Source of the DNA: a virus
Lineage: Duplodnaviria; Caudoviricetes
Direction: 5' to 3' (one strand)
Length of the DNA stretch: 60,000 nt
IMG/VR virus record: IMGVR_UViG_3300033141_001695
Span: 1-60,000 of that record
Part shown: positions 1 through 60,000 of the stretch, in pieces
How the letters are laid out: each line of letters starts with the position of its first letter
Numbering within the stretch: position 1 is the stretch's first letter
The notes under the pieces: generated by a model
Databases searched by the model: none
What the model was told of the DNA's origin: nothing
What the model saw: only the letters and a program-made list of their open reading frames with translations
Made by a program: the position numbers and the translations under genes

Positions 1-114
1 AAATCTTTGAGTTTTCCGGCTAAGCCCGGCTGCCCCGCAGTTCGGGCTTAGCTATTTTCCAGGGCACCACCTCAGGCATATAAACATCATACCCCAACAA
101 AGCGGACATCCCCG
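1..114. repeat. Terminal direct repeat, left copy (circular-assembly overlap)
   Basis: Bases 1-114 are identical to 59887-60000, and the repeat cuts through the 3' end of ORF 20..376. Confidence 0.95.
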
Positions 115-343
115 GCAGCTTAACCGGCCCCACCTCCTTTTCTTGAACTTCCGGAATTTCAACACGATTTTTTTTGGCATAATAGATCAGAGCCGGACTC
201 ACCCCAAAAAAATCAGCTACATTTTTCCATGTGCCCAATCTTTCTTTTTCGTTGTACAACATTGCTCCAACACCTTTGATCTCCGTGCCGTTTTCAGCAT
301 TATATTTTCTCAGAATCGGCTTCCAATCTTTTTTTACGGTCAT
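20..343 (-). CDS. Hypothetical protein, possible HTH
   Basis: ORF 20..376, likely start MTVKK at 343 after GAGGAG. The segment WKNVADFFGVSPALIY resembles an HTH. Confidence 0.5.
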   Translation of the reverse strand: MTVKKDWKPILRKYNAENGTEIKGVGAMLYNEKERLGTWKNVADFFGVSPALIYYAKKNRVEIPEVQEKEVGPVKLPGMSALLGYDVYMPEVVPWKIAKPELRGSRA

Positions 344-344
344 T

Positions 345-926
345 TTATTCTCCTCGGTCCGATAAGTTGAATTCAATTTTTTTGCCGTCTACCTCGAGCC
401 CCATCGAATCCCAACCATCCACACGTTCTCTCGCGAATAGTTCAATCCGTGGGATATCACCCAACAATTCCACAATTTTATGTCTGAACACATCCGGCTT
501 TTTGCTATGCTTCTCAATAGAGGTTTCTACTATCTGATGAACACTATGAGAAACAACAGCTTGTTTTGCTCTTGTTTTTTTACTGATTCCGATCAATAGA
601 GGTTCTGCATTTGCTCTCGTATACGCTCCCATGCCCCAAAAATTAGTACCTGATTTTTTATTTTTCTTTACCCAGACAAAGGCTGCGGTTTTGTATTGAA
701 ACCCCCAAGCATTCATAACTTTTAATGCCTGATCATAATTCGGGTAAGTCGCCCACATAAAGCATATGCAATCATCTGTAGCTATTTTCTTGACGCCAAG
801 GTTACATATTTCAGCCGTGGACATAGTATCATAATACTGTTTTGCCATTCCGCGGGAGTTTTTTTTGCTGCCCGTTTGTTTGTATTCCCATGGTGGATCT
901 GCGTATATAATCTGATATTTCTTCAT
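345..926 (-). CDS. MT-A70-family N6-adenine DNA methyltransferase
   Basis: Motifs YQIIYADPPW, CFMWAT, WGFQYKT, FVWVK, GMGAYTRANAE, HSKKP, RIELFAR. Confidence 0.92.
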   Translation of the reverse strand: MKKYQIIYADPPWEYKQTGSKKNSRGMAKQYYDTMSTAEICNLGVKKIATDDCICFMWATYPNYDQALKVMNAWGFQYKTAAFVWVKKNKKSGTNFWGMGAYTRANAEPLLIGISKKTRAKQAVVSHSVHQIVETSIEKHSKKPDVFRHKIVELLGDIPRIELFARERVDGWDSMGLEVDGKKIEFNLSDRGE

Positions 927-1072
927 TATCCCTTATCTCCTTTCACATTTTGTTCCCCTCGAATTTCCCTCCAAAGTTTTTCATTTTTCCGATGCAGAAT
1001 CACTGCCACCGGGACCAAGCTCACAATTAATATAACCATAATGCAAATTATTAATGTCAGATCAAATTTCAT
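926..1072 (-). CDS. Small single-TM protein (48 aa, not in ORF track)
   Basis: Hand translation MKFDLTLIICIMVILIVSLVPVAVILHRKNEKLWREIRG..., with SD GGGAGG upstream; it fills the gap exactly. Confidence 0.6.
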   Translation of the reverse strand: MKFDLTLIICIMVILIVSLVPVAVILHRKNEKLWREIRGEQNVKGDKG

Positions 1073-1091
1073 TTTCCCTCCCTTCTGAATT

Positions 1092-1592
1092 TTAAAAATT
1101 AATTCTCAAAGCCTGGCCGATAGCCAAGAATAAGGTCTTGATCGGGATCGGGCAATTAAGCGTGTTGTAATTTTTATTTTTAGCCAGCCGTGTCCCGAAT
1201 TCTGACAACCAAAGTTTTTTGTTCTCTATCCACGCTTTTTGAAGTTGAGGAACTGGCAACAAATAACACATATAACTTGGCAAGATTGCATATGCTATAT
1301 AATCGCAGAACAAAGGTTTCTCGGCCCACCCTTTGGTGTTTGTCTTGTCGTTGCTGACATATTCAACCAAGATATCTCCATAGTCTTTCCTCCTGACCTT
1401 TTCATCGATGTAGATAGCTTTGCCAGAACTTAAAATAACTGTCCTATCTATCCCAAGTCTTTGCAGTTGGCCATCCTCGCGCATATTGACAAAGCCATGA
1501 TTTTCAGGGAAAGCCTTACCATAAATTTCAGACCAAATTGGTAAATCCTCTGCCGAATGACTAAATGCTAAATCATTTTTGAAGTTATTCAT
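1092..1592 (-). CDS. PD-(D/E)XK restriction-endonuclease-fold protein
   Basis: Motif GID...IYIDEKVR...ILVEY, translationally coupled (ATGA overlap) to the upstream ParB-MTase gene. Confidence 0.65.
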   Translation of the reverse strand: MNNFKNDLAFSHSAEDLPIWSEIYGKAFPENHGFVNMREDGQLQRLGIDRTVILSSGKAIYIDEKVRRKDYGDILVEYVSNDKTNTKGWAEKPLFCDYIAYAILPSYMCYLLPVPQLQKAWIENKKLWLSEFGTRLAKNKNYNTLNCPIPIKTLFLAIGQALRINF

Positions 1593-2827
1593 ATTTCGTT
1601 ACCGAATACTGACCATCCCGGCCTTGACTCTCTGCAATACATTTCAAGCTTGACTCTATCTCCAAACGCTTGTTCTATCCATTCATAAACGCACTTTGGC
1701 TTTTTGCTGTGCTGTGTTCTGGCCTCCCTAAAAACTGAAGGTACCCTGAAGTTACTCAGCGGTGGCGAAACCTTGCCTTTGGTAGCAACAAACAATAGTT
1801 CGTGTCGTCCACGAAACCAGTAGCCCATCCCAATTTTTTCTTTATCCCAAACTGCATGAGTTTTGTACTCAAAACCCCATAAATCAATAAGTTCAAAAGC
1901 CTCTCTTAACTTTGGAGCGGTTGCCCACATCAAAAGAATGCAGTCGCTTTGGGTTTCCGGCAAATGGTCTTTCATATCTGAAACCGTTGCAGTGTCGTAT
2001 TGGTTCTCAATTTGCCTGTTTGAAGTTTCGGCAAAATCATATTTCCACGGAGGATCGGCAAGAATGAGGTTCGGCAATTCGGTTATCATGGGTTCTTCAA
2101 CCCTTTTTTGTTCTACCTCCTGAACACGTTCCTGATATTCTTCTTTCCGTATCTCACGCTTTGCCTCTTTAACATTTTTGACCTTCCCGGCCTCGACACG
2201 CTCAAGGATATCTTTTTGTACTTCAGGCGTTTCCCGGATAAGTATCTTCGCATCCGGAATTTTAACGGCACCAGATTTAACCTTTTCGTGAATTTCTGGA
2301 GATTTTTCTTTGATTTTTTGTGCGTCTGATATGTAGCGCGGGCTTGCGCCAGTCATGTTCGATAATTTTGTCCTGGTTTCGTTATCTTCCTTGTGAATCT
2401 GTTCCGGTAATTTTGCCGGAACAGAATCTTTAGGCTCAGGTTGTCCGATTTCTTCCACAGGTTTTCTGATCTGCCGCTCTTTGGCCTCGGCTTTCAACGT
2501 ATCAACCACGCTCTGCATGTCTACCGCTACAGCCGCGCGCTGGCTGGGGGTCAAATGCCGCCTGTGAAGGTTTTCAGATACTACGAAGGATAACGGATCA
2601 CTGCCTTGATATGTTTCGAACCTGGGCGTTACTCCCGATCTTTGGCAGGCAAGATACCGATTGCGGCCATCAAGTATTTGGTCTTCATGCAAGATAATCG
2701 GATTGTTTAAACCGTTTTGGCCGATATCGACTATCAGCTCCTCTAACTCTACGCCCGCCAACATGGGAAAAATATTAGCATATGAATGATTTTCTTTTTT
2801 CATGTAATCTCCTTTATTTATTATCAT
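1589..2827 (-). CDS. ParB/Srx-domain plus MT-A70 adenine methyltransferase fusion
   Basis: N-terminal IFPML...GLNNPI...ILDGRNRYLAC...ENLHRRHL (ParB-like). C-terminal LILADPPW...WGFEYKT...GMGYWFRGRHE...HSKKP. Confidence 0.9.
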   Translation of the reverse strand: MIINKGDYMKKENHSYANIFPMLAGVELEELIVDIGQNGLNNPIILHEDQILDGRNRYLACQRSGVTPRFETYQGSDPLSFVVSENLHRRHLTPSQRAAVAVDMQSVVDTLKAEAKERQIRKPVEEIGQPEPKDSVPAKLPEQIHKEDNETRTKLSNMTGASPRYISDAQKIKEKSPEIHEKVKSGAVKIPDAKILIRETPEVQKDILERVEAGKVKNVKEAKREIRKEEYQERVQEVEQKRVEEPMITELPNLILADPPWKYDFAETSNRQIENQYDTATVSDMKDHLPETQSDCILLMWATAPKLREAFELIDLWGFEYKTHAVWDKEKIGMGYWFRGRHELLFVATKGKVSPPLSNFRVPSVFREARTQHSKKPKCVYEWIEQAFGDRVKLEMYCRESRPGWSVFGNEI

Positions 2828-2996
2828 TTAAAAGTTTTTGAATCTGAAAAATCAACTCAGAATTCGGCAAGGTCTTCCCGTTTTCATACCTGTGTATCTC
2901 GGCCGGGGTTTTCCCTAACAATTTTCCGAATTCTTTCTGAGTGATCTGTAATGATAGCCTGCTTGTTTTGATAAATTTTTCTGTTTCTGATTTCAT
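2814..2996 (-). CDS. XRE-family HTH regulator (Cro-like)
   Basis: LQITQKEFGKLLGKTPAEIHRYENGKTLP. Likely start MKSETEK at 2996 after AAAGGA; first gene of the leftward operon. Confidence 0.85.
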   Translation of the reverse strand: MKSETEKFIKTSRLSLQITQKEFGKLLGKTPAEIHRYENGKTLPNSELIFQIQKLLNDNK

Positions 2997-3003
2997 AGGT
3001 TCC

Positions 3004-3084
3004 TTTATATAGCATAAAAAAAGATTAATCAAGCAAAAAAAAAGATTAATAACGCTTGACAGGAACAAAACTAAAGTGTAGATT
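3004..3084. promoter_or_regulatory. Divergent promoter region with candidate operators
   Basis: Rightward TTGACA (3056-3061)-N17-TAGATT (3079-3084) and leftward TTGATT-N17-TATAAA. Two copies of AAAAAAAGATTAAT (about 3016-3029 and 3037-3050), the first containing the palindrome GATTAATC. Confidence 0.65.
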
Positions 3085-3256
3085 GATTTTCACGTAACAT
3101 CAAAAAGGAGGTGCCCCATGAAACGCCGCTAATCCCGGCACCCAAAATTGTTCTAATGTAGTTTCAAGTAAATGATGGGAGTGGCCGTTCGGGTGGCAGA
3201 ACTTGGGCGGCCGCTTCAACTGTAAAGAAATCCTTAACAGTTCAAAGGGAGGTTTC

Positions 3257-3709
3257 ATGAAAGGCAAAATAGGTAGCTTAGGTTCGTTATATATTGAAAG
3301 AGGCGGTTTGATGGTCATAGCTGATTGTAAATATAACGAAGGGGTTGCCTGCTCACACCGCTGCGCACACTTCGGCAATCCGGAAAGAGGCGATATGGAC
3401 ATGCCCTGTCACTGGACGCTGGAACTCTGCGACGGCAAGAAACTTGTTTTTGAAGAATTTATCGACGAAAGGGTGAACGATCAAAAAATAATACATGGTA
3501 TTAACTGTAAGAAAGAACCCCATATCAGGACTGGCTATCTCCATGCCGATGATGACGATTCTCCATATAGAGTAGATGGTTGTTACTATTGCGGACGATG
3601 CCATAGAAGTTTAGATTCATGCGACTTGAAGGAAATAAAAAACAATGCTGATCGGCAAACTCAGGCAAGACATGGACATGATGTCAATTTCAACAAGGGG
3701 ACAAAATGA
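3257..3709 (+). CDS. Hypothetical Cys-rich protein
   Basis: Start MKGKIG after GGGAGG; several Cys/His clusters. Confidence 0.55.
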   Translation: MKGKIGSLGSLYIERGGLMVIADCKYNEGVACSHRCAHFGNPERGDMDMPCHWTLELCDGKKLVFEEFIDERVNDQKIIHGINCKKEPHIRTGYLHADDDDSPYRVDGCYYCGRCHRSLDSCDLKEIKNNADRQTQARHGHDVNFNKGTK

Positions 3710-3876
3710 CCGGAAATCTCAGGCAAGACATCAAATATCTCAGACAATTATGCGACATGTATCCTGGCAGAAGATTCAAAGAGATCATGCAGATTGAAAG
3801 CCAAAAACTCGGCTGGATGGCGACAACCGGACAGCAGATTATATCGGTAATGGGAGGAAATGGATATGCATATTGA
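3706..3876 (+). CDS. Small hypothetical protein (56 aa, not in ORF track)
   Basis: ATGA overlap with the upstream stop; MTGNLRQDIKYLRQLCDMYPGRRFKEIMQIE... Confidence 0.55.
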   Translation: MTGNLRQDIKYLRQLCDMYPGRRFKEIMQIESQKLGWMATTGQQIISVMGGNGYAY

Positions 3877-4228
3877 AACTACTGTGGACAACTATGTCGG
3901 AAGGGACAACTTTATCGGCACAATCAACGTCCCGTACTGCGACAAATGCAAGGCCCAAAAACCGGATGATTCGGTAGAGGCTCTCGTATGGTATCACGAA
4001 ACACGGAAAGTACAAGGCGTTGAGTCTTCATATGATATATGCCCGGATTGCCAGACCAAAGAGCAAGGAGGGTTGACAAAGCTCTTGGCAGAAAACGAAC
4101 TAAAAAACATTGATGCTGGAATCAATCGACTCAGACAGGAATCCCGGAAGATAGAAACCAGGATTGCACGGAAAGAATTGAAATATCAAATGATCAGGAG
4201 GATGTTGAGGGGGATGGACAATGTCTAA
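3860..4228 (+). CDS. Hypothetical zinc-finger plus coiled-coil protein
   Basis: CDKC...CPDC followed by a heptad-rich tail; SD GGGAGG. Confidence 0.6.
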   Translation: MDMHIETTVDNYVGRDNFIGTINVPYCDKCKAQKPDDSVEALVWYHETRKVQGVESSYDICPDCQTKEQGGLTKLLAENELKNIDAGINRLRQESRKIETRIARKELKYQMIRRMLRGMDNV

Positions 4229-4493
4229 CGTAATCTGGAAAAAAACCGACAAGCACGTATATGCTACGATCTATAGGGAACATTGTAAGGAATTATTCGT
4301 CTTTTCTTCGTTTTCTGACCCGAGCGGGTGGAGCCCCATTGGTAACGGAAGACCCCGAATGATTACTGAATGGGGTTTCAAAGATTCAGATTTCCCTTTG
4401 ATTAAATCTATTGGTACGAAAAAAGATGAAGATCAATCAGAATATGACTATCAATATTTTATAGCGGTTATCTTGGAGAACGACAATGCCTAA
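4221..4493 (+). CDS. Hypothetical protein
   Basis: Overlapping co-directional ORF with SD. Confidence 0.6.
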   Translation: MSNVIWKKTDKHVYATIYREHCKELFVFSSFSDPSGWSPIGNGRPRMITEWGFKDSDFPLIKSIGTKKDEDQSEYDYQYFIAVILENDNA

Positions 4494-5376
4494 TATTGCT
4501 ATCAAAACCAACCCAACAATTACCGAGGCCGAATACCGCAAATACCCGGCCATGAATTATTCAAACCTTGCCAATTTCTATCAATCCCCGGATCACGCCT
4601 TAATGCCGACTGAGCCGAAAAGCTATTTTGAACACGGCAAGATATTTGAATCTTTGCTCTGTGATACTGCAACTGGGAGCGATATTTTTTCCAAACGATA
4701 CTTTTTCAGCAGACTTTCCGGGATACTGCCTGATGACCTGATTCAGCCTATTGAGCAGGGAGAGGATCTGGAACAATACGTCAGGTATAATAAGGATAAA
4801 ATAACTCGAAGCGGAACCCACAAAAAACGGCATGCTTTCATTGACGAGTGCATGGCAAACCCCGGCCTGATTCCGGTATCCACCACAGAGACAGAAATGT
4901 TAAAGCGCATGACTGAGAACATGCTCAAGATGAAGTACCAGGGTACATTAATAAGGGACATATTGAGCAACGCCCTCTTTCAAGTCCCGGTTATTTGGGA
5001 GAGTAATGGGATGCGAAAGAAGGCATTGTTTGACGTGGTGTTACATTTGGACGAGGAAACAACACTGATTGGAGACATTAAATCTACGGCAGATATGAGC
5101 CGGGTCCATAGCCAACTCTCACAAAGGCTATGGATTCAGGACCGGCACTATACTGAGGGTGCTAATGTCACATGGGGTTGCAAAGTATCCCACATGCCGT
5201 TCTTAGTGTCAAGTAAGCAAAAGCCATATCTATCACAGATCCACACTATTGACTTGGAACAGGTTGAGGATCTTGACGGAGCGTATGAGAAGGTATGTTC
5301 CGACTTTCACGCATGGAATGGTATGCCGAAGGGGTGGCTGCCGGAACGTTCACATCGAATATTTTTGAGACAATAA
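4486..5376 (+). CDS. PD-(D/E)XK exonuclease, DUF3799/RecE(ExoVIII)-like
   Basis: EAEYRKYPAMNYSNL...HG..FESLL...KALFD...IGDIKST...Q..HY; adjacent to an AAA recombination ATPase. Confidence 0.8.
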   Translation: MPNIAIKTNPTITEAEYRKYPAMNYSNLANFYQSPDHALMPTEPKSYFEHGKIFESLLCDTATGSDIFSKRYFFSRLSGILPDDLIQPIEQGEDLEQYVRYNKDKITRSGTHKKRHAFIDECMANPGLIPVSTTETEMLKRMTENMLKMKYQGTLIRDILSNALFQVPVIWESNGMRKKALFDVVLHLDEETTLIGDIKSTADMSRVHSQLSQRLWIQDRHYTEGANVTWGCKVSHMPFLVSSKQKPYLSQIHTIDLEQVEDLDGAYEKVCSDFHAWNGMPKGWLPERSHRIFLRQ

Positions 5377-5386
5377 GGAGCTTAAA

Positions 5387-6508
5387 ATGGGAATTTTGCA
5401 AATTAGGGAAGCTAAAAAGGCTGGCTCCAGGACGGTTATAGGATTAGCTGGACCATCAGGAGCAGGGAAAACATATACAGCACTTTTATTGGCATATGGA
5501 ATGGTAAATCAAAATGCAAAAAAAATCGGTTTGCTTGATACTGAAAATAAAAGAGGTTCGCTCTATGCTGACATTCTCAAGACACCTAACGGAGATATTG
5601 ACCGTTTTTTAATCGGGGATCTGCACCCGCCGTTTTCCCCATCAAGATACAGTGAAGCTATTAAGGAATTTGAAGCATCTGGAATTGAAGTTCTGGTCAT
5701 TGATAGCGTAACTCATGAATGGGAAAGTATCGGTGGTTGTGATGAGATTGCCAACAATACATCTGACAAAATGGCAAATTGGAAATTGGCTAAACGGGAA
5801 CACAAGGCGTTCATGTCGACCATGTTGCAATGTGATATGCATATTATCGTTTGTATTCGTGCCAGGGAAAAAACATCTTACAGAAACCCTAAAGCCCTTA
5901 TCAGTTTAGGTATTCAACCCATTCAAGAAAAAAACTTTATGTATGAAATGACAGCTTCTATGATGCTGTGCGATGAAGGCAAAAGCCAAAACCTAATAAA
6001 AATGCCGGAAGATTTAAGACCGATTTTGGGGAGGCGTGACGGATATTTGGGTGTCAATGACGGGGTTATGCTGAGAGATTGGGTTGCCGGAATCGTTCCA
6101 GAGGATCGAGAGGTTGAGCGATGGAAAAACAAACTGCTGATGAACACCAACCAGGGGATAGGTCACATTCAAGAATGTTGGGGTAAGGTTCCTGTTGATA
6201 TGCAGACGAAGATAGGAGAGCCTTTCCGAGAATCATTGTTTGAAGCGGCCAAAGGTTATGATGACATGAATAGTCAAAATGGTCAGGACGGTGACAATAC
6301 TGACCTTGCTAAAAAACTCAGTAGCCTCAAGCCCAAGGAGCCCGCATCCGAAATCCTTGCCGCACTTAAAGACCGCCTCGCAAAAATCCCTGCGGACATC
6401 CGCAAGCAAGCCGCAGAAGATGTGAACTGTTCTGAGGATACCGAGAGCGTGAATGAATTGCAGTTTTTAATCGAGCAATGCCGGAAACTGCTGAAGAAAG
6501 CTGATTGA
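5387..6508 (+). CDS. AAA ATPase, Sak4/AAA_24-like recombination protein
   Basis: Walker A GPSGAGKT, LLDTENKRG, Walker B VLVIDSVTHEW; paired with the exonuclease. Confidence 0.85.
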   Translation: MGILQIREAKKAGSRTVIGLAGPSGAGKTYTALLLAYGMVNQNAKKIGLLDTENKRGSLYADILKTPNGDIDRFLIGDLHPPFSPSRYSEAIKEFEASGIEVLVIDSVTHEWESIGGCDEIANNTSDKMANWKLAKREHKAFMSTMLQCDMHIIVCIRAREKTSYRNPKALISLGIQPIQEKNFMYEMTASMMLCDEGKSQNLIKMPEDLRPILGRRDGYLGVNDGVMLRDWVAGIVPEDREVERWKNKLLMNTNQGIGHIQECWGKVPVDMQTKIGEPFRESLFEAAKGYDDMNSQNGQDGDNTDLAKKLSSLKPKEPASEILAALKDRLAKIPADIRKQAAEDVNCSEDTESVNELQFLIEQCRKLLKKAD

Positions 6509-6606
6509 TAACCAATAATCGCAAGTCGGACTGCACATCCTGGCTTTGAAAAACTCACCGGCAAATCTGTTTATGTTGCTGGAAAATAAAGAAATGGAGG
6601 CCAATA

Positions 6607-7071
6607 ATGCCAACAGATTTTTCAAAAGCAAGAATTGGAGATAAAGTTGCTGATAGATTTATGCAAAAGTGGGGAATCATCGACGGTATATACAAGAATG
6701 ATGTCAGTCGTATCCATGTTAATTTTGGAGGTAAAATACTTTATTATATGAAAGATGGAAGAATTTCTGAGGATCACACAATTCCAGCTCTTGTTTGGGA
6801 TATGCAAAAGCCCGAAGATGATTGGTCAATTCTTCCTGAAATGCCCAAGCGAACGGTTAAGAAGAAGATTGAAGGATGGATTAATGTTTATCCAAAAGCT
6901 GAGTATAATTATGGAGATTTATTTACTTTAGGAGACGTTATACACAAAACAAAAGAAAAAGCTTTAAAATCCAGAACAGTAGATGCCTTAGGCGAACCAC
7001 TTTTTATCTCACATGAATACGAAGTTGAGGAGGATCAACCCAACCAGCCGGACTGCATATCTTGGCTTTGA
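6607..7071 (+). CDS. Hypothetical phage protein
   Basis: 154-aa ORF with SD GGAGG. Confidence 0.6.
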   Translation: MPTDFSKARIGDKVADRFMQKWGIIDGIYKNDVSRIHVNFGGKILYYMKDGRISEDHTIPALVWDMQKPEDDWSILPEMPKRTVKKKIEGWINVYPKAEYNYGDLFTLGDVIHKTKEKALKSRTVDALGEPLFISHEYEVEEDQPNQPDCISWL

Positions 7072-7150
7072 ATATAACGGAACAATTATGACAATTAATC
7101 ACACCCAATCAAACCCATACTCCCCACCACCATTTACAGGTACACAGACT

Positions 7151-7645
7151 ATGAAAAATAAAGAACCTCTCAGCCTGTCAAACAACCAGAAGCGGCAACT
7201 GATCATCCTGGACACCCTGGAAGCCTGTATCGTTTCCCTTCCTCCAGGGACACCCAAAAAAACCAAAGATGTTGCCAAGCGCATCATGATCCGGAATAAA
7301 AACATCATCCACCTGATCATCCCCGAAGCCAACCGGGGCCGACTCGACGGCAAGATCAAACGCCAGTACCACCGGATCATGGAATCACTCAAGACCTATA
7401 TCAACAAAAGCTTCCCGGACACCATCGACATGGTCCTGTATTTTAACACCCTGCTTTGCCTGACCGAAGATATCCGCCGGCAGATACCCAAACAAAAAAA
7501 AGCCTTCCGCCGGGAATGGGACGCCTTGGCCAGAAGCCTCAACACATTGTACCGGCATTATGATCCGGATCTGACCGGAGAAGCCCAGATGATCAGGGGA
7601 GAATTCTTCGCCGGTAAACTGCAAGAAATAATTGAAACCGCATAA
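7151..7645 (+). CDS. Hypothetical helical protein upstream of integrase
   Basis: In ORF 7013..7645, likely start MKNKEP. C/G-ending codon usage resembles the integrase fragment rather than its AT-rich neighbours. Confidence 0.55.
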   Translation: MKNKEPLSLSNNQKRQLIILDTLEACIVSLPPGTPKKTKDVAKRIMIRNKNIIHLIIPEANRGRLDGKIKRQYHRIMESLKTYINKSFPDTIDMVLYFNTLLCLTEDIRRQIPKQKKAFRREWDALARSLNTLYRHYDPDLTGEAQMIRGEFFAGKLQEIIETA

Positions 7646-7884
7646 ATAGGTGAAAAAAGGAAGAAGCTATGAAATGTAAATGGGAGAAAGATGTTCATGG
7701 GTTTTATATTACGCCTTTTTTGGGCATAAGCAAAGTTAAAGGGATTTGGTCTATTTGGATTGGTTGGTTTTATTGGCTGTTTACATGGCAAATAACAAGT
7801 CATTCAAGAAGATCATAACCCATGTTGAACAATCCTTTCATATATAGTAATATCCCTGTCCCAAATACACTGGGGGGCATCTGC

Positions 7885-8390
7885 ATGAAGGGGAATATCT
7901 ATTCGCGGCAAAAATGCTTTGTATGCGGCGCAAAACTGGCGCATGACGAACGGCGTAACGGGTGTTTCTGCCTGAAACATCCCCAGGTGGCAGCCACGCG
8001 GTTTTATGTCCGGTTTGAAAAGGTATTTAAAAATTTCAAATCCTACCCGGAAGCCGCGCAGTTTCTCAGCGGCCTTCGTTTCAAAACAGTCGAAGGCTCT
8101 TTTGATGCCCGCGACTATCAGAAAGACGCGCCCATGGGATTCGAAACCCAGGCCAAAGAGTTCATCCGCTCCAAGGAGCAGCTCAAGATCAAATCGATCA
8201 ACAACATCAGGAATTACATGAACCGTGCCATGGCCGTCTTCGGGCAGAAAAACGTCAAGACGTTCAACCGCAAAGACATTCGCTTATTTCTGTACGGCAT
8301 CCAGGGGATCTCGGAAAAGACCAGGCACAACCACCGGTCTTGCCTGCATGATTTTTTCAAAAGCCTGGTCGATGACGACGTGATCCCGCC
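7885..8390 (+). pseudogene. int: Tyrosine integrase, N-terminal fragment only (catalytic domain missing)
   Basis: Zn-binding N-terminus MKGNIYSRQKCFVCG, GSFDARDY, SAM-like core-binding domain (FGQKNVKTF...ISEKTRHNHRSCLHDFF). After DDDVIP it reads into antisense avd and stops at 8457; no R-H-R-H-Y domain. Confidence 0.8.
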
Positions 8391-8696
8391 TATTAAGCGA
8401 CCAACTTCATCTATTTTCCTAATCAATATTTCAAACTTTTTGAAAGACAAAAACTGAAGATTTTTAGCCATTTCGATCTGGCGTCTTAGAATTTCATGCT
8501 CCACATCCATCTCCTGCATTGTCGTCTTTTTATAGTATCGTTTATTTGCGCTGATCATCAGCTTCAATACTATGTATATCTGCTTTTTGATATCCGCCGC
8601 CAGGCCGAATTTTTCCGATTTTGGGAATTGACGAAGCGCAATATATGCATATTCCGTAAGTTCCAGCATTTTTTGATATACGATTAAATTTTCCAT
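8385..8696 (-). CDS. avd: DGR accessory variability determinant (Avd, four-helix bundle), C-terminus clipped
   Basis: LIVYQK...FPKSEKFGLAADIK...KKTTMQEMDVE...IDEVGRLIGG is the bAvd signature. The usual terminal W(I/L)K is replaced by read-through into antisense integrase (ORF extends to 8214). Confidence 0.9.
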
Positions 8697-8710
8697 TATT
8701 ACTTTCTTAA

Positions 8711-8728
8711 GGCCTGCTATCGCAGGCC
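8711..8728 (-). promoter_or_regulatory. DGR target-recognition hairpin downstream of VR/IMH
   Basis: GGCCTGC-GATA-GCAGGCC: a perfect 7-bp GC-rich stem with a GRNA-type 4-nt loop, 15 nt after the target stop codon, as in Bordetella BPP-1-like DGRs. Confidence 0.8.
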
Positions 8729-8743
8729 AAAACAGATCACACG

Positions 8744-9955
8744 CTACAGATTACTGATCGACAAGGCGGCGCGAAAGCCAAGGCTGTAGTCCGTGCCCGT
8801 CGGCGTACCGAGCGTACTGACAAGCAAACCGGAACGGGCGTACGAGGTCTTGTCCCAGTCGCCGCAACGTCGCAAAGCACGGGAATTATTGTTGTCATAA
8901 GCATACCAAGAATCCAGATATGTGCTATAGTGCGTCGATGGATCAGCTTTATTCGGCAGTACCATATATTTACCGGTAGCATCCTCCAACAATGCTCCGA
9001 TATTTTTCCATCCGGATGCTGCACCATTGCTGATATCCACGGCGGTTTTAAGCTGGATTAAGTCATTATCGCCGTGGGGCAATGTAAGAGCAGACGATAA
9101 AATTGCTCGCCCTGTAAATCGTCCTGTGATGATTATTCGTTTTATAGTAACATCTTCGTCCCCATTTATTATATCGGTGATTGTATAAACACCGGGTGTT
9201 AGTTGAGATACATCAACGCCATCGCCTGCGGCGTTATCATCATAATCAATATATGTGTCCGTAGCGATTCTTGCCCCAGCCAGATACGCTTTCGGCTGAT
9301 ATAGTCCACTCTCGATCCGGCAGTCTTCCCACTCGTAAATATTGGCAACCAGATTATGAATCCCTCGGCCGGGTAATCCATTATGCCACCACGAAGCGGG
9401 ACCAGAGCCGGTTAGTTTTCGATATGCAGTATATACCGGATCAGTAATGCCGTAATTCTCCCAACTATCCGCATCCCGAATGTCTTTCCCACTGTTATTA
9501 TTGCCTCGTTGCTGTCCCCACATTCCTGATTTCATAATAAGAGACAGAATTGAAAACCGCTCAAACGGTGTAAGCAAATGGCAAAATCTATCTCCAATCT
9601 TTCGATTGCTTGCGGCAATTCTTGCATTAAGCCATGAAATATCTGTCCACGGCACAACGCCTGGTTTTGAGCATGCAGCCACAAGACCGGGTGAATCGGC
9701 TGAAGTAGAACCTCGACTTGTTGAAGATGCATCGGGCTGACAAGCTTCATATACATCAGCCCAAAAACCTCCTGCTTCCAAATCATTCAATGCTGCTTGA
9801 GGCCAACCGGACGTTTTGAATCGCGGAATAAATGCCATGGTTGAAATAACATCATCACCAGTACCATCATTATTTGATTTATGAACGAAATCCCGAACAT
9901 CCAAAGATGAATTCAAGGCAGCCTGTATGCCACCTAAACTTAAAGGTATATCCAA
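8744..9955 (-). CDS. DGR target protein, CLec/FGE-sulfatase-like fold (Mtd-like receptor-binding protein)
   Basis: AFIPRF, GFWADVYEA, SKPGVVPWTDISW..A, HLLT..E, TGSGPASWWHN...GIHNLVANIYEW and C-terminal GFR; last gene of the tail-fibre module, immediately before avd. Confidence 0.9.
   Translation of the reverse strand: MDIPLSLGGIQAALNSSLDVRDFVHKSNNDGTGDDVISTMAFIPRFKTSGWPQAALNDLEAGGFWADVYEACQPDASSTSRGSTSADSPGLVAACSKPGVVPWTDISWLNARIAASNRKIGDRFCHLLTPFERFSILSLIMKSGMWGQQRGNNNSGKDIRDADSWENYGITDPVYTAYRKLTGSGPASWWHNGLPGRGIHNLVANIYEWEDCRIESGLYQPKAYLAGARIATDTYIDYDDNAAGDGVDVSQLTPGVYTITDIINGDEDVTIKRIIITGRFTGRAILSSALTLPHGDNDLIQLKTAVDISNGAASGWKNIGALLEDATGKYMVLPNKADPSTHYSTYLDSWYAYDNNNSRALRRCGDWDKTSYARSGLLVSTLGTPTGTDYSLGFRAALSISNL
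8762..8881 (-). other. DGR variable region (VR)
   Basis: Encodes RALRRCGDWDKTSYARSGLLVSTLGTPTGTDYSLGFRAAL. Codons at positions that are Asn in typical TRs are NNC/NNT (GAC, GAC, TAC, CTT, AGT, CTC, GGT, GGC, GAC, TAC, AGC). Confidence 0.85.
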
Positions 9956-9958
9956 AAT

Positions 9959-10303
9959 TTAATCTCCTTCCGGCAACTGCCAATATACGATGTCAATATC
10001 ATTTTCGGTGAGTACAGTTCTAATTGATCGGGTCTCGGGCATACCGTTTTCATCTAAAATCGGTTGGTCAAATTCATCCAAAACCGGCTCAGTGTGATAC
10101 GCAATTCCCGGAAGAGCTATCTCAGCTATCAACCAGAATCCTGAACCATCCAGAGTTAATTTGTCCTCTGATCTGTAAATTCTGACAACGTAAGGAGTGT
10201 ATCGCTGCAAAGTGCTTAGATTTAATTCTTGCTCACGGAATTCGAGCGAACTTATAAAGAATTCATTGTCTTGGGTTAAAAATACCGGTGTTAATTGGCT
10301 CAT
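9959..10303 (-). CDS. Tail-fibre-module protein
   Basis: Likely start MSQLT at 10303 (overlap with the upstream stop); directly upstream of the DGR target. Confidence 0.6.
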   Translation of the reverse strand: MSQLTPVFLTQDNEFFISSLEFREQELNLSTLQRYTPYVVRIYRSEDKLTLDGSGFWLIAEIALPGIAYHTEPVLDEFDQPILDENGMPETRSIRTVLTENDIDIVYWQLPEGD

Positions 10304-10632
10304 AATATCACCTCCCAATCGAATCCAGTTGTTATATCTGAACCGCTGCATTTTACAACGAACGAATTAGCAGCTTTTGATTCCACGCTGATCTCACCGA
10401 TAAATCCGCTTGAACTATGAGGCGTTATGTCAACCTTGTAGTCTGTTGTTTCAAGTGCATGAGAAGTTATGTCAATAGTCGCACCGATTGTACTGTTGAA
10501 TGTGCTGGACCCTCTGGCCAAGTTTTTAGACCGAGTAAGTGTTGCCGTTCCGCCAATGGCTACGTCGCCTGAAAAGTCGCCTGTGGTTCCCCTGACTGCA
10601 CCATTGAACGAGCCTACACCCATAAAACCCAT
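10300..10632 (-). CDS. Short tail fibre/adaptor protein
   Basis: Gly/Thr-rich beta protein ending YKVDITP...GEISV..KAANSFVV...FDWEV. Confidence 0.55.
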   Translation of the reverse strand: MGFMGVGSFNGAVRGTTGDFSGDVAIGGTATLTRSKNLARGSSTFNSTIGATIDITSHALETTDYKVDITPHSSSGFIGEISVESKAANSFVVKCSGSDITTGFDWEVIL

Positions 10633-10642
10633 AATTTCCCCT

Positions 10643-11023
10643 TTACAACGTTGCCAGATTAACAGTTATGGTCACAGCAGCCGCCCCGCCAGTTTCAATC
10701 GCCACAATTTTGTAATACCGCGCAAAATGCGGACTGAATTGAATCAGAACCTTGCCGTTACTCCCTGGGCCGGATGTTTTGGTGAGTCCTGACATAATTT
10801 CGACAAAGTTGGAGCCGGAATAACTTCCTTCTGGGGCTAAAAAATCATTTCCGTCATTGCTGGCTATATAGCCCAACTTGACCGTACCATCCCCTGCAAT
10901 AGTGGCCTGAAGTGAGAAGAAGCCGTTTGCACCGCTGATATCGGTAATGTCAGACGTTTCCGTTTCACTTTTGGCAACTTCCTTCGCTCCAAAAACTGTT
11001 TTAACTTTTAGATTATTATTCAT
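10643..11023 (-). CDS. Virion structural protein (jelly-roll-like)
   Basis: FSLQ...GTVKL...SNDG..F...FARYYKIV pattern common in small tail accessory proteins. Confidence 0.5.
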   Translation of the reverse strand: MNNNLKVKTVFGAKEVAKSETETSDITDISGANGFFSLQATIAGDGTVKLGYIASNDGNDFLAPEGSYSGSNFVEIMSGLTKTSGPGSNGKVLIQFSPHFARYYKIVAIETGGAAAVTITVNLATL

Positions 11024-11649
11024 ATCGGATCACCTATTTTATTTTTTGCATAAAGAATACCAATACCAACATAATGCGCCACATCATCGGCAGTGTCTAA
11101 TTCGTCGTCAGAACCAATACGCGCAATTTTTACAGTACAATATCTATCGTCCGAATCCGGTAATACTGCTATGTCAAAAACTGTATATTGATAACCGTTA
11201 GCCGTGCTTGATACTGCCACTGTTTCGGTTACTGTCTCATCTGGTGTTGAGCTGCTTGTATCTTCATTAAGTTTGCGCCAAAGATATTGTATCTCCCATT
11301 TCACATTTCCAGTATTCACACCACATGACCAGCCTATAATAAACTTAAAAGGAACTGTTCGATCTGTGCCTTTTTGTAAAGTGAAAGTTATGGATATTTC
11401 ATTATCAGCAGCTTTCGCAAATTCCCAAGCTCCGCCTATTCCATGAGTTACATAAGTTGCAGGTTTTATTCCTGGCGCCCGCGCAGAGCCAGCACTTATT
11501 TGAATATATTCTGTTATTCTGGCATCACCATACAATGTAATTTCGCCATTGTTTGCAATTTCAATGTAATCGCCTGTTGCAACATTGCCTATAAGTCCAG
11601 TCGGGCCCCTGATTGCACCGAAGAACGGGCCTATTCCTTTAAAGCTCAT
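11020..11649 (-). CDS. Tail fibre/appendage protein
   Basis: Beta-rich. Its N-terminus MSFKGIGPFFGAIRG resembles that of 10300..10632 (MGFMGVGSFNGAVRG). Confidence 0.55.
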   Translation of the reverse strand: MSFKGIGPFFGAIRGPTGLIGNVATGDYIEIANNGEITLYGDARITEYIQISAGSARAPGIKPATYVTHGIGGAWEFAKAADNEISITFTLQKGTDRTVPFKFIIGWSCGVNTGNVKWEIQYLWRKLNEDTSSSTPDETVTETVAVSSTANGYQYTVFDIAVLPDSDDRYCTVKIARIGSDDELDTADDVAHYVGIGILYAKNKIGDPI

Positions 11650-11668
11650 AGTGTATTTATTCCTCCAT

Positions 11669-11707
11669 AAAAAAGCCGTACCAGATTAAGATATCTGACA
11701 CGGCTTT
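11669..11707 (-). terminator. Intrinsic terminator before the tail-fibre/DGR module
   Basis: AAAGCCGT-GTCAGAT...ATCTGGT-ACGGCTTTTTT on the minus strand, immediately followed by the SD GGAGG. Confidence 0.75.
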
Positions 11708-11766
11708 CGGGGAAGCTCTGTTGAGTTTGTGTATATTATTATAATATTAATGATTTTTCAACCATA

Positions 11767-14700
11767 TTACCTTTTCCGCTTCATCTTTAAATAATGTAAC
11801 CGATACCATTTTAAAGCAATATTATAGCTCTTTCGTTGTTTTTTATTCAGTGATCTCAAAAACTTACGTCTTAATCGTTTTGGAACAGAAGCCAATGGAT
11901 GAGTTGCTTTTATGCTTATTTTAATGCCACCAAGCGTTCCACCTAACTTTTTATATTTTTCCAAATACCGTTTAGCTGCACTTAAATCTCCATACTTCAG
12001 AGATTGTTTGTAATAATATAAAGCATTGGATTTTGTTGTCGGAATAAATCCAGGCTTTTCAATGCCTTCTTTATCCAAAAAATCGAATGATGCTTTCTTA
12101 ACATCATAATACGCCGATTCCCCAGGATCGGACGTATAGAACCCCAAAGATAGCACGTCATTAAAAAGACGTTCCGTTATATCTTCTCCTCTCTTTGGTT
12201 TTCCGGCTATCCACTTATAGGGTAGATTCATGGAGAATGTCCGTGCAATATGCTCCCATTTATCACGGATAGGACGAGGGAAAAATGGGTCCGGATAAGT
12301 CGTTCTCCCAAGAACAGTTTCTCCAAGAGTTTTAATTATAGGCCTTGAACCATGCCATATTTTTATTACAGGCGCCTTGAAAGCTTCTTCCATTTTTGTA
12401 CCAATTGGTTGTATCCCTTTTGCCACATCGCTTATGTCATGGACAATATCTTCAGCACCAAACCATGACAGCGTATCGCTTAATGCTCCTTGGAATCGCA
12501 AAGAAATGATACTACCATCTTCCCTCCTACCTAAAATCAAATGAAGCTGTCTGCGTTGAGCTTCCCCCAATTCTTTTTCTTCGTCCGGAAAGAAGGTCAT
12601 ATTCCACAATATGACAGCGCCGTATAAAGCAGTTGCTTTCAATCCTAATTTGGTTGCTTTCCATGCCATAGCACCAGATACAACTTTTGTGCTTTTGCCT
12701 TCATGCGGAAGGTTTTGAAGTAATCTCACATATCTTGGGGCATTGATTTCTTGCCATGACCAGAACGGGATCATGTGCGCTCTGAGCCATTGCCCTGCCT
12801 GTGAAATATTTCCGTAATCACCGATTAATTCTCGCGCTAATTTTGCAGCCATTTCATCGGACGTTGCGCTTTCAGCCATCTTTTGCAACTCCGCCCGAAT
12901 GGAAACACCATTGAGATTGATCCCGGGCTTTTTACCTTTTGCAATTTCATCTTTGAAATATCGGAAAGCTGCAAGCCTGAGAAGATTTTCTCGATAAGTT
13001 GTATATTGCACTGCACTTCGCCAATATTTTTGTATAAGATTTGGCTTTTCTCCAAGCAACATTGACATGTGCTTGTCATGGGATAATTGACTAGTCACTT
13101 CAGCAACTTCCTGAATAGACCATCCAGAACCTAATACATCTAATTTATACGATTGATCTATTTCAGCTTGAAGTTCATCTGATATCTTTTTCTTTTTGAG
13201 TTCCTGCCATAAATCCTTAGTGGCTTTTGGAAAATAATTTTTTATAATTCGCGGTTCATAAGCAAGGATGATATCTGAATCGCCAGAAGTATTATTGATA
13301 TTGTATTTTATCCATCGGAACGGATTCATCAATATCCATTTTTTCCATGCACTAATCATAGTTACCGATGCTTTTTCTAAGACATTATCTTCAGGAAACT
13401 TTCTGAACTCATCCATTGTTAAGGCTAATTCTTGTGGAATTACCCATGTTTCATCGATACCTCGGGCTAAAATCTGTTTGACATCTTCCGGCTTTAACTG
13501 GCTGGTTCCTTCTTGAATTTCCATTAACATTCGGTCTGTAATAGAGTTGGCTTTAAACCATGCCGTTCCTGGTCTTGGTTTCCAAGTTGTGTAGCCTTCA
13601 GGGATTAGTTTTGTCCAATCTTTTATTTCCTTGGCCTTGGCTTCTGCTTTTAAACTTGGGACAATATTGGCTAAGTCCTTGATTCTGTCTAATGTTTTCT
13701 TTGTTTCAATCTGAGATAAAGCTTGAGCTATTACCTCAAATTCAGAATCAACATATTGAGTGTTGTAATCTTTGATGGAACCTTTACGGGCTATCTGCCA
13801 ACCTTTTCTATGAGCACGAACATCTTTTGCCGATGTTCCCGTACCTGGTTTGTAATCCTCACCCATGGCCTTGGCCAATTGGTATTCCATTACCTGATGG
13901 TGAAAATAATCATCATATTTCATTACATCTTCAGAAAGCAATTTATTTTCAACCAATTCTTTCTTGAGCGAATGGTTAAATTCCCTACGTCTTTTCAAAG
14001 CTTCCTTTATTTTTGGATCCTTTTCGGCAATCTTATTCAGATAATCATAATATGACTTAACGTCTTTTCTGTCTTTAAACCCAAAAGGCAATTCTTCCTT
14101 GTCTGCAAGCAAGCCATTATCAATATCACGAATCATATCACCCATGATAATATGCATGGTAAAGAAATCATATCTTTTTGGTGTCAATATTCGCAAAAAA
14201 TTATCAATGGCAGCACTCGCCCTTCTGCGTGAATCTGTAGGTATATTGGAATATATCCGTAAAATATTGAGATAATCACCATGTGTTTTAGGGTCAAGGT
14301 GTTTGTGTGTCCGTTTAAACGCTTGATAAGCTTTGGTAAATCCCCGTTTAGCTTTGTCTATCAACTTTGGTTTTGGGATACCTTTGGCCAAACCGATGCG
14401 CTCTTTCTGTTTGTCTGTTCGTCCATAAAGTGGATCTGCGTCTATTTCTGGTGTATCTTTTTTGACGCTATAGAGGATGTCTGCCTCAGTCGCAACTTCA
14501 TCCCTTACTTCTGATATTATTTTACCGGTTTCGATATCACGAACAACTCCTCTTACAGTTCTTATCCCCATCTTATTAATCACAAGATCAATAAAGTCAG
14601 CAATCTTCTGAAGTATCCTTTGGATAGGTCGAATTTGTGCATCCCTGGTCTTAAACGCTTCTTCAATAAACTTTGCTCTCGTCTCTTCGTTGGGCGACTG

Positions 14701-17700
14701 TCCTTTACGTTTAATGGCTTTATTCAGCGCAGACATATCTTTAGTGTCAAGGATTCCTGACTTTTCAAGAAAATGCGTAAATTCATGGTCAATAGTCCAT
14801 CTATTCCCTACGCCTTCAACAATATTAATCGATTTGTCAGCATGATCATAGAAGCCTGCCACTTGCTCCCCAGGCTTGAGCCCGTGTCTTCCATATCCGA
14901 CATTGAGCGTTACACTTCCCGGGTCAACACCTTCAATACTGTTGATTATGAAACCCAAATTATTCCTGAACTTGACTGATATTTTTCCGTCCTCTGCTTG
15001 GGTTACTGCGGCGGTTTTGAATCGGGGGTGAGCCTTGATTGATTCCAAGTTGATTTGGGTTAAGGATGGCACTTCTGTTATGGCGTAGACTTTTGGTTCT
15101 TTCCTCAAACCAATAAAAGGCTTAACCTCGATTTCAGGATGATGCTTTTTAAAATAAGCTTCTTTTACCGCTTGAATTGTTTCAGCTTTTTTAACTCGTA
15201 TTTCTTTCCCGGCCTTTGTCGTTTTGATCACTTGCCATTTACTGACAAAATCGTTTGCCTCTTTTAAATCATCAGTGAAAAGCTTAACATTAAAGGTTTT
15301 GCCTTGTGTTATTATTTCTTTGGCAACTTCTTTCGGCTTTGCGGGTTCTTCGGCCACGGGCTTAATTTTGGCTCGTTCAATTCTGCCTGGTTCGCCTTCC
15401 TTACGGATTGGCTCATCACCTGGTCGAAAACCGATAATTTCCTGTTGGGCTTTTCCATAATATTGTTCCTCTACTTTTTGGATGGCATTTTCAATAATTT
15501 CCGATGGAGATATTTCGGCATCATCTTCAAACAAGGCTTTTGTTTGAGCATCCATCTTAATTCTTCTGATGGCTTTTGCGGATTCGCTGAACACAAGACC
15601 CATTCGTTTTGCACTTCTGATGTTTTCATTAAGAAAACGGGTTGTTTTATGAACCTCTTCCGGGATCTGTTCAAACATGCCGATTTGCGAAAGGATCGTA
15701 TCTATCGGTTCTCCGGTTCTACGGGATTGCCTTATCAGCTTTGCCGCTGCAATGATATTGCTTGATACTTCTGACGCTGCACCGGTTCTCCCTTTAACAG
15801 CTTTTGCCTGGATAAAATGCGGAGCAGCCACGTTCAGGGCATTAAGAATGGTTTTAATGTCCGGGTCCGCTTCCTCGGCAATCAGAGTCAACAATGTATC
15901 ATCATTGTACGCCTTGTGAAAAATAGCCATTTGTATTCGATCAATCAACTGCTTAGTGTACCGGCCATCTTCTGTTAAAAAACCTGCGGCCTCGCTTGGT
16001 CCCAACTGCTTGATGAACCGATTAATAAAAGTAGAATTGCTCCTTGCTGTTATATCCCCTTCGTCGGACGGTTTGAACGTGGATAAGTCCGCATCGGTGA
16101 GTTTTTCAGCATCATTCTTGGCAACTTCAACAGGTGACATTCTGGCAACTTCATCCTGATTGGCACGTTTGGCAAAGTCCACCCGGTCAACATCTGTCTT
16201 GCGAGCCCGTACCAAAACAGGCTGATCAAGAGCTTCGATATCCTCTTTTTTCAGCCCAAACTTTTCAGCATTGGCGGTGAGCCATTCTTTATATTTTTGT
16301 CCTATATCACGCCCGTATGCCTTCCTGATAGCAATAGTTCGTCCATTGCCGGACTCAACCACCATGTCATCACCAACAATCGGAGCCCCTGATGCAACGC
16401 TGGCAGACTCGCCCAACCGTTCAGGATTCAACTTTTTTGCCATCTCTTCAATTTGAAGCTTCATGGCAGATCGTTCCCGGTCACGGGGTTGCATCTCTTG
16501 TGGGTATGCCTTGTTTATAGCCAAAGTGTCGGTATGGGAGGTTATCAAGTTATTGGCATTGGTTACGGCGTATTGTGTTTTGATAGGAGTATTGTCGCTG
16601 AGATATGAAGTTGATTCTTTACCTTTCTCGGCCACTGGCGGCACTACGATTTCCGGCTCTTTAGCAACGGGAGGCTCAACCTTCAGATCAACTTCAACCA
16701 ACTCAACCTTCTCCATCCTCGGTGCATACGTCTTCCCGTCCTCCCCTCGTACCGTATAGGAAGCCTTGTTCACCTTCTCAACGGTTCCCCGCATCGGCTT
16801 CCCGCCTTTGCCTGTCCATGTGACTGTGGCGCCGGGGATGATCTCTTTAGGTTCTACAACCTCGGGTTTCTCTTCAATGGGTGGTTTTGGTTCAGGCAGC
16901 TTTTTTTCTTCAATCCCAAGTCTTTCTTTATAATTATGAATCAGCCTTTCATTCTCTCTATAATTTTCGTATTCATCTCCAACGCCAGCTTCTTTATATA
17001 ATTGCCTTGCTTCCAATAATCTTTGCAATGCATTTTTGGGTTTTAATCCATAAGACTTTTTGTGAAGTTTATCTGCTTTGGCAACTATGTCAGTTTTTGG
17101 CTTTATTGGTTCAATTTTCACTTCAGGCTCAACAATAGGTACAACTTTCGGTTCAGGCTTAACTTCTTCAGGCTTCTTTTTCGGTAACGTCTTTTGAGCG
17201 TATTCCCGCGCATACCGACCTACGGCATCATCCGTATCGTAGAACTTTTCAACCGCTTCCATGGATCCAAGTTCTTTGACTTTGTTTTCGATGAAGGGTT
17301 TGTTGATTTCGGGTGCTGGTTTAGGTTCTTCAGGTTTTACTTCAGCTTCCGGCAACGGCTCGACTTTGGCCTCTTCAGGTTTTGGCTCTACGGGAGGCAC
17401 AGGTTTCTCTTCCGGTATTTCCTCAACAACGGGCGGCGCAGGTTCAGGCACAACTTCCGGTGGTATTACCGCTTCCGGTTCAACCCTCGCTTCTTCTCGT
17501 CGTAATTCCTCGTCACTGGCCGCTCTTCTGGCTGCCTCTGGGAATTGAATATCCTCGCGGCTAACTCTTTCGCCCTCTTCAACGGCAATCCTTGGCGCTG
17601 GAACTTTTTTTTCAGCTTCACGTATTTCTCTGGCATATTCTTCCCCCCTTTCTATTTCTGGTCTTGTAGGTTCAACAGTTTCGACTTTTGCAAATCTCGG

Positions 17701-19518
17701 TGCGTATTTTTTACCATCCTCACCCTTAACGGTATAGGATGCTTTGTTTACTTTCTCAACGACTCCGCGTATCGCCTTGCCGTCTCTATCTGTCCAGGTT
17801 ACGGTTGTCCCTGGCGGAATTGCTTCTGTCACTGGTTCTTCGGGAATGATTCCTTCGGGCAATGTGGGTTCTATTTCTTCAACCAATTCATCTTGAATCT
17901 CTTGTGCGGCTTGTCTCCTTTGAAGCCTGATATTTTCTGTAGCGTCTATTCTGGATTCTGGATCTGTGACATATTTTTTTGCAGCAATATCACGAACCAT
18001 CATCCCGGCTTTGGCTGCTCCACCCATCACCGTAGTTGTTAAAAATACTGAAGGTGCAACTTCTCGAAGTGATTTCAAATGAGCCACGGGATCTGTCCAC
18101 TCTCTTTTTTCACCACCTAAACCAGCAGCATATTCAATATTAGACTGCCCCATCTGCGTTAATTCTTCTGTCACCAATTCAGTGCCATAAAGCGCACCTA
18201 ATTTTGTGATTAATCTTGAAATAATATTTTCACCCAAAACCGGAGCCATCCTTTTCAATGGGGTGGCTATTATCTTCAAACCCGTAGCTTGTCCTATGGC
18301 TTCCGGCAAAGCCTCCCAAAGTCCGTATTTCTGGGCAAGATTGCCGAAATCTTCTTTTAGCTTAGTTTCCTCATCAAGTGTGAGTGTCTTCCCGGTTCTT
18401 TTTAATTTTTCTTCATTTTGAACTTCAAGGTACCTCTTCATGAAATCATAAGAAGCCATGTTATAGGCAGCTTTACCGGCTGCTGCCGTACCTGCCGCCC
18501 ATGCAGCCGGTCTTGCACCAGGAATGGGAGCCATTGCAGTAGGCAACCCGACGCCTACACCGGCTAAAGCAGACAACCCAGAGAACGCCAAATTCTCAGG
18601 AAGCTGTGCAACGTCTCTTTCTGATATTCCTGGAAATATCCTTTCTTCGCCATATTGCCTTGAAAATTCTTCTGATTGTTTTTGGGCTTTTTCATATTGC
18701 TTATCAAACCAATCTTGATTGACAATACTTGCACCTTTCCAACCTTGAACCGCTGCGGCAGATTTCCCAAGCATTTGACGAGGAAGCTTTGTTAGACCTT
18801 TAGCGAATATCTTTAATCCTTCAATTGGGTGAAGTGAACCTGTCCTTTCAGGGTCTTGTTTTTTTTGTTGGCTATATATTTTGTCGATCAAAGAACCTAC
18901 GTCTCGTTTCCAAGGATCTATATATCCAAATGCACGTTTCCATTCAGGGGATCGTTGTATCCCTGCTCTGGCCAAACCTCTTGTTGTTGGTTGTTTGGCC
19001 TCTCTTATGGTTGTCGGTTGAAATTCACCACGCACAGTTGGTTGTTGAATCTCCCCGGGATAATGTTTTGAAATATTTTTAAGATATTGCCTCGTCTCAT
19101 CTGCATGGCGACCGGTAACCTTGTGGAGATTTTCAAGCCATTTATCTCCATGGGCTTTTATGGCCTTGTCCACATTCCCAGGTCCAGCGTTGTAGGCGGC
19201 GGATGCTTTTAAGGGATCTCCACCATATTTTTTCAAATTCTGAGCAAGGTACTTGGTCCCGCCCATGATACTTTGTTCTGGATCAAACGGATCTGTTACG
19301 CCCAAGTCACCAGCAGTCGCATCCATGATTTGCATTAAACCCTTCGCGCCGGCGCTTGATATGGCCTTGGGATTGAAATTACTTTCCGATTTGATTATGG
19401 CCTTGATATAATTAGGGTCAACTCCATATTCGGAAGAGGCCGAAGCAACAATGTCATCAATATTGGATGATTGTTTTTTCAATCCGGTTGTTTCCATGAT
19501 TAAGCCTTGATTAGCCAT
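11767..19518 (-). CDS. Large polyvalent internal-virion/ejection protein: lytic transglycosylase, ddrB-like ParB, zincin metallopeptidase and helical C-terminus
   Basis: SLT motifs IKSESNF...AKGLMQIM...AAYNAGPG; ddrB-ParB-like QPRDR...GAPIV...VESGNGR; HEFTH (14773-14787); Pro/Glu-rich linker; last of the internal-protein genes. Confidence 0.85.
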   Translation of the reverse strand: MANQGLIMETTGLKKQSSNIDDIVASASSEYGVDPNYIKAIIKSESNFNPKAISSAGAKGLMQIMDATAGDLGVTDPFDPEQSIMGGTKYLAQNLKKYGGDPLKASAAYNAGPGNVDKAIKAHGDKWLENLHKVTGRHADETRQYLKNISKHYPGEIQQPTVRGEFQPTTIREAKQPTTRGLARAGIQRSPEWKRAFGYIDPWKRDVGSLIDKIYSQQKKQDPERTGSLHPIEGLKIFAKGLTKLPRQMLGKSAAAVQGWKGASIVNQDWFDKQYEKAQKQSEEFSRQYGEERIFPGISERDVAQLPENLAFSGLSALAGVGVGLPTAMAPIPGARPAAWAAGTAAAGKAAYNMASYDFMKRYLEVQNEEKLKRTGKTLTLDEETKLKEDFGNLAQKYGLWEALPEAIGQATGLKIIATPLKRMAPVLGENIISRLITKLGALYGTELVTEELTQMGQSNIEYAAGLGGEKREWTDPVAHLKSLREVAPSVFLTTTVMGGAAKAGMMVRDIAAKKYVTDPESRIDATENIRLQRRQAAQEIQDELVEEIEPTLPEGIIPEEPVTEAIPPGTTVTWTDRDGKAIRGVVEKVNKASYTVKGEDGKKYAPRFAKVETVEPTRPEIERGEEYAREIREAEKKVPAPRIAVEEGERVSREDIQFPEAARRAASDEELRREEARVEPEAVIPPEVVPEPAPPVVEEIPEEKPVPPVEPKPEEAKVEPLPEAEVKPEEPKPAPEINKPFIENKVKELGSMEAVEKFYDTDDAVGRYAREYAQKTLPKKKPEEVKPEPKVVPIVEPEVKIEPIKPKTDIVAKADKLHKKSYGLKPKNALQRLLEARQLYKEAGVGDEYENYRENERLIHNYKERLGIEEKKLPEPKPPIEEKPEVVEPKEIIPGATVTWTGKGGKPMRGTVEKVNKASYTVRGEDGKTYAPRMEKVELVEVDLKVEPPVAKEPEIVVPPVAEKGKESTSYLSDNTPIKTQYAVTNANNLITSHTDTLAINKAYPQEMQPRDRERSAMKLQIEEMAKKLNPERLGESASVASGAPIVGDDMVVESGNGRTIAIRKAYGRDIGQKYKEWLTANAEKFGLKKEDIEALDQPVLVRARKTDVDRVDFAKRANQDEVARMSPVEVAKNDAEKLTDADLSTFKPSDEGDITARSNSTFINRFIKQLGPSEAAGFLTEDGRYTKQLIDRIQMAIFHKAYNDDTLLTLIAEEADPDIKTILNALNVAAPHFIQAKAVKGRTGAASEVSSNIIAAAKLIRQSRRTGEPIDTILSQIGMFEQIPEEVHKTTRFLNENIRSAKRMGLVFSESAKAIRRIKMDAQTKALFEDDAEISPSEIIENAIQKVEEQYYGKAQQEIIGFRPGDEPIRKEGEPGRIERAKIKPVAEEPAKPKEVAKEIITQGKTFNVKLFTDDLKEANDFVSKWQVIKTTKAGKEIRVKKAETIQAVKEAYFKKHHPEIEVKPFIGLRKEPKVYAITEVPSLTQINLESIKAHPRFKTAAVTQAEDGKISVKFRNNLGFIINSIEGVDPGSVTLNVGYGRHGLKPGEQVAGFYDHADKSINIVEGVGNRWTIDHEFTHFLEKSGILDTKDMSALNKAIKRKGQSPNEETRAKFIEEAFKTRDAQIRPIQRILQKIADFIDLVINKMGIRTVRGVVRDIETGKIISEVRDEVATEADILYSVKKDTPEIDADPLYGRTDKQKERIGLAKGIPKPKLIDKAKRGFTKAYQAFKRTHKHLDPKTHGDYLNILRIYSNIPTDSRRRASAAIDNFLRILTPKRYDFFTMHIIMGDMIRDIDNGLLADKEELPFGFKDRKDVKSYYDYLNKIAEKDPKIKEALKRRREFNHSLKKELVENKLLSEDVMKYDDYFHHQVMEYQLAKAMGEDYKPGTGTSAKDVRAHRKGWQIARKGSIKDYNTQYVDSEFEVIAQALSQIETKKTLDRIKDLANIVPSLKAEAKAKEIKDWTKLIPEGYTTWKPRPGTAWFKANSITDRMLMEIQEGTSQLKPEDVKQILARGIDETWVIPQELALTMDEFRKFPEDNVLEKASVTMISAWKKWILMNPFRWIKYNINNTSGDSDIILAYEPRIIKNYFPKATKDLWQELKKKKISDELQAEIDQSYKLDVLGSGWSIQEVAEVTSQLSHDKHMSMLLGEKPNLIQKYWRSAVQYTTYRENLLRLAAFRYFKDEIAKGKKPGINLNGVSIRAELQKMAESATSDEMAAKLARELIGDYGNISQAGQWLRAHMIPFWSWQEINAPRYVRLLQNLPHEGKSTKVVSGAMAWKATKLGLKATALYGAVILWNMTFFPDEEKELGEAQRRQLHLILGRREDGSIISLRFQGALSDTLSWFGAEDIVHDISDVAKGIQPIGTKMEEAFKAPVIKIWHGSRPIIKTLGETVLGRTTYPDPFFPRPIRDKWEHIARTFSMNLPYKWIAGKPKRGEDITERLFNDVLSLGFYTSDPGESAYYDVKKASFDFLDKEGIEKPGFIPTTKSNALYYYKQSLKYGDLSAAKRYLEKYKKLGGTLGGIKISIKATHPLASVPKRLRRKFLRSLNKKQRKSYNIALKWYRLHYLKMKRKR

Positions 19519-19553
19519 TTACTTGAAGTTCTCCTGATCTGATTGACTGTTAT

Positions 19554-20681
19554 TTACGGCCTTGAACGATATGGATATGATGGTATTGGATATTTGTGTA
19601 AACCTTGTGTTGTATTAATCGGAACATCTTTCATATCAGGAACTTCATCCGGCTCTGGTTTGTCAAGCTTGAATTTTTTTCGGAATCCTTCAAGTGTTGC
19701 ATTTGGATCATCCAAGTATCCTTGCATTTCTTCTTGAGAAACACCTGTATCCATAGCTTGTTGTATATATCGTTCAAGAGTTGGGTCTGATGGAGGGGTC
19801 GCAGTTTCACCGAAACCTTTCCCCGCTCTGGTCATGCCTCCTTCTACCCTTCTCTCAATAGCCGATAAACCATCAATAATTCTACTTCTTTCAGATTGAA
19901 TTTGCCTTCTTTCCGCTATGATTTCTTTATCATCAAATCCCAATTCACCAAGCTCTTGCTCTTGTGTATCTAAAATTTTTAAACGACCAGTTAAATAATT
20001 ATATTCCTGTGTATCTGCATGTGACCATTTTGGGGCACCTGCTTTTTTTGTCGGTATTTCGGTTATGGTTTCGGGTGGCCTATCTTCCGGTCTGCCGTAA
20101 TGGGTTGTCTCTCTGCCGGTTGCTGGATCAATTGATTTCCACGAAACAGTTTTAGGTCTTTCAAGTTTCGGTATTCCGGTTATTGTTTCGCTTGGTCTAT
20201 CTTCCGGTCTGCCATAAAAGGTTCTTTCCTGTCCGGTTACAGGATCAATCGATTTCCATGAAACGGTTTCAGGTCTTTCAAGTTTTCTTAATTGTGCTTC
20301 TCTTACCTTACGTTGCAAAGCCCTTTCAGGTTCCTCTTCCTCTCGCCTCATGCGTCTTCCGTAAACACCACCAGCCATTCGTGCCAATCCGCCACCAAGC
20401 CTGCCAGCAGGTGAAGTCGGTGCAATAGCTTGCGCGGCTTGACCTGTTAATGTCATAAATAAATCACGCGGTATTCCACCAACAATCGGTTGTTTCCAAT
20501 AATCCATTTCAGACCGTTTTTGTGGCATGAATGATTGAGCGATTGTTGCTTGAGGAAGAACTTGTGGTTGCACCCTTGCTAAACCTCCCCTTGGGACAGG
20601 ATCAAAAACAGGTTCGGCTAATCTGGCTGTTTCTTCTGGTGGAACGTACAAGGGTTCATTGTATAAAGGAGGCATAATCAA
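19554..20681 (-). CDS. Internal virion (ejection) protein with a tandem 39-aa repeat
   Basis: Position among podoviral core-protein genes; 117-bp tandem duplication at 20052-20285. Confidence 0.6.
   Translation of the reverse strand: MIMPPLYNEPLYVPPEETARLAEPVFDPVPRGGLARVQPQVLPQATIAQSFMPQKRSEMDYWKQPIVGGIPRDLFMTLTGQAAQAIAPTSPAGRLGGGLARMAGGVYGRRMRREEEEPERALQRKVREAQLRKLERPETVSWKSIDPVTGQERTFYGRPEDRPSETITGIPKLERPKTVSWKSIDPATGRETTHYGRPEDRPPETITEIPTKKAGAPKWSHADTQEYNYLTGRLKILDTQEQELGELGFDDKEIIAERRQIQSERSRIIDGLSAIERRVEGGMTRAGKGFGETATPPSDPTLERYIQQAMDTGVSQEEMQGYLDDPNATLEGFRKKFKLDKPEPDEVPDMKDVPINTTQGLHKYPIPSYPYRSRP
20052..20285 (-). repeat. Tandem in-frame duplication, 2 x 117 bp
   Basis: KLERPETVSWKSIDPVTGQERTFYGRPEDRPSETITGIP and KLERPKTVSWKSIDPATGRETTHYGRPEDRPPETITEIP. 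Confidence 0.92.
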
Positions 20682-20694
20682 TTTTCCTTTTTAG

Positions 20695-21429
20695 CTATCT
20701 AATAGTATTTTGGTAACTGCCTGTAGTTGGAAACGATGAAGAAACTTGTTGATCTGGGTTAGCAGAGTTGTATTGAAGCTGTGGCAATCTTCTTGAAGTC
20801 CTTCTTTGCATACCTTCAATCCCCGTTGGCCTTTCCTGGAAAACCATTTGTTGTTGTGGTGGAATCCTTCTCAAACCCTCTTCTTTGTCTGCACCACCTG
20901 TTAACATTTCCTGTAATTTACTTAAATCCATTTGGCCAGGAATAGTTCCTCTTGTGGCTTGAGCAGGTGCAGTAGCTCTCCTTGTCGCTATATTAGGAAT
21001 GATGCCTGTCCTTGCAACTTGAGTAGGCGCTGCTGCTCTTTGCAATGGACCTTTAACGGCAAACTGAGTCTGAGGCAACGCCGAAGGTCCACGTCCAGTC
21101 GATCCTCTAAACCCAGGGTCATAAGCTTGTAAATATGGTCCTCCTGTATGGATATATTGACTCATGGTAGTAGGATCAGGATGGGAAGCCAGATGCTCTA
21201 ACTCTTTTTGAGATTCAAGACGCCCTCTCTCTATATCTCCAGAAATTTCAGAGAAAGGATCAACTTCCAACAAATTAGGATCAACCTGCACTGGTCTATC
21301 GCCAATATAAGCAGGAGTATAACCTTGTTTAAGTTGTTTATAAGGGAAGGGTTTTGGCATATTCATTGCTTCTGTATATTCTGTTTCAGGTGTTATACCT
21401 GGAAACGCAGAATCAGTTAATGTAGGCAT
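20695..21429 (-). CDS. Putative internal virion protein (low complexity, Pro/Gln/Thr-rich)
   Basis: Synteny and composition. Confidence 0.5.
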   Translation of the reverse strand: MPTLTDSAFPGITPETEYTEAMNMPKPFPYKQLKQGYTPAYIGDRPVQVDPNLLEVDPFSEISGDIERGRLESQKELEHLASHPDPTTMSQYIHTGGPYLQAYDPGFRGSTGRGPSALPQTQFAVKGPLQRAAAPTQVARTGIIPNIATRRATAPAQATRGTIPGQMDLSKLQEMLTGGADKEEGLRRIPPQQQMVFQERPTGIEGMQRRTSRRLPQLQYNSANPDQQVSSSFPTTGSYQNTIR

Positions 21430-21451
21430 AATATTTTTCCTTTACAATTAA

Positions 21452-22285
21452 TTAAAAAAATGAACTGGCAAGACCTAAAAGACCGCCGGCGGCTGCACCC
21501 ACAGGGCCAAAAGTAGACCCAGCACTTACGCCAGCTAAAGCCCCTGATAAAGCACCAGCAATACCGCCTTGCTTCTCAATTCCACTTGTGGTCTTCTGCG
21601 CTCCTGTTAATGCTCCCAATGCCGCACGCTCATAATCTAAAACAGTAAACGGCCAAAGCTTGTTTTTGGCATCTATTGTGGAATTAAAGTCTGTTATATC
21701 CATCTTTGCCGAAAAATAAAATTTCATAATTTCAGCATAGGTCATTATAGTTGCCTTGTTCCATTCAAGATGGGTTTTCCATCTGTCGGAGGCAATTGGA
21801 ATCAAGCGATACTTTAATTCTGATCTGAATTTTTCCAAGGCCTTGACGCGGGTATCTTCAATCATAGCTTTGCCGGTCACAAAAGAACTGCTCATTACAG
21901 AATTTATGTCTCGCATTCCGACCTGAAACCGTGGCAAAACATTGGCATCGATGTCATCATCCATCAAATCGGCTTCGGCTGCCACAAAATCATTTACTTC
22001 CGGGGCATTCACCGTGTCCTCAAAAACCTGAGAGAACAGAATATCTATGTCAAGCCCAGCCATGAACTTGCCGTACATATCATATAGGCTCGGAAAAGAA
22101 GCTATCGTATATCCGGTCCCAAAAAAAGCAGCCTCAACAACGATGTCAGTATATCCATCAAACGGAGAATCATCTGTGGTTGCTTCTCGATAAGTTGCGA
22201 CCGCATTAAGGAATGCTTGGTGTTTGTCCTCTATGTATGGGGCATATCTCGTTGTGACCGTTTGATCTCCGCCGGAATCTCCCAT
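21452..22285 (-). CDS. Internal virion/DNA-injection protein (P22 gp7/T7 gp14-like position)
   Basis: Start MGDSGGDQTVTT..APY and a Gly/Ala-rich hydrophobic C-terminus GALSGALAG...GPVGAAAGGLLG. Confidence 0.65.
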   Translation of the reverse strand: MGDSGGDQTVTTRYAPYIEDKHQAFLNAVATYREATTDDSPFDGYTDIVVEAAFFGTGYTIASFPSLYDMYGKFMAGLDIDILFSQVFEDTVNAPEVNDFVAAEADLMDDDIDANVLPRFQVGMRDINSVMSSSFVTGKAMIEDTRVKALEKFRSELKYRLIPIASDRWKTHLEWNKATIMTYAEIMKFYFSAKMDITDFNSTIDAKNKLWPFTVLDYERAALGALTGAQKTTSGIEKQGGIAGALSGALAGVSAGSTFGPVGAAAGGLLGLASSFF

Positions 22286-22306
22286 GGGTAATCTCCTTTT
22301 GTCGGA

Positions 22307-22741
22307 TTAATTCAAATCAAATGCGAAAACTCGGAACTGTTCACGACATCCGAAAGACATTGTTAGTTCCCATATCTTGGAATGCCGGGAATTAAAAGTT
22401 ATATTTTCACAGCCTTCCTGTTTGGCAAATTGAATCAGCATATCAAAATCTTTCTGCCAAATATTCAAGGGTACTTCATTATAAGAAAAAATACATTGCA
22501 AATGTAGGGACTTCTTGGAGTTTATCTTATTCACTTTGAAGCGGGTTATCAGCAATGCGATAATCGTTCTGTTCTCATCCAGCCTGATCCAGCATTGGGC
22601 TTTGTCCGAAAGAAGGTCATGCAAAAGTTCGATCAAGTATGATTGCAGGTCTTCCTTGTCAATTTCATCCGCGGTTGTGGTCGCAAACTTAATCGCCTCA
22701 AAATAGTGAGGGATTTGTGTTGACAAAAGTTTGATAATCAA
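22307..22741 (-). CDS. GNAT-like virion assembly protein (T7 gp13/P22 gp14-like position)
   Basis: LIQFAKQEGCENI.F.SR pattern; lies between the nozzle and the internal proteins. Confidence 0.6.
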   Translation of the reverse strand: MIIKLLSTQIPHYFEAIKFATTTADEIDKEDLQSYLIELLHDLLSDKAQCWIRLDENRTIIALLITRFKVNKINSKKSLHLQCIFSYNEVPLNIWQKDFDMLIQFAKQEGCENITFNSRHSKIWELTMSFGCREQFRVFAFDLN

Positions 22742-23871
22742 TGTTGGTGTACCTCTCCGTTAATAATAATATAATCTAAGCCCATGTCAGACTCCCAAGC
22801 AAATGTCTTTACCCGAAACCTGAACTCTTTCCCGTAACAGGCAACATGCACCATGCCTCTGCGGTCTACCGTAAACCAATCTGTTGTGGTGAACGCCTCT
22901 TTCTTGTCGGTTCGCCAGTCTATGGCTGCTTGCAGATCCCCACCAAGGTCGGTTCCTATTTCCAGAGAAAAAATAGTTTTCCCGCGCCGGGTCCCAAGAT
23001 CGTAAATATCGGTACAGATTTCGAAGGTCGGCATGACGATTGCCACAGGGGAAGTCACATACAACGTTCCGCCCTGTGAGGAAATTCCAGTAATGCTTAT
23101 CGGACCGGTTCCAAGACTCTTGTTTGCATGGTTGTAAACAAATCCGTATTCACCATCACAGATATACAGGAGGCCTGTTTCAAGATCATAGGATAATACC
23201 GGACTTGTCAAAACGGATAGATATTCGGAATAGTCAAGTTTTTGCAGCGATTCACTGAGGCTGAACAGTTGATCTTTATTATCGATGAAGAAATGAACGC
23301 TCTCATCACCTGCAATCGCATTTTTACTTTTCAGCCCTATTCGATAAACAGTCTGCAATCCCCAAGCATTGCCCGAAGGAATCAGTGCCGAAACCCCGTT
23401 TTTACCATAGGCAATCGCCCTGCCACCCAATTTTTTGATGGCATAGACCCAACCTTTCCAGTCAAGAGGACGCTCACCGGCAACATTGTCTCTCCCGATT
23501 GTAAAATCCATCTGGCCGATATTCGACCACTTGATCCAGTTGGATCTCAGGTTTTCAAGCAGTAGGTCGCCTTCAGCAAAAGCATAAGCAGTTGCCGTGG
23601 CCTCATAAGTATTACCCCAAATTGGCGTACCTGATGCAGTGGCGTAAGCTATAGCAGTAGCCGTGCAATCTATACCACTTTTATCACCTGTTGCTATGGC
23701 ATAAGCAAAAGCTACGCCTTGATATGGATTTCCGTTTTTGTCATACCCATTGCAATCAAATGTAATATCTAAATCAGGATTTAGCTCTCCACCAAGTAGG
23801 GAACCTTGCGTAAGAACACCCTTTGCTATTCCATAACCATAAGCTGTACCGGCTTCGTAATTTGTAGCCAT
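22738..23871 (-). CDS. Tail nozzle / packaged-DNA stabilisation protein (P22 gp10-like), C-terminal portion
   Basis: NWIKWSNIG, propeller-like blades, and C-terminal DLG...KTIFSLEI...GKEFRFRV. Confidence 0.6.
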   Translation of the reverse strand: MATNYEAGTAYGYGIAKGVLTQGSLLGGELNPDLDITFDCNGYDKNGNPYQGVAFAYAIATGDKSGIDCTATAIAYATASGTPIWGNTYEATATAYAFAEGDLLLENLRSNWIKWSNIGQMDFTIGRDNVAGERPLDWKGWVYAIKKLGGRAIAYGKNGVSALIPSGNAWGLQTVYRIGLKSKNAIAGDESVHFFIDNKDQLFSLSESLQKLDYSEYLSVLTSPVLSYDLETGLLYICDGEYGFVYNHANKSLGTGPISITGISSQGGTLYVTSPVAIVMPTFEICTDIYDLGTRRGKTIFSLEIGTDLGGDLQAAIDWRTDKKEAFTTTDWFTVDRRGMVHVACYGKEFRFRVKTFAWESDMGLDYIIINGEVHQH

Positions 23872-23883
23872 ACAAACTTACCC

Positions 23884-24318
23884 CTAACAGTTCGTTGGTA
23901 ATTCATATTTAGGATTACTAATTGTGAAGGTCCCGGTATCTGGCTCTGTGCCCTCTTCTCCGAAATCAACATAAAAAAGAAGGGGATCGTCTGTAACAGT
24001 ATCATCAAGAAGAAACGCTCCTGGGGATGGACCTATCGAGCCACCCGAAGCTGTCCAACTTGGATTGCTCCAAGTAATGGTAACTTTGTATAAGGTATCA
24101 TTTCTCGTGATAGATATACCAGTCGCCGCCTTGCTTTTCTGGGTATAGCCGTTCCCGGTACCTAATTCTGAAGCTGAAATGTCAGAATATTGGTGATGAT
24201 TCGCTCGGTCAAATGTAAAACCCGAATCCATTAATATCCATATCAAACTATCAGTATCAAGATCAACCTGTCCTTTAGCCATGAGGTATAAAAAGTTTTG
24301 CGTTGCTTGTGCACTCAT
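23884..24318 (-). CDS. Conserved phage tail-associated protein
   Basis: G.VDLDTD..., EL.TGNGYT, W.NPSWTASGGSIGP..., DD.L..Y.DFG pattern. Confidence 0.6.
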   Translation of the reverse strand: MSAQATQNFLYLMAKGQVDLDTDSLIWILMDSGFTFDRANHHQYSDISASELGTGNGYTQKSKAATGISITRNDTLYKVTITWSNPSWTASGGSIGPSPGAFLLDDTVTDDPLLFYVDFGEEGTEPDTGTFTISNPKYELPTNC

Positions 24319-24330
24319 AATTATTTCCCC

Positions 24331-24804
24331 TTAATCTATCTTTATTACAGTTTCGCCTAAAGTTTCTACAGCTTTTTTGTAGACCATAAATGCTTTTCGT
24401 TCATGTATAAATCTGCCCAAATGTTTTCTTTTGCCGTTTATTACAATTTGTGCTTTCCATTTTTGTGCCCATTTATCCCAACACACTCCAGGGAATCGAG
24501 AACTTTTATTCATATTTTGTTTATTCTGAGTATTCTGTCGTCTTGTTACAAATCTTAAATTCTTTTTTTGATTGTCAAATCCACACCCATTAATATGATC
24601 AGTTTCAAATCCTTTTAAAGGTTTACCCATGATTTCATGATGCATTTTAATTGTTTTTTGTTTTCCATTAACAGTAGGCCCGCTTCTATGAGCATAAAAT
24701 GTTTTTGGATATTTTTTCACACACCATTTATATTGATTAATCCTCTCAAAATCTTCATCATCAACCAGTGCAATTTTTCCCTGCGTTAACTTAATCTCTT
24801 TCAT
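24331..24804 (-). CDS. HNH-AP2 homing endonuclease
   Basis: IKLTQGKIALVDDED, MHHEIM, DHINGCGFDNQKKNLR...N, AP2 domain SRFPGVCW...WKAQI...HLGRF. Confidence 0.92.
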   Translation of the reverse strand: MKEIKLTQGKIALVDDEDFERINQYKWCVKKYPKTFYAHRSGPTVNGKQKTIKMHHEIMGKPLKGFETDHINGCGFDNQKKNLRFVTRRQNTQNKQNMNKSSRFPGVCWDKWAQKWKAQIVINGKRKHLGRFIHERKAFMVYKKAVETLGETVIKID

Positions 24805-24906
24805 GATATCTCCTGTAAATACCCCTGAAATAAAATTGGTGGAAAGCCAGTCAGGATTCCGGCCTTGTCAGGTGTACAGCCCTATCCACCAAGATTTATT
24901 TATCTA

Positions 24907-25371
24907 CTATCTCTCCGCATTCCAAGCCCCATACCCTTTAGTCGCAGCCGTTGATAAATGAACATATCCAACCAGAGTCACAACATACATAGCTGCCTGG
25001 TCGGTAACAACTTGGAAGTCAGCCTCTTTCCATCCCTTAAGTCCACCTTGAAAAGCATGGGGAAACTCAATCGGAGCAGAGGCACCTTCCATTACCATCA
25101 AAACCTCGGTATTTGTTCCGTCAGAGAATTGTATGGTAACAGTGCTTGAAGCCACCTTTTTCGAAGACGTGATGATTATATCCGTAAGCATGATGGATTG
25201 ATTCGGCTTGGCTTCAACAACCGTTATGGTTTCGGCAGCATCGTTTATGCCTGATTTCCAATGTGCATCTAAAGTCTTTAGGCTTTCAGCAACCAATACA
25301 ACGTTATCATCTAAGCCTGTACGCACATTAACTGGTGTGCCGTCTTTATGTGCTATGATATATTTTAACAT
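24907..25371 (-). CDS. Virion structural protein
   Basis: Beta-rich ORF in the tail cluster. Confidence 0.5.
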   Translation of the reverse strand: MLKYIIAHKDGTPVNVRTGLDDNVVLVAESLKTLDAHWKSGINDAAETITVVEAKPNQSIMLTDIIITSSKKVASSTVTIQFSDGTNTEVLMVMEGASAPIEFPHAFQGGLKGWKEADFQVVTDQAAMYVVTLVGYVHLSTAATKGYGAWNAER

Positions 25372-25916
25372 TATTCGTGAAAATAAAAGAAGAGGTTAAG
25401 ATTGATCAGCCCGTCCAACGCCGCTTCCATATGCAGTCTTTGGTTTTTGGGTACAATAATACCCTCCGGAAAAGTCCACGAATCTCTTTCCAGTGCCGTT
25501 GTCGGAAACTTTAAAAGCGTAACCACGCTTCCCCCTGTAATGGCCAAATCTGTTGCGTCCTGGGTGCAATCTATATCAGCAACATTCCCGCTACCAGTAT
25601 TCATATTAACCGGAGTAAGGGCGTCACCGGCATCAGTACCAGCATCAGTAGCCCCTGTAAGAACTTTTATCTCCTGATTGGCATCGTCACACCATCCTTC
25701 AATCCTGAAAAGAACCAGGTACTTATCATCATTATTCTTTAGATAGAAAAAGTCGTCATCGGTGGTGGCCGTGATAACATCGACTAAAACAGAATAACAT
25801 TCTCCTTCATGCTCATTGGTATGGTGTGCATCACAGGATGTCACAGATACTGTGTTTAATTTCCCTTCGCTATTAATTAATGCTGGAGTTCCGCTCGGAT
25901 CGTTAAGTGTCGGCAT
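25371..25916 (-). CDS. Virion structural protein
   Basis: Acidic beta-rich ORF (FFYLKN, TPVNMNTGS, IIVPKN). Confidence 0.5.
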   Translation of the reverse strand: MPTLNDPSGTPALINSEGKLNTVSVTSCDAHHTNEHEGECYSVLVDVITATTDDDFFYLKNNDDKYLVLFRIEGWCDDANQEIKVLTGATDAGTDAGDALTPVNMNTGSGNVADIDCTQDATDLAITGGSVVTLLKFPTTALERDSWTFPEGIIVPKNQRLHMEAALDGLINLNLFFYFHE

Positions 25917-25919
25917 TTA

Positions 25920-26105
25920 TCATTCTCCTACATCTTGATCTTTTAGTTCTGTGTCAGTTCCTAAATACAAATGATATTCAATCTTCTTCAATTCGGTTAA
26001 TATCGAAATTAAAAGCTGTTTGACATCAAGGTCTTCAACATTAATGCCGTCATCGATAATTGTATCAATACCGTGGACCTCTAACGGCCATTGTTCTCGT
26101 GGCAT
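25920..26105 (-). CDS. Small helical protein
   Basis: LLISILTELKKIEYHL; SD GGGG. Confidence 0.5.
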   Translation of the reverse strand: MPREQWPLEVHGIDTIIDDGINVEDLDVKQLLISILTELKKIEYHLYLGTDTELKDQDVGE

Positions 26106-26114
26106 ATTTTCCCC

Positions 26115-26426
26115 TTAAGCCCAAACAGTGAAATTTACATTACTTGTGTCTGAATATCCGACAATAGATTGACCTGGTGTCAACTCAAGACCTAATCTCT
26201 CTACCACTCCACCGGCCCTGATTGTGACACCGTATTCAATCCAATCTGCATTGGTCATATCAGAAACGCCACCATCGACAATAGCCCACCGGATATCCGC
26301 ATCCGAATTATTCCGGTTACAGATATTGAGGGTTGCCTTGAAAATACCACTTCTTTCCGGTACGGTATAAATTAAAGTGTTTGTTCCTGCGCCTATATCA
26401 ATTGCACTTAAACGTCCAAGTGTCAT
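26115..26426 (-). CDS. Conserved small virion protein
   Basis: T.IYTVP...LNICNR...IEY...GGVVERLGLEL. Confidence 0.6.
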   Translation of the reverse strand: MTLGRLSAIDIGAGTNTLIYTVPERSGIFKATLNICNRNNSDADIRWAIVDGGVSDMTNADWIEYGVTIRAGGVVERLGLELTPGQSIVGYSDTSNVNFTVWA

Positions 26427-26435
26427 GTCAACCCC

Positions 26436-26647
26436 CTAAGTTATGTTCAAAAGGTCTTCTATGCTAAACGTCGCCTCTTGATTTAAAGGCAGATCGTTTC
26501 CGTAGGTAGATATGCGATCCGCTCCGCATGTCCGGGAGTAGTGCCAACCTCGCCAATAATGGCAGTTGCGGCCTTCTGCATAAAATATTTGATTCGCTGT
26601 TGGTTGTGTGGGTTATTTGCCCATACCATACATTCATGTGGTGCCAT
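26436..26647 (-). pseudogene. Probable gene remnant(s)
   Basis: A 54-aa ORF 26483..26647 (MAPHECMVWANNPHNQQRIKYFMQKAATAIIGE..., SD GGAGAG) ends abruptly; a different frame continues ...GNDLPLNQEATFSIEDLLNIT* to 26436. Confidence 0.4.
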
Positions 26648-26689
26648 TTTGCTCTCCATTAATAAATTGTTGTCGAAAAATATTCATTC

Positions 26690-28189
26690 TTAATCCATCG
26701 GCCACACTTGCGGTTCATTCGCAGTCGTTATTGCTCCAGAAGGCAATTTAGTCTCGGCACCGACTGAGGTATTTTGCACTTCCGTCTCAAGCACGCTCCA
26801 GGTTGCTCCATTATCATACGAGATTATCATGTTATTGGTATCGTTCCTACTTGCCGCAGGATAAAAGGATTCTCCACATTCTATGTATAATATCGTATCC
26901 CCTTCCTGCTGCTGATCTAAATAAGTACCCGTAAGCGGAATAGGATCAGGGTCAACCTCACTGAAATTAACACCATAATCAATACTTCTTAAGAACACTT
27001 CCTTACCATCTGATCTTCGTGATGCCAAAACAGTCATATACTGTTTATTGGTCGTTAGCTGATCCCAAAGTACATAGTCATACAACCATTGTTGATGGGT
27101 ATTGAAGGTAACTCCACAATCTCTTGATTCATAGATTACATGATGAAAGTCAGGGGTTTTGTAACCACCGTTTAAGAAAATGGCTATATACTTCCCATCC
27201 TCATAATCAACATTAAAATTCCATCCTGTAGCCCTAAGATCGTTCAAGTCAGAATAATAATCCTTTTCCCATATCTTATTCCAGCTTGTAGCTCCTGCAT
27301 TAGATTTCCAAAGTTCTACTTTCGTTGCAGTAATAAGAGAACTTCTCAAATAACCAACCCATACAATACCATCCTTGCTTATCTTAACTTTAATATCATC
27401 TGGCTCATCCTCTGCGCCTATTGAAGATACTGCATCAGGAAAAGTCCAAGTAACGGGAAAACTTACCCCGGCATCATTGGAAATCTTTATCTGGCACTTA
27501 TTAAGAACGCCACCACCTTCCTTATAAAGATATGCCACGCAAGCAATTCTGTTGCCATAGCAATCCATCACCCCGTAATAGACATTACTCTTTGCGTAAT
27601 AAGGATCTCCGTCACTTGCATCGGATTCCCATACAATAGTTTTGATAGGGTCTTCTCCAAGTCGGAAGATGAAAATATCAAAATATATCTTACTAAGTCC
27701 AGGATCAATATTCGTGTCATAACAGCTACAAAAGTATGCAGTGTAATCATCGGTAGTTCTGGCGGTATTAGGCACGGCATAGGCTATACTAATGCCCCTA
27801 ACGAGTCCCAAAGCAATCCACTCTCCATTTATATAGGCCATTCCCACAATGCCATCACGTATGTCAAAATTTTCAACATACATAAAGACGATGGCATACT
27901 CAATTCCATCGCTTCCATCATCACTTTGATCGCCTACTGATAAATCTATAGAACCCTGATTCCAGAAATGTGAACCTATATTTACCGTAATAGGAACTGA
28001 AACTGAACCTTTATGCCAATGACCACATGGCCTATGGGTATGAGTCGGGTCGAGTGATATACCCATATCCTCGCAAAATTCCTGAGCGTCCTGTTGTGAG
28101 GACCACCTTTTATTATTGAGGTAGCCAAACTTGTTCCCCTGTTCGGTAAAGTTCCAAGAACCTAAATCTTTATCATCCTTCCATGACAT
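26690..28189 (-). CDS. Asp-box (BNR) beta-propeller, sialidase-like tail-associated protein
   Basis: Repeats SNDAGVSF, SNAGATSW, SRDCGVTF, SIDYGVNF, SYDNGATW. Confidence 0.75.
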   Translation of the reverse strand: MSWKDDKDLGSWNFTEQGNKFGYLNNKRWSSQQDAQEFCEDMGISLDPTHTHRPCGHWHKGSVSVPITVNIGSHFWNQGSIDLSVGDQSDDGSDGIEYAIVFMYVENFDIRDGIVGMAYINGEWIALGLVRGISIAYAVPNTARTTDDYTAYFCSCYDTNIDPGLSKIYFDIFIFRLGEDPIKTIVWESDASDGDPYYAKSNVYYGVMDCYGNRIACVAYLYKEGGGVLNKCQIKISNDAGVSFPVTWTFPDAVSSIGAEDEPDDIKVKISKDGIVWVGYLRSSLITATKVELWKSNAGATSWNKIWEKDYYSDLNDLRATGWNFNVDYEDGKYIAIFLNGGYKTPDFHHVIYESRDCGVTFNTHQQWLYDYVLWDQLTTNKQYMTVLASRRSDGKEVFLRSIDYGVNFSEVDPDPIPLTGTYLDQQQEGDTILYIECGESFYPAASRNDTNNMIISYDNGATWSVLETEVQNTSVGAETKLPSGAITTANEPQVWPMD

Positions 28190-28665
28190 TATTCATACCC
28201 CGAATCCGGTGATCCGATGATAACTTGTCCCTGAAAATCGCAAGCCGCCATAGCCGTTGGCAAATCCGTAGTTGTCGAATACGTCTTGTCCAAAGCATTC
28301 CTTTCAACCGCCATTGTCCCATTGCTCAAATAAATATAGTCTGCAAACGCAACTGCCGACCAGGTTGAGCCGGCAGATACCGTCAGCTTTTCCACAAGAG
28401 CATCGGAAATCCATTCATAAATCTTCGTTTCCCCGCAAACGATAATGACATTAGTAAATACAAAAATTTGAGGATACGGAAAGCCATCTGTTATAGCCGT
28501 TGTTGCTATTCGGGTGATTTCGTCCAATGAGCATAAAACCCCGTCAATGCCCACAGCGCCATTGCACTCCACGAGGAATTTACTATTCCGCGGCATCCGC
28601 TTGGAGGGGCGCAAGCCCCTGGAAAGTTCTGCGGGGCCGATGTTGAATAAAGGGCGGCTTGACAT
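28189..28665 (-). CDS. Tail nozzle (P22 gp10-like), N-terminal portion
   Basis: GLRP...FLVECNG then propeller-like blades ending DFQGQVIIG; near the adaptor gene. Confidence 0.5.
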   Translation of the reverse strand: MSSRPLFNIGPAELSRGLRPSKRMPRNSKFLVECNGAVGIDGVLCSLDEITRIATTAITDGFPYPQIFVFTNVIIVCGETKIYEWISDALVEKLTVSAGSTWSAVAFADYIYLSNGTMAVERNALDKTYSTTTDLPTAMAACDFQGQVIIGSPDSGYE

Positions 28666-29051
28666 TAAATGACTCCGTTGGGATTGATTTTGGGTGATTC
28701 AAGCGGCTCAAACTGCCGGTTCGGATTGGTGGTTACGGTATCTGTATCTACTGATCCCAAGGTATTAATGCGTTTACGGATTTCGGGAACTGCTTTTTCT
28801 AAAATTTTGTCGTACTTGGCCAAAGGAGAAGATCCCTCAACTTTTTCAACTACGGAAGCCACTAACTTTTTGTGATCCTTGAACTCAGGGTACTTGGCAT
28901 AGAATTCACGAGTGAGTTTGTGAAAACTTGCTTGGTTGGCCATGAGTGCGCCAACAGTTTCCGGCAAAAGCAAAAGTGCCTTTTCAACGGCTGCGTCAAT
29001 TATCTCTTGTTTTTCTTCTTCGCTTATTGGCATTTTGCGACTCCTTGCCAC
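28665..29051 (-). CDS. Hypothetical helical protein
   Basis: ORF coupled to the downstream gene. Confidence 0.55.
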   Translation of the reverse strand: MARSRKMPISEEEKQEIIDAAVEKALLLLPETVGALMANQASFHKLTREFYAKYPEFKDHKKLVASVVEKVEGSSPLAKYDKILEKAVPEIRKRINTLGSVDTDTVTTNPNRQFEPLESPKINPNGVI

Positions 29052-29883
29052 GATTCATTCTTATTGTTTTTAATATGGGTGCTATTAACATAAACTCTTC
29101 GTATGTAAATCTATCGCCACGAGTTTTGTTGCAACTTCCACAACAAGGTATAATGTTATTTACTTCATATCCTTTAGAATTATCTTTTCTGTCAAAGTTG
29201 TGGCCGCTACGGCGTTTAGGTGAGTTTTTGGGTTCTTCATGTTTATCCCAAAAAATAGGTTCACCACAATAATGACAAAAGCCAGAACCATCTTTAGGGA
29301 TAAGGCTGATAAGGTCAGTGTAATTAATATCCACTTTAATCAAATTATTTTTTCTTTTTTTATTTCTGTTATTAACTGAATTCCTTATACGATTAAGATA
29401 AAAGCTGTATGGTTTAGTATGTTTTAATCTTTTTTGACGATTGCGCTCTTTACTCCAACAGCCACAAGAACCAAAACCAGTTTCCTTTTGTTTCCTTAAT
29501 GTTTGTGTCTGTAATGTTTTTTCAACTCCACAATCACATTTAACATGCCATCTTCTATGTTTTTTGTTACCATTTGTGGATATCGGCTCTGTTTGTTTTA
29601 AGACTTTTAATCTACCAATGCGCTCTCCCGTATAATCATGTAGCATTTTATTTTTATCTGTATCTTTTTTTAAACACCCACAAGACCGAGAAATCCCTTG
29701 TCGCAAAGATGCTCCATTAATTACCTTCTCGTTGCCACAATCACACACGCATTTCCATAAAACAAATCCCCCATTGCTACGACCTGCTTCTTCAACAACA
29801 GTTAGACGCCCAAACTTTAGCCCGGTCATAGGGATTTTTCTATTGTTTTTTATTTTTTGTTTTGTTACAAACATATCGGTCAT
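28996..29883 (-). CDS. HNH homing endonuclease with two N-terminal G..FGRL.V...W.C.CDCG...SCGC modules
   Basis: CHYCG...DRKDNSKGY...NIIPCCGSCN; likely start MTDMF at 29883 after AAAGGAG. Confidence 0.88.
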   Translation of the reverse strand: MTDMFVTKQKIKNNRKIPMTGLKFGRLTVVEEAGRSNGGFVLWKCVCDCGNEKVINGASLRQGISRSCGCLKKDTDKNKMLHDYTGERIGRLKVLKQTEPISTNGNKKHRRWHVKCDCGVEKTLQTQTLRKQKETGFGSCGCWSKERNRQKRLKHTKPYSFYLNRIRNSVNNRNKKRKNNLIKVDINYTDLISLIPKDGSGFCHYCGEPIFWDKHEEPKNSPKRRSGHNFDRKDNSKGYEVNNIIPCCGSCNKTRGDRFTYEEFMLIAPILKTIRMNRGKESQNANKRRRKTRDN

Positions 29884-29989
29884 TGATACTATCTCCTTTC
29901 CAGATAGTGTTGTTGGCAAGAAACAGGTAGAGAACCACTCTCTATCTGTTTCACTATTTATGGCATTATTTCTTAGCAATGTCAATATC

Positions 29990-30928
29990 TTATCCGCTTA
30001 GCCCAAGCGGAGTTCTCTCCCTGTCAAACAATGCAACATTCCTCTTAAAAACCAACGCTTTGGCCTCAAAATCCGGTGTTACTGTTTTGCCAAATTTTGG
30101 ACTAATCAAAATAGCCAAATTCCAGGCCAGCGCAAGCAACCACTCCTGTGGCAGATCAGGCGAATTAAGCACATCATCGAAGTCCTGAATCGGGATTTTG
30201 GCCGTGAATTTCAAGAAGTTTTGCACATCATCGCAAGCCGGATAGATATACAGTTTACCACTGGTCAATCTCGGATCGTAATAACTCAAATCCGCAGTCC
30301 CGGTAGCCTCCTTGTCCGCAATCGCTAAGTACTGATTTCGGTGCCGGATATTTAAAACCGTTTCTGTGCAATTGTCATTATCGTCCTCACTCTCAATCCT
30401 GATCCGTGCCTCTGTGATCCGTAAAGGCTTTTGCAGCTTTGTGGTGTATGTATAAACGTGATTATCAACCGCAACGTCATCGGTAAGCGCATCCGTGAGA
30501 GTAATCACATCAGCCGCCGGAGTCCCGTTCACCGTAGTCCATTGCAAGGTTTCATCGTCAAGTTCGATTCCGATATAATCACCGTCTGAAACACCAGTAT
30601 CAGAATCAACTGTAACAGTCGAAGCACCGGAAGAAGCTGCGGTCGCAACCTCGGTTTTTACCCATGAGTCAGTGCAGTGATCCCCGGACGGGCCTATCTC
30701 GTACTCATGCTCCCCATACTCCAAAAATAAAGCGGCTTCTTTAAGCGTCCAAAGACCAACGCCCTCCGCGCTCCATGCTTTTACGAGCATTTCCAAGGTT
30801 CTCAAGCACGAGGCTTTATGCTCGTCAATCACAGTTCCGCCAGTGACATAGATCCCGAGCAGTTCAAGAGCCTCGGTGATTATATTCTCGGCGGTTAAGC
30901 CGAAATCATAACTTCCGGATAATGCCAC
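29990..30928 (-). CDS. Head-tail adaptor / tail tubular protein A (P22 gp4/T7 gp11-like) with an inserted beta domain
   Basis: SGSYDF.LT..IITEAL...L..L...W, LYIYP, DLPQEW..AL..NLA..I.P.FG. Confidence 0.8.
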   Translation of the reverse strand: MALSGSYDFGLTAENIITEALELLGIYVTGGTVIDEHKASCLRTLEMLVKAWSAEGVGLWTLKEAALFLEYGEHEYEIGPSGDHCTDSWVKTEVATAASSGASTVTVDSDTGVSDGDYIGIELDDETLQWTTVNGTPAADVITLTDALTDDVAVDNHVYTYTTKLQKPLRITEARIRIESEDDNDNCTETVLNIRHRNQYLAIADKEATGTADLSYYDPRLTSGKLYIYPACDDVQNFLKFTAKIPIQDFDDVLNSPDLPQEWLLALAWNLAILISPKFGKTVTPDFEAKALVFKRNVALFDRERTPLGLSG

Positions 30929-30930
30929 GA

Positions 30931-31317
30931 TTAACTCCCTTCCGGTACGCCATCAAAACCAAACTTGGCAATGTGAGACTTGGTTTGTTTGTCCCCCGTC
31001 TGTTTCAAGTCAAAAAAGTCCTTCTTGCTGGCCTCGCCAATCAGTTGATAAGGATATCTCTTGATTGTTCCGCACAATTTTCTCGGCTTACCCGGCACTT
31101 GCGTAAACTGCTGATACGTGGCATTATCGGCACATATTTTAAACCGGCCTGGAATAACAACTTCAACGCCGCGCTGAATGACCAAGGTTTCACCATTCAC
31201 CGATAGTTCAACATCATCGGTATCGTTGGTTGATGTTTTTTCGCTGAACAGAACCTTGAAATATTTTTTACATTCCGGCTTTTCTGTTTCCTTAGCTTTC
31301 ACTTTTTGATTTTCCAT
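30931..31317 (-). CDS. Conserved head-associated protein
   Basis: V.LSVNGE...IQRGVEVVIP...NA motif common just downstream of capsid genes; likely start MENQK at 31317. Confidence 0.65.
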   Translation of the reverse strand: MENQKVKAKETEKPECKKYFKVLFSEKTSTNDTDDVELSVNGETLVIQRGVEVVIPGRFKICADNATYQQFTQVPGKPRKLCGTIKRYPYQLIGEASKKDFFDLKQTGDKQTKSHIAKFGFDGVPEGS

Positions 31318-31410
31318 CTTGAAGCTCTCCTTATCTTGACAACCTATGTTAAGCATAGACCGTTCTTCTTTATGATAGAACGACTCTCTTTTGAAGTTCT
31401 GTTGTTTCAG

Positions 31411-32112
31411 TTAATTGTCATACTTACCGGCTTCAAACGCACATGTCGCATCATCAACATTGACGGTAGTATTGCTAATAAGAAAACCCTCAGAGGTCAC
31501 TTCACCCTCAATCATGGGTTTCATTGAATACATACCGCCGATAAACTGAACGTCGCCAGACTTCACGCTGTGGCTCAGGGTGACTTCATTGGCCGCTTCG
31601 CCCTCGGTCGCGGTCAGATCAACAATGGTGTAAACCTTTCCGTCAATGATGATCTTTGAACCTTCACCGACATACGTTCCAGTCACATCCTCATTGAAAT
31701 GGCCAGTATTATTGGCAGCCGTATCCAGAGTCCACGAATCAATATCGACAGCCACGGCATCACCAAGGCCATGAGGGGAATTTCCACTGTAATGGCGATA
31801 ATCGACGTTATCCCACTTCAGGTAAACGCCCTCTCCATAGGTTACGACTCCGGCCTGAGTTGCAGTGAGCGTATCACCACCGAAGTAAGGCAGAAGTCCG
31901 GTGCCTTTTGTGAGGGCCGCAGCTGCAACATCAGCCCCGGTAAACTGAATACCCTCAACAATTTCGGCCGATCTCATCATGCCAAAATTCCAATCAAGTC
32001 TTATGATTTGAGTCCCTTCCAGATTCCAGATGGTCACCCAATCCGGCACAAATCCAATGCCAAAATAAAGGTCTGCGCCTGTTCCATTAAATACTCCACC
32101 TATACGCCTCAT
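31411..32112 (-). CDS. Capsid decoration/cement protein
   Basis: G.FNGTGA...GFVPDWV.IWN motif immediately after the MCP gene. Confidence 0.65.
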   Translation of the reverse strand: MRRIGGVFNGTGADLYFGIGFVPDWVTIWNLEGTQIIRLDWNFGMMRSAEIVEGIQFTGADVAAAALTKGTGLLPYFGGDTLTATQAGVVTYGEGVYLKWDNVDYRHYSGNSPHGLGDAVAVDIDSWTLDTAANNTGHFNEDVTGTYVGEGSKIIIDGKVYTIVDLTATEGEAANEVTLSHSVKSGDVQFIGGMYSMKPMIEGEVTSEGFLISNTTVNVDDATCAFEAGKYDN

Positions 32113-32155
32113 TTATTTTTCCTTTTTTTAAGAGGTTAATTATTTAGTAAAATCA

Positions 32156-33175
32156 TCAACTTGGTGAACTTGTCGCTGAAGTTTCAAGTCTGGCACACCA
32201 GTTGTTATTCAAAATCGCCGCAGTTTGATAGGTTTTCCACGCCACATAACCCAACTGAGCCAGCGGATCGCTCTTGGTCGGCTTATCAGGATTGATAACA
32301 TAGGGAATAACCGCCTCAAACCCCTGTAATGGAACAATCCCGTAAGCATCCCGAGCAACGAATATCAGAGGATATACGTCACACTGAGCCGCCACCGAAA
32401 CCTCAACGCCACCAGACAGGTAAGTGGTCCCGCTTGCGCCAGCAGTTTCCCAAGGCTCAAACATCGGAGTTAGAATGATTCTGAATTCTTCCAGACTTCC
32501 GACTTCACCGGGCAAGGCCTTCATTGATTCGGAATAATTGGCAACCGGGATAAAGCCGGAAATGTCCCGAAGGTCGGCTTTTAGATCGGTGTGTCCCATG
32601 CAGAAATATGCGGGTTCAACCGGTTCCGTAGATATCTTGTCGGATGCCCGGATAATCTGTGAAATCTCCCGCGCCTTGTTCTTTTTGAAGGAACGGTAAA
32701 TCTTCCTGAAGTCTCCACGGGTGGGCGGAGAATTAACGGAAGCCCTTGCCGTAACACCATTGGCGTAAAATACATTGGTTCCGGATTTGAGTACCGCAAT
32801 TCTTAATTCTTCAACGGTTTCTGCCGCCTGTTCCCCACAAAGATCCATTGATTCCTGAAAAATAGGATCTTCGTGAGTATCCGAGATAACATCTGTGATC
32901 TCAAGCAAATCTCCAAACTGCTCAAGAGTCGCATTGACATCCGTGTAAGTCAGACGTTTTCCCTTGGGAGTCACGCCCTCGGCCAACGGTGCGGATGCCC
33001 TTGCCAGTGAATTGTATCTTCTCCATTTAACGGTCTTTGTGCTGTTTTTGCGGAGCGGGTCTTTCTGACCGAAACGCTCTACAACCATCAAATGCTGACC
33101 CCTTTTCAGGAGTCGCTTCATCGCCTTGCCTGCGGTTCTTGGGGAGATATCCCCGTAACTTGTTCTGTCGCTCAT
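32156..33175 (-). CDS. Major capsid protein, N4-gp56 family
   Basis: YGDISPRTA...FGQ...KWRRY...LAEGVTP...QFGD...ITD...GEVGS...SDPLAQLGYVAWK. Confidence 0.92.
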   Translation of the reverse strand: MSDRTSYGDISPRTAGKAMKRLLKRGQHLMVVERFGQKDPLRKNSTKTVKWRRYNSLARASAPLAEGVTPKGKRLTYTDVNATLEQFGDLLEITDVISDTHEDPIFQESMDLCGEQAAETVEELRIAVLKSGTNVFYANGVTARASVNSPPTRGDFRKIYRSFKKNKAREISQIIRASDKISTEPVEPAYFCMGHTDLKADLRDISGFIPVANYSESMKALPGEVGSLEEFRIILTPMFEPWETAGASGTTYLSGGVEVSVAAQCDVYPLIFVARDAYGIVPLQGFEAVIPYVINPDKPTKSDPLAQLGYVAWKTYQTAAILNNNWCARLETSATSSPS

Positions 33176-33244
33176 AGTCCTGAATCCTCTCTATTAAATA
33201 ATTAGAGTCTCGGAGGACTTCAGAATGAGTATTTTGTTTTTTGT

Positions 33245-33445
33245 TCATGGTAATTTTGTAATTCGGCTCAACTGTTTGCACCTGGGACACATATGCTCTA
33301 TGGCACCACCGGGACCAAGATTACCAACACAAAGTTTTCGATTGCAGACTTCACCCTGCCTACGACCATGGGTTATGATGTTTGTGCAACGAATTTCCTT
33401 AGACCTGTTAATCGGTATTACAAACTCGCCAATTGCTTCAGTCAT
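33245..33445 (-). CDS. Mu Com-like zinc-ribbon regulator (66 aa)
   Basis: EIRC...CNRKL...IEHMCPRCK; start MTEAIG overlaps the scaffold stop (C-terminal part of ORF 33245..33679). Confidence 0.75.
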   Translation of the reverse strand: MTEAIGEFVIPINRSKEIRCTNIITHGRRQGEVCNRKLCVGNLGPGGAIEHMCPRCKQLSRITKLP

Positions 33446-34361
33446 CTTCATTGAAGGCAGCCCTCGCATCGTCCATGTTAACTTCATCGGTAACTCTGAC
33501 ATTGGCCTTGCTACGCATCGTACCCCTGTGGAGATCGTCACTCTTTTTCTTCTGCGCCGTGGCCTTTTCGCTGGCATCATTAACCTTAGCTTTTTCTTGA
33601 CTCTTTTTGTAATAGTCCAGAACCATAATGCCATCTTCGGGTGCCTCCATGTTCTTAGCAATCCGCTGTATGGGGGCATCTTGTTTGTCGAGCCAGTCTA
33701 AAAACTCCTTACTCTGATTGACTGCTTTAGCATCTGAATGTTTGTCGGTAATGGTACCCCAAAAATCATTATCAGATTGTTTGGCCGCCACATGGTTGAC
33801 TATATTATTAAGATCATCAATCTTTTTCAGTGGTTCAAGATGTTTCTCAACAATCTTGTTGGCGATAGTGTTGCTGACTGCCATGATAACTGCATAATCT
33901 TCAGGGTAGTCCTTCTTATACTCTTTCAGATTAACGGTTAAATCACCAACCGTGATATCCTTATCCGGCAAATCTATTTCCTGCAAATCACCGAAAGAAT
34001 CCTTTGTCGTGGCCTCAGTTTTCTTTTCCGGTTCTGCCGGCAGTTGTTCTGGTTTGGGCTTTTCCGGTTCCGGCTCTTTGGGCTTGTCGCCAACATTCTT
34101 TATGCGTTGATCTATTTCATCTGAATAGACCGGATCATCTACATCTTTTTTCTTATCCGGTTCCGGCTCCGGTTCTGTTTTCTCCCCGTCCGGCTTTTCG
34201 GGTTTGGGGTCTTCCGCCTGTTTATCAGTCGCTTTCGAACCCTCTTCCCCTGCATCCTTCTCCGGCTCATCATCTTCCAGAAATGAATCCAGCGCCCCGT
34301 CAGAATCATCGGTAACTGTGACTTCTTGCTCTGCGATTTCTTCTTTAACATCGTCTGGCAT
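33438..34361 (-). CDS. Capsid scaffolding protein
   Basis: Acidic disordered N-half, helical C-half (H.DA..V..S.EF..WL), upstream of the MCP. Confidence 0.8.
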   Translation of the reverse strand: MPDDVKEEIAEQEVTVTDDSDGALDSFLEDDEPEKDAGEEGSKATDKQAEDPKPEKPDGEKTEPEPEPDKKKDVDDPVYSDEIDQRIKNVGDKPKEPEPEKPKPEQLPAEPEKKTEATTKDSFGDLQEIDLPDKDITVGDLTVNLKEYKKDYPEDYAVIMAVSNTIANKIVEKHLEPLKKIDDLNNIVNHVAAKQSDNDFWGTITDKHSDAKAVNQSKEFLDWLDKQDAPIQRIAKNMEAPEDGIMVLDYYKKSQEKAKVNDASEKATAQKKKSDDLHRGTMRSKANVRVTDEVNMDDARAAFNEDD

Positions 34362-34373
34362 TGTTTTATTCTC

Positions 34374-34613
34374 CTATTCCAAAAATGCTACCATTGCTTC
34401 TTCAAAATCGTTAATGCTTGTATCTTTTTGCATCATCTCTGTAACTTTTGCGATTTCATCAATCTGGATATCTGGCAAAGGCGTTTGCTTGTCATTCTTT
34501 TCAACTTCTTTAATTGTTCCTATCCTTCTAAGTGTTCGGAAAGAATATCCATCTTTGGATAGTTTTGCCATAATTAGAACCAGCCATTGCCGGACCATCA
34601 TCAGAATATTCAA
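34374..34613 (-). CDS. Hypothetical protein (start uncertain)
   Basis: The C-terminus INDFEEAMVAFLE looks genuine, but the SD-preceded ATG upstream (MPKYQVEIEY) is in another frame. Confidence 0.4.
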   Translation of the reverse strand: MNILMMVRQWLVLIMAKLSKDGYSFRTLRRIGTIKEVEKNDKQTPLPDIQIDEIAKVTEMMQKDTSINDFEEAMVAFLE

Positions 34614-34669
34614 TTTCTACTTGATATTTTGGCATTTGAACCTCAAAGGATTTCTTAATTAATCATCAA

Positions 34670-35650
34670 TTAAGCATCATCCGCAGTTGCCGTAACAGAT
34701 GCAAACGCACCAGCCTCTATAGCTGCTTTGGCTCCTCCAACATCATCATCGGCAATAAGATAGTTCTGAAAACTCAAACAATTTCCGATATCAAGAGCAG
34801 CCGCAGCATTAGCAGCATTCATCGTGATAATATTGTTTGATACAATCCCGGTTGAAGCCGCCACCAGGTTAAAGGTATCTGCCGAGCCACCTGTAAAAAA
34901 ATAGTTTCCGTCAATCAACAAGTTGGTACTCGCCGTGGTGGAGCCAGCTATCGGCGCCGTACTGTAGGTCCCTGTGATCATATTTCCGATAACTTGGGTT
35001 TCGTCCGTATCCTTCGCAAAGTGTATAGCATTCACAGCGGCTTGCGCCCCGGCTGGAAACTTATTGTATAGAATACGTGCTCTATTGCTTGCGTCGCCTG
35101 TGCGAAGAGCTATGGCAAATTCGTCTGTGGCAGTTTCCGCGCTTCCAAGTCGGCAATACGCTACGGTTGCATCGTCAACCCCGTCCTCAATGTCCAGACC
35201 TATGGTAACGGCATTAGCCGAACATCTAAGAAGCAAATTGAACAATGTAACATTGTTGGCTCCAATAGCCACGGACGCATCAGCATGGTCAAAATCTATG
35301 GTGGGTCTAAGTGTACCATTGCCGACACCAATCACGGAAATCCCCGCAATATCAAAATCAATGGCCGCTGCTGCTATTATCCCCTCATTGTGTCCAGGTA
35401 ATACGATGATGATATCGCCTTGATTCGCAGTACATTTATTTATTGCATACTCAAGAGTTGCAAACGGTTTCTGCCATGTTATCCCGTAGTGAGAAACGTC
35501 CGCCCCGGCAACCGAACTAACGAAAAACTTGTTGCTGTAGTTGGCAATCCCGTTCAGATAACCATCAACAACAACGTCTTTCTTTGCTGCAATGTCCTGT
35601 TCAAAAGTAACCTTCCCTTTAAATAGGGTGTCCATCCGTTCTATGTGCAT
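34670..35650 (-). CDS. Right-handed beta-helix (pectin-lyase-like) head fibre/spike protein
   Basis: FVSS...G..WQKPFATL.YAI..C.ANQGDII.V.PGH followed by Asn-ladder repeats. Confidence 0.75.
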   Translation of the reverse strand: MHIERMDTLFKGKVTFEQDIAAKKDVVVDGYLNGIANYSNKFFVSSVAGADVSHYGITWQKPFATLEYAINKCTANQGDIIIVLPGHNEGIIAAAAIDFDIAGISVIGVGNGTLRPTIDFDHADASVAIGANNVTLFNLLLRCSANAVTIGLDIEDGVDDATVAYCRLGSAETATDEFAIALRTGDASNRARILYNKFPAGAQAAVNAIHFAKDTDETQVIGNMITGTYSTAPIAGSTTASTNLLIDGNYFFTGGSADTFNLVAASTGIVSNNIITMNAANAAAALDIGNCLSFQNYLIADDDVGGAKAAIEAGAFASVTATADDA

Positions 35651-35662
35651 TTTTTTACTCCC

Positions 35663-35896
35663 TTACTCTGGCAAACTGTTTATATACTTTTCGGCCTCGC
35701 TCGGGAGGCTCAAGACCCAATTTAAAGCCCATATTGCACCTGCCTTGAATCTGAAATCTTTGGCGATATCTTCGTCACAGATCATGGGCTTGGTTTCGTT
35801 CTGTTCTCTGATTTCATCCCGCTTAGTTTCAATACCATCAAGCAAGGCTCTGGCCACACCTATTTGCCGGATGTCTGCTAAGTGTTGGTAGTGCTG
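35663..35896 (-). CDS. Small conserved protein downstream of portal
   Basis: C-terminal part of ORF 35663..35959 (start approximately MKLNKY); RFKAGAIWALNWVLSLP motif. Confidence 0.55.
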   Translation of the reverse strand, partial: QHYQHLADIRQIGVARALLDGIETKRDEIREQNETKPMICDEDIAKDFRFKAGAIWALNWVLSLPSEAEKYINSLPE

Positions 35897-35912
35897 GCCT
35901 TTTGGGATGTAT

Positions 35913-37904
35913 TTATTTAGCTTCATCTGCCCTTTTCTTCTCCGGCTTACTCTGGTCAAGTTTTTTCAACACCAAATCCCCCTCAAACTTTTCCTCAACT
36001 TTTTGAATATCGCCTTGAATCTTAACCTGAAGCTCTTCCATATTTCGCTGGTGATCCTGCTGTTTGGCCGCTTCCGCCATCATCATTTGTTCTTGAATCA
36101 TTTGCTGTTGTTTGGCTTCGGCCTGTGCTTGCATTTCTGCCGCTTGTTGCGCTTCGGCCTGTTTTTCTTCTGGGGTTTTCATCACTTGCCCCGCATCAAT
36201 ATCAAATGCCTTCCAGATTTCTTCGAGAACTTCCTTGACTTTGGTTTCGGCCAGCAATACCTCGGAAGACATAACCAGATTTAATCCCTGCATTAGCTTT
36301 TGCAATCTTACAACCTGATTCTGAAAACTCGTGAATCCAAGAGGTTTGGCGATATAATTGCCCTTCCCTTTTTGGATTTCCGGGTCCGCCATATTGTACT
36401 TGTAGAAATCCGTGACAACCGGCTCAATTAACCCTTCGTCAAAGTTCTTGATCACGCCGCCCAAGTATTTTCCGGCATTGGCCTGAAGCATGTTCATTTC
36501 ACCCAAAGTATCCGGTCTTTGTTTGTCGTGGGTTACGCCTTGCATGATTTTCGGGAGTTGAGACGCTTCATCAGCATAACGCTCAAAGATACCGATTAAA
36601 TCAAGCAAGGTCTGGCCCACATCCTGAATGATGACTTGTTGGATTGCTTTTCGTGCATCGTCACATTCATCTGAAAGTTCAATTTCAAGCCCTGGTTTAA
36701 AAGCTCCGTCCCAATTCGGAATGTATTGACGCTTGACTGCGGCCATTACATTTGCGGAAAGTTTCTTGTTGTCCTCAAACGCTCGGACACCACCATTGAT
36801 AACTTTTTGAACTGATCTCAAGTTCTTCGGGATACCCGTGCCTGACGTTTCATCAAGCGCAATCTCCCACACTGTCCGGTAATACGGCCTTGAATCCGGC
36901 TTGTTTCTTGAATATCGAACAATCTCATCATCAGCCATGACTGCCATGATCTCAACCTCATCACCGTCATGCTCATAATCCAAGAAGTCAAACATCTGTA
37001 TAGATGCTTCTTTAGTTGCGCTTTTCCGCTCTATGTCAGCCTCAAACTGTTCAACCAATATCCTCGGCACCCGTCCCCAAAATTCCATGCCTTCCATTGT
37101 CTTGTGACGATGCTGGATATTCCGGAGTCCTGGTGGCAAAGCGCTTGTGTCTGTTGATCCTTGTGTCTGTGACGGCTCATCGGCTTCGGCAATCGCCCTC
37201 ATAATGGCATCGTCAATCCAATACCCGTCTCCCCCCATTTTTTGCCGGAGTTCATAGGGGCTGATCATGCTACGCTGGATTATGCCCTGGCCGGCCTGTA
37301 AATCTTCTGTTTCAAGATCCCGGTAAATAGCCCAATTAGAGACATATTCAAATGCGGGAGATGTGACGGTATTGCGGTAAGGTTCCCATTGACCGTTAGC
37401 TTCCTGAAATCCCGTTCTTTCAACTTCATGCACGTAATATTTCGCATAGGTTTCACCATAAATGGCTGCTGACATAACGGTTTTCATTAGCTGTCGGTCT
37501 GCATGACAATCGACCAACTGCTGTTGAATAAGCCCTTTCATATCGTCCATGGCATCTTCGATCTGATTTCGCTGCTCAATTGGCAAATCCTCAAGCACAA
37601 CCATATCCCACGGACTGGATTTCAGCGTAAACGGTATCTTCCCGCCTTGCAGAAGAATATCGATCACCATTGAATAAGCTGTCATAACCTTCATTTTTGT
37701 GATCTGGACAAAGGTGTCCGACCGCCACCCCTCGGCTTCGCCCTGCTTCCAGAAATCGCCGGTTACAACCGCATTGAAGGCATCCAAATTGGTCTGCATT
37801 TCGATTTCAATGCCCTGACGTTCTTTTTTCCAGTTGTCGAAAAGGGTTTCCTTTATATAATATCCGAGACTTGATAATTCTGATGGTGGTAATCTGTTAG
37901 GCAT
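35913..37904 (-). CDS. Portal protein (podoviral, with a C-terminal Gln-rich barrel)
   Basis: WRS.TFV.ITK.K, YG...K, E..EFWG, G.GIP, T.G.M.ML..NA and a Q/A-rich coiled-coil tail. Confidence 0.88.
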   Translation of the reverse strand: MPNRLPPSELSSLGYYIKETLFDNWKKERQGIEIEMQTNLDAFNAVVTGDFWKQGEAEGWRSDTFVQITKMKVMTAYSMVIDILLQGGKIPFTLKSSPWDMVVLEDLPIEQRNQIEDAMDDMKGLIQQQLVDCHADRQLMKTVMSAAIYGETYAKYYVHEVERTGFQEANGQWEPYRNTVTSPAFEYVSNWAIYRDLETEDLQAGQGIIQRSMISPYELRQKMGGDGYWIDDAIMRAIAEADEPSQTQGSTDTSALPPGLRNIQHRHKTMEGMEFWGRVPRILVEQFEADIERKSATKEASIQMFDFLDYEHDGDEVEIMAVMADDEIVRYSRNKPDSRPYYRTVWEIALDETSGTGIPKNLRSVQKVINGGVRAFEDNKKLSANVMAAVKRQYIPNWDGAFKPGLEIELSDECDDARKAIQQVIIQDVGQTLLDLIGIFERYADEASQLPKIMQGVTHDKQRPDTLGEMNMLQANAGKYLGGVIKNFDEGLIEPVVTDFYKYNMADPEIQKGKGNYIAKPLGFTSFQNQVVRLQKLMQGLNLVMSSEVLLAETKVKEVLEEIWKAFDIDAGQVMKTPEEKQAEAQQAAEMQAQAEAKQQQMIQEQMMMAEAAKQQDHQRNMEELQVKIQGDIQKVEEKFEGDLVLKKLDQSKPEKKRADEAK

Positions 37905-38546
37905 TTATCTCCTTCTCGGCGGGAATCTCTCTATCCCCATTAATACACATTGCAAGGCTCGAACTGCTGGCAATATCTGTTTTTTCTTATCATCCTGCTT
38001 GATATGTTGAAGCTGATTGTAAAGCTCTGCATTCTGATCATGTCGTAATAATCGCTGCTTGATCTTGGCCCAAATCAGATGTTCTGCGTCCTGATCCTCT
38101 CCCCATGGTACTTCGATCAACTGGGGTTTGAGGCCTATCGCCGGGGAGCGCAAAATATCCAACCGCCATTTTTTTGAGAACTCATAATTCTGGTGCCAAT
38201 AATATTTCCGGCAATAGTAATTCGAGAACGCATTATTGATGAAATTGGAGATTCCCGGATAGTCAATCACTTGTGTTTCGCGGTTAATGATAGGTTCCAC
38301 AACCAAAAACTGTTGCTGCTCGAATATCGTGATAACCCCTGTTTTCAGATTCTTTCCTGCAACAACGATATACCCCTGAGAATCAACATATCCGTCCTTC
38401 CGGAATGTGACCGGCCAGCATATACCGCCCCGGATATCAAACTCGGCTTGCGGGTAAATCAATTCTTCATCGTCAAAGTCGAAATACAGGGTGACGCTTT
38501 GATCTTCATTCAGGATTGCGGTTCGTGGTTTTTCAATTATCATCAA
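37905..38546 (-). CDS. Hypothetical protein, possible degenerate terminase RNase H-like domain
   Basis: Lies between TerL and portal; RGGICWP...GYIVVAG...IFE and PAVRAL resemble TerL nuclease motifs without the Asp residues. Confidence 0.5.
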   Translation of the reverse strand: MMIIEKPRTAILNEDQSVTLYFDFDDEELIYPQAEFDIRGGICWPVTFRKDGYVDSQGYIVVAGKNLKTGVITIFEQQQFLVVEPIINRETQVIDYPGISNFINNAFSNYYCRKYYWHQNYEFSKKWRLDILRSPAIGLKPQLIEVPWGEDQDAEHLIWAKIKQRLLRHDQNAELYNQLQHIKQDDKKKQILPAVRALQCVLMGIERFPPRRR

Positions 38547-41362
38547 ACTGCCCTCTCCGGCATATTCGCCAAATCCGTCGGATCAATCAACCTGTCATGC
38601 TCGACAAATGTCAGACACAGTGCATCTGCCCTGTCCGGTGATCGTTTAAGTGCCTCTTTCATAACATCTTTTTTCATAACTTCGATCTTGCCATTAACGA
38701 CCTCGTAAGTCGGTGTTGCAAGCTCTTCGAGAAGTATTTCATCCGGGGGTAACATCGCATCATCTGTCCGCAACCATTCACGAACCGACCACCACATCTG
38801 GTCCCGCAGAATCTTGAACTCGCCTATCTCAATTTCAAATGTAGGGCTCTTTGCAACCTTAATCGGATAGACATTGTTACAACCATTCCGTACCATCTGC
38901 GGTGCCGTTCCAGATCCCACGCCTGTTGCATCCACATTGCACTCGATTACGTCCCGCTTTTTCATCTCTACGGCTGCTCTATCGCCCGTAACAAGCGGAT
39001 CAACACCATCCCAGGTCAAAAACCGTTCAACATAATTGCCGTATCGGAAACAGGTGCAGTTCGCATCAGTACCGAACTCTGCAACGTCTTGGCCCATAAT
39101 TGCAGATGTGCCTTGTGGCGGAACTTCTCCATGCTCTGCTACATACACATCCCATCTTGATCGGGCTGCTGAAATCCAGGCTGTTGATATGAGTTGATTG
39201 CTCCCCTTGGCTGGATACCTGCCAAGAACCATATAGCTGAAAGAAGGTTCCATGATCTTGTAATATCCAGCTTCCAACATCGGATATTCTTTTCCTGCGT
39301 GACTTTTCGCAACCGCACCAGCCAAAAAGTCCGGCAATTCAAAACATTCATTATCCGATGTTTCATCATCAGCTAACGGTCGACACCATTCATTAATCCT
39401 GCGAACAGTCGTATCGCGGGTAACAGCGCCGGGAACAACATCATCACCGGTGATTACGTTGGGATGTCCAAATGCCGACAAATAGACGACATTGGCCTGG
39501 CCGTCTCTGATCTTCCGGTACGCTTCCCCGATCTGTGCCTTGGGATTGAACATGATTAACATTCTGACATGACCACCAGACATGCAACCGTCCGAACCTT
39601 TATAAACTTCGTCAGGAACCGCATCGCCTTCGTCAAAAATAAACAGCATGTTAGGAGCGTGTTTTCCACTGTTATGTTCAACTAAATTTGTCAAATATGT
39701 GTTATTTTTCGGAACATGAACCCTAACAGTAGGTTTTTTGCTTAACAATTTAATAGATTTGATCTTATCCCAACAAAAACCATTATGTTTGCTCTTTCTC
39801 CATACGGCATAAGATCGCCTATTCTTAGCATAAATTACACATTCAGATAGAGCATCTTCTTTGCCATAGATTCCTATTAAGTCAGCAAACTTAATAATAT
39901 CTGCTGCACGGCAAATTGTGAGAAACCAGTAATATGCAGATTTTTTTATTCCTTTATGCATCCAAGTTTTTTTGCACGTTGACACCTTTGAGGATATTCC
40001 AAATTTAAAGAGAAGTCGCTGAATGTCTCTGACAAGACCTTCGCTTTTACTGGTGTACCCTATTTCTGCTTTTTTATACGCACCACAATTACACATACAA
40101 GCATGGCCATCCGTAGAAAAAAGCCGGCTTAAAAATAAGGCTATACAGTTTTGATTTGACTGATTAATTTTCCCAGGAACGCACTTTGTGGCGCTGTCTT
40201 TACCAAGTAAACCGTGATCCCTGAGTAAATTCAAAACCACATTGCTTCCTTTTAACCCTGAACCGTCTCCATTTACTTTCCAGCTATACTCAGCAAGGTT
40301 GTGCTCTATGACTCTCGCCCCTAAAACTGAAACAGCCCCCTTAAACTCAGATAGTTGCTTATTGTTTTCTTGAATAAACAAAACTCTTTTACAGTTATTT
40401 ATACAACCATCTCCAATAAGATACGCCATAACTTTAATCTCGTTGGAGTCTAATTCCAGAGAACCAAAATTAAAAGATGTATCTTCTGGAACGAGGATGG
40501 CATCTCCAACTTGAATATCTTCTACTTTTACCCACTTTTCATCCTGAACAAGATAACGCCTTCCATATTTTTTTTTACTTTGTTTAATCTTCCCAACATA
40601 AAAAGGATGTTGCCCTGTCCGATTAATTACTGCTCCATTTGATAAGGTAATTTTATAAACCGGTTGTATGCCATTATCGGAAAACTCTGCCGTAGCTGGT
40701 TCTTTTATAAATTCAGGGTTCACACTAATAACATCGGCAGTTTTTCCAATTAAGCTTTTATACGAAACCAATTCGCCTGTAGTTAATTCAAACAGATCGT
40801 CTGCATCTGCACAAAATTTGCTCTCTCTTTCGTGCGATGTGCCGGATGTAGGGATAGTTACGCCTTTGATGAAACTGACTTCCTCTTCATCCTCCATATC
40901 ATCCATCATGGTCTGGGAGCTTAATGGGGGTGTTGAGGAAATACTGAGACGGGTAATGTAATCGTTTGTGAACATCCGCTTGTTTTTTCTGACCACATTG
41001 CCCATTTCACCCCAGAGCAGGGTTTCCAAGTTGTCAATCGGCGGGGCTGCGGCTGTAAAAACTTTTGCTTGCGGAAATGCTTTATAGAACCAAGTTGCAA
41101 TTCGGGCGGCTGAATGGGTTTTTCCTGTTCCCGTAGCTGAGACAGCAATGGTAATCGGATAATCCCGGACCGACTCCATCAGGATTTTGACTTCATCCGT
41201 ATAAGTTTCTCCCAGGACATTCTCACCAAATCCTATGGGGTCGGCCTGATAGTCCGTGTATCCACGTTTCGACTTGAGGTAGTCAATCGCTTCAGGGGAT
41301 AAATTATCCCTTACAGCATCAGCTAAAATACCCATTTTGTCAGGATTTAGGCTTATCATCAT
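38543..41362 (-). CDS. terL: Terminase large subunit, intein-containing
   Basis: SATGTGKT Walker A, FIFDEG Walker B, MFNP coupling motif, MGQDVA, VDATGVG, SPDRADAL. Confidence 0.93.
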   Translation of the reverse strand: MMISLNPDKMGILADAVRDNLSPEAIDYLKSKRGYTDYQADPIGFGENVLGETYTDEVKILMESVRDYPITIAVSATGTGKTHSAARIATWFYKAFPQAKVFTAAAPPIDNLETLLWGEMGNVVRKNKRMFTNDYITRLSISSTPPLSSQTMMDDMEDEEEVSFIKGVTIPTSGTSHERESKFCADADDLFELTTGELVSYKSLIGKTADVISVNPEFIKEPATAEFSDNGIQPVYKITLSNGAVINRTGQHPFYVGKIKQSKKKYGRRYLVQDEKWVKVEDIQVGDAILVPEDTSFNFGSLELDSNEIKVMAYLIGDGCINNCKRVLFIQENNKQLSEFKGAVSVLGARVIEHNLAEYSWKVNGDGSGLKGSNVVLNLLRDHGLLGKDSATKCVPGKINQSNQNCIALFLSRLFSTDGHACMCNCGAYKKAEIGYTSKSEGLVRDIQRLLFKFGISSKVSTCKKTWMHKGIKKSAYYWFLTICRAADIIKFADLIGIYGKEDALSECVIYAKNRRSYAVWRKSKHNGFCWDKIKSIKLLSKKPTVRVHVPKNNTYLTNLVEHNSGKHAPNMLFIFDEGDAVPDEVYKGSDGCMSGGHVRMLIMFNPKAQIGEAYRKIRDGQANVVYLSAFGHPNVITGDDVVPGAVTRDTTVRRINEWCRPLADDETSDNECFELPDFLAGAVAKSHAGKEYPMLEAGYYKIMEPSFSYMVLGRYPAKGSNQLISTAWISAARSRWDVYVAEHGEVPPQGTSAIMGQDVAEFGTDANCTCFRYGNYVERFLTWDGVDPLVTGDRAAVEMKKRDVIECNVDATGVGSGTAPQMVRNGCNNVYPIKVAKSPTFEIEIGEFKILRDQMWWSVREWLRTDDAMLPPDEILLEELATPTYEVVNGKIEVMKKDVMKEALKRSPDRADALCLTFVEHDRLIDPTDLANMPERAV
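39671..40813 (-). mobile_element. Intein with LAGLIDADG homing endonuclease (381 aa)
   Basis: Junctions KF/CADAD... and ...LVEHN/SGKH; block B TGQHPF; LAGLIDADG motifs MAYLIGDGC and LSRLFSTDGH. Confidence 0.92.
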
Positions 41363-41792
41363 CTATTAATAAGGTCTTAAAGGTTTCGACTCCTGATTTA
41401 CCGGCAATCTTTTCAATTGCATCCATAATTTGCATAAGGCCTGGTATGTCAATCTCTGTCTTATTTTCTCTTTTTATTTTGTCGGTGAAATCAGCCTCAG
41501 ATTTTCCTAACAATTCTGAGGCTTTAAGCCTATCTTTCGGGTCAAGTTCTTCGTCTCTCAAAAAATCAGTCCAAAACCTTTGCCTTTCTTCTCGGGTGGC
41601 AATGAGTTTGTCACTACGTTCCTTTTCCCTTTCTGCAATAGCAGAGGCAATATTAGTATTCTTTAGTAGCTTATCGGTATTTGTGGCAGCATATTTCTGG
41701 TTATAACCAGCCTTGATTGCCGCCTCTGTAGCGTTTCCATCATAGCAATCTACAAATCTCTGTTGCTTTATCGTTAATTTTGCCACCCACAC
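41340..41792 (-). CDS. terS: Terminase small subunit
   Basis: LTIKQQRFVD.Y.GNATEAAIKAGY...DRLKASELLGK. Confidence 0.92.
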   Translation of the reverse strand: MWVAKLTIKQQRFVDCYDGNATEAAIKAGYNQKYAATNTDKLLKNTNIASAIAEREKERSDKLIATREERQRFWTDFLRDEELDPKDRLKASELLGKSEADFTDKIKRENKTEIDIPGLMQIMDAIEKIAGKSGVETFKTLLIDDDKPKS

Positions 41793-41920
41793 ACCTTCCG
41801 CAACCGTTCCAAGGTTTCCCGTTTCTCAGCATTCCGCTTCCGCTCACGCATAATCCATATAATTAATCCAATTACTGGAGCAACTGACATTGCGGCAACT
41901 ATAAATCTTTGATCAATCAT
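41774..41920 (-). CDS. Small single-TM protein in the lysis cassette (48 aa, not in ORF track)
   Basis: MIDQRFIVAAMSVAPVIGLIIWIMRERKR...; overlaps both neighbours. Confidence 0.5.
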   Translation of the reverse strand: MIDQRFIVAAMSVAPVIGLIIWIMRERKRNAEKRETLERLRKVCGWQN

Positions 41921-42236
41921 CATGTCCATTTTCAAGCTTCTTCACCCTCTCGACAACCGCATATAACCGTTCACTATGTCTCGATAATGCTGTGCAATTT
42001 TTAAGTAATTTCGTTTCAACCTTATCGATTTCTTTTTTGGTTGCATATATCGTTGGCAATTCTTTCTGGCAGACAAGGTATTCTCTGTCAACTCTATCTA
42101 TTCTCTTATTTAATTTTTCAACTTCTTTCTTAATATCTGATAATTTTGCATCCAGCCAATTTCGTGCAAAATATCCAGCAACGCCAAGAATTGTAGCTTG
42201 TTGAGCAGATTGCAAAAATACCTCTGGTATATCCAT
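41913..42236 (-). CDS. Membrane-anchored coiled-coil protein (lysis accessory)
   Basis: Hydrophobic N-terminal segment followed by heptads; within the lysis cassette. Confidence 0.55.
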   Translation of the reverse strand: MDIPEVFLQSAQQATILGVAGYFARNWLDAKLSDIKKEVEKLNKRIDRVDREYLVCQKELPTIYATKKEIDKVETKLLKNCTALSRHSERLYAVVERVKKLENGHDD

Positions 42237-42784
42237 TATTTTTTCAACACCCCGACAACCTTTTCACCACTCCTATCCAAGATACGTCCACCGGTGTCCC
42301 AGCTTGGAGCGTGACTTCCCGCTATTTCCTTGTTCCTTGTTTCTTTTTTCAAGCCGAACAATTGAGTCCCGACATAGCCACCGAAAAAAAAGAAAGCCAC
42401 AGCTATGACAATATTATTCAGCGTCACAGCCACGGCTATGACATGTAAAGCCCAGGCGGAATCGAATCGATATATTATTGCCGAAGCAATTAGAAGAAAC
42501 AGATAAGTCTCTATGATCATCACAGCAAGCTTGCGCCGTGTAATACTTCGGACTGTGTTCTCCGATCCGGTTTTTTCCATCAACTCAATATGTAGTTTCG
42601 TCAGGTCTCTGAACGAATCAATCCGAGCCTGAAGGCTTTCGGCCCTTTCCTCTTGCGTGTAGAAAGCCCTGTCAAACCCCGCAATGATACCGTCTGTTCC
42701 TTTTTCGACGACATCGAGTGCAGTATCAAGGGCTTTCGGAGCAGAAAGAATTGATTTAATGGTTGAAAAAATTGCCATATTCAA
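42236..42784 (-). CDS. Holin (GTA 3TM-holin-like)
   Basis: D..FYT.EE.A, RSITRR.LA, TM segments and FFFGG; follows the endolysin. Confidence 0.7.
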   Translation of the reverse strand: MNMAIFSTIKSILSAPKALDTALDVVEKGTDGIIAGFDRAFYTQEERAESLQARIDSFRDLTKLHIELMEKTGSENTVRSITRRKLAVMIIETYLFLLIASAIIYRFDSAWALHVIAVAVTLNNIVIAVAFFFFGGYVGTQLFGLKKETRNKEIAGSHAPSWDTGGRILDRSGEKVVGVLKK

Positions 42785-43350
42785 ATAGTTAGATCATTTT
42801 TTGTAACTCTGTTTAGACTACGGACCCTGTTGAGCCAACCTGGTAAAAATTTTCGTAAGTTTTTGTTATAGTTGCAGATATTCAGATATTGCCAAATTCG
42901 TTCCAAAAAAAATTGTCTAAGCAACAGATCGCAGGAAACCATTATAGCTGCGGCATGGGTTTTGGGGCCCATAATGCCATCAACAACGATGCAAAATTCC
43001 ATCTGCACCAAGGCGAGTTGTAAAATTTTGACCGCCCGCGATTTCCCCATGTTGACCGCCGTGTCCATTAGGACCACGGATAAGCCGTCGGGTAAACGCG
43101 ACAATTCCAAAGCATTCCAAAATCGGTCGGTATAAATCCGAACCGCATCGTCTTCGGTCAACGAAAAAATATCATCGAAATCCACATCCCCATCACGGTC
43201 AATATCCGCCAATTCAGGTGCCAGAGATTTCAAAAATCGAAAGCTGATGCCATATTTGGTCGCACCGCCTGGGTCTTTGGGATCATCGATAAATCCACCT
43301 TCCCATTTCAGAACAAAATCAAGTGCTTTTTTCAAGCTCTTTAAACTCAT
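42781..43350 (-). CDS. Endolysin, glycoside hydrolase family 108 with peptidoglycan-binding C-terminus
   Basis: EGGFIDDPKDPGGATKYGI, DTAVNMG, VDGIMGPKT, FL.GWLNRV. Confidence 0.93.
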   Translation of the reverse strand: MSLKSLKKALDFVLKWEGGFIDDPKDPGGATKYGISFRFLKSLAPELADIDRDGDVDFDDIFSLTEDDAVRIYTDRFWNALELSRLPDGLSVVLMDTAVNMGKSRAVKILQLALVQMEFCIVVDGIMGPKTHAAAIMVSCDLLLRQFFLERIWQYLNICNYNKNLRKFLPGWLNRVRSLNRVTKNDLTI

Positions 43351-43517
43351 AAATATTCTCCTGCTATTTTTATAATCTAAAAAACGCTCGAAAACAACAC
43401 TTTTTTCATTATTTAGATTCTTTTTTTTGTATTTCCGATTTCCAAAGCTGTAATTTCACTATGATTGTTTAATTATCTCACTAACTTATAAATAATTCAT
43501 TTTGTGAATAATTTTTC

Positions 43518-43545
43518 TTGACATGAATTATTAATAGTGTATGAT
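43518..43545 (+). promoter_or_regulatory. Sigma70-type promoter of the small-ORF operon
   Basis: TTGACA-N16-TATGAT in an AT-rich region; the inverted repeat AATAATTCAT/ATGAATTATT (43491-43500, 43523-43532) brackets the -35. Confidence 0.7.
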
Positions 43546-43587
43546 GAAATCAAACAGTGAGGGAATTAACAACAATAAGGAGGCGGG

Positions 43588-43878
43588 ATGAAAAAGCAAA
43601 TAATGAAACGAGCATGGGAAATCAGAAAAGAAGCCGCAGAAAAGTTATGGAAGGAAAGCAATGTGGATAACAAAATAATCGCAAATATTATCGGAACTGC
43701 AAAAAATGGATGTAACGGAATATTAATAAGCGCCCCAATTGACGGATATCCGGAAGTTGTTAGAGTTATGTGGGAAGACGGCTCATGGGCACCCGGATTT
43801 ATAGACTATGAAGCTTTTGAAATTTGGGCATGCCCTGAATTTAACACATACGTGGATAGCGTTGAGCTTATCAGTTAA
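43588..43878 (+). CDS. Small early protein
   Basis: SD AAGGAGG; N-terminus IMKRAWEI.K. Confidence 0.75.
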   Translation: MKKQIMKRAWEIRKEAAEKLWKESNVDNKIIANIIGTAKNGCNGILISAPIDGYPEVVRVMWEDGSWAPGFIDYEAFEIWACPEFNTYVDSVELIS

Positions 43879-43922
43879 CCCAATCGCCCCGGCAACGGGG
43901 CTTAGAGCAAAAGGAGGAAATC

Positions 43923-44135
43923 ATGACAAAAACGAGCATAAAAAATTACGAAGAAATTGACTATCAGGACGCTGAAAATGACATGATAACTTTTGACTAT
44001 GCCGGCCATACATTCACGCTCAACCCAGACGACATACACCAAGTTTCAGCCGACGATGATGGAAGTGTAGTTTTTGACCCTCGCACCATCCTGGATGTAG
44101 ACGAAGACAATCAGATTCTTTTTATTGAAAAATGA
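43923..44135 (+). CDS. Small, highly acidic early protein
   Basis: SD AAGGAGG; 70 aa, very Asp/Glu-rich. Confidence 0.75.
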   Translation: MTKTSIKNYEEIDYQDAENDMITFDYAGHTFTLNPDDIHQVSADDDGSVVFDPRTILDVDEDNQILFIEK

Positions 44136-44219
44136 CTATACAAGAACTTTTATTAAAATCCTTATTGATAATAACTAACCGCCCCGGCAACGGGGCTTAA
44201 TTGAAAAGAAGATCGAAAT

Positions 44220-44357
44220 ATGAATTCAAAAAAATACTATGCTGAAATAGAATGGATTCTTGATTCAGACAGATTTTCCAGGCCAATCGGAAAGCAAAAT
44301 CGACTTAAAAAGATAAGTCGCTTAAGAAAAGCAAGAAGATTACGAAGAAATATCTAA
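44220..44357 (+). CDS. Small basic protein (45 aa, not in ORF track)
   Basis: MNSKKYYAEIEWILDSDRFSRPIGKQNRLKKISRLRKARRLRRNI, fitting exactly between hairpins 2 and 3. Confidence 0.65.
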   Translation: MNSKKYYAEIEWILDSDRFSRPIGKQNRLKKISRLRKARRLRRNI

Positions 44358-44399
44358 ACACAACCCGCCCCGGCAACGGTGCTAAAAGGGGGTTAGGTC

Positions 44400-44558
44400 A
44401 TGGAAAAAAGAATAGAGCAAGCAATCAAAAACGCAACACCCTTCACCGGATCAAATGAATCTTGGGTTTTCTATCATGGTAACAAGGCGGAAGAAAAAAA
44501 ACAAAAATATATAAACGAATGCAACGCAAGACTTGAAAAATTAAAAAAGAAATTATAA
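44400..44558 (+). CDS. Small protein (52 aa, not in ORF track)
   Basis: MEKRIEQAIKNATPFTGSNESWVFYHGNKAEEKKQKYINECNARLEKLKKKL after hairpin 3 and SD AAGGGGG. Confidence 0.65.
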   Translation: MEKRIEQAIKNATPFTGSNESWVFYHGNKAEEKKQKYINECNARLEKLKKKL

Positions 44559-44605
44559 CCCCAACCTGTCATAGGCACGGCTCAAACTGCCTGAAAGGAA
44601 GTTTC

Positions 44606-44812
44606 TTGAACCGATTCAAAGACCTGCACACAACTCAACAGATAGCCGAGCAGACCGGGCTTACATCTGAGCGGATATGCCAGCTGTATAAAGAGTTGGA
44701 AGGCCACAGACTGGCTCAAAAGATGGGACGCTTCACGGTGTATCATATTGACGCTGTGGACTATATTAATAACAGGCCGGAAAAAAGGGGGAGAAGGAAA
44801 AATGAAAACTGA
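44606..44812 (+). CDS. Small HTH DNA-binding protein
   Basis: TTQQIAEQTGLTSERICQL...AQKMGR...RPEKRGR (HTH_17/MerR-like); TTG start after AAAGGA. Confidence 0.7.
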   Translation: MNRFKDLHTTQQIAEQTGLTSERICQLYKELEGHRLAQKMGRFTVYHIDAVDYINNRPEKRGRRKNEN

Positions 44813-45011
44813 AGCAGTGACGTATAAACAGTGGGACAGCTACGCAAAAAAAATTGAAAGGAAAAATCTAAAAGAAAGTGGCGAATCCCTTACGTTTTCC
44901 AGCATCGCGCAGAAAGCGAGTAACTACATTGTAGAAAGCCAACCAGATAACAAGATAATCATCGCAAAAAAGGGCTGGCGCGAGGCAATGAAGAGGAAGG
45001 AACAGATATAA
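44802..45011 (+). CDS. Small hypothetical protein
   Basis: Likely start MKTEAV at 44802 after GAAGGA. Confidence 0.55.
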   Translation: MKTEAVTYKQWDSYAKKIERKNLKESGESLTFSSIAQKASNYIVESQPDNKIIIAKKGWREAMKRKEQI

Positions 45012-45032
45012 TAAACAGATCAAATATTAACC

Positions 45033-45063
45033 AAGGCCCCGATGCAAACCGGGGCCTTTTTTT
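45033..45063 (+). terminator. Intrinsic terminator ending the small-ORF operon
   Basis: AAGGCCCCG-atgcaaac-CGGGGCC followed by a T-run; faces the convergent Rha gene. Confidence 0.88.
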
Positions 45064-45067
45064 GTTA

Positions 45068-45820
45068 CTAAAAATCGGTTAAGATTCCGTACAGCACCAT
45101 GAACGTATCTTCAAAGTAGTGACTTTGTGTCTCTAACGGGTTCGATGGTGAAACATCGTTCTGCCCATACTCAAGGCCGGATTCGGTGAGTGCCTTGAAC
45201 TTTTTCACACCCTTGCTCTTGGAAGGCCGTTCTTTTTTTTCCATGTATCCACTTGATATCATCAACTGATTAAAAGCACGCACACCAATCTTGCATTGAT
45301 TCTTTTTCAAAAGCTCAGTAGCGGAAAAGGTGACACGGACGTTTTCGATGTATTCTGGAAGGGCATTGGTGGGCAATTTATAGCCTTCATAATGCTTATG
45401 AACCAATCCAAGATATGAAACGTCACTTATTTTCAAGGCATCTTTAACAAGGCTCAATCCTTTAAGGCCAAGTTCAAATTGATCTTTAGCAAGTGATGAT
45501 AAACCCGATGCTTGTTTTTCCGATTCAAGAGCATCCAATCTACGAATTATTTTAGCTCGAAGTGAAATAGAATAACCGGAAACCAAAGTTAAAATATCAT
45601 TCTTTTGGAGAGAATAACACTGATATGTTCTGTTTTTAGAGTCATTGTAGACCTCCCCAAAGTTGGGGAGATTGTTTTCTCCATATAATTCAACCAACAT
45701 TTGTCTGGTGTCTCTAAAAACATGATCATGCCGTTTGCCGGTAAGCTTGGCAATTTCAACCGTGGACATTCTGAAATCTTGACTCTTTGAAATAAAGCTG
45801 GTAGGTAATTGTTCAGTCAT
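45068..45820 (-). CDS. Rha-family regulatory/antirepressor protein with KilAC-like C-terminus
   Basis: MSTVEIAKLTGKRHDHVFRD...LVSGYSISLRAKII; C-terminal SATELLK...FNQLM...LTESGLEYG. Confidence 0.88.
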   Translation of the reverse strand: MTEQLPTSFISKSQDFRMSTVEIAKLTGKRHDHVFRDTRQMLVELYGENNLPNFGEVYNDSKNRTYQCYSLQKNDILTLVSGYSISLRAKIIRRLDALESEKQASGLSSLAKDQFELGLKGLSLVKDALKISDVSYLGLVHKHYEGYKLPTNALPEYIENVRVTFSATELLKKNQCKIGVRAFNQLMISSGYMEKKERPSKSKGVKKFKALTESGLEYGQNDVSPSNPLETQSHYFEDTFMVLYGILTDF

Positions 45821-46015
45821 GTGGATAATTCCTTTTCAATTATTTATTGTGATTAGAACCCGGCTGAAGCCCAATACTTCACCGGGTTTGTTGTTTCAAT
45901 ATATCGAAAACCTAACAGAGTTGCAATAAGTTTAATTCTTTTCTGGAATTCAGGCAGTCAAAAATCCTCAGCCCAAATTTGTGACACCATATCCATCACG
46001 ATATTGTTTTTTTGT

Positions 46016-46618
46016 TTATATTGATACTTTTTCGTAAGCTTGATATTTTAATTTTTGTCTGGCTACCCTACTTACTGATGCTTGGGATGAGCCATATTTC
46101 ATAGCTATCTCTCTTTGGCTCATGCCTTGCGACAATAATTCTAATATCTTAGATTCATATTTAATTAGCTTTGATTGAGCTTTGGACTTGTTTTTCCTCC
46201 AAGAGTCTTTTCTTTCCCACTTAGCAGCATTTCTTAGTATGTTTCTATGAGACTCACTCATTCTACGACCTAATTTATACTGGTGTTTTATATTTTCAGA
46301 ATGCTCAATCCATTCCAAATTATCTACATTGTTGTTTAATTTATCTCCATCTATATGATTCACCTCAATATTTATGCCTTTTGGCTTTTCTAAAAATGCA
46401 TTAGCAACAAGACGATGGATCATTACTGGATATTTCTTGCCACTTTTATTGAGCGAAACCATCGCATAACCAGGAGTTCCCATTTGAAGACTTAAAAACA
46501 TACCCGTATGACTCTTTTTTGGGTAGCTCCATATACGCCCATCTTGAGTAACTGCGTATAGTCCTTCAAATCCATTAATATCAACCAAGCCTTTCATCTC
46601 TGTTTTCATTCTTCGCAT
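46016..46618 (-). CDS. NUMOD4-HNH homing endonuclease with C-terminal HTH
   Basis: I.GFEGLYAV...GRIWS, IHRLVANAF, VNHIDGDKLNNNVDNLEW...EN. Confidence 0.92.
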   Translation of the reverse strand: MRRMKTEMKGLVDINGFEGLYAVTQDGRIWSYPKKSHTGMFLSLQMGTPGYAMVSLNKSGKKYPVMIHRLVANAFLEKPKGINIEVNHIDGDKLNNNVDNLEWIEHSENIKHQYKLGRRMSESHRNILRNAAKWERKDSWRKNKSKAQSKLIKYESKILELLSQGMSQREIAMKYGSSQASVSRVARQKLKYQAYEKVSI

Positions 46619-46976
46619 CTCGCTCTATAAGCATTTGTTTAAAATACATAGTCAAATCCAAAAGTTCTTGGTACGCATCCATAAGGGCATCACGTCCATT
46701 ATTAACTTTTAAACGGGTTCCATATTTCACTTTGCCAACGTCCGACCTTGCAACTAAATCTTTTATGACTTCAGGTAATACGCTTTTCCCATCTCCTCGT
46801 GGCATCGGTTCTGGTACTGCCGGACTTGACTTCCAGTCCTCCTCACCATCCTGCACCGGCATCACCCGCCACCCTTTCTGCTCTTCCATCATTTCCTCCT
46901 GAATCTTTGCAATGCTTCGCCAGAATTCCTTTTTTTCTTTGGCAACCTGTCGTTTATCGTCCACAGTAGGCCTCAT
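46581..46976 (-). CDS. All-alpha NTP pyrophosphohydrolase-like (MazG-related) phage protein
   Basis: R..VG..KYG..L...NGRDAL.DAYQE.LD...Y. Confidence 0.6.
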   Translation of the reverse strand: MRPTVDDKRQVAKEKKEFWRSIAKIQEEMMEEQKGWRVMPVQDGEEDWKSSPAVPEPMPRGDGKSVLPEVIKDLVARSDVGKVKYGTRLKVNNGRDALMDAYQELLDLTMYFKQMLIERDAKNENRDERLG

Positions 46977-47419
46977 TATCTTTTGATCATCTCAATTTCG
47001 ACTCCGGCTTCCGTTAACATTTTGCCGGAAAATTTGTCTGAATATCCGTCCAGATAGTAAACTTTTTTGATACCTGCATTAATAATCATTTTGGTACATA
47101 TGGAACAGGGAAGGTTGGTGCAGAAAAGCGCCGCCCCTTTTATGGAAACTCCATGAAGAGCCGCCTGAATAATAGCATTTTGCTCGGCATGAACCCCTCT
47201 GCATAGCTCGTGACGTTCACCTGATGGTATATTTAGTTTTTCACGCAAACAACCGATTTCGGTACAGTGGGGAACACCGCTGGGGGCTCCATTATAGCCG
47301 GTAGCCAGTATCCTCTTGTCCTTTACAATAATAGCCCCGACCGAACGTCTGAAACAGGTCGAGCGTGTTGCAACAAGAATACATATGTCCATGAAGTAGG
47401 TTTCCCATGAAGGGCGCAT
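46976..47419 (-). CDS. dCMP/cytidine deaminase
   Basis: [10 protein letters not shown]...RSTC.RR.VGA...GYNG...HAEQNA...PCSIC; likely start 47419 after AAAGGAG. Confidence 0.92.
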
Positions 47420-47459
47420 TATGTCTCCTTTCAAACCAGCGAATGAGTTGGTTGATATT

Positions 47460-47948
47460 TCATTTTTCCATCCTTCTTCCACGTCTCAATTCATTCAAAT
47501 CGTCCCAAACCTTAGAAGCCAGCATATAACATGACAATATAGTATCTTCAATTTCTTCCATAAGCGATTGAGCATTCTTTTTTGTTGGGGCCTCGCTCCA
47601 ATCATTCAAAGCCTGTTTGGTCTCATGCGCTTCTTCAAATATTTTTTCAAGACATCGCCGGGTCGGATACCGTTCCTCTTCAAATGCTATCTTGTGATCA
47701 TGCCGCCTTGCTGAGTTCTCGGCAAGTTGTGGGAGGACATGGAAGCCATATCTGACACCACAACGGTTATTCCATGCGTCAATAGCATCTTGTTTATTTT
47801 CACAATAACCATTCAATGCCAACCCACAACATCCACTATCCCTTTCGCCTGAACATGTTACAACATATGCAGTAGAATAAATATTGGTTAATGTTGATAC
47901 AAGACCATCGCTTCTGCAAAACGGACACGGTAATAATTTATCGTTCAA
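47460..47948 (-). CDS. Lar-family restriction-alleviation domain fused to a MazG-like helical domain
   Basis: LLPCPFC...V.C...C...AIDAWNNR; C-terminal KIFEEAHE...EEIED. Confidence 0.7.
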
Positions 47949-47960
47949 TCAATCCTCCTT

Positions 47961-48395
47961 TCAAACCAGCACCAGCACCAGAAACTTAACTGCATCCGAA
48001 ATATAAACCATTGCGCCGTTGCGTTTGATTCGGTTCTGTTTGTTATTTTTGCGGTATCGCTTTTTCAAAAGTATTGGTAACGGCTGATCGTTGGTTATAG
48101 GCAAAAGCCTCGAAAACTGTTGAGAGGAAAGCTTTGTCATGTTCACAAGATATTGATAGTTAGAAATACGCTCAAGGTAACCGTGTAATAAACCGTACAT
48201 CGTACCTCCTCTATTTGTTATATAGAACAACTCTGTCCTCTTGTCTTCAACAATAAGTGTTTCCAAAATAGCCCTTAATCTCGACTTGATATATTCGGAC
48301 CCACCAATAACTACAAAACTTTGGCCAGCTGTCTTTGTGGGAGATGCGGAACCGGCGTAATATACATCCGTTGCATTGTATGTTCCTGCTCCCAT
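47961..48395 (-). CDS. Hypothetical protein (weak)
   Basis: Co-directional ORF with no recognised motif. Confidence 0.3.
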   Translation of the reverse strand: MGAGTYNATDVYYAGSASPTKTAGQSFVVIGGSEYIKSRLRAILETLIVEDKRTELFYITNRGGTMYGLLHGYLERISNYQYLVNMTKLSSQQFSRLLPITNDQPLPILLKKRYRKNNKQNRIKRNGAMVYISDAVKFLVLVLV

Positions 48396-48423
48396 TACTG
48401 TTATATTGTTTATTTTTGACCTC

Positions 48424-48888
48424 CTATTTCAAAAATAATTCTTTTGAATGCCAAGCCATCAAAAGTGCGTCGGCCCGTCCATTATGTTTCTTGAGATGCA
48501 GTTCCGCATCCGGGAAAAGCCGCCGGGCTGCTGTAAGACTCCGCGCCTTGGTGTCCTTTCCGTCATTTCTCAATATCAGGCCCTTTTGCCATTTTTGGGG
48601 GCGGATAAGGGAAAATGGAATGCCGACGGTCGCCAGTATTCCACGCCAGATTCCAAAGTTAGTTCCAAAGTTGAACATGCTGACTGCTCCGTTTCCCGGG
48701 AATGCCGAGACAGCCTCAAGGACACAGTATCGAATCTCAAAATTATCCGCAAGCTGCTTGATTTTCCTGGCTGCGCTCGCTTCATCCCCCGGCCAATCAA
48801 ATACATCGTATGTGGCGCCGTCTTCTGACATGTAAGCACAGGCGCCGGTTTTGCCAGGGTCAATTCCAGCGTAAACTATTGTTTTCAA
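48424..48888 (-). CDS. RuvC-like Holliday junction resolvase
   Basis: GIDPGKTGA, VLEAV, MFNFG..FG, P.KW.K, GRADALLMA. Confidence 0.9.
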   Translation of the reverse strand: MKTIVYAGIDPGKTGACAYMSEDGATYDVFDWPGDEASAARKIKQLADNFEIRYCVLEAVSAFPGNGAVSMFNFGTNFGIWRGILATVGIPFSLIRPQKWQKGLILRNDGKDTKARSLTAARRLFPDAELHLKKHNGRADALLMAWHSKELFLK

Positions 48889-48899
48889 TCGCCCTCCTT

Positions 48900-49088
48900 T
48901 TACCTCTGATTCAAAGCTTCCAGAAGTCTCAAAATGTGCCTTCCGTATTTATTAGTCGTATCTATTGTTATCCGCATCCTGTCGTAGCTCATATTGACAA
49001 AAGAATCACTCCTATAAGTCTCATGCTTAATCTGTATCTGTTTTTTAGCTTTCGTTATTTCGGATTCTTTCAAAGCTCCTCCTTTCAA
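48900..49088 (-). CDS. Small hypothetical protein
   Basis: Co-directional ORF with SD. Confidence 0.4.
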   Translation of the reverse strand: MKGGALKESEITKAKKQIQIKHETYRSDSFVNMSYDRMRITIDTTNKYGRHILRLLEALNQR

Positions 49089-49431
49089 ACTTTCAAATAT
49101 CGCTCAAATCCATTTTCTCGTCTTACTCCTTAAGGGTTTTATACACTCAATCTTTTTTTGTCCGAGGATTTGAAATTTACCCTGCTCACGTTAGGATTGT
49201 GGGCGTGGTGTAGATATGGTTTTAGGTTTTTCAATCAAGTTTTAACCGTATCGAATTCGACACGGTTAGAGTTTCTAATAATTTCAGATATTTAGAATGG
49301 TATGGACTTATACCCACGTCTCGTTTTTATTTTAGAGAATTGTGTTTCCCGGTATTTTTTCTTATTAGGCAGCGTAATGCATTTTATTGTTTTTATTATT
49401 TGCCATTTTTCTAACAATTTCAAACACTTAG

Positions 49432-49890
49432 TTAAAATGGGATATCGTTAAGAGAGTCATCCTGCGGAGATGGAGCTTGACTCTGCGGATTCTGTCTCTT
49501 GTATTCGGCTTCGGCGGTACTATGCGGACTTGGGTTCTGACCGGTGCCGCCCGAGTTGCTGTTTTTGCTACCCAACATCTGCATATCCTTAACAACAATC
49601 TCAGTTTGATATTTTGTCACGCCCTCATGTTCGTACTGCCGGGTTTGCATTTTGCCGGAAATAAATACCAAAGAGCCTTTTGTCAAATATTTTCCAATTA
49701 CATCCGCAAGCCCCCTCCATGCAACCGCACGTATCCATTCGGTTTTTTCCTGCTTCTGGCCCTGTTTATCTTTCCAGGTCTCACCGCAGGCTATCGTAAA
49801 GTTTGCGACAGCGTCTCCTGATGGGATATGTCTGATTTCCGGATCACGGGCCAACCGGCCTATGAAGTTGCAGCTATTGAGATCACTCAT
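49432..49890 (-). CDS. ssb: Single-stranded DNA-binding protein
   Basis: N....IGRL.RDPE, TEW, L.KGS.V.I.G..QTR, C-terminal DIPF. Confidence 0.96.
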   Translation of the reverse strand: MSDLNSCNFIGRLARDPEIRHIPSGDAVANFTIACGETWKDKQGQKQEKTEWIRAVAWRGLADVIGKYLTKGSLVFISGKMQTRQYEHEGVTKYQTEIVVKDMQMLGSKNSNSGGTGQNPSPHSTAEAEYKRQNPQSQAPSPQDDSLNDIPF

Positions 49891-49950
49891 GCCTATTTAT
49901 TCCCCTTCTGATCGATTATAGCCATTATTTTGTTTCGGTTCCACTTCAGA

Positions 49951-51024
49951 TTATTCTCTTGAGAATTGAAAACCATCACTCTTGTAATATTCTTTGATAA
50001 AAGAGCTTTCAAGGGTATGATTTTCATTCTCTATTGCGCATATAGCCCTATCGAGATGAACATCATACCATTCACCGTTTACACCTTTGTCTTCAAACGA
50101 ACAATGGATAAGCCTCTCTATGTCAAAAGCATTTGAACAAACCATTGATTTATATAGCACCGAAAGCTTTGACCATGAACCTGTCTGTAACTGTTTGAGC
50201 CTTTTTTCTACATCTTTTGAGACACCGACCTTGATATAGTCGTTGTCTCCATTACCGATAATATAAACAAATTGCCTTTTCGCAAAACATTCAGGCAAAA
50301 CGCTTCTCACAGCTTCGGCTTGAAATCTTTTGACATATGCATCCCGCATAGCGAAAAATGAATTAATGAAATCAATCTTGAATTCTTGGGCTTTTCTGCC
50401 TGTAAACCCTAAAGCAATAAATGAAAACCCTTGCTCGGTCATGTCGTAAGATTTGCGTAACTCATTATTTCCGGCTATATATTCGACCGGCTGAAAATTG
50501 AGCCGGTTGAATTCACTAACCTTCTCGCTATGAGCATTATCTTTGAAGAGGTTATCGATTGTTTGAATAACGTTCTTATGCCTTTTCTCAAACTTTTCAG
50601 CAATAATCCTTGAATTAGTGTATCCCTTGCCGTCCTTAAAAAAAACAAGATCATTCACATTGCCTTTATAATCAATGTATTCAAGCTCGTTAAGCACTTT
50701 TTCGGCCTTACGTTGCATTCCGATAAAATAATCCCTTACTCGCTCACCAACCGTACTCTTAACTTGCATGGCAAGTTTTTTCGCAAAGGAAATATTCAAA
50801 ATAAAATCAATAGAAGGTCTGCCATTCGGGTTTTTCACCATGATGGTGGATACTTCGTAGTCTTCATTTTCAATTGCAAAAGTGTTGGTTACAATGTTCA
50901 TTGCAGACCATCTGGCCCAATGCGCTTGATTTAATCCGAGTACATTGTATAATTCTTTAGCCATCACAGCATTAACTTCATTATTCCCGATGGCTTGTTT
51001 CGTGACAACAATCAATTCATTCAT
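49951..51024 (-). CDS. Antirepressor-type fusion: AntA, Rha and GIY-YIG (T5orf172-like)
   Basis: AVMAKELY..LG...W (AntA); NSRIIAEKFEKRHKNV...GFTG.KA..FK (Rha); VYII...IKVGVS.D...RL..LQTG...GEW (GIY-YIG). Start MNELIV at 51024 after GGAGGA. Confidence 0.88.
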   Translation of the reverse strand: MNELIVVTKQAIGNNEVNAVMAKELYNVLGLNQAHWARWSAMNIVTNTFAIENEDYEVSTIMVKNPNGRPSIDFILNISFAKKLAMQVKSTVGERVRDYFIGMQRKAEKVLNELEYIDYKGNVNDLVFFKDGKGYTNSRIIAEKFEKRHKNVIQTIDNLFKDNAHSEKVSEFNRLNFQPVEYIAGNNELRKSYDMTEQGFSFIALGFTGRKAQEFKIDFINSFFAMRDAYVKRFQAEAVRSVLPECFAKRQFVYIIGNGDNDYIKVGVSKDVEKRLKQLQTGSWSKLSVLYKSMVCSNAFDIERLIHCSFEDKGVNGEWYDVHLDRAICAIENENHTLESSFIKEYYKSDGFQFSRE

Positions 51025-51036
51025 TTTCAATCCTCC

Positions 51037-51145
51037 AAAAAAAAGGCCGTATATCTGTATCGATCCCTTAGAAGGATTGCAGCCCTTGCGGTAACTGCCA
51101 GATATACGGCCAAGATGAGTTTTATGATTTTCTAAGTTATCGATA
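51037..51145 (-). ncRNA. Structured leader (c4/P4-CI-like) upstream of the antirepressor
   Basis: A 13-bp perfect stem (51045-51057/51099-51111) encloses two hairpins and is followed by U8; the inner segment is complementary to 51130-51145. Confidence 0.6.
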
Positions 51146-51192
51146 TTCAACTCAAATCACGTTTGGTTCCGAATGTCAAGAATATTTCCATT

Positions 51193-51813
51193 TTATTTAT
51201 TGACGTTAAAAAAAGCATTTGCAAAACCTTGCGGGCATAATGATCTAAAATCCATATCATTTGAAACGGAATCAACAAATATTGAAAACGCATGGATATG
51301 ATGGATAGCGGACTTGTGAAAAAAAGCCATTCCAGGCTTCTTTCTACCTGGCCTAATGTACAATTTTTTATTTTTAGGCACATCTGCCCAATTGGTATAA
51401 ATATATTCCGGGTGATTGAACTTTCCCCATAATGCCGTTTTTTTGGTCCAAGGGTCTCCGAACATCCAAGGTTCATATGTGTAATCTGGTTGACCTAAAA
51501 AATTCTTAAGTTTTCCAGTGGCTGGGTTTTCAATGACCCAAAATTTAGGATTAGACTCTCCTATTATCCGTTTGCAATGATTTACCAGGATCATACCTTT
51601 CTCGTAATCTCCGTCTTTATGAAACCCGCCCCGAACAACGCTGAATTCTGTACATACTGGATTTGCAATGATTCCATATACATTTGATGGTGGACTATAA
51701 GTTTCAATTCCAATATCTTTTCCAATACATCGCACTTCGTACCCAGCGTTTTTGTATGGATAAGAATCTGAGCCGACATCGGCACATAAATGTAAAATTA
51801 TTTTGTTTGTCAT
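51193..51813 (-). CDS. Short C5-cytosine DNA methyltransferase-like protein
   Basis: IILHLCA..GS, IIANPVCTEFS (PxC), WVIENP, TKKTALWG; likely start MTNKII. Confidence 0.75.
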   Translation of the reverse strand: MTNKIILHLCADVGSDSYPYKNAGYEVRCIGKDIGIETYSPPSNVYGIIANPVCTEFSVVRGGFHKDGDYEKGMILVNHCKRIIGESNPKFWVIENPATGKLKNFLGQPDYTYEPWMFGDPWTKKTALWGKFNHPEYIYTNWADVPKNKKLYIRPGRKKPGMAFFHKSAIHHIHAFSIFVDSVSNDMDFRSLCPQGFANAFFNVNK

Positions 51814-52001
51814 CAGTAATCTCCTATCCGCCCGTAGCGATTCCTTCGTTTCCATTCATCAAGGATCGCATAGTTAATCTTCCTGGCCGTGTCCTCATCC
51901 TCAGTTCCGACGGAATCTTTCAATGATCGCTGAAATGCCTGCAATTCGTCAGTTTCCATGAGTTCAAGATCTGAGTTTCTGATGTTTGATATGTTTTTCA
52001 T
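51813..52001 (-). CDS. Small hypothetical protein
   Basis: Coupled overlaps on both sides. Confidence 0.55.
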   Translation of the reverse strand: MKNISNIRNSDLELMETDELQAFQRSLKDSVGTEDEDTARKINYAILDEWKRRNRYGRIGDY

Positions 52002-52282
52002 CGACCACCCTTCCTTTCAGTTTTCAACACTTCATGCCATAGAAAACAATAAAAACCTTCGCCGCTTGCAGGCAGGTACACATCGCCATCCAGAGTATCT
52101 ATCGCAAGGAAACCGTCAGCATCTACGGTAATCGGGATTGCATAATTATTGCCGTACATATCTTTTGCTGTGATTTCAGCCTCAAAATCTTCTCCGAATG
52201 TGATTTGGATGTCCTTTAGGTATTCTTCGAAATAGATATTTTGAAACGTTTTTACTTCTTTGATAAAATCTTCTTGTGTCAT
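51998..52282 (-). CDS. Acidic hypothetical protein
   Basis: ATGA overlaps on both sides. Confidence 0.6.
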   Translation of the reverse strand: MTQEDFIKEVKTFQNIYFEEYLKDIQITFGEDFEAEITAKDMYGNNYAIPITVDADGFLAIDTLDGDVYLPASGEGFYCFLWHEVLKTERKGGR

Positions 52283-53664
52283 TGTATTTCTCCCCTATAA
52301 GCCTTCTGCCGTGATTTCGCCGAAGCCACCAATGGTCCAATATGAATATCGACGTAGTCAAAAACCATTGCTTTTTCTTTCCCCTTTGCTGGTCTGAGTA
52401 CCCGGCCCAGGTATTGCAAGACTCGGCCTGAAAATCTGACAGGCGTAGCAAGAAAGAGGATTGAAAGGCCACCCATATCAAATCCTTCTCCGATTAGCTG
52501 ACCCGTGGCTATCAGAACTTTGACCTGACCACCATTCAGCTTGTCAACAATGGCTTTACGCTTCTTTGTAGTTACGTCCCCTGTAAGCAATTCAGACTCG
52601 ATTCCGTGATTTTCGTTTAAAGCGGTCTGTAACGCCTCACAGTGGCCTTTCCTGTCTGACAAGACCAAGCATATGCCTTCGCCGTTCTTTACTTGTTCTG
52701 CAACGTCTGAGGCAATCAGATCGTTCCTTTCTTCGTCCTTGGTAAGCTCACTTATCATCTTTGAATATTCTGCCGAAGGGTCAAAAGTCGTCCTGAACTC
52801 GGTTTCCCTGGTGACGACTTCCGCCTTCAGAATATGGCCCTGGGTTACAAGTTCGGCCTTGTCAACGGTATGGTGAATGTCTCCAATGGTCCAGAAAATA
52901 ACGTTTGATAACCCATCCCTGCGGTAAGGAGTTGCTGAAAGGCCTGTCATATACTTCGAATCAAATTGAGACACAACTCCGGCCATAGTATGACCAGGGA
53001 GGCGGTGAGTTTCATCTACGATCACATTGCCAATACTTTTAACGACTTCTGAAGCTCGTTTTGCAAGTGTCTGAACCATCCCGACAGTAATCTTTCCCCC
53101 AATCCTGAACTTGCCATTGCCAATCATACCTATTTCGGATTTTGGAATGCCCAGGAAAGTCTCAATCCGGTCACGCCATTGATTGAGCAGCTCCTTTGTG
53201 TGAACGATTATCAAGGTCGGTTGTTTGCGATGTGCAATGAGCGCAAGGCTCATCACCGTTTTTCCTGATCCGGTGCTGGAGCATAAAGTTCCAAAATCTT
53301 TCTTGAGCATATCGTCAACGGCTTCCCTTTGGAATGGCTTCAATATCCCTTTGAATTTAAAATCAACTTCCGGCAGCACCCGGCGCTGATCATCCCAAAC
53401 AAAAGGCTCTTTGTTTTTTCTGCACATGCTGATTAATTGACCGGTGAAACCTCTCGGCAACGTCAGGCTCCCATCTGGTTCCAGATCGTAATATTTCAGG
53501 TATTGCGGAATGTTTCCGGCATATCGACCTATTTTTACGGCCTCCTGGTGCTTGGGATTGGGGACGGTCAATGCGACTTTAATTGATTCGACCATAGCTG
53601 GATTAACGATGTTGTCTATTTTGATCTTGCTATTAACTATAATTCGCATATAATCAAACTCCAT
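52279..53664 (-). CDS. Superfamily 2 DEAD/DEAH-box helicase
   Basis: LKPFQ, STGSGKT, IVDETH, GLSATPYR.DG, GEGFD, Q..GRVLR. Confidence 0.93.
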   Translation of the reverse strand: MEFDYMRIIVNSKIKIDNIVNPAMVESIKVALTVPNPKHQEAVKIGRYAGNIPQYLKYYDLEPDGSLTLPRGFTGQLISMCRKNKEPFVWDDQRRVLPEVDFKFKGILKPFQREAVDDMLKKDFGTLCSSTGSGKTVMSLALIAHRKQPTLIIVHTKELLNQWRDRIETFLGIPKSEIGMIGNGKFRIGGKITVGMVQTLAKRASEVVKSIGNVIVDETHRLPGHTMAGVVSQFDSKYMTGLSATPYRRDGLSNVIFWTIGDIHHTVDKAELVTQGHILKAEVVTRETEFRTTFDPSAEYSKMISELTKDEERNDLIASDVAEQVKNGEGICLVLSDRKGHCEALQTALNENHGIESELLTGDVTTKKRKAIVDKLNGGQVKVLIATGQLIGEGFDMGGLSILFLATPVRFSGRVLQYLGRVLRPAKGKEKAMVFDYVDIHIGPLVASAKSRQKAYRGEIQ

Positions 53665-53715
53665 TGTATTAATATTTGTTGATTGCCCCCGTGAGACTGG
53701 CTTGCGGGGGTTTCT

Positions 53716-53913
53716 TTATTTTGCGGGCTCAACGGTTGTTCGTACCACATCAAGTCCCGGCATTACCGGGTGGCAAAAATTACACACCCACTTAATTTTC
53801 CCCGGACGGTTCAACCTCCAAAAATCTTTGCCTGAACATGTGTAACAGGGTTTTGGGATCATTGTGTCATGATTGTCAGCTTGAAGATTCGGAGTTTTAT
53901 TCTCTTTAGCCAT
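53716..53913 (-). CDS. Small zinc-finger protein
   Basis: PCYTC...FW...WVCNFCHP. Confidence 0.6.
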   Translation of the reverse strand: MAKENKTPNLQADNHDTMIPKPCYTCSGKDFWRLNRPGKIKWVCNFCHPVMPGLDVVRTTVEPAK

Positions 53914-53916
53914 TTT

Positions 53917-55239
53917 TCATCCTCCCCTTTGCAAGTTAAAAAATCTTGTAGTTTCCTTCTGCCACATCAGCGACACCTTCCCTATCGGTCCCGTTCTCTG
54001 TTTGGCAATATCAATCTCCGCAATTCCCTTATTCGATGAATTTTCGTCTTTGTTGTAAACTTCATCTCGATAAATAAACATCACCATATCAGCATCCTGT
54101 TCCAAAGCACCAGAATCCCTCAAATCTGAAAGTATTGGACGTTTATTAGTCCGCATTTCAAGGGATCGATTAAGTTGCGACAAGGCAATAACCGGAACAT
54201 CCAATTCTTTTGCCATACCTTTCAGATTCCGGCTGATGGAGCTAACCTCCTCAACCCTGCCGTTCTTCGTATCGCCTCTCATCAATTGCACATAGTCAAT
54301 CAGGATGCAGTCAATTTGTTTCTGCTTTGACAGCCGCCTTACCCTTCTTCGCATTTCCAAATACGAAAGCCCTGCCGTATCGTCAATGTGAATCTGATAG
54401 TCTTGGCATCTATCCTGCGCTGCAATAATCCTGGCGAAATCCTCTTTTGAAAAATTACCGGACCTGAATTTGAACGAATTAACCCCTGACTCCATAGCAA
54501 TCATCCTATCCACAAGTTGATTTTTCGACATTTCCAAGGAAAAAACTGCACAAGATTTGCCACTCTCTGCCATATTCCAAGCAAAATTCAGCATGAGGGC
54601 CGTCTTGCCCATGCTCGGCCTTGCCGCCAAAAGAATCAAATCCGATTTCTGAAACCCGCAGGTCATGTTCTCGATTTCATAGTAACCACTCGGAACGCCG
54701 GTAAGCTGCCCCTTGCTTGCTGATAATTCCTCATATCGTTCAGCAGCGGTATCCATCAAGTCGTCAAAGCTCGAAAAACTGTCACTGCTATCACCATATT
54801 CTATTCCTACAATATCTTTCTGGGCTTGATCCAGGAACGTCTCGGCATTAACTCCAGGCTCGTAAGCCGTTTCTATAACCTTGTTCGCAATGGTTATGGT
54901 TTCACGAAGAGTCGCCTTGCCCTTAATTTTTTTCGCGCAAAATTCCATGGACGTTGCAGCTGGTACGGTATCCATGAGCTTCGCCAGATAGGTTGCTCCA
55001 CCGATGCTTTCAAGCTGTTCTGAATCTTTCAAGACTGATAAAAGTGCAGGTAGCTCGATTGGGATATTTTTTGAGACAAGAACTTGAAAGGCTTCAAAAA
55101 TTAGTCCGTGAGAAGTCCGGTAAAAATCCGAAGGCTTGAGCAGTTCCACGGCCTCCTGCGCGGATTCCGGGTAGAGTAGCATGGCCGACATGACTGATTC
55201 TTCCGTCTCGATGTCGTGCGGTAATATTCTACTTTCCAT
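53917..55239 (-). CDS. dnaB: Replicative DNA helicase
   Basis: LPHD.ETE, AARPSMGKT, FSLEMS, IDYVQL, LSQLNR, DLRDSGALEQDAD. Confidence 0.97.
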   Translation of the reverse strand: MESRILPHDIETEESVMSAMLLYPESAQEAVELLKPSDFYRTSHGLIFEAFQVLVSKNIPIELPALLSVLKDSEQLESIGGATYLAKLMDTVPAATSMEFCAKKIKGKATLRETITIANKVIETAYEPGVNAETFLDQAQKDIVGIEYGDSSDSFSSFDDLMDTAAERYEELSASKGQLTGVPSGYYEIENMTCGFQKSDLILLAARPSMGKTALMLNFAWNMAESGKSCAVFSLEMSKNQLVDRMIAMESGVNSFKFRSGNFSKEDFARIIAAQDRCQDYQIHIDDTAGLSYLEMRRRVRRLSKQKQIDCILIDYVQLMRGDTKNGRVEEVSSISRNLKGMAKELDVPVIALSQLNRSLEMRTNKRPILSDLRDSGALEQDADMVMFIYRDEVYNKDENSSNKGIAEIDIAKQRTGPIGKVSLMWQKETTRFFNLQRGG

Positions 55240-55729
55240 CGGGGCTGCCTATTCGTTTTTGAGATTCATTGGCAAGCATAAGGTCGTTAAGCTTGTTACG
55301 GTCAAAAGAAAGGTATGCTGATTTGAACTCCTTTACCCACCATTGAATCTTGGCCTCAAGTAGAGACATGGCCCAATTCTGAAACGGCCATCGGTGTTTC
55401 ATCAGGTAGGCGGTTATCGGGTCGTCAAAAGCAGGTGACAGTTCACCCGGACTATATTTTCTGGATTCATCGACACACAAAATAGCCTGAATCTCTGCCG
55501 CATCATCAACTTTGCCTTTGATATGTTCAATGAAATCGGCATAGGTGGGCATATTGGTATATTTCCGGGTTCGGATAATCTGCTTTGCGGCCTGGGCGAT
55601 TTGATTAATGGTTACGCTGTCCTCTTGGAACATTTCCCACCAGAATTTGAGGGTTCGATCCGTAACCTTTGCCGAAAAATTATCAGCAACACAAAAAATG
55701 ATTTCACAAAATTTCTTTTTGTCTTTCAA
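55229..55729 (-). CDS. Helicase loader-like protein (lambda P/G39P position; DUF6475-like)
   Basis: Lies between the initiator and DnaB; MPT.AD.I...FDDP motif. Confidence 0.65.
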   Translation of the reverse strand: MKDKKKFCEIIFCVADNFSAKVTDRTLKFWWEMFQEDSVTINQIAQAAKQIIRTRKYTNMPTYADFIEHIKGKVDDAAEIQAILCVDESRKYSPGELSPAFDDPITAYLMKHRWPFQNWAMSLLEAKIQWWVKEFKSAYLSFDRNKLNDLMLANESQKRIGSPDGK

Positions 55730-56537
55730 GTTCTGACTCCTTTTCCAAAAAACTCATACATGCTTGAATATTATGATTGGTTCTGTGGTCGCCGGTTATT
55801 TGCTTAGGGTTTTTATTTTTAACCTCAAAAAAACCTTTCCATCCATTCGCAATGGTTTGATTTATTACCTCTCGATAATCATTGTCAAGCTTTATCAACT
55901 TTTCAAGCTCTGTCAGATTCTTTTTTTCAGCAAGAATTGAAAGAGGAACTTTTATCTCTTTTCTATGTTTTTTAAACTCTCCCCATAAAACCATATCAAG
56001 CCAAGATGGATAATCAATTTCAGATTCAGATTTTTTTGCTGGGGGTAAGGGGGGTATATACTGTTCCTGTTCCTGTTCCTGTTCCTGTTCCTGATTAGGC
56101 ATAGTCTTTCGGAAGCCTTCCGGTAAAGCTTTAGTAAAGGCTTTCGGAAGGCTTCCGGCAAATGATTTAACTTGCAGAATTAATTCGTTTTTTAATTCGC
56201 ACTCAGGAAGGTAGTCAAGAGAGGCTGTCCATGACTTTATGACATTTGGGGACTCTGGACGGTTGTATTTAAGAAAGTTGGGTAACCATACAAAACAAGC
56301 CTTTGGGTCATGCTTAACCATACCCTTAGAAGAGGCTTCCTGAAAGGCTTCCGCAAAGGCTTTCTCTTTCCATCCTAACTCAGAAGCAAGTCCCGGAACT
56401 GTCGCTCTCATTGCTCCGAGTGATGTCATATGAGGATGTGTCAGCAAAAAGAAAAAGGTTAATTTTCCGCTATCAGAAAGCTCTCTGAACTTTTGATCGT
56501 TCCATATTCTTGGGTCTATTTTTCTATATTTAGCCAT
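55704..56537 (-). CDS. Phage replication initiator
   Basis: YRKIDPRIWND.KF..LS, NFLKYN, NQEQEQEQEQ linker, C-terminal W.EF..HR...I.NGWKG.F. Confidence 0.85.
   Translation of the reverse strand: MAKYRKIDPRIWNDQKFRELSDSGKLTFFFLLTHPHMTSLGAMRATVPGLASELGWKEKAFAEAFQEASSKGMVKHDPKACFVWLPNFLKYNRPESPNVIKSWTASLDYLPECELKNELILQVKSFAGSLPKAFTKALPEGFRKTMPNQEQEQEQEQEQYIPPLPPAKKSESEIDYPSWLDMVLWGEFKKHRKEIKVPLSILAEKKNLTELEKLIKLDNDYREVINQTIANGWKGFFEVKNKNPKQITGDHRTNHNIQACMSFLEKESELERQKEIL
56062..56366. other. Candidate replication origin (iteron-like repeats within the initiator)
   Basis: AAGGCTT(T/C)C-like units at 12-bp spacing (about 56112-56156 and 56331-56364), the (TGTTCC)5 tract and an AT-rich segment near 56161-56200. 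Confidence 0.5.
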
Positions 56538-56555
56538 TTACAAAAACGCTCCTCT

Positions 56556-57143
56556 TTAACCTTTTTTCCCATGCTCAAACCGTGCTTGACGCGCTGCAAT
56601 ATAGGCATCATGGATAAGTTCTGGATATTTAGTATAATTATACCAATCAAACTCAGCCTCACCAAGTTCCCCTGTACCACAATTTGGATGATTGAGAGTA
56701 CCAACAAAGCCCTCCCTTGTGGTTGTTTTGTGTAGGCCGTGGAAACATGGGTATTCTTTATGATCCTTTATCATTTCTTCAATATGGCAAGGCTCAAGCC
56801 AATGTTTTAAAAATTTATATTCGTACCAAGTGCAATTAAAATAAGGCTCTCCAATAAAAAGCAAAACAGGTTCTTTGGTTTTCAAGGCTAATAGTTTACA
56901 TTTTAATTGTTCTTTTTTGGTCGGCTTTGTCCCCTTAATCTCAACCCAACATTTATGATCAGGTAATCTAAAATCAGGCAAATATCTCAATCCATCACCC
57001 ATCTCAAAACCTTCCGGCTCATACTCATATCTGATACCCAAAGTTTTAAAAAAGACCGCCCATTTTGCCTCGAGTCGGCTCCGGTAAAGATGGCCTAAAA
57101 ACTCAGTCTCTATTGCTTTAATTGTCTTGACTTTTTCACTCAT
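56556..57143 (-). CDS. PD-(D/E)XK nuclease
   Basis: YRSRLEAKWAVFF...YEPEGF...YLPDF...WVEIKG. Confidence 0.85.
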   Translation of the reverse strand: MSEKVKTIKAIETEFLGHLYRSRLEAKWAVFFKTLGIRYEYEPEGFEMGDGLRYLPDFRLPDHKCWVEIKGTKPTKKEQLKCKLLALKTKEPVLLFIGEPYFNCTWYEYKFLKHWLEPCHIEEMIKDHKEYPCFHGLHKTTTREGFVGTLNHPNCGTGELGEAEFDWYNYTKYPELIHDAYIAARQARFEHGKKG

Positions 57144-57231
57144 TTTCTGTATAATCCTTTCTAATTTTAATGATTTATCTTGCCTCCTGCCCGGTTCATC
57201 GCCGGGCTTTCCTTTTGCCCTAAAAAATAAT

Positions 57232-57381
57232 TCATCCTTTCTTTGACATCAAAGTTCTAACCATGTTTTCAACAAGATTTTGCATGGTAGTTTCATTAAT
57301 TGCTGAATAAGCTTTAAATTTTCGGTGAAGATCAACAGGTAACTTTATAATAATTTGCTTGCGTTTAACTTGTTCTTTCAT
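57232..57381 (-). CDS. Ribbon-helix-helix regulator (49 aa, not in ORF track)
   Basis: MKEQVKRKQIIIKLPVDLHRKFKAYSAINETTMQNLVENMV...; SD GAGGA; AT-rich promoter-like region upstream. Confidence 0.8.
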   Translation of the reverse strand: MKEQVKRKQIIIKLPVDLHRKFKAYSAINETTMQNLVENMVRTLMSKKG

Positions 57382-57500
57382 ATTTTTGTCCTCATTTAAA
57401 ATAAATTGAAGTTAATATATTTTATATAAGTTTATATTTACAATGGCAAACAAAAAAAGATTCATACACGCAACATCAGCCTCAGCTAAAAGCCCTTTTC

Positions 57501-57731
57501 TCAATAAGGACGTATTCCTAAAAATATTGACGTCCATTCATTTCCTCTGGATTTCGCCTCTGCAACTGCATTGTTAATCAACCATTGACAATGATATTTT
57601 TCGCTCTTTTGCTTCGGGAACGGTGTTGTTTCTCTGCCTGTATTGGTTTTGAACACATCACCGGGCTTAATGCCTCCTTGCCCATCTTTTATCCTGCCTG
57701 TTTCGTCGAGCAATCTAATTGTTTTTTTCAA
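57501..57731 (-). CDS. Hypothetical protein, possibly a fragment
   Basis: TTG start; T.TGRETTPFP...WL..NA.AEA..RG. Confidence 0.4.
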   Translation of the reverse strand: MKKTIRLLDETGRIKDGQGGIKPGDVFKTNTGRETTPFPKQKSEKYHCQWLINNAVAEAKSRGNEWTSIFLGIRPY

Positions 57732-57801
57732 AATTCACCCAATGTCAAACAAAAAAAGGGACACCCGCAAGCATCCCTTAAATTAAATTTGTATTTCAGT
57801 T

Positions 57802-58383
57802 TTATATCACCTCAAACTTAACTACAAAAACCCACGGGTTACTATCCCAACATTTTTCTCCGGTATAAACAGAATCCCACAAACACATGAATAATTCCGT
57901 GGCCGTTAACGTTTCATCAACATCGGGAACATATCTAAGAAAATCAACCCCCTCTTTTTCAGCGTCTTCATCGGATATATTCTGCAACCGATCAATCCGA
58001 ATATCCGTAATCGTCAGCCAAATCCGAGCGTGTTTTTTTCGCATATGAATTGACGGTTTCCATCCGCCCCGCTTTGGATTTTCAACATCAGCCCAGTAAT
58101 ATACCCCATTGGGTGCTGTATCGAGCGGCGCCCAAGTTTCGCGAACCCACAATCTATCCCCGATCTGCCCGAATGGATTAGTATATTTGAAATGCAATGT
58201 ATCATCGTATCCAGTTTCAACGAAATCTCCATTGTTGTATTTTTTCGGGTTAACAGGTCGAGACTTAGCTATTCTTCGTGTTTGCGTTTTTTTTCCGGAA
58301 AGAATTGCTTTCACCATTTCACCGTTGAACAGTATTGGCTTTCCTGATATGCCTTGAGAACATTTGTTGATTATTTTGCTCAT
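57802..58383 (-). CDS. ASCH/PUA-like conserved phage protein
   Basis: PILFNGEMV.AIL.G.KTQTRR, GDRLWVRETW, WKPSIHM, RLQ.IS..DA..EG, NPWV.V..F. Confidence 0.85.
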   Translation of the reverse strand: MSKIINKCSQGISGKPILFNGEMVKAILSGKKTQTRRIAKSRPVNPKKYNNGDFVETGYDDTLHFKYTNPFGQIGDRLWVRETWAPLDTAPNGVYYWADVENPKRGGWKPSIHMRKKHARIWLTITDIRIDRLQNISDEDAEKEGVDFLRYVPDVDETLTATELFMCLWDSVYTGEKCWDSNPWVFVVKFEVI

Positions 58384-58455
58384 TCTACTATAATCCTTTC
58401 ACTTTGGGTTGCTGTTTCTTCACTCAGCCCGGTTCCTCACCGGGCTTTTTCATGG

Positions 58456-58722
58456 CTAAATCTCATTTTCAAATTTACTTTTGCATTTATCGCAAATCAT
58501 CTTGTTGTTTTTGTCAGTAGATACCAACCATACATTGCCTGATAATTTTTCCCATGGGATTTTACAGCAATTACATCTTGTTCTTTTGCGATGCAGATTT
58601 AATCTTTTGTTCGACTCGATCCATTTTTTCACTTTCATAAAAGGCCTTTTCGATATGGCTGTTATCCTTACCCTTGTAGTAACAATTTCATCCCAACCAT
58701 TTTCTTTTATTGTTGTTTTCAT
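58456..58722 (-). CDS. Small zinc-finger protein
   Basis: CNCC...ICDKC; SD GGAGG. Confidence 0.6.
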   Translation of the reverse strand: MKTTIKENGWDEIVTTRVRITAISKRPFMKVKKWIESNKRLNLHRKRTRCNCCKIPWEKLSGNVWLVSTDKNNKMICDKCKSKFENEI

Positions 58723-58733
58723 TTATCCGCCTC

Positions 58734-58952
58734 CTAAATCTCATTATATTTCCGAATAGCTGTGTTCAGGCAGGTATAATCCCAAGCACCTATACAGACT
58801 CGATCTTTCCAATGCTCAACGGCAAAACCCACAACGCCTTCATCCAAAACCAACGACAACTGCTTCATTTCTTTTCTTATGGTCCCATCTATAGCTATCG
58901 TGAATCCAAGTTTTTGTTTTTCGATTTCTTCCAGCGTTATTTTGTGTTTCAT
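58734..58952 (-). CDS. Hypothetical protein
   Basis: ATGA overlap and SD. Confidence 0.55.
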   Translation of the reverse strand: MKHKITLEEIEKQKLGFTIAIDGTIRKEMKQLSLVLDEGVVGFAVEHWKDRVCIGAWDYTCLNTAIRKYNEI

Positions 58953-59230
58953 AAATCCTCGGCCTCAGCTGTGGAAACCCAACCCTTCAGGTTTGGGAAG
59001 AAACAACGCTTTAGCACGTTGCTTTTTTTGGGCTTGACAGCTAACTTAACCAAATGTATATTTTTGTTAAAAGTAACCTGAATCCTGACATTGTCAGAGG
59101 ACAGGCTAAGGGTGCCGTAACTGCACCTGTTAGAGTAAAGCTGCTTACGTAGTTCCTCTACAAAGCCCACGTGCTTTAGCCTTGGGATAGTTACACATCC
59201 TCCCCAATCAAAATAGAAACAAACCACCAT
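58949..59230 (-). CDS. Hypothetical protein (start probably near 59194)
   Basis: Coupled to its neighbours. Confidence 0.45.
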   Translation of the reverse strand: MVVCFYFDWGGCVTIPRLKHVGFVEELRKQLYSNRCSYGTLSLSSDNVRIQVTFNKNIHLVKLAVKPKKSNVLKRCFFPNLKGWVSTAEAEDL

Positions 59231-59850
59231 TTGTCGATTTTCTTGAAATCCAGTTCGTGCACGTTCTCAACGATATATACTTTGATATCCTTATCCTTGA
59301 TAAACCACATCGATCCACCCTGCTGCTCTGTCCGGTTGTCCTGGCGCTTCTTCGCCTTCAATCGGCCCTGCTTAATCGCTCTTGTGACAAAGTGGATATC
59401 TTCACCCAGGCACTCGGCCAGTTGAGTGGCGCTCATGCCTCCCAGGTTTGACGGAAGCCGCATCCGCTTGCGCTTCAAAACGATCCCATTAACCGTCCTG
59501 TGGAAGCCGTGCTGCTTCAATTTTCGCTGAATTACTTCCGGACAATGTTGAGCGTTATTTTTCAGTATCCATATTTCAGATTCCGACCAATCCGGTTCTT
59601 TCTGCTGCTTCTCGATCCAGCCTTTCCGGACCGCATACCGGGAGACTTTCCAGCGGGGCAAGCCGAGCCTTTTTGCCAGATTCCGGATTTCACCGCTGCA
59701 TTGAACTCGGTTTTGGTATGCTCGTTTGATTCGTTCGTGCATATCCGGCGTAATGACATATTTGGCTGGCTTTTTGCTTTTTACCGATCTACACGCATCA
59801 AACGGCAGACATGAATTATCACTCGTAAATGTGTTGACATTCCCCATCAT
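59191..59850 (-). CDS. Multi-HTH/Myb-like DNA-binding protein
   Basis: LAKRLGLPRW.V, W...E...L...RT..GI..KR, MSATQLAECLG...V.R.I..GRL.A. Confidence 0.65.
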   Translation of the reverse strand: MMGNVNTFTSDNSCLPFDACRSVKSKKPAKYVITPDMHERIKRAYQNRVQCSGEIRNLAKRLGLPRWKVSRYAVRKGWIEKQQKEPDWSESEIWILKNNAQHCPEVIQRKLKQHGFHRTVNGIVLKRKRMRLPSNLGGMSATQLAECLGEDIHFVTRAIKQGRLKAKKRQDNRTEQQGGSMWFIKDKDIKVYIVENVHELDFKKIDKWWFVSILIGEDV

Positions 59851-59886
59851 TCTGTTATTCTCCTTCCATATTGACCTTCATTTAAC

Positions 59887-60000
59887 AAATCTTTGAGTTT
59901 TCCGGCTAAGCCCGGCTGCCCCGCAGTTCGGGCTTAGCTATTTTCCAGGGCACCACCTCAGGCATATAAACATCATACCCCAACAAAGCGGACATCCCCG
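59887..60000. repeat. Terminal direct repeat, right copy
   Basis: Identical to bases 1-114. Confidence 0.95.

Follow-up and report, generated by a model that had tools for sequence, protein, structure and literature searches.

The window is the whole 60,000-nt stretch of DNA that was analysed, and it comes from a tailed-phage genome in a metagenome. A terminal repeat of 114 nt, in which positions 1-114 equal 59887-60000, closes this 60-kb genome. The completeness listed for the record is 100. The first-pass annotation, made from the sequence alone, had already read the genome as closed, and this holds. On the minus strand, 8385-9955 carries a DGR target gene with a predicted C-type-lectin fold, an adenine-depleted variable repeat (VR), a GC-rich hairpin with a GATA loop, and avd. 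A blastn search of 6500-11700 against the phage collection returns no match. The locus contains the following features:

7885-8385, plus strand: 5' remnant of an integrase gene (alignment to the protein P0004, domain search)
8385-8386, no strand: candidate deletion or recombination junction (pairwise alignments, sequence and reading frames)
8385-8696, minus strand: avd remnant, codons 1-104 (Pfam bAvd, alignment to the Avd of L001)
8711-8728, minus strand: putative DGR target-site hairpin/cruciform element (sequence, hairpin count, relatives)
8764-8881, minus strand: VR, 118 nt (register shared with the L001 and L043 VR/TR pairs)
8744-9955, minus strand: DGR target gene, 403 aa, TTG start (structure model, phmmer)

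The target gene is the final gene of the tail module, and its product is presumed to be a receptor-binding protein. A Pfam search of the 403-aa protein gives no match. The AlphaFold2 model (pLDDT 89.3) is most similar in Foldseek to the DGR variable protein TaqVP of Thermus aquaticus (PDB 5vf4; E 5e-14, TM 0.55-0.58). In a phmmer search of PDB sequences, 5vf4 is the sole match (E 2.8e-5, residues 95-218). The identity to TaqVP is 18-20%. As a DGR target, TaqVP is encoded on a bacterial chromosome, whereas the gene in the window ends the tail module of a phage. The model also matches Mtd of phage BPP-1 (1yu3; Foldseek E 2e-3). Both proteins have the C-type-lectin fold with the VR at the C-terminus, but the relationship is remote, with 10% identity in the structural alignment. 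The model predicts a C-type-lectin/FGE-like fold with an inserted beta domain. These matches agree with the earlier description of 8744-9955 as a CLec-type target gene.

Intact relatives of the cassette are present in L043 (IMGVR_UViG_3300036941_000530), in the provirus G009 (IMGVR_UViG_2526164528_000001) and in L001 (IMGVR_UViG_3300037067_023233). Their target proteins are 62-66% identical to that of the window and their Avd proteins are 75-78% identical. The order in these relatives is target, hairpin, avd, template repeat (TR) and reverse transcriptase (RT), and the hairpin loop is GATA or GGTA. The L043 cassette is complete, with an RT of 341 aa, and the RT of L001 is cut by the contig end. 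Unlike the window, L043/G009 and L001 keep both TR and RT and have adenine-specific VR/TR mismatches. In the two relatives, 15 of 15 and 15 of 17 mismatches fall at TR adenines. More broadly, an RT lies within 2.5 kb at 85 of the 88 avd loci that have at least 1500 nt of downstream sequence (loci not dereplicated). The ORFs that follow the RT in ten more remote genome loci were left aside, as those loci are too distant to be informative on the lineage of the window.

The VR encodes the C-terminal ligand-binding face of the target and shares its 118-nt register with the VR/TR pairs of the relatives. Its adenine content is 12.7%, compared with 28% elsewhere in the target gene. The VR differs at 15 of the 25 sites where the TRs of both L001 and L043 have adenine and at 8 of the 62 sites where both have an identical non-adenine base (Fisher p = 1.9e-5). 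Judged against these TRs, since the cognate TR is missing, the VR appears to bear the footprint of adenine mutagenesis. This is indirect evidence, and it favours the earlier view of the VR as mutagenised. The GC-rich 3' end of the VR (8764-8779, GGCTTTCGCGCCGCC) is conserved with the relatives. In both of them, VR/TR homology stops directly after a GCC (VR) versus GAC (TR) difference. From its sequence, this end is likely the equivalent of an IMH.

The hairpin GGCCTGC-GATA-GCAGGCC was also named in the first-pass annotation and is found between the target gene and avd, 15 nt past the target stop and 14 nt ahead of the avd ATG. It has a 7-bp GC-rich stem and a 4-nt GATA loop on the sense strand. 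The window contains 4 hairpins that combine a perfect stem of 7 bp or more with a 4-nt loop, compared with 3.7 in shuffled sequences, and GC-rich stems are expected 0.15 times per window. The DGR hairpin pattern given in PMC3240598 consists of GC-rich stems of 7-10 bp with a 5'-GRNA loop, and the hairpin in the window fits this pattern downstream of the VR. Hairpins with a G[AG]TA loop are present in the same place at 13 of 80 related avd loci, where the stems differ or covary and the loop is conserved. A role as an intrinsic terminator is rejected, as no T-run follows the hairpin and the DGR GRNA pattern is matched.

No RT or TR is found in the window. Searched in all six frames with the RVT_1 profile, the complete 60-kb record gives 0 RT candidates, and the identical search detects the RT of a relative at 66.8 bits. 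The best tblastn match of the relative's 341-aa RT to the window has an E-value of 1.9. When the VR and the TRs of the two relatives are compared with the window by blastn (word size 7), 8764-8881 is the only match, and a repeat search of the window detects no second copy of the VR. Both absences had been claimed before and are upheld by these searches.

The presence of avd is confirmed by a match to Pfam bAvd (PF22296; E 6.2e-27, profile positions 1-104 of 107), but the gene is truncated after codon 104. The Avd of the window is 75% identical to that of L001 through the motif GRLIGG and then diverges (codon 104, nt 8385). In the intact relatives Avd is 111 aa (L043) or 119 aa (L001) long and ends with GRLIGGWKK and 4-10 further residues. 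The avd reading frame in the window has no native stop. It continues to 8214 (160 aa) through the antisense strand of the integrase gene, so that 56 unrelated residues stand in place of the final 7-15 residues of Avd and its stop. The truncation of avd and its fusion at 8385/8386 to the antisense of a cut integrase were overlooked in the first-pass annotation.

On the other side of the junction, the plus strand carries the remnant of a tyrosine integrase (P0003). This remnant retains 167 of about 395 codons and includes only the N-terminal Cys-rich and SAM-like domains, with weak matches to Phage_int_SAM_4 and SAM_1. Its alignment to the 395-aa integrase P0004 covers P0004 residues 1-173, with 163 of 173 aligned residues identical (94%), and the match stops after DDDVI at nt 8385. 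The catalytic domain is missing, as PF00589 is not detected anywhere in the window at E <= 0.1. The integrase reading frame continues to 8457 as avd antisense. Thus each of the two reading frames runs beyond the junction into the antisense of the other, and both homologies stop at 8385/8386 with a possible overlap of 0-1 nt. A repeat search at the junction detects no repeat family except for a 71% chance match.

Integrase homologues from a search limited to proteins of 371-2000 aa number 49 and are 374-451 aa long; 15 have a precomputed PF00589 match, and JGI annotates 11 as integrase. A close sibling lineage has integrases that are 92-94% identical to the remnant, and a full-length one with 94% identity is on another short contig of 2,021 nt. 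In IMG/VR, the remnant has no detected relative and full-length P0004 has relatives only at 42% identity or less. Among metagenome contigs, P0004 matches 34 loci, with identities of no more than 62%. A DGR adjoins the integrase at none of these 34 loci, and the one in L008 has a distant Avd-like match 8 kb away. The contig that encodes P0004 itself is not among them, and no undeleted ancestral sequence was recovered.

The arrangement of an intact cassette relative to an integrase is seen in the provirus G009. Its RT (44415-45437, plus strand) matches the L043 RT with 100% identity and is at the right end of the provirus, and a PF00589 integrase (46-483, minus strand) is at the left end. Since the two genes are at opposite provirus ends, circularisation would place them on either side of the attachment site, pointing towards each other. 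The only ORFs common to G009 and the window are target, avd and one other. P0004 has no match in G009, and the G009 integrase belongs to a different family. G009 therefore shows the arrangement and not the ancestry.

The locus is quite probably a recently decapitated DGR, in which a single deletion or imprecise excision fused integrase codon 167 to avd codon 104. The ancestor would have carried target, avd, TR and RT on the minus strand at the close of the tail module. This cassette would have converged on a plus-strand tyrosine integrase, presumably with the attachment site between them; the adjacency of integrase and RT in the lineage of the window is something we infer. One event of illegitimate recombination would then have joined the two codons, either by internal deletion of a circular or replicating genome or by imprecise excision, with recombination inside both ends of an integrated prophage. 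The loss would be at least about 2.0 kb and would include the avd tail, the TR, the RT, the presumed attachment site and the catalytic half of the integrase. This estimate is made up of about 1.35 kb for the avd tail, TR and RT (from L043), about 0.69 kb for the integrase, and a spacer. In the intact relatives, TR and RT are exactly where 8385/8386 falls, which makes the loss of the mutator at this point concrete.

What is left in the genome is a target with an adenine-mutagenised VR, an IMH-like end, a GRNA hairpin and a damaged avd. With neither TR RNA nor RT, the phage itself should be unable to rewrite the VR, and its receptor-binding specificity would thus be fixed. The receptor-binding tip is most likely frozen. 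This was one of two readings put forward in the first-pass annotation, and it gains support from a single breakpoint that truncates both avd and the integrase. Because the catalytic domain is gone, integration by that enzyme would also be lost. The deletion looks accidental, since the integrase was destroyed as well. The survival of the cis signals would reflect recent loss and not use.

Exchange of modules would give a similar structure if the target and a partial avd were acquired from a DGR phage by a single crossover within the avd of the donor and the integrase of the recipient, so that TR and RT were never in this genome. The target-avd module is indeed mosaic among otherwise unrelated phages. 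L001, L002, L004 and L043 have only the target in common with the window, with or without avd; the remainder of the L043/G009 and L001 genomes is unrelated to it, apart from the third ORF shared with G009. However, exchange would also need a further joint on the upstream side of the target, where none is seen, and the two genes upstream of the target have homologues that adjoin the target in L003 and L123. A one-step deletion accounts for the same structure, and the convergent layout of integrase and RT is documented in G009. Exchange is therefore unlikely. It is very unlikely that the junction is an assembly artefact, in which about 2 kb was skipped or mis-joined and both the DGR and the integrase are intact in the real phage. 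In favour of an artefact are the origin of the record as a contig assembled from a metagenome and the presence of the full-length integrase on the other short contig. However, the joint has no misleading repeat, with at most 1 nt of shared sequence, the contig closes by its terminal repeat and is rated complete, and similar truncations are present in the independent records L123 and L048.

The other reading of the first-pass annotation was that the phage borrows TR and RT. Under it, the acceptor site would be rewritten with Avd, RT and cognate TR RNA from a co-resident sibling phage or prophage. The known cis requirements (VR, IMH-like end and GRNA hairpin) are intact, and a close sibling lineage, the one with 92-94% identical integrases, exists. 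According to PMC3240598, a BPP-1 phage that lacks avd-TR-brt changes its tropism once a plasmid provides these elements in trans. However, the cognate TR is not found in the window, and a 27-nt pattern of the VR core with two variable sites masked has 0 matches in IMG/VR. The TRs of L001 and L043 differ from the VR at 21 and 24 non-adenine sites, respectively, of 118. Avd itself is damaged, and a recent deletion would leave the signals in place whether or not they function. Borrowing thus lacks support and is the least probable of these readings. A wider form, in which RT-less phages are rewritten in trans by a sibling DGR and DGRs erode from the RT end inward, regularly spawning target-only phages, is highly improbable. 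Its inward erosion would follow from the RT adjoining the attachment site. If it were true, the phage would gain diversification without the cost of its own RT.

The proposed decapitated DGR can be compared with that of BPP-1 (mtd-avd-TR-brt), which has the same gene order, target-avd-(TR-RT). Both also have a GC-rich hairpin with a GRNA loop downstream of the VR, as described in PMC3240598. The engineered BPP-1 delta-ATR resembles the window in that TR and RT are missing and the acceptor site is kept. Unlike in that construct, the loss in the window is natural, cuts inside avd with 104 codons left, and removes the integrase catalytic domain. In the literature searched, no natural DGR remnant was found described that lacks the RT and keeps its cis signals intact. 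DGR surveys begin at the RT, so RT-less cassettes are invisible to them. As a single locus, the window is an ordinary decay product and involves no new mechanism. If the deletion is read correctly, the locus shows the death of a phage DGR at base-pair precision, where one deletion at the integrase/RT junction both freezes a diversified receptor-binding tip and removes the catalytic half of the integrase.

RT-less remnants make up 3 of the 88 related avd loci (not dereplicated). In L128 the TR is kept and there is no adjacent RT. L048 has a full avd and no TR or RT. The avd of L123 breaks off near codon 59, next to host-like genes, and L004 has no remaining cis signals. Ordered as L128, L048, the window, L123 and L004, these loci form a graded series, which suggests that DGRs are lost repeatedly, starting at the RT end. 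PMC3575424 and bioRxiv 10.64898/2026.02.18.706561 present theory that predicts DGR loss in stable environments. Recurrent loss of this kind bears on that prediction and on the patchy distribution of DGRs among related phages.

The locus is a decayed diversity-generating retroelement (DGR) and corresponds to the acceptor half of a BPP-1-type DGR. The target-side features found in the window are the fold of the target protein, the footprint in the variable repeat (VR), the hairpin and a truncated Avd. The window fails as an autonomous DGR because the reverse transcriptase (RT) and the template repeat (TR) were tested for and are absent. The features are as follows.

From 7822, plus strand: integrase remnant ORF; the probable real start is an ATG at 7885
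Start at 8696, minus strand: Avd-family ORF, 3' of the hairpin
8711-8728, minus strand: GC-rich hairpin, directly after the target gene
8744-9955, minus strand: target ORF (403 aa, TTG start), the final gene of a long structural operon
8764-8881, minus strand: VR, aligned in the 118-nt register of the relatives' VR/TR pairs

A Pfam search with the target returns no match. In a structure search, an AlphaFold2 model built from 55 homologues (pLDDT 89.3, pTM 0.90) matches TaqVP (5vf4), a DGR variable protein, at E 5e-14 and TM 0.55-0.58. It also matches BPP-1 Mtd variants (best E 2e-3), and formylglycine-generating enzymes are lower-ranked matches. In addition, phmmer places the target against 5vf4 at E 2.8e-5. 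Because the modelled fold matches DGR variable proteins, the prediction confirms the CLec-type identity assigned to the target in the first-pass annotation.

Complete cassettes are present in two IMG/VR relatives, L043 (IMGVR_UViG_3300036941_000530) and L001 (IMGVR_UViG_3300037067_023233). The L001 RT is cut by the contig end, and the gene order in L001 is that of L043, which has:

1021-2229: target
2092-2209: VR
2281-2616: avd
2634-2751: TR
2914-3939: RT, 341 aa

All 15 VR/TR mismatches of L043, and 15 of the 17 of L001, coincide with an adenine in the TR. The window VR contains 12.7% adenine versus 28% in the remaining target gene. Of the 25 sites with an adenine in the TRs of both relatives, 15 are changed in the window VR, versus 8 of 62 sites with an identical non-adenine base in the two TRs (Fisher p = 1.9e-5). 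This adenine depletion and A-site bias indicate that the VR has undergone adenine mutagenesis, as proposed at first pass; the evidence is indirect, being read against the relatives' TRs, because the window has lost its cognate TR.

The target stop is followed 15 nt downstream by the hairpin (GGCCTGC-GATA-GCAGGCC), whose GATA loop and GC-rich stem are as first described. Published DGR hairpins are found 4-34 bp from the VR and combine a GC-rich stem of 7-10 bp, in which any sequence is tolerated, with a 5'-GRNA loop whose sequence matters (PMC3240598). The number of perfect hairpins in the window with a 4-nt loop and a stem of 7 bp or more is at chance level (4 observed versus 3.7 in shuffles), and GC-rich hairpins of this type are expected only 0.15 times per window. 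Hairpins with a G[AG]TA loop occupy the same position in 13 of 80 related avd loci, with eleven distinct stem sequences. Three further matches are AT-rich and are probably due to chance; the other 64 loci contain no perfect stem of 6 bp or more within 110 nt upstream of avd.

A six-frame search of the window with the RVT_1 profile yields 0 candidates. The same search picks up the L043 RT at 66.8 bits and overlooks the 122-aa RT stub of L001, so a small RT fragment in the window stays compatible with this result. The best tblastn match of the full L043 RT to the window has an E value of 1.9. In blastn searches (word size 7) with the VR, the TRs of L043 and L001 and the entire L043 stretch from TR to RT, nothing in the window is matched except the VR itself. 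The earlier reading that the genome contains neither an RT nor a second VR copy is thus upheld by these searches. That the genome closes on itself also holds: the window is an entire IMG/VR record of 60,000 nt with a completeness rating of 100%, and its initial 114 nt are repeated at its far end.

The avd gene was noted at first pass and an Avd-family ORF is present, but its truncation went unnoticed. The ORF is 160 aa long, whereas the Avd proteins of L043 and L001 have 111 and 119 aa. Identity to the L001 protein is 75% through ...GRLIGG (codon 104), beyond which the two are unrelated; the Pfam match of the window ORF spans profile positions 1-104 of 107. On the opposite strand, the integrase remnant is 94% identical (163 of 173 aligned) to residues 1-173 of a 395-aa full-length homologue, and the identity ceases after ...DDDVI. 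A search limited to longer proteins (371-2000 aa) recovers 49 integrase homologues of 374-451 aa, of which 15 have a precomputed PF00589 match and 11 are labelled integrase in the source annotation. The 395-aa homologue itself matches PF00589 weakly at residues 223-365 (21.3 bits, under the cut-off), and a PF00589 search over the entire window finds no match. With the frames placed on the sequence, homology to integrase and homology to avd both terminate at nt 8385 (possible overlap 0-1 nt), and past 8385/8386 each truncated ORF continues into the antisense of the other. At the sequence level this is the signature of a single deletion or recombination joint.

The position of the joint is precisely the one expected for the avd tail, TR and RT, and the best explanation, a probable one, is a single deletion at 8385/8386. 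The stretch from avd codon 105 to the RT stop is 1,347 nt in L043, and the absent integrase part (228 codons and the stop) is 687 nt; the deletion would therefore have removed at least ~2.0 kb, plus a spacer of unspecified size presumed to carry attP. The provirus G009 (IMGVR_UViG_2526164528_000001; 45,440 nt) contains an RT 100% identical to that of L043, which stops 3 nt short of the record's right end, and an integrase at the left end (46-483, minus strand; PF00589, E 7e-29). The G009 integrase family differs from that of the window. In circular G009, these two genes point towards each other from either side of the attachment site, and this supports the layout implied by the window joint. 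The loss could have occurred as an internal deletion in a circular genome or by imprecise excision, with recombination inside both prophage ends. Both routes fit, and the present sequence does not separate them.

It is improbable that the joint arose by module exchange. This reading draws on the mosaic distribution of the target-avd module among phages, which follows from its patchy sharing. What L001, L002, L004 and L043 have in common with the window is limited to the target or to the target and avd, and two further loci (L003 and L123) additionally share both genes upstream of the target. G009 and the window share only the target (62% identical), avd (77% identical) and one further ORF (G009 loci L172-L174). 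The presence of this module in G009 and the otherwise near-unrelated window is a sign that the DGR target module has been exchanged horizontally. The first-pass annotation offered a variant frozen by mutator loss or a phage that borrows TR and RT in trans. Trans-complementation works for BPP-1 without avd-TR-brt (PMC3240598), and rewriting of the window VR in this way would be mechanistically possible because the acceptor site is intact. However, the window yields no cognate TR by blastn, IMG/VR contains no match to a 27-nt pattern from the VR core, and the TRs of two relatives differ from the window VR at 21 and 24 non-adenine positions. A recent deletion would also leave the signals in place without any need for function, and the same deletion ruins the integrase and hence looks accidental. 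Borrowing is thus unsupported, and the frozen variant is supported by the absence of TR and RT and by a joint at their expected site.

An RT lies within 2.5 kb in 85 of the 88 avd loci (not dereplicated) that have 1,500 nt or more of downstream sequence; the exceptions are L128, L048 and L123. L128 (8878-13914; prophage contig of a Bacillota MAG) contains a target, avd and a 124-nt TR that is 91% identical to the VR. Beyond the TR are an amidase (endolysin), a holin and a truncated Mg-chelatase gene, with no adjoining RT. The MAG has five RVT_1 genes at other places, so an RT might conceivably act at a distance. L048 (212-3700; IMG/VR fragment) contains an FGE/CLec-type target and a full 111-aa Avd; neither TR nor RT is found at the locus, and the next gene encodes a 603-aa baseplate-hub-like protein. 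L123 (11244-11600; Opitutaceae MAG contig) has a target 60% identical to that of the window, a GATA hairpin with a 10-bp stem and an avd whose homology stops near codon 59. The DNA beyond is richer in GC and contains a glycosyltransferase gene and a DegV-family gene, and the 3.9-Mb MAG has no RVT_1 match. L123 is an independent DGR remnant with the same target family. In L004 (7953-9200; 40.7-kb terminally repeated IMG/VR genome), the target homologue is 59% identical and has a VR-like C-terminus; hairpin, avd and RT are all absent at the locus, and the ribosome-binding site of the next gene directly follows the target stop. Judged from gene content, these four loci and the window would represent successive stages of a decay that starts at the RT end and moves inward. 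Passages in PMC3575424 and in a 2026 preprint (bioRxiv 10.64898/2026.02.18.706561) anticipate the loss of DGRs, and literature searches returned no description of a natural RT-less DGR remnant with intact cis signals. In L002 (2071-3639), the frame of the target homologue has no stop after the conserved ...GFRAAL end and extends for ~120 Ala/Val/Gly-rich residues; no avd follows.

Desulfotignum balticum encodes a target homologue and Desulfobacteraceae MAGs contain integrase homologues, which hints at a host among the Desulfobacterota. Upstream of the integrase remnant is a recombination module (4486-6508, plus strand) with genes for an exonuclease VIII-like protein (phrog_412) and a Sak4-like annealing protein (phrog_1366 and phrog_124). 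Upstream of the target, the tail module contains one 2,583-aa ORF (11767-19518, minus strand). Just downstream of the giant tail gene is a 375-aa ORF (19554-20681, minus strand), within which a 117-nt unit is tandemly duplicated (20051-20284; 83% identical). In a gene-poor region (43882-44397), a 35-nt element containing a CCCCGG-CAA-CGGGG-type hairpin occurs three times at spacings of 295 and 186 nt; they may serve as terminators, regulatory repeats or origin repeats.

Follow-up and report, generated by a model that had tools for sequence, protein, structure and literature searches.

The window, by which we mean the whole stretch of 60,000 nucleotides that was analysed, is a complete phage genome of about 60 kb, coded on the minus strand except for one short plus-strand block, the accessory island described here. 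The island lies between a minus-strand replication/Rha block on one side and a minus-strand endolysin-terminase-structural block on the other. Its features are as follows:

43518-45063, plus strand: accessory island with a single promoter, six small ORFs, three internal hairpins and a closing terminator
43487..43536, plus strand: AT-rich upstream element and candidate operator, with an imperfect inverted repeat across the -35 hexamer
43518..43545, plus strand: sigma-70-type promoter TTGACA-16 nt-TATGAT, 11/12 consensus matches
43559..43570, plus strand: leader motif GAGGGAATTAAC, conserved, within a 5' UTR that lacks predicted structure
43588..43878, plus strand: ORF1, 96 aa, orphan
43886..43901, plus strand: hairpin 1 (hp1), six G-C pairs, GCAA tetraloop, -14 kcal/mol
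43923..44135, plus strand: ORF2, 70 aa, very acidic, orphan
44181..44196, plus strand: hairpin 2 (hp2), exact second copy of GCCCCGGCAACGGGGC
44220..44357, plus strand: ORF3, 45 aa, basic, weak SD
44367..44382, plus strand: hairpin 3 (hp3), GCCCCGGCAACGGGGC with one mismatch
44400..44558, plus strand: ORF4, 52 aa, basic
44606..44812, plus strand: ORF5, 68 aa, TTG start, probable winged helix-turn-helix of the Xis/HTH_17/MerR type
44802..45011, plus strand: ORF6, 69 aa, overlapping the ORF5 stop by 11 nt
45033..45065, no strand assigned: intrinsic terminator separating the island from the convergent Rha gene

The original prediction of a single operon running against the rest of the genome was borne out, since the block has one promoter and one terminal terminator, and all six of the proposed small ORFs (96, 70, 45, 52, 68 and 69 aa) were present. 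With the phage's own codon usage, 6/6 scored best in the annotated frame out of the six frames. An SD sequence was recognisable for five of them and weak ahead of ORF3, and GC content across the ORFs ranged from 31% to 46%. A DNA search of cultured phages returned nothing matching the island, no score came near any gathering cut-off in the Rfam search, and the tRNA search found none. The window genome gave no match to the integrase family PF00589, for which the control was positive in 14/14 genomes. The phage encodes an exonuclease VIII-like protein.

The near-consensus promoter expected at the start of the island is one of three 11/12 sites in the genome, which has 25 sites with at least 10/12 matches. 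Promoter-like sites as a class were not enriched in the region (11 versus 10.9 expected), and the three hairpin gaps contained no site of at least 10/12, a single 9/12 site lying upstream of hp2. Judging solely by its promoter, the operon may be an early one, as had been proposed. The inverted repeat at the -35 hexamer has 25-nt arms that are 76% complementary and lies in AT-rich DNA; it is a putative operator. The 5' UTR had an MFE of 0.

The internal hairpins lie, as predicted, between a stop codon and the next SD sequence in 3/3 cases, at 7 (hp1), 45 (hp2) and 9 nt (hp3) past the stop and at 21, 23 and 17 nt, respectively, ahead of the next ATG. Three copies of GCCCCGGCAACGGGGC had been claimed; those at 43886 and 44181 are exact, whereas the copy at 44367 is imperfect, with a G to T change in its 3' arm, and the C-run of hp3 can alternatively pair with the SD of ORF4. 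No match to GCCCCGGCAACGGGGC was expected by chance (0 in 100 shuffles), and no further copies were found elsewhere in the 60-kb genome. The common unit of hp1 and hp2 extends over 35 nt (83% identity), with 20 consecutive nucleotides identical. The notion that hairpins punctuate the gaps between ORFs held for three gaps, but not for the fourth (44559-44605), which lacked a significant hairpin (z -0.40). The predicted absence of a U-tract was confirmed, the tails being TTAGAG, TTAATT and TAAAAG; the combination of a G-C hairpin and a U-tract that defines an intrinsic terminator was found at 45033-45065 and at none of the three internal hairpins. The terminator (45033-45058; 8-nt loop containing GCAA, T7 run, -18.1 kcal/mol, z -4.07) does have the related stem that had been noted, its six-pair core being identical to that of the hairpins.

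Several known roles for such hairpins were considered and rejected. A 22-codon micro-ORF running through hp2 was discarded, as hp3 does not share the frame. RNase III processing needs about two turns of double-stranded RNA, and RNase III sites of the T7 early type were rejected because the stems, of only 6 bp, are too short. N4-type hairpin promoters for a virion RNA polymerase were also rejected: the 2583-aa protein has only SLT and DdrB-ParB domains and no PF00940 match was obtained, although the control genomes were likewise silent.

As far as database searches go, the five ORFs other than ORF5 are orphans or near-orphans. ORF1-4 and ORF6 had no family match in Pfam, PHROGs or NCBIfam at E<=0.001. 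ORF1 matched only itself among 5.8 billion clustered proteins and, as a query in viral contigs, yielded nothing beyond a 20-residue match, and Atlas searches with ORF1 and ORF2 provided no usable lead. The homologue search with ORF2 found none; this protein contains 18 D+E and 4 K+R residues (charge of about -14), and its score to DUF2283 (E 0.033) was below the threshold. ORF3 has a pI of 11.5 and an arginine-rich C-terminus, and no homologue of it was found in the relatives. Two proteins homologous to ORF6 were identified (61% and 55% identical), but its model (pLDDT 83.9) gave no match in a fold search and its alignment retrieved no loci from genome and viral contigs.

The helix-turn-helix gene anticipated near the end of the operon is ORF5, the model of which (pLDDT 84.3) is a winged helix with one strand, three helices and a beta-hairpin wing, followed by a basic, RGR-rich tail. 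Its best Foldseek probabilities were 0.95-0.97 (Pukovnik Xis, TraN), with no match at E<=0.001, and the best fold matches were to excisionases, TraN and MerR-type proteins. In Pfam, the best match of ORF5 itself was Sigma70_r4 (E 8.8e-4), which reaches no Pfam threshold; HTH_17 was matched by 2/14 family members, and the profile yielded only generic HTH matches against PDB sequences. The family is rare, with 23 distant homologues; its alignment found none in genome contigs, its profile detected no homologue in 176 other loci (126 of them collected for the hairpin), and its longer members have no informative N-terminal domain. In the provirus G002, a divergent tyrosine integrase is encoded 0.8 kb away from the ORF5 homologue, which suggests an excisionase. 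However, no integrase was detectable in the window phage and G003, and an excision role is therefore unlikely in these two phages. ORF5 may be an excisionase or a Cox-type regulator rather than an Aca protein. It most likely regulates the island promoter, and would thus act on its own operon.

No close relative of the window phage covering the island was found with the Rha, ORF1 or TerL queries. The Rha protein retrieved no relative from viral contigs, and the search with a TerL alignment yielded 37 loci in metagenome contigs and 10 in viral contigs, none of which encodes an island ORF and only two of which include the endolysin. The loci L030 and L053 have no counter-oriented island beside the endolysin. 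Repeated GC tetraloop hairpins were absent from the TerL-found loci, save for one unrelated pair in L038, and the two closest TerL relatives (92-93%) show a break 97 nt upstream of TerL. The TerL query contains an intein. A turnover of cargo at the window's own joints is accordingly a hypothesis.

At longer range, the proposal that the genes flanking the hairpins vary between phages was upheld. The ORF5 homologues in viral contigs belong to two lineages, L180-L183 (one phage, 99.6-100% identity) and L184, which together with the window phage formed the frame of comparison; the two comparator lineages may not be fully independent, because they share a MazG-like neighbour. The L181 and L184 islands are plus-strand blocks flanked by minus-strand genes, and both end with the ORF5 homologue, after which comes a hairpin terminator. 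The upstream element (43487..43536) aligns with sequence upstream of the promoters in L184 and L181, and the leader motif GAGGGAATTAAC with GAGGGAATAAC in L184 and GAGGGCTAAC in L181. The three-way alignment of promoter and leader contains 51 invariant columns. Local scores (42, 49 and 65) exceeded the maxima obtained with 1000 shuffles each (35, 46 and 42), and the window at 43484 ranked first of 2030 genome windows against both the L184 and the L181 promoter regions. This similarity indicates that the promoter/leader is homologous among the window phage, L184 and L181. By contrast, pairwise blastp of the cargo across the three islands yielded only ORF5-family matches, plus a weak local similarity of ORF1, over 28 aa, to the gene that opens the L184 island (11/28, pairwise E 3e-4). 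In part of this comparison, two L184 genes had been translated in a wrong frame.

The joints between genes are also shared. In the relatives, U-less GC hairpins follow the stops, with GAAA or UUCG loops in place of GCAA. Across the three lineages, 7/7 joints lie 7-10 nt past the stop (one at 45 nt) and 16-23 nt ahead of the ATG, the stems are GCCCCG(G) or one step away, and 6/7 loops read GNRA or UUCG on the sense strand, the antisense readings being neither. The stop-hairpin-start module of hp3 is 73% identical over 63 nt to an L181 module. In the genomes G000, G003 and G002, the hairpins are confined to the island. The genomes as such have little in common: the capsid protein of G003 is 34% identical to that of the window phage, with no TerL match, and G002 matches it in neither capsid nor TerL. 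At the level of sequence, then, the same promoter/leader, hairpin joints and ORF5 homologue accompany unrelated cargo in three lineages.

The ORF5 proteins are only 42-55% identical across lineages, yet the stem sequence is almost invariant. This conservation exceeds what mere stability would need, so a purely thermodynamic role fits less well than sequence-specific recognition or gene conversion. Alternatively, the hairpins, as RNA or as duplex inverted repeats, could be operators bound by ORF5 (Aca2/Aca1-like) or by ORF3 (N/boxB-like) and controlling translation or elongation. The stem remains nearly invariant in the three ORF5 islands while the loops change, the hairpins are confined to islands carrying ORF5, and they end 16-23 nt ahead of start codons; the RNA hairpins bound by Aca1 and Aca2 in 5' UTRs are described as ending about 20 nt ahead of the acr start (PMC13551039). 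The arginine-rich tail of ORF3 also points in this direction. Nevertheless, we consider such operators very unlikely: the 16-mer GCCCCGGCAACGGGGC is found in at least 104 other viral contexts and the ORF5-family profile detects no homologue in the 176 other loci, the conserved promoter motifs are unlike the hairpin, ORF1 has no preceding hairpin, and a loop contact of the boxB type would not survive the switch from GNRA to UUCG. In addition, no homologue of ORF3 was found in the relatives, and 43518-45063 contains no boxA-like motif with at most one mismatch.

The occurrence of the 16-mer in other viruses bears on its function. Its at least 104 distinct viral contexts show a sense-strand bias just past genes: of 89 listed contexts, 52 had a frame of at least 60 codons ending no more than 40 nt upstream on the GCAA strand alone and 6 had one on the opposite strand alone, and the corresponding numbers were 32 versus 5 for the 55 listed contexts without a T- or A-run. 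A T-run followed the 16-mer in 33/104 listed contexts, and GCCCCGGCAACGGGGC followed by a T-run is, judging from these contexts, a common viral terminator. In the unrelated phage G001, the same hairpin is a terminator where a T-run follows and an intercistronic joint where none does. We rejected the possibility that the 16-mer is unusually frequent: its count of at least 119 in a collection of roughly estimated size is not clearly exceptional, because 223 other GC-stem tetraloop hairpins were present in the 1.5 Mb of viral DNA examined. The 16-mer itself is a generic element.

These contexts also bear on whether the hairpins act on the opposite strand, as weak minus-strand terminators that, with their G/U-rich tails, would shield the lysis and structural genes from Rha/replication transcription. 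The island does sit between the minus-strand replication/Rha and endolysin-terminase-structural blocks, a terminator scan flags hp2 and hp3 on the minus strand, and the C/A-rich 5' flank, a conserved feature, provides that strand with a G/U-rich 3' tail. However, the special tetraloops are found on the plus strand only, the listed contexts place the 16-mer past sense-strand genes (the 52 versus 6 above), T-runs follow the GCAA orientation in 29 listed contexts and A-runs precede it in 10, and the tails contain few consecutive U residues. Such an antisense roadblock is therefore highly improbable. Alternatively, the genes may have arrived as morons with their own terminators, their U-tracts having decayed as selection favoured read-through, with no function left for the hairpins today. 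The stem is the same as that of the working terminator, in other contexts this hairpin is a genuine terminator, and the differing GC content (31% to 46%) would suit ORFs of separate arrival. However, relics would not be expected to stay identical within the operon, nor would their stem, loop class, flanks and spacing be expected to persist in three lineages, and we regard this reading as very unlikely.

The suggestion that cargo is swapped at the hairpin between close relatives was substantiated in Klebsiella phages resembling Carvajevirus, in which the position between a conserved promoter/leader and the following gene is occupied by any of four different first genes, 3/4 of them followed by the hairpin. 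In one phage, KP13-27, the loop is flipped, with TTGC on the sense strand, indicating that a GNRA loop is not obligatory. It is possible, though on the whole unlikely, that the joints are above all recombination handles at the DNA level, mediating the gain, loss and exchange of cassettes as promoter-early stem-loops (PeSLs) do, with any RNA role secondary. The 20 identical nucleotides and 35-nt common unit of hp1 and hp2, the differing cargo held in slots bounded by homologous joints in three lineages, the homology breakpoints at the hairpin in the Carvajevirus-like phages and the phage's exonuclease VIII-like protein are all consistent with this possibility, and the flipped loop of KP13-27 could stem from recombination inside the palindrome. 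The PeSLs themselves, as described in PMC2839356 and PMC4122927, provide a precedent. However, a DNA handle needs neither a conserved loop class (GNRA, UUCG) nor a conserved strand, and a shared stretch as short as 16-35 nt makes a poor substrate. The search yielded no two close relatives with a cassette difference at these joints, and any conserved flanks would yield the same breakpoints. A causal role of the hairpins in recombination, as opposed to a mere position at the junctions, should be seen as a candidate role.

With regard to function, the island could be an anti-defence operon of the acr-aca type, in which at least one cargo gene inhibits a host defence and ORF5 is an Aca-type autorepressor of a dangerously strong promoter. 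Many counter-defence genes have been found through a conserved regulator beside variable cargo, and the architecture of the island fits this guilt-by-association logic: a near-consensus promoter with an inverted repeat is followed by variable small orphans and then by a small, conserved HTH gene. DNA-mimic inhibitors are often strongly acidic, as is ORF2. Aca proteins are described as HTH autorepressors that bind inverted repeats at the promoter (PMC13551039). On the other side, the predicted fold of ORF5 is Xis/MerR-like, the main text of that paper contains none of the terms excisionase, winged and MerR, and the ORF5 homologue in G002 adjoins an integrase, suggesting an excisionase. The cargo has no family match in Pfam, PHROGs or NCBIfam. 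This possibility is accordingly a doubtful one; it concerns function and is compatible with the explanation that we prefer.

Our preferred explanation, held with evenly balanced confidence, is that a portable accessory-operon frame travels between phages that are otherwise unrelated, the island being one copy of it and the hairpins its mRNA joints. The frame would begin with a promoter for the host RNA polymerase, together with the leader and the upstream element conserved around it, and continue with several small cargo genes that differ in each phage. A conserved gene for a small winged-helix DNA-binding protein (Xis/Cox-like, ORF5 family) would come last or close to last, and an intrinsic terminator would close the frame. 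Each joint would be built in the order stop codon, C/A-rich spacer of about 8-10 nt, G-C hairpin of 6-7 bp, A-rich spacer, SD sequence and ATG, and be capped with an extra-stable tetraloop, GCAA here and GAAA or UUCG in the relatives. As the hairpins are terminator-type stems without a U-tract, we propose that RNA polymerase mostly reads through them. On the sense mRNA, they could then block 3' exonucleases, provide protective ends once an endonuclease has cut the A/U-rich spacers, and insulate each ribosome-binding site from the sequence of the neighbouring gene. With such insulating and stabilising joints, any cargo gene could enter a slot and still be expressed, and the near-identity of the joints would make them natural sites for the exchange or loss of cargo by homologous recombination. 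A bolder version, which we consider decidedly unlikely, would make the ORF5-family islands a hitherto undescribed, integrase-free cassette platform, a self-regulated 'expression socket' that is built from a conserved promoter/leader, standardised joints of hairpin and ribosome-binding site and an Xis/Cox-like gene and is shared between unrelated phages, with the joints acting both as recombination points for cargo loading and as RNA operators metering translation via the winged-helix protein or a host factor.

Small orphan genes account for much of the 'dark matter' of phages. If the ORF5 family, the promoter and the joints do mark a portable operon, they would provide a new search handle for cargo in otherwise unrelated phages, and the joints would be a natural example of standardised intercistronic parts, each consisting of a hairpin insulator and a ribosome-binding site. 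The role of repeated intergenic hairpins in phages, whether in RNA stability, gene exchange or both, would also become directly testable, and the natural loop-swap variants (GCAA, GAAA, UUCG and the flipped TTGC) constitute ready test material.

A literature search on this architecture found only the Aca paper and the papers on PeSLs, which are known from T4-type phages (Arbiol et al. 2010, PMC2839356; Comeau et al. 2014, PMC4122927). As described in these papers, PeSLs resemble the island joints in being repeated intergenic G/C-rich stem-loops between a stop and an SD sequence; they also adjoin small orphans within variable regions and have been linked to the modular exchange of genes. However, each PeSL is there described as having its own sigma-70 promoter, and the stem-loop as a strong terminator in a reporter (PMC2839356), whereas the island has one promoter and no site of at least 10/12 in any hairpin gap, its hairpins have no U-tracts, the phage is not T4-like and the unit includes a regulator-type gene. 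The island has in common with acr-aca operons a strong promoter, small variable genes, a terminal small HTH gene and, as a candidate operator, an imperfect inverted repeat at the promoter, but its hairpins are intercistronic and repeated rather than located in the 5' UTR, and no Acr or Aca homology was found for ORF1-4 and ORF6 in Pfam, PHROGs or NCBIfam. Small winged-helix proteins of the Xis/Cox/Apl kind are like ORF5 in size, predicted fold class and basic tail, although no integrase could be detected in the window phage or in G003 and ORF5 remains under the Pfam threshold.

Intrinsic terminators and morons share the G-C stem and tetraloop of the island's own terminator; the internal hairpins differ in having no U-tract and in being directly followed by an SD sequence and a start codon. 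The lambda-type nut site consists of a boxA motif and a boxB hairpin read by the arginine-rich N protein; this assignment was rejected, as there is no boxA-like motif and the loop changes to UUCG among the homologous joints, the arginine-rich tail of ORF3 being the one feature in its favour. Integron cassette arrays are comparable in having one promoter, promoterless cassettes and a palindromic element past each gene. Their attC sites, on which the integron integrase acts, are imperfect repeats of much greater length, whereas the island elements are perfect hairpins of 16-18 nt in a genome without a detectable integrase, and with repeats of 16 nt and no PF00589 match we rejected their assignment as attC sites. 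Finally, intercistronic stabilising hairpins, such as the REP element of E. coli malE-malF, those of the Rhodobacter puf operon, the UUCG hairpins between T4 cistrons and the RNase III sites of T7, shape segmental mRNA stability and relative expression. Those of the island differ in being only 6-7 bp long, near-identical, island-restricted and not copies of a host REP, and in travelling with a promoter and a regulator gene.

The island (43518–45063, + strand) contains one promoter, six ORFs, hairpins without a U-tract (missing after all three) and a terminal terminator with a related stem, all as described in the original prediction. The promoter matches at 11/12 positions, a score reached by three of the 25 genome sites with at least 10/12, itself included; promoter-like sites as a class showed no local enrichment (11 found versus 10.9 expected). 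The three hairpin copies previously reported correspond to two exact copies of the 16-mer GCCCCGGCAACGGGGC and a third with a G-to-T change; the 16-mer is absent from the rest of the window genome, and 100 shuffles yielded no copy by chance. Folding gave six G-C pairs and a GCAA tetraloop for each exact copy, hp1 and hp2 (−14 kcal/mol each), and, for the mismatched copy hp3, a preferred fold that joins its C-run to the ORF4 SD; no significant structure was found in the gap before ORF5. The hairpins hp1 and hp2 share 20 consecutive identical bases, and their common 35-nt unit takes in the next SD region. The terminal terminator has the stem core of the hairpins, GCAA within its loop and seven T.

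An SD precedes all six ORFs (that of ORF3 is weak), and each ORF scores best in its own frame when judged by the codon usage of the phage, with no mutual similarity between them. ORF1 and the very acidic ORF2 (charge about −14) retrieved only themselves from a collection of 5.8 billion clusters and gave no usable Atlas lead; no family match was obtained for ORF3, a very basic protein whose tail is rich in arginine, or for ORF4. For ORF6, two homologues were found (61% and 55% identity), and its confident model (pLDDT 83.9) had no fold match. The HTH gene noted near the end of the operon is ORF5, with a predicted winged-helix structure (pLDDT 84.3). A search of 1.84 billion representatives gave 23 distant homologues, mostly 64–75 aa long, in which the HTH is conserved and the tail is basic and RGR-rich; HTH_17 and Tn916-Xis were matched among family members. 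The top Foldseek probabilities (0.95–0.97) were those of mycobacteriophage Pukovnik Xis and TraN, but no match was found at E ≤ 0.001; RdfS excisionase, MerR-type and MarR-type proteins ranked next. The model, the Foldseek ranking and the family matches indicate that this HTH gene is real and probably of the Xis/Cox type.

Searches with the Rha gene (the convergent right-hand neighbour), ORF1, the large terminase (TerL) and ORF6 found no close relative spanning the island. ORF5 homologues led to two further viral lineages: a phage represented by four loci (L180, L181, L182 and L183; 99.6–100% identity), L181 lying within provirus G002, and the complete 53.8-kb genome G003, which includes locus L184. 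G003 has only a 34%-identical capsid protein in common with the window and no TerL match, and G002 matches the window in neither capsid nor TerL. The islands of G002 and G003 both lie on the + strand, flanked by − strand genes. Each has a promoter of the sigma-70 type, small genes, hairpins that follow stop codons and lack a U-tract, and the ORF5 homologue in last place; a strong terminator hairpin (−21.0 and −18.6 kcal/mol) closes both islands. Beyond it, both have a convergent gene for a MazG-like/NTP pyrophosphohydrolase (L184 3560–3889 and L181 4326–4610, both −); the same position in the window is taken by the Rha gene. The joints between cargo genes of the three islands are as follows.

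Hairpins at the joints of the three islands
Window 43886–43901 (+), hp1, after ORF1
Window 44181–44196 (+), hp2, after ORF2
Window 44367–44382 (+), hp3, after ORF3
L184, stem GCCCGG with a 10-nt loop
L184, GCCCTGGGAAACCGGGGC, one G-U pair and a GAAA loop
L184, GCCCCGGTTCGCCGGGGC, UUCG loop
L181, UUCG hairpin

The layout (stop codon, hairpin, SD, start codon) is uniform in 7/7 joints. The hairpin starts 7–10 nt after the stop codon, except at hp2 (45 nt), and 16–23 nt separate the stem from the ATG in all seven; the spacers are C/A-rich before the stem, and A-rich with the SD after it. Sense-strand loops are GNRA or UUCG in six of the seven joints, and antisense loops in none. Taken from the stop codon through the initial codons of the gene that follows, the hp3 module matches the L181 module at 73% identity over 63 nt, and hairpins are confined to the island in all three genomes. 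The promoter/leader alignment of the islands has 51 invariant columns, with local scores above all 1000 shuffles for every pair, and the promoter segment of the window came out on top of 2030 genome windows in the comparison with each relative. The cargo proteins are unrelated between islands, except for a weak 28-residue match of the two first genes. The proposed cassette array is thus supported by its architecture and by this long-range comparison, in which unrelated cargo occupies the same frame.

In provirus G002, a divergently transcribed tyrosine integrase lies 0.8 kb from the island, which fits an excisionase role for the ORF5 homologue. No integrase was detected in the window genome or in G003 (the control for the window search was positive in 14/14 genomes), so a Cox/Apl-like regulatory role is more likely there. 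A conserved element upstream of the −35 and a repeat spanning the −35 are candidate ORF5 binding sites.

A scan of viral contigs for the 16-mer identified at least 119 stretches. After the removal of matches less than 60 nt from a locus end and of duplicate contexts, the matches listed included at least 104 distinct contexts, in contigs of 33–71% GC; a T-run marks 33 of these as terminators, and 24 lack a T-run and lead directly into an SD and start codon. Among the matches listed, 89 contexts had flanks of 700 nt or more in each direction. In 52 of them, a frame of 60 or more codons ended no more than 40 nt upstream on the GCAA strand alone, in 6 on the opposite strand alone, in 14 on both and in 17 on neither; without T- or A-runs, the listed matches gave 32 GCAA-strand and 5 other-strand contexts. 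These counts and the strand bias indicate that the 16-mer is a generic RNA hairpin after stop codons, with or without a U-tract, and not special to the window phage. Its raw frequency is not clearly exceptional, since 1.5 Mb of fetched DNA contained 223 other hairpins of the same class. The unrelated 64-kb phage G001 (L178, L179) uses the hairpin four times, twice in T6 terminators (one with a GAAA loop) and twice, U-less, in intercistronic joints with about 55 nt of common flank, SD included. The ORF5-family profile found no member in 176 other loci (126 fetched for the hairpin); the hairpin is therefore widespread without ORF5, yet present in every ORF5 island seen.

Carvajevirus-like Klebsiella phages have a counter-oriented small-gene island within the structural module, in which the first gene, bounded by a conserved promoter/leader and a second gene that is also conserved, comes in four unrelated versions; three of the four are followed by the hairpin (one with a flipped loop), and the fourth is not. 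In Klebsiella phage KP13-27 (L066, ~6005–6022), the stem is that of L009, L011 and L014 at the homologous position, with the loop TTGC instead of GCAA, which reads as the reverse complement, i.e. a flip within the palindrome.

The island hairpins are terminator stems minus the U-tract in an operon read by the host polymerase, so that read-through is expected. Four features argue for action in the sense mRNA: loops are conserved in class rather than in sequence, the hairpins favour the sense strand, their distance to the SD is fixed, and the C/A- and A-rich flanks are unstructured. We favour a reading in which the hairpins would be barriers to 3′-exonucleases and end-protecting or insulating joints, so that no slot would depend on the ones beside it; analogues are known from other systems. 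This role leaves unexplained the near-invariant stem across lineages, the restriction of hairpins to the island and the flipped loop of KP13-27, which keep in view two less favoured alternatives: sequence-specific binding of the stem by a protein or host factor, and a function of the hairpins at the DNA level. Near-identical joints would also be obvious points for cargo exchange. The original prediction looked to the 16-mer for variation in flanking genes, and the Carvajevirus comparison shows such exchange adjoining this same hairpin, the first gene being swapped beside it.

The window, a complete IMG/VR virus record, has a 114-bp terminal direct repeat and carries nearly all its genes on the − strand.

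Genes around the island
345–926 and 1589–2827 (−), two DNA methyltransferase genes, one with a ParB-like N-terminus
11767–19518 (−), 2583-aa virion protein, SLT transglycosylase at the N-terminus and DdrB-like ParB domain at residues 975–1107
38543–41362 (−), TerL gene, 939 aa, with a ~380-aa insert
46016–46618 (−), free-standing HNH/NUMOD4 homing endonuclease with a C-terminal HTH, immediately right of the Rha gene
47460–47948 (−), weak Lar-like restriction-alleviation match (E 3.8e-7)
Left of the island (−), endolysin (GH108), two small genes, small-terminase candidate, TerL, portal, major head protein and the 2583-aa protein
Right side of the window (−), replication genes: DnaB-like helicase, second helicase and DnaD/O-like initiator
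Also on the − strand, two Rha/Ant-type genes, the HNH homing endonuclease and a dCMP-deaminase-like gene

The portal shares only 22–27% identity with its counterparts in Rhizobium, Roseobacter and Pelagibacter podoviruses, and the island DNA had no match among 50,697 cultured-phage records. A T7-type RNA polymerase was not found in the window genome, but the control was silent too, making this a weak negative. The 2583-aa protein is probably an injected, polyvalent virion protein. The TerL insert begins with Cys, ends in His-Asn followed by Ser and contains a LAGLIDADG-like stretch, features that make an intein carrying a homing endonuclease its most likely identity; the insert is missing from the closest TerL relatives (L019 and L057; 559 aa, 92–93% identical). 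Both of these contigs stop at one point, 97 nt upstream of TerL, which may be a variable region or a genome end. The HNH/NUMOD4 gene and the intein show the richness of this stretch in mobile elements. In more distant TerL relatives, a sigma-70-family-like protein is encoded upstream of the lysis/packaging genes (L030 1543–2082, L053 2419–3000); no homologue was seen in the window. The methyltransferases and the Lar-like gene are the only genes of this genome tied to counter-defence by homology, and all lie outside the island.

The island hairpins tested negative as RNase III sites, nut sites and N4-type hairpin promoters, as did the island as an attC array. The operon resembles an acr-aca locus in shape, and Aca proteins are reported to bind promoter repeats as well as 5′-UTR hairpins (PMC13551039); no homology or activity ties the island to anti-defence. 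The ORF5 family and the joints offer a handle for finding further such islands, which are a clean system for testing what repeated intergenic hairpins do. The closest described elements are the PeSLs of T4-type phages, in which, as outlined in PMC2839356, each unit has its own promoter and is a strong terminator, whereas the island joints carry no promoter and are not expected to terminate strongly. The feature is a variant of a regulatory cassette or accessory operon, of kinds already known.
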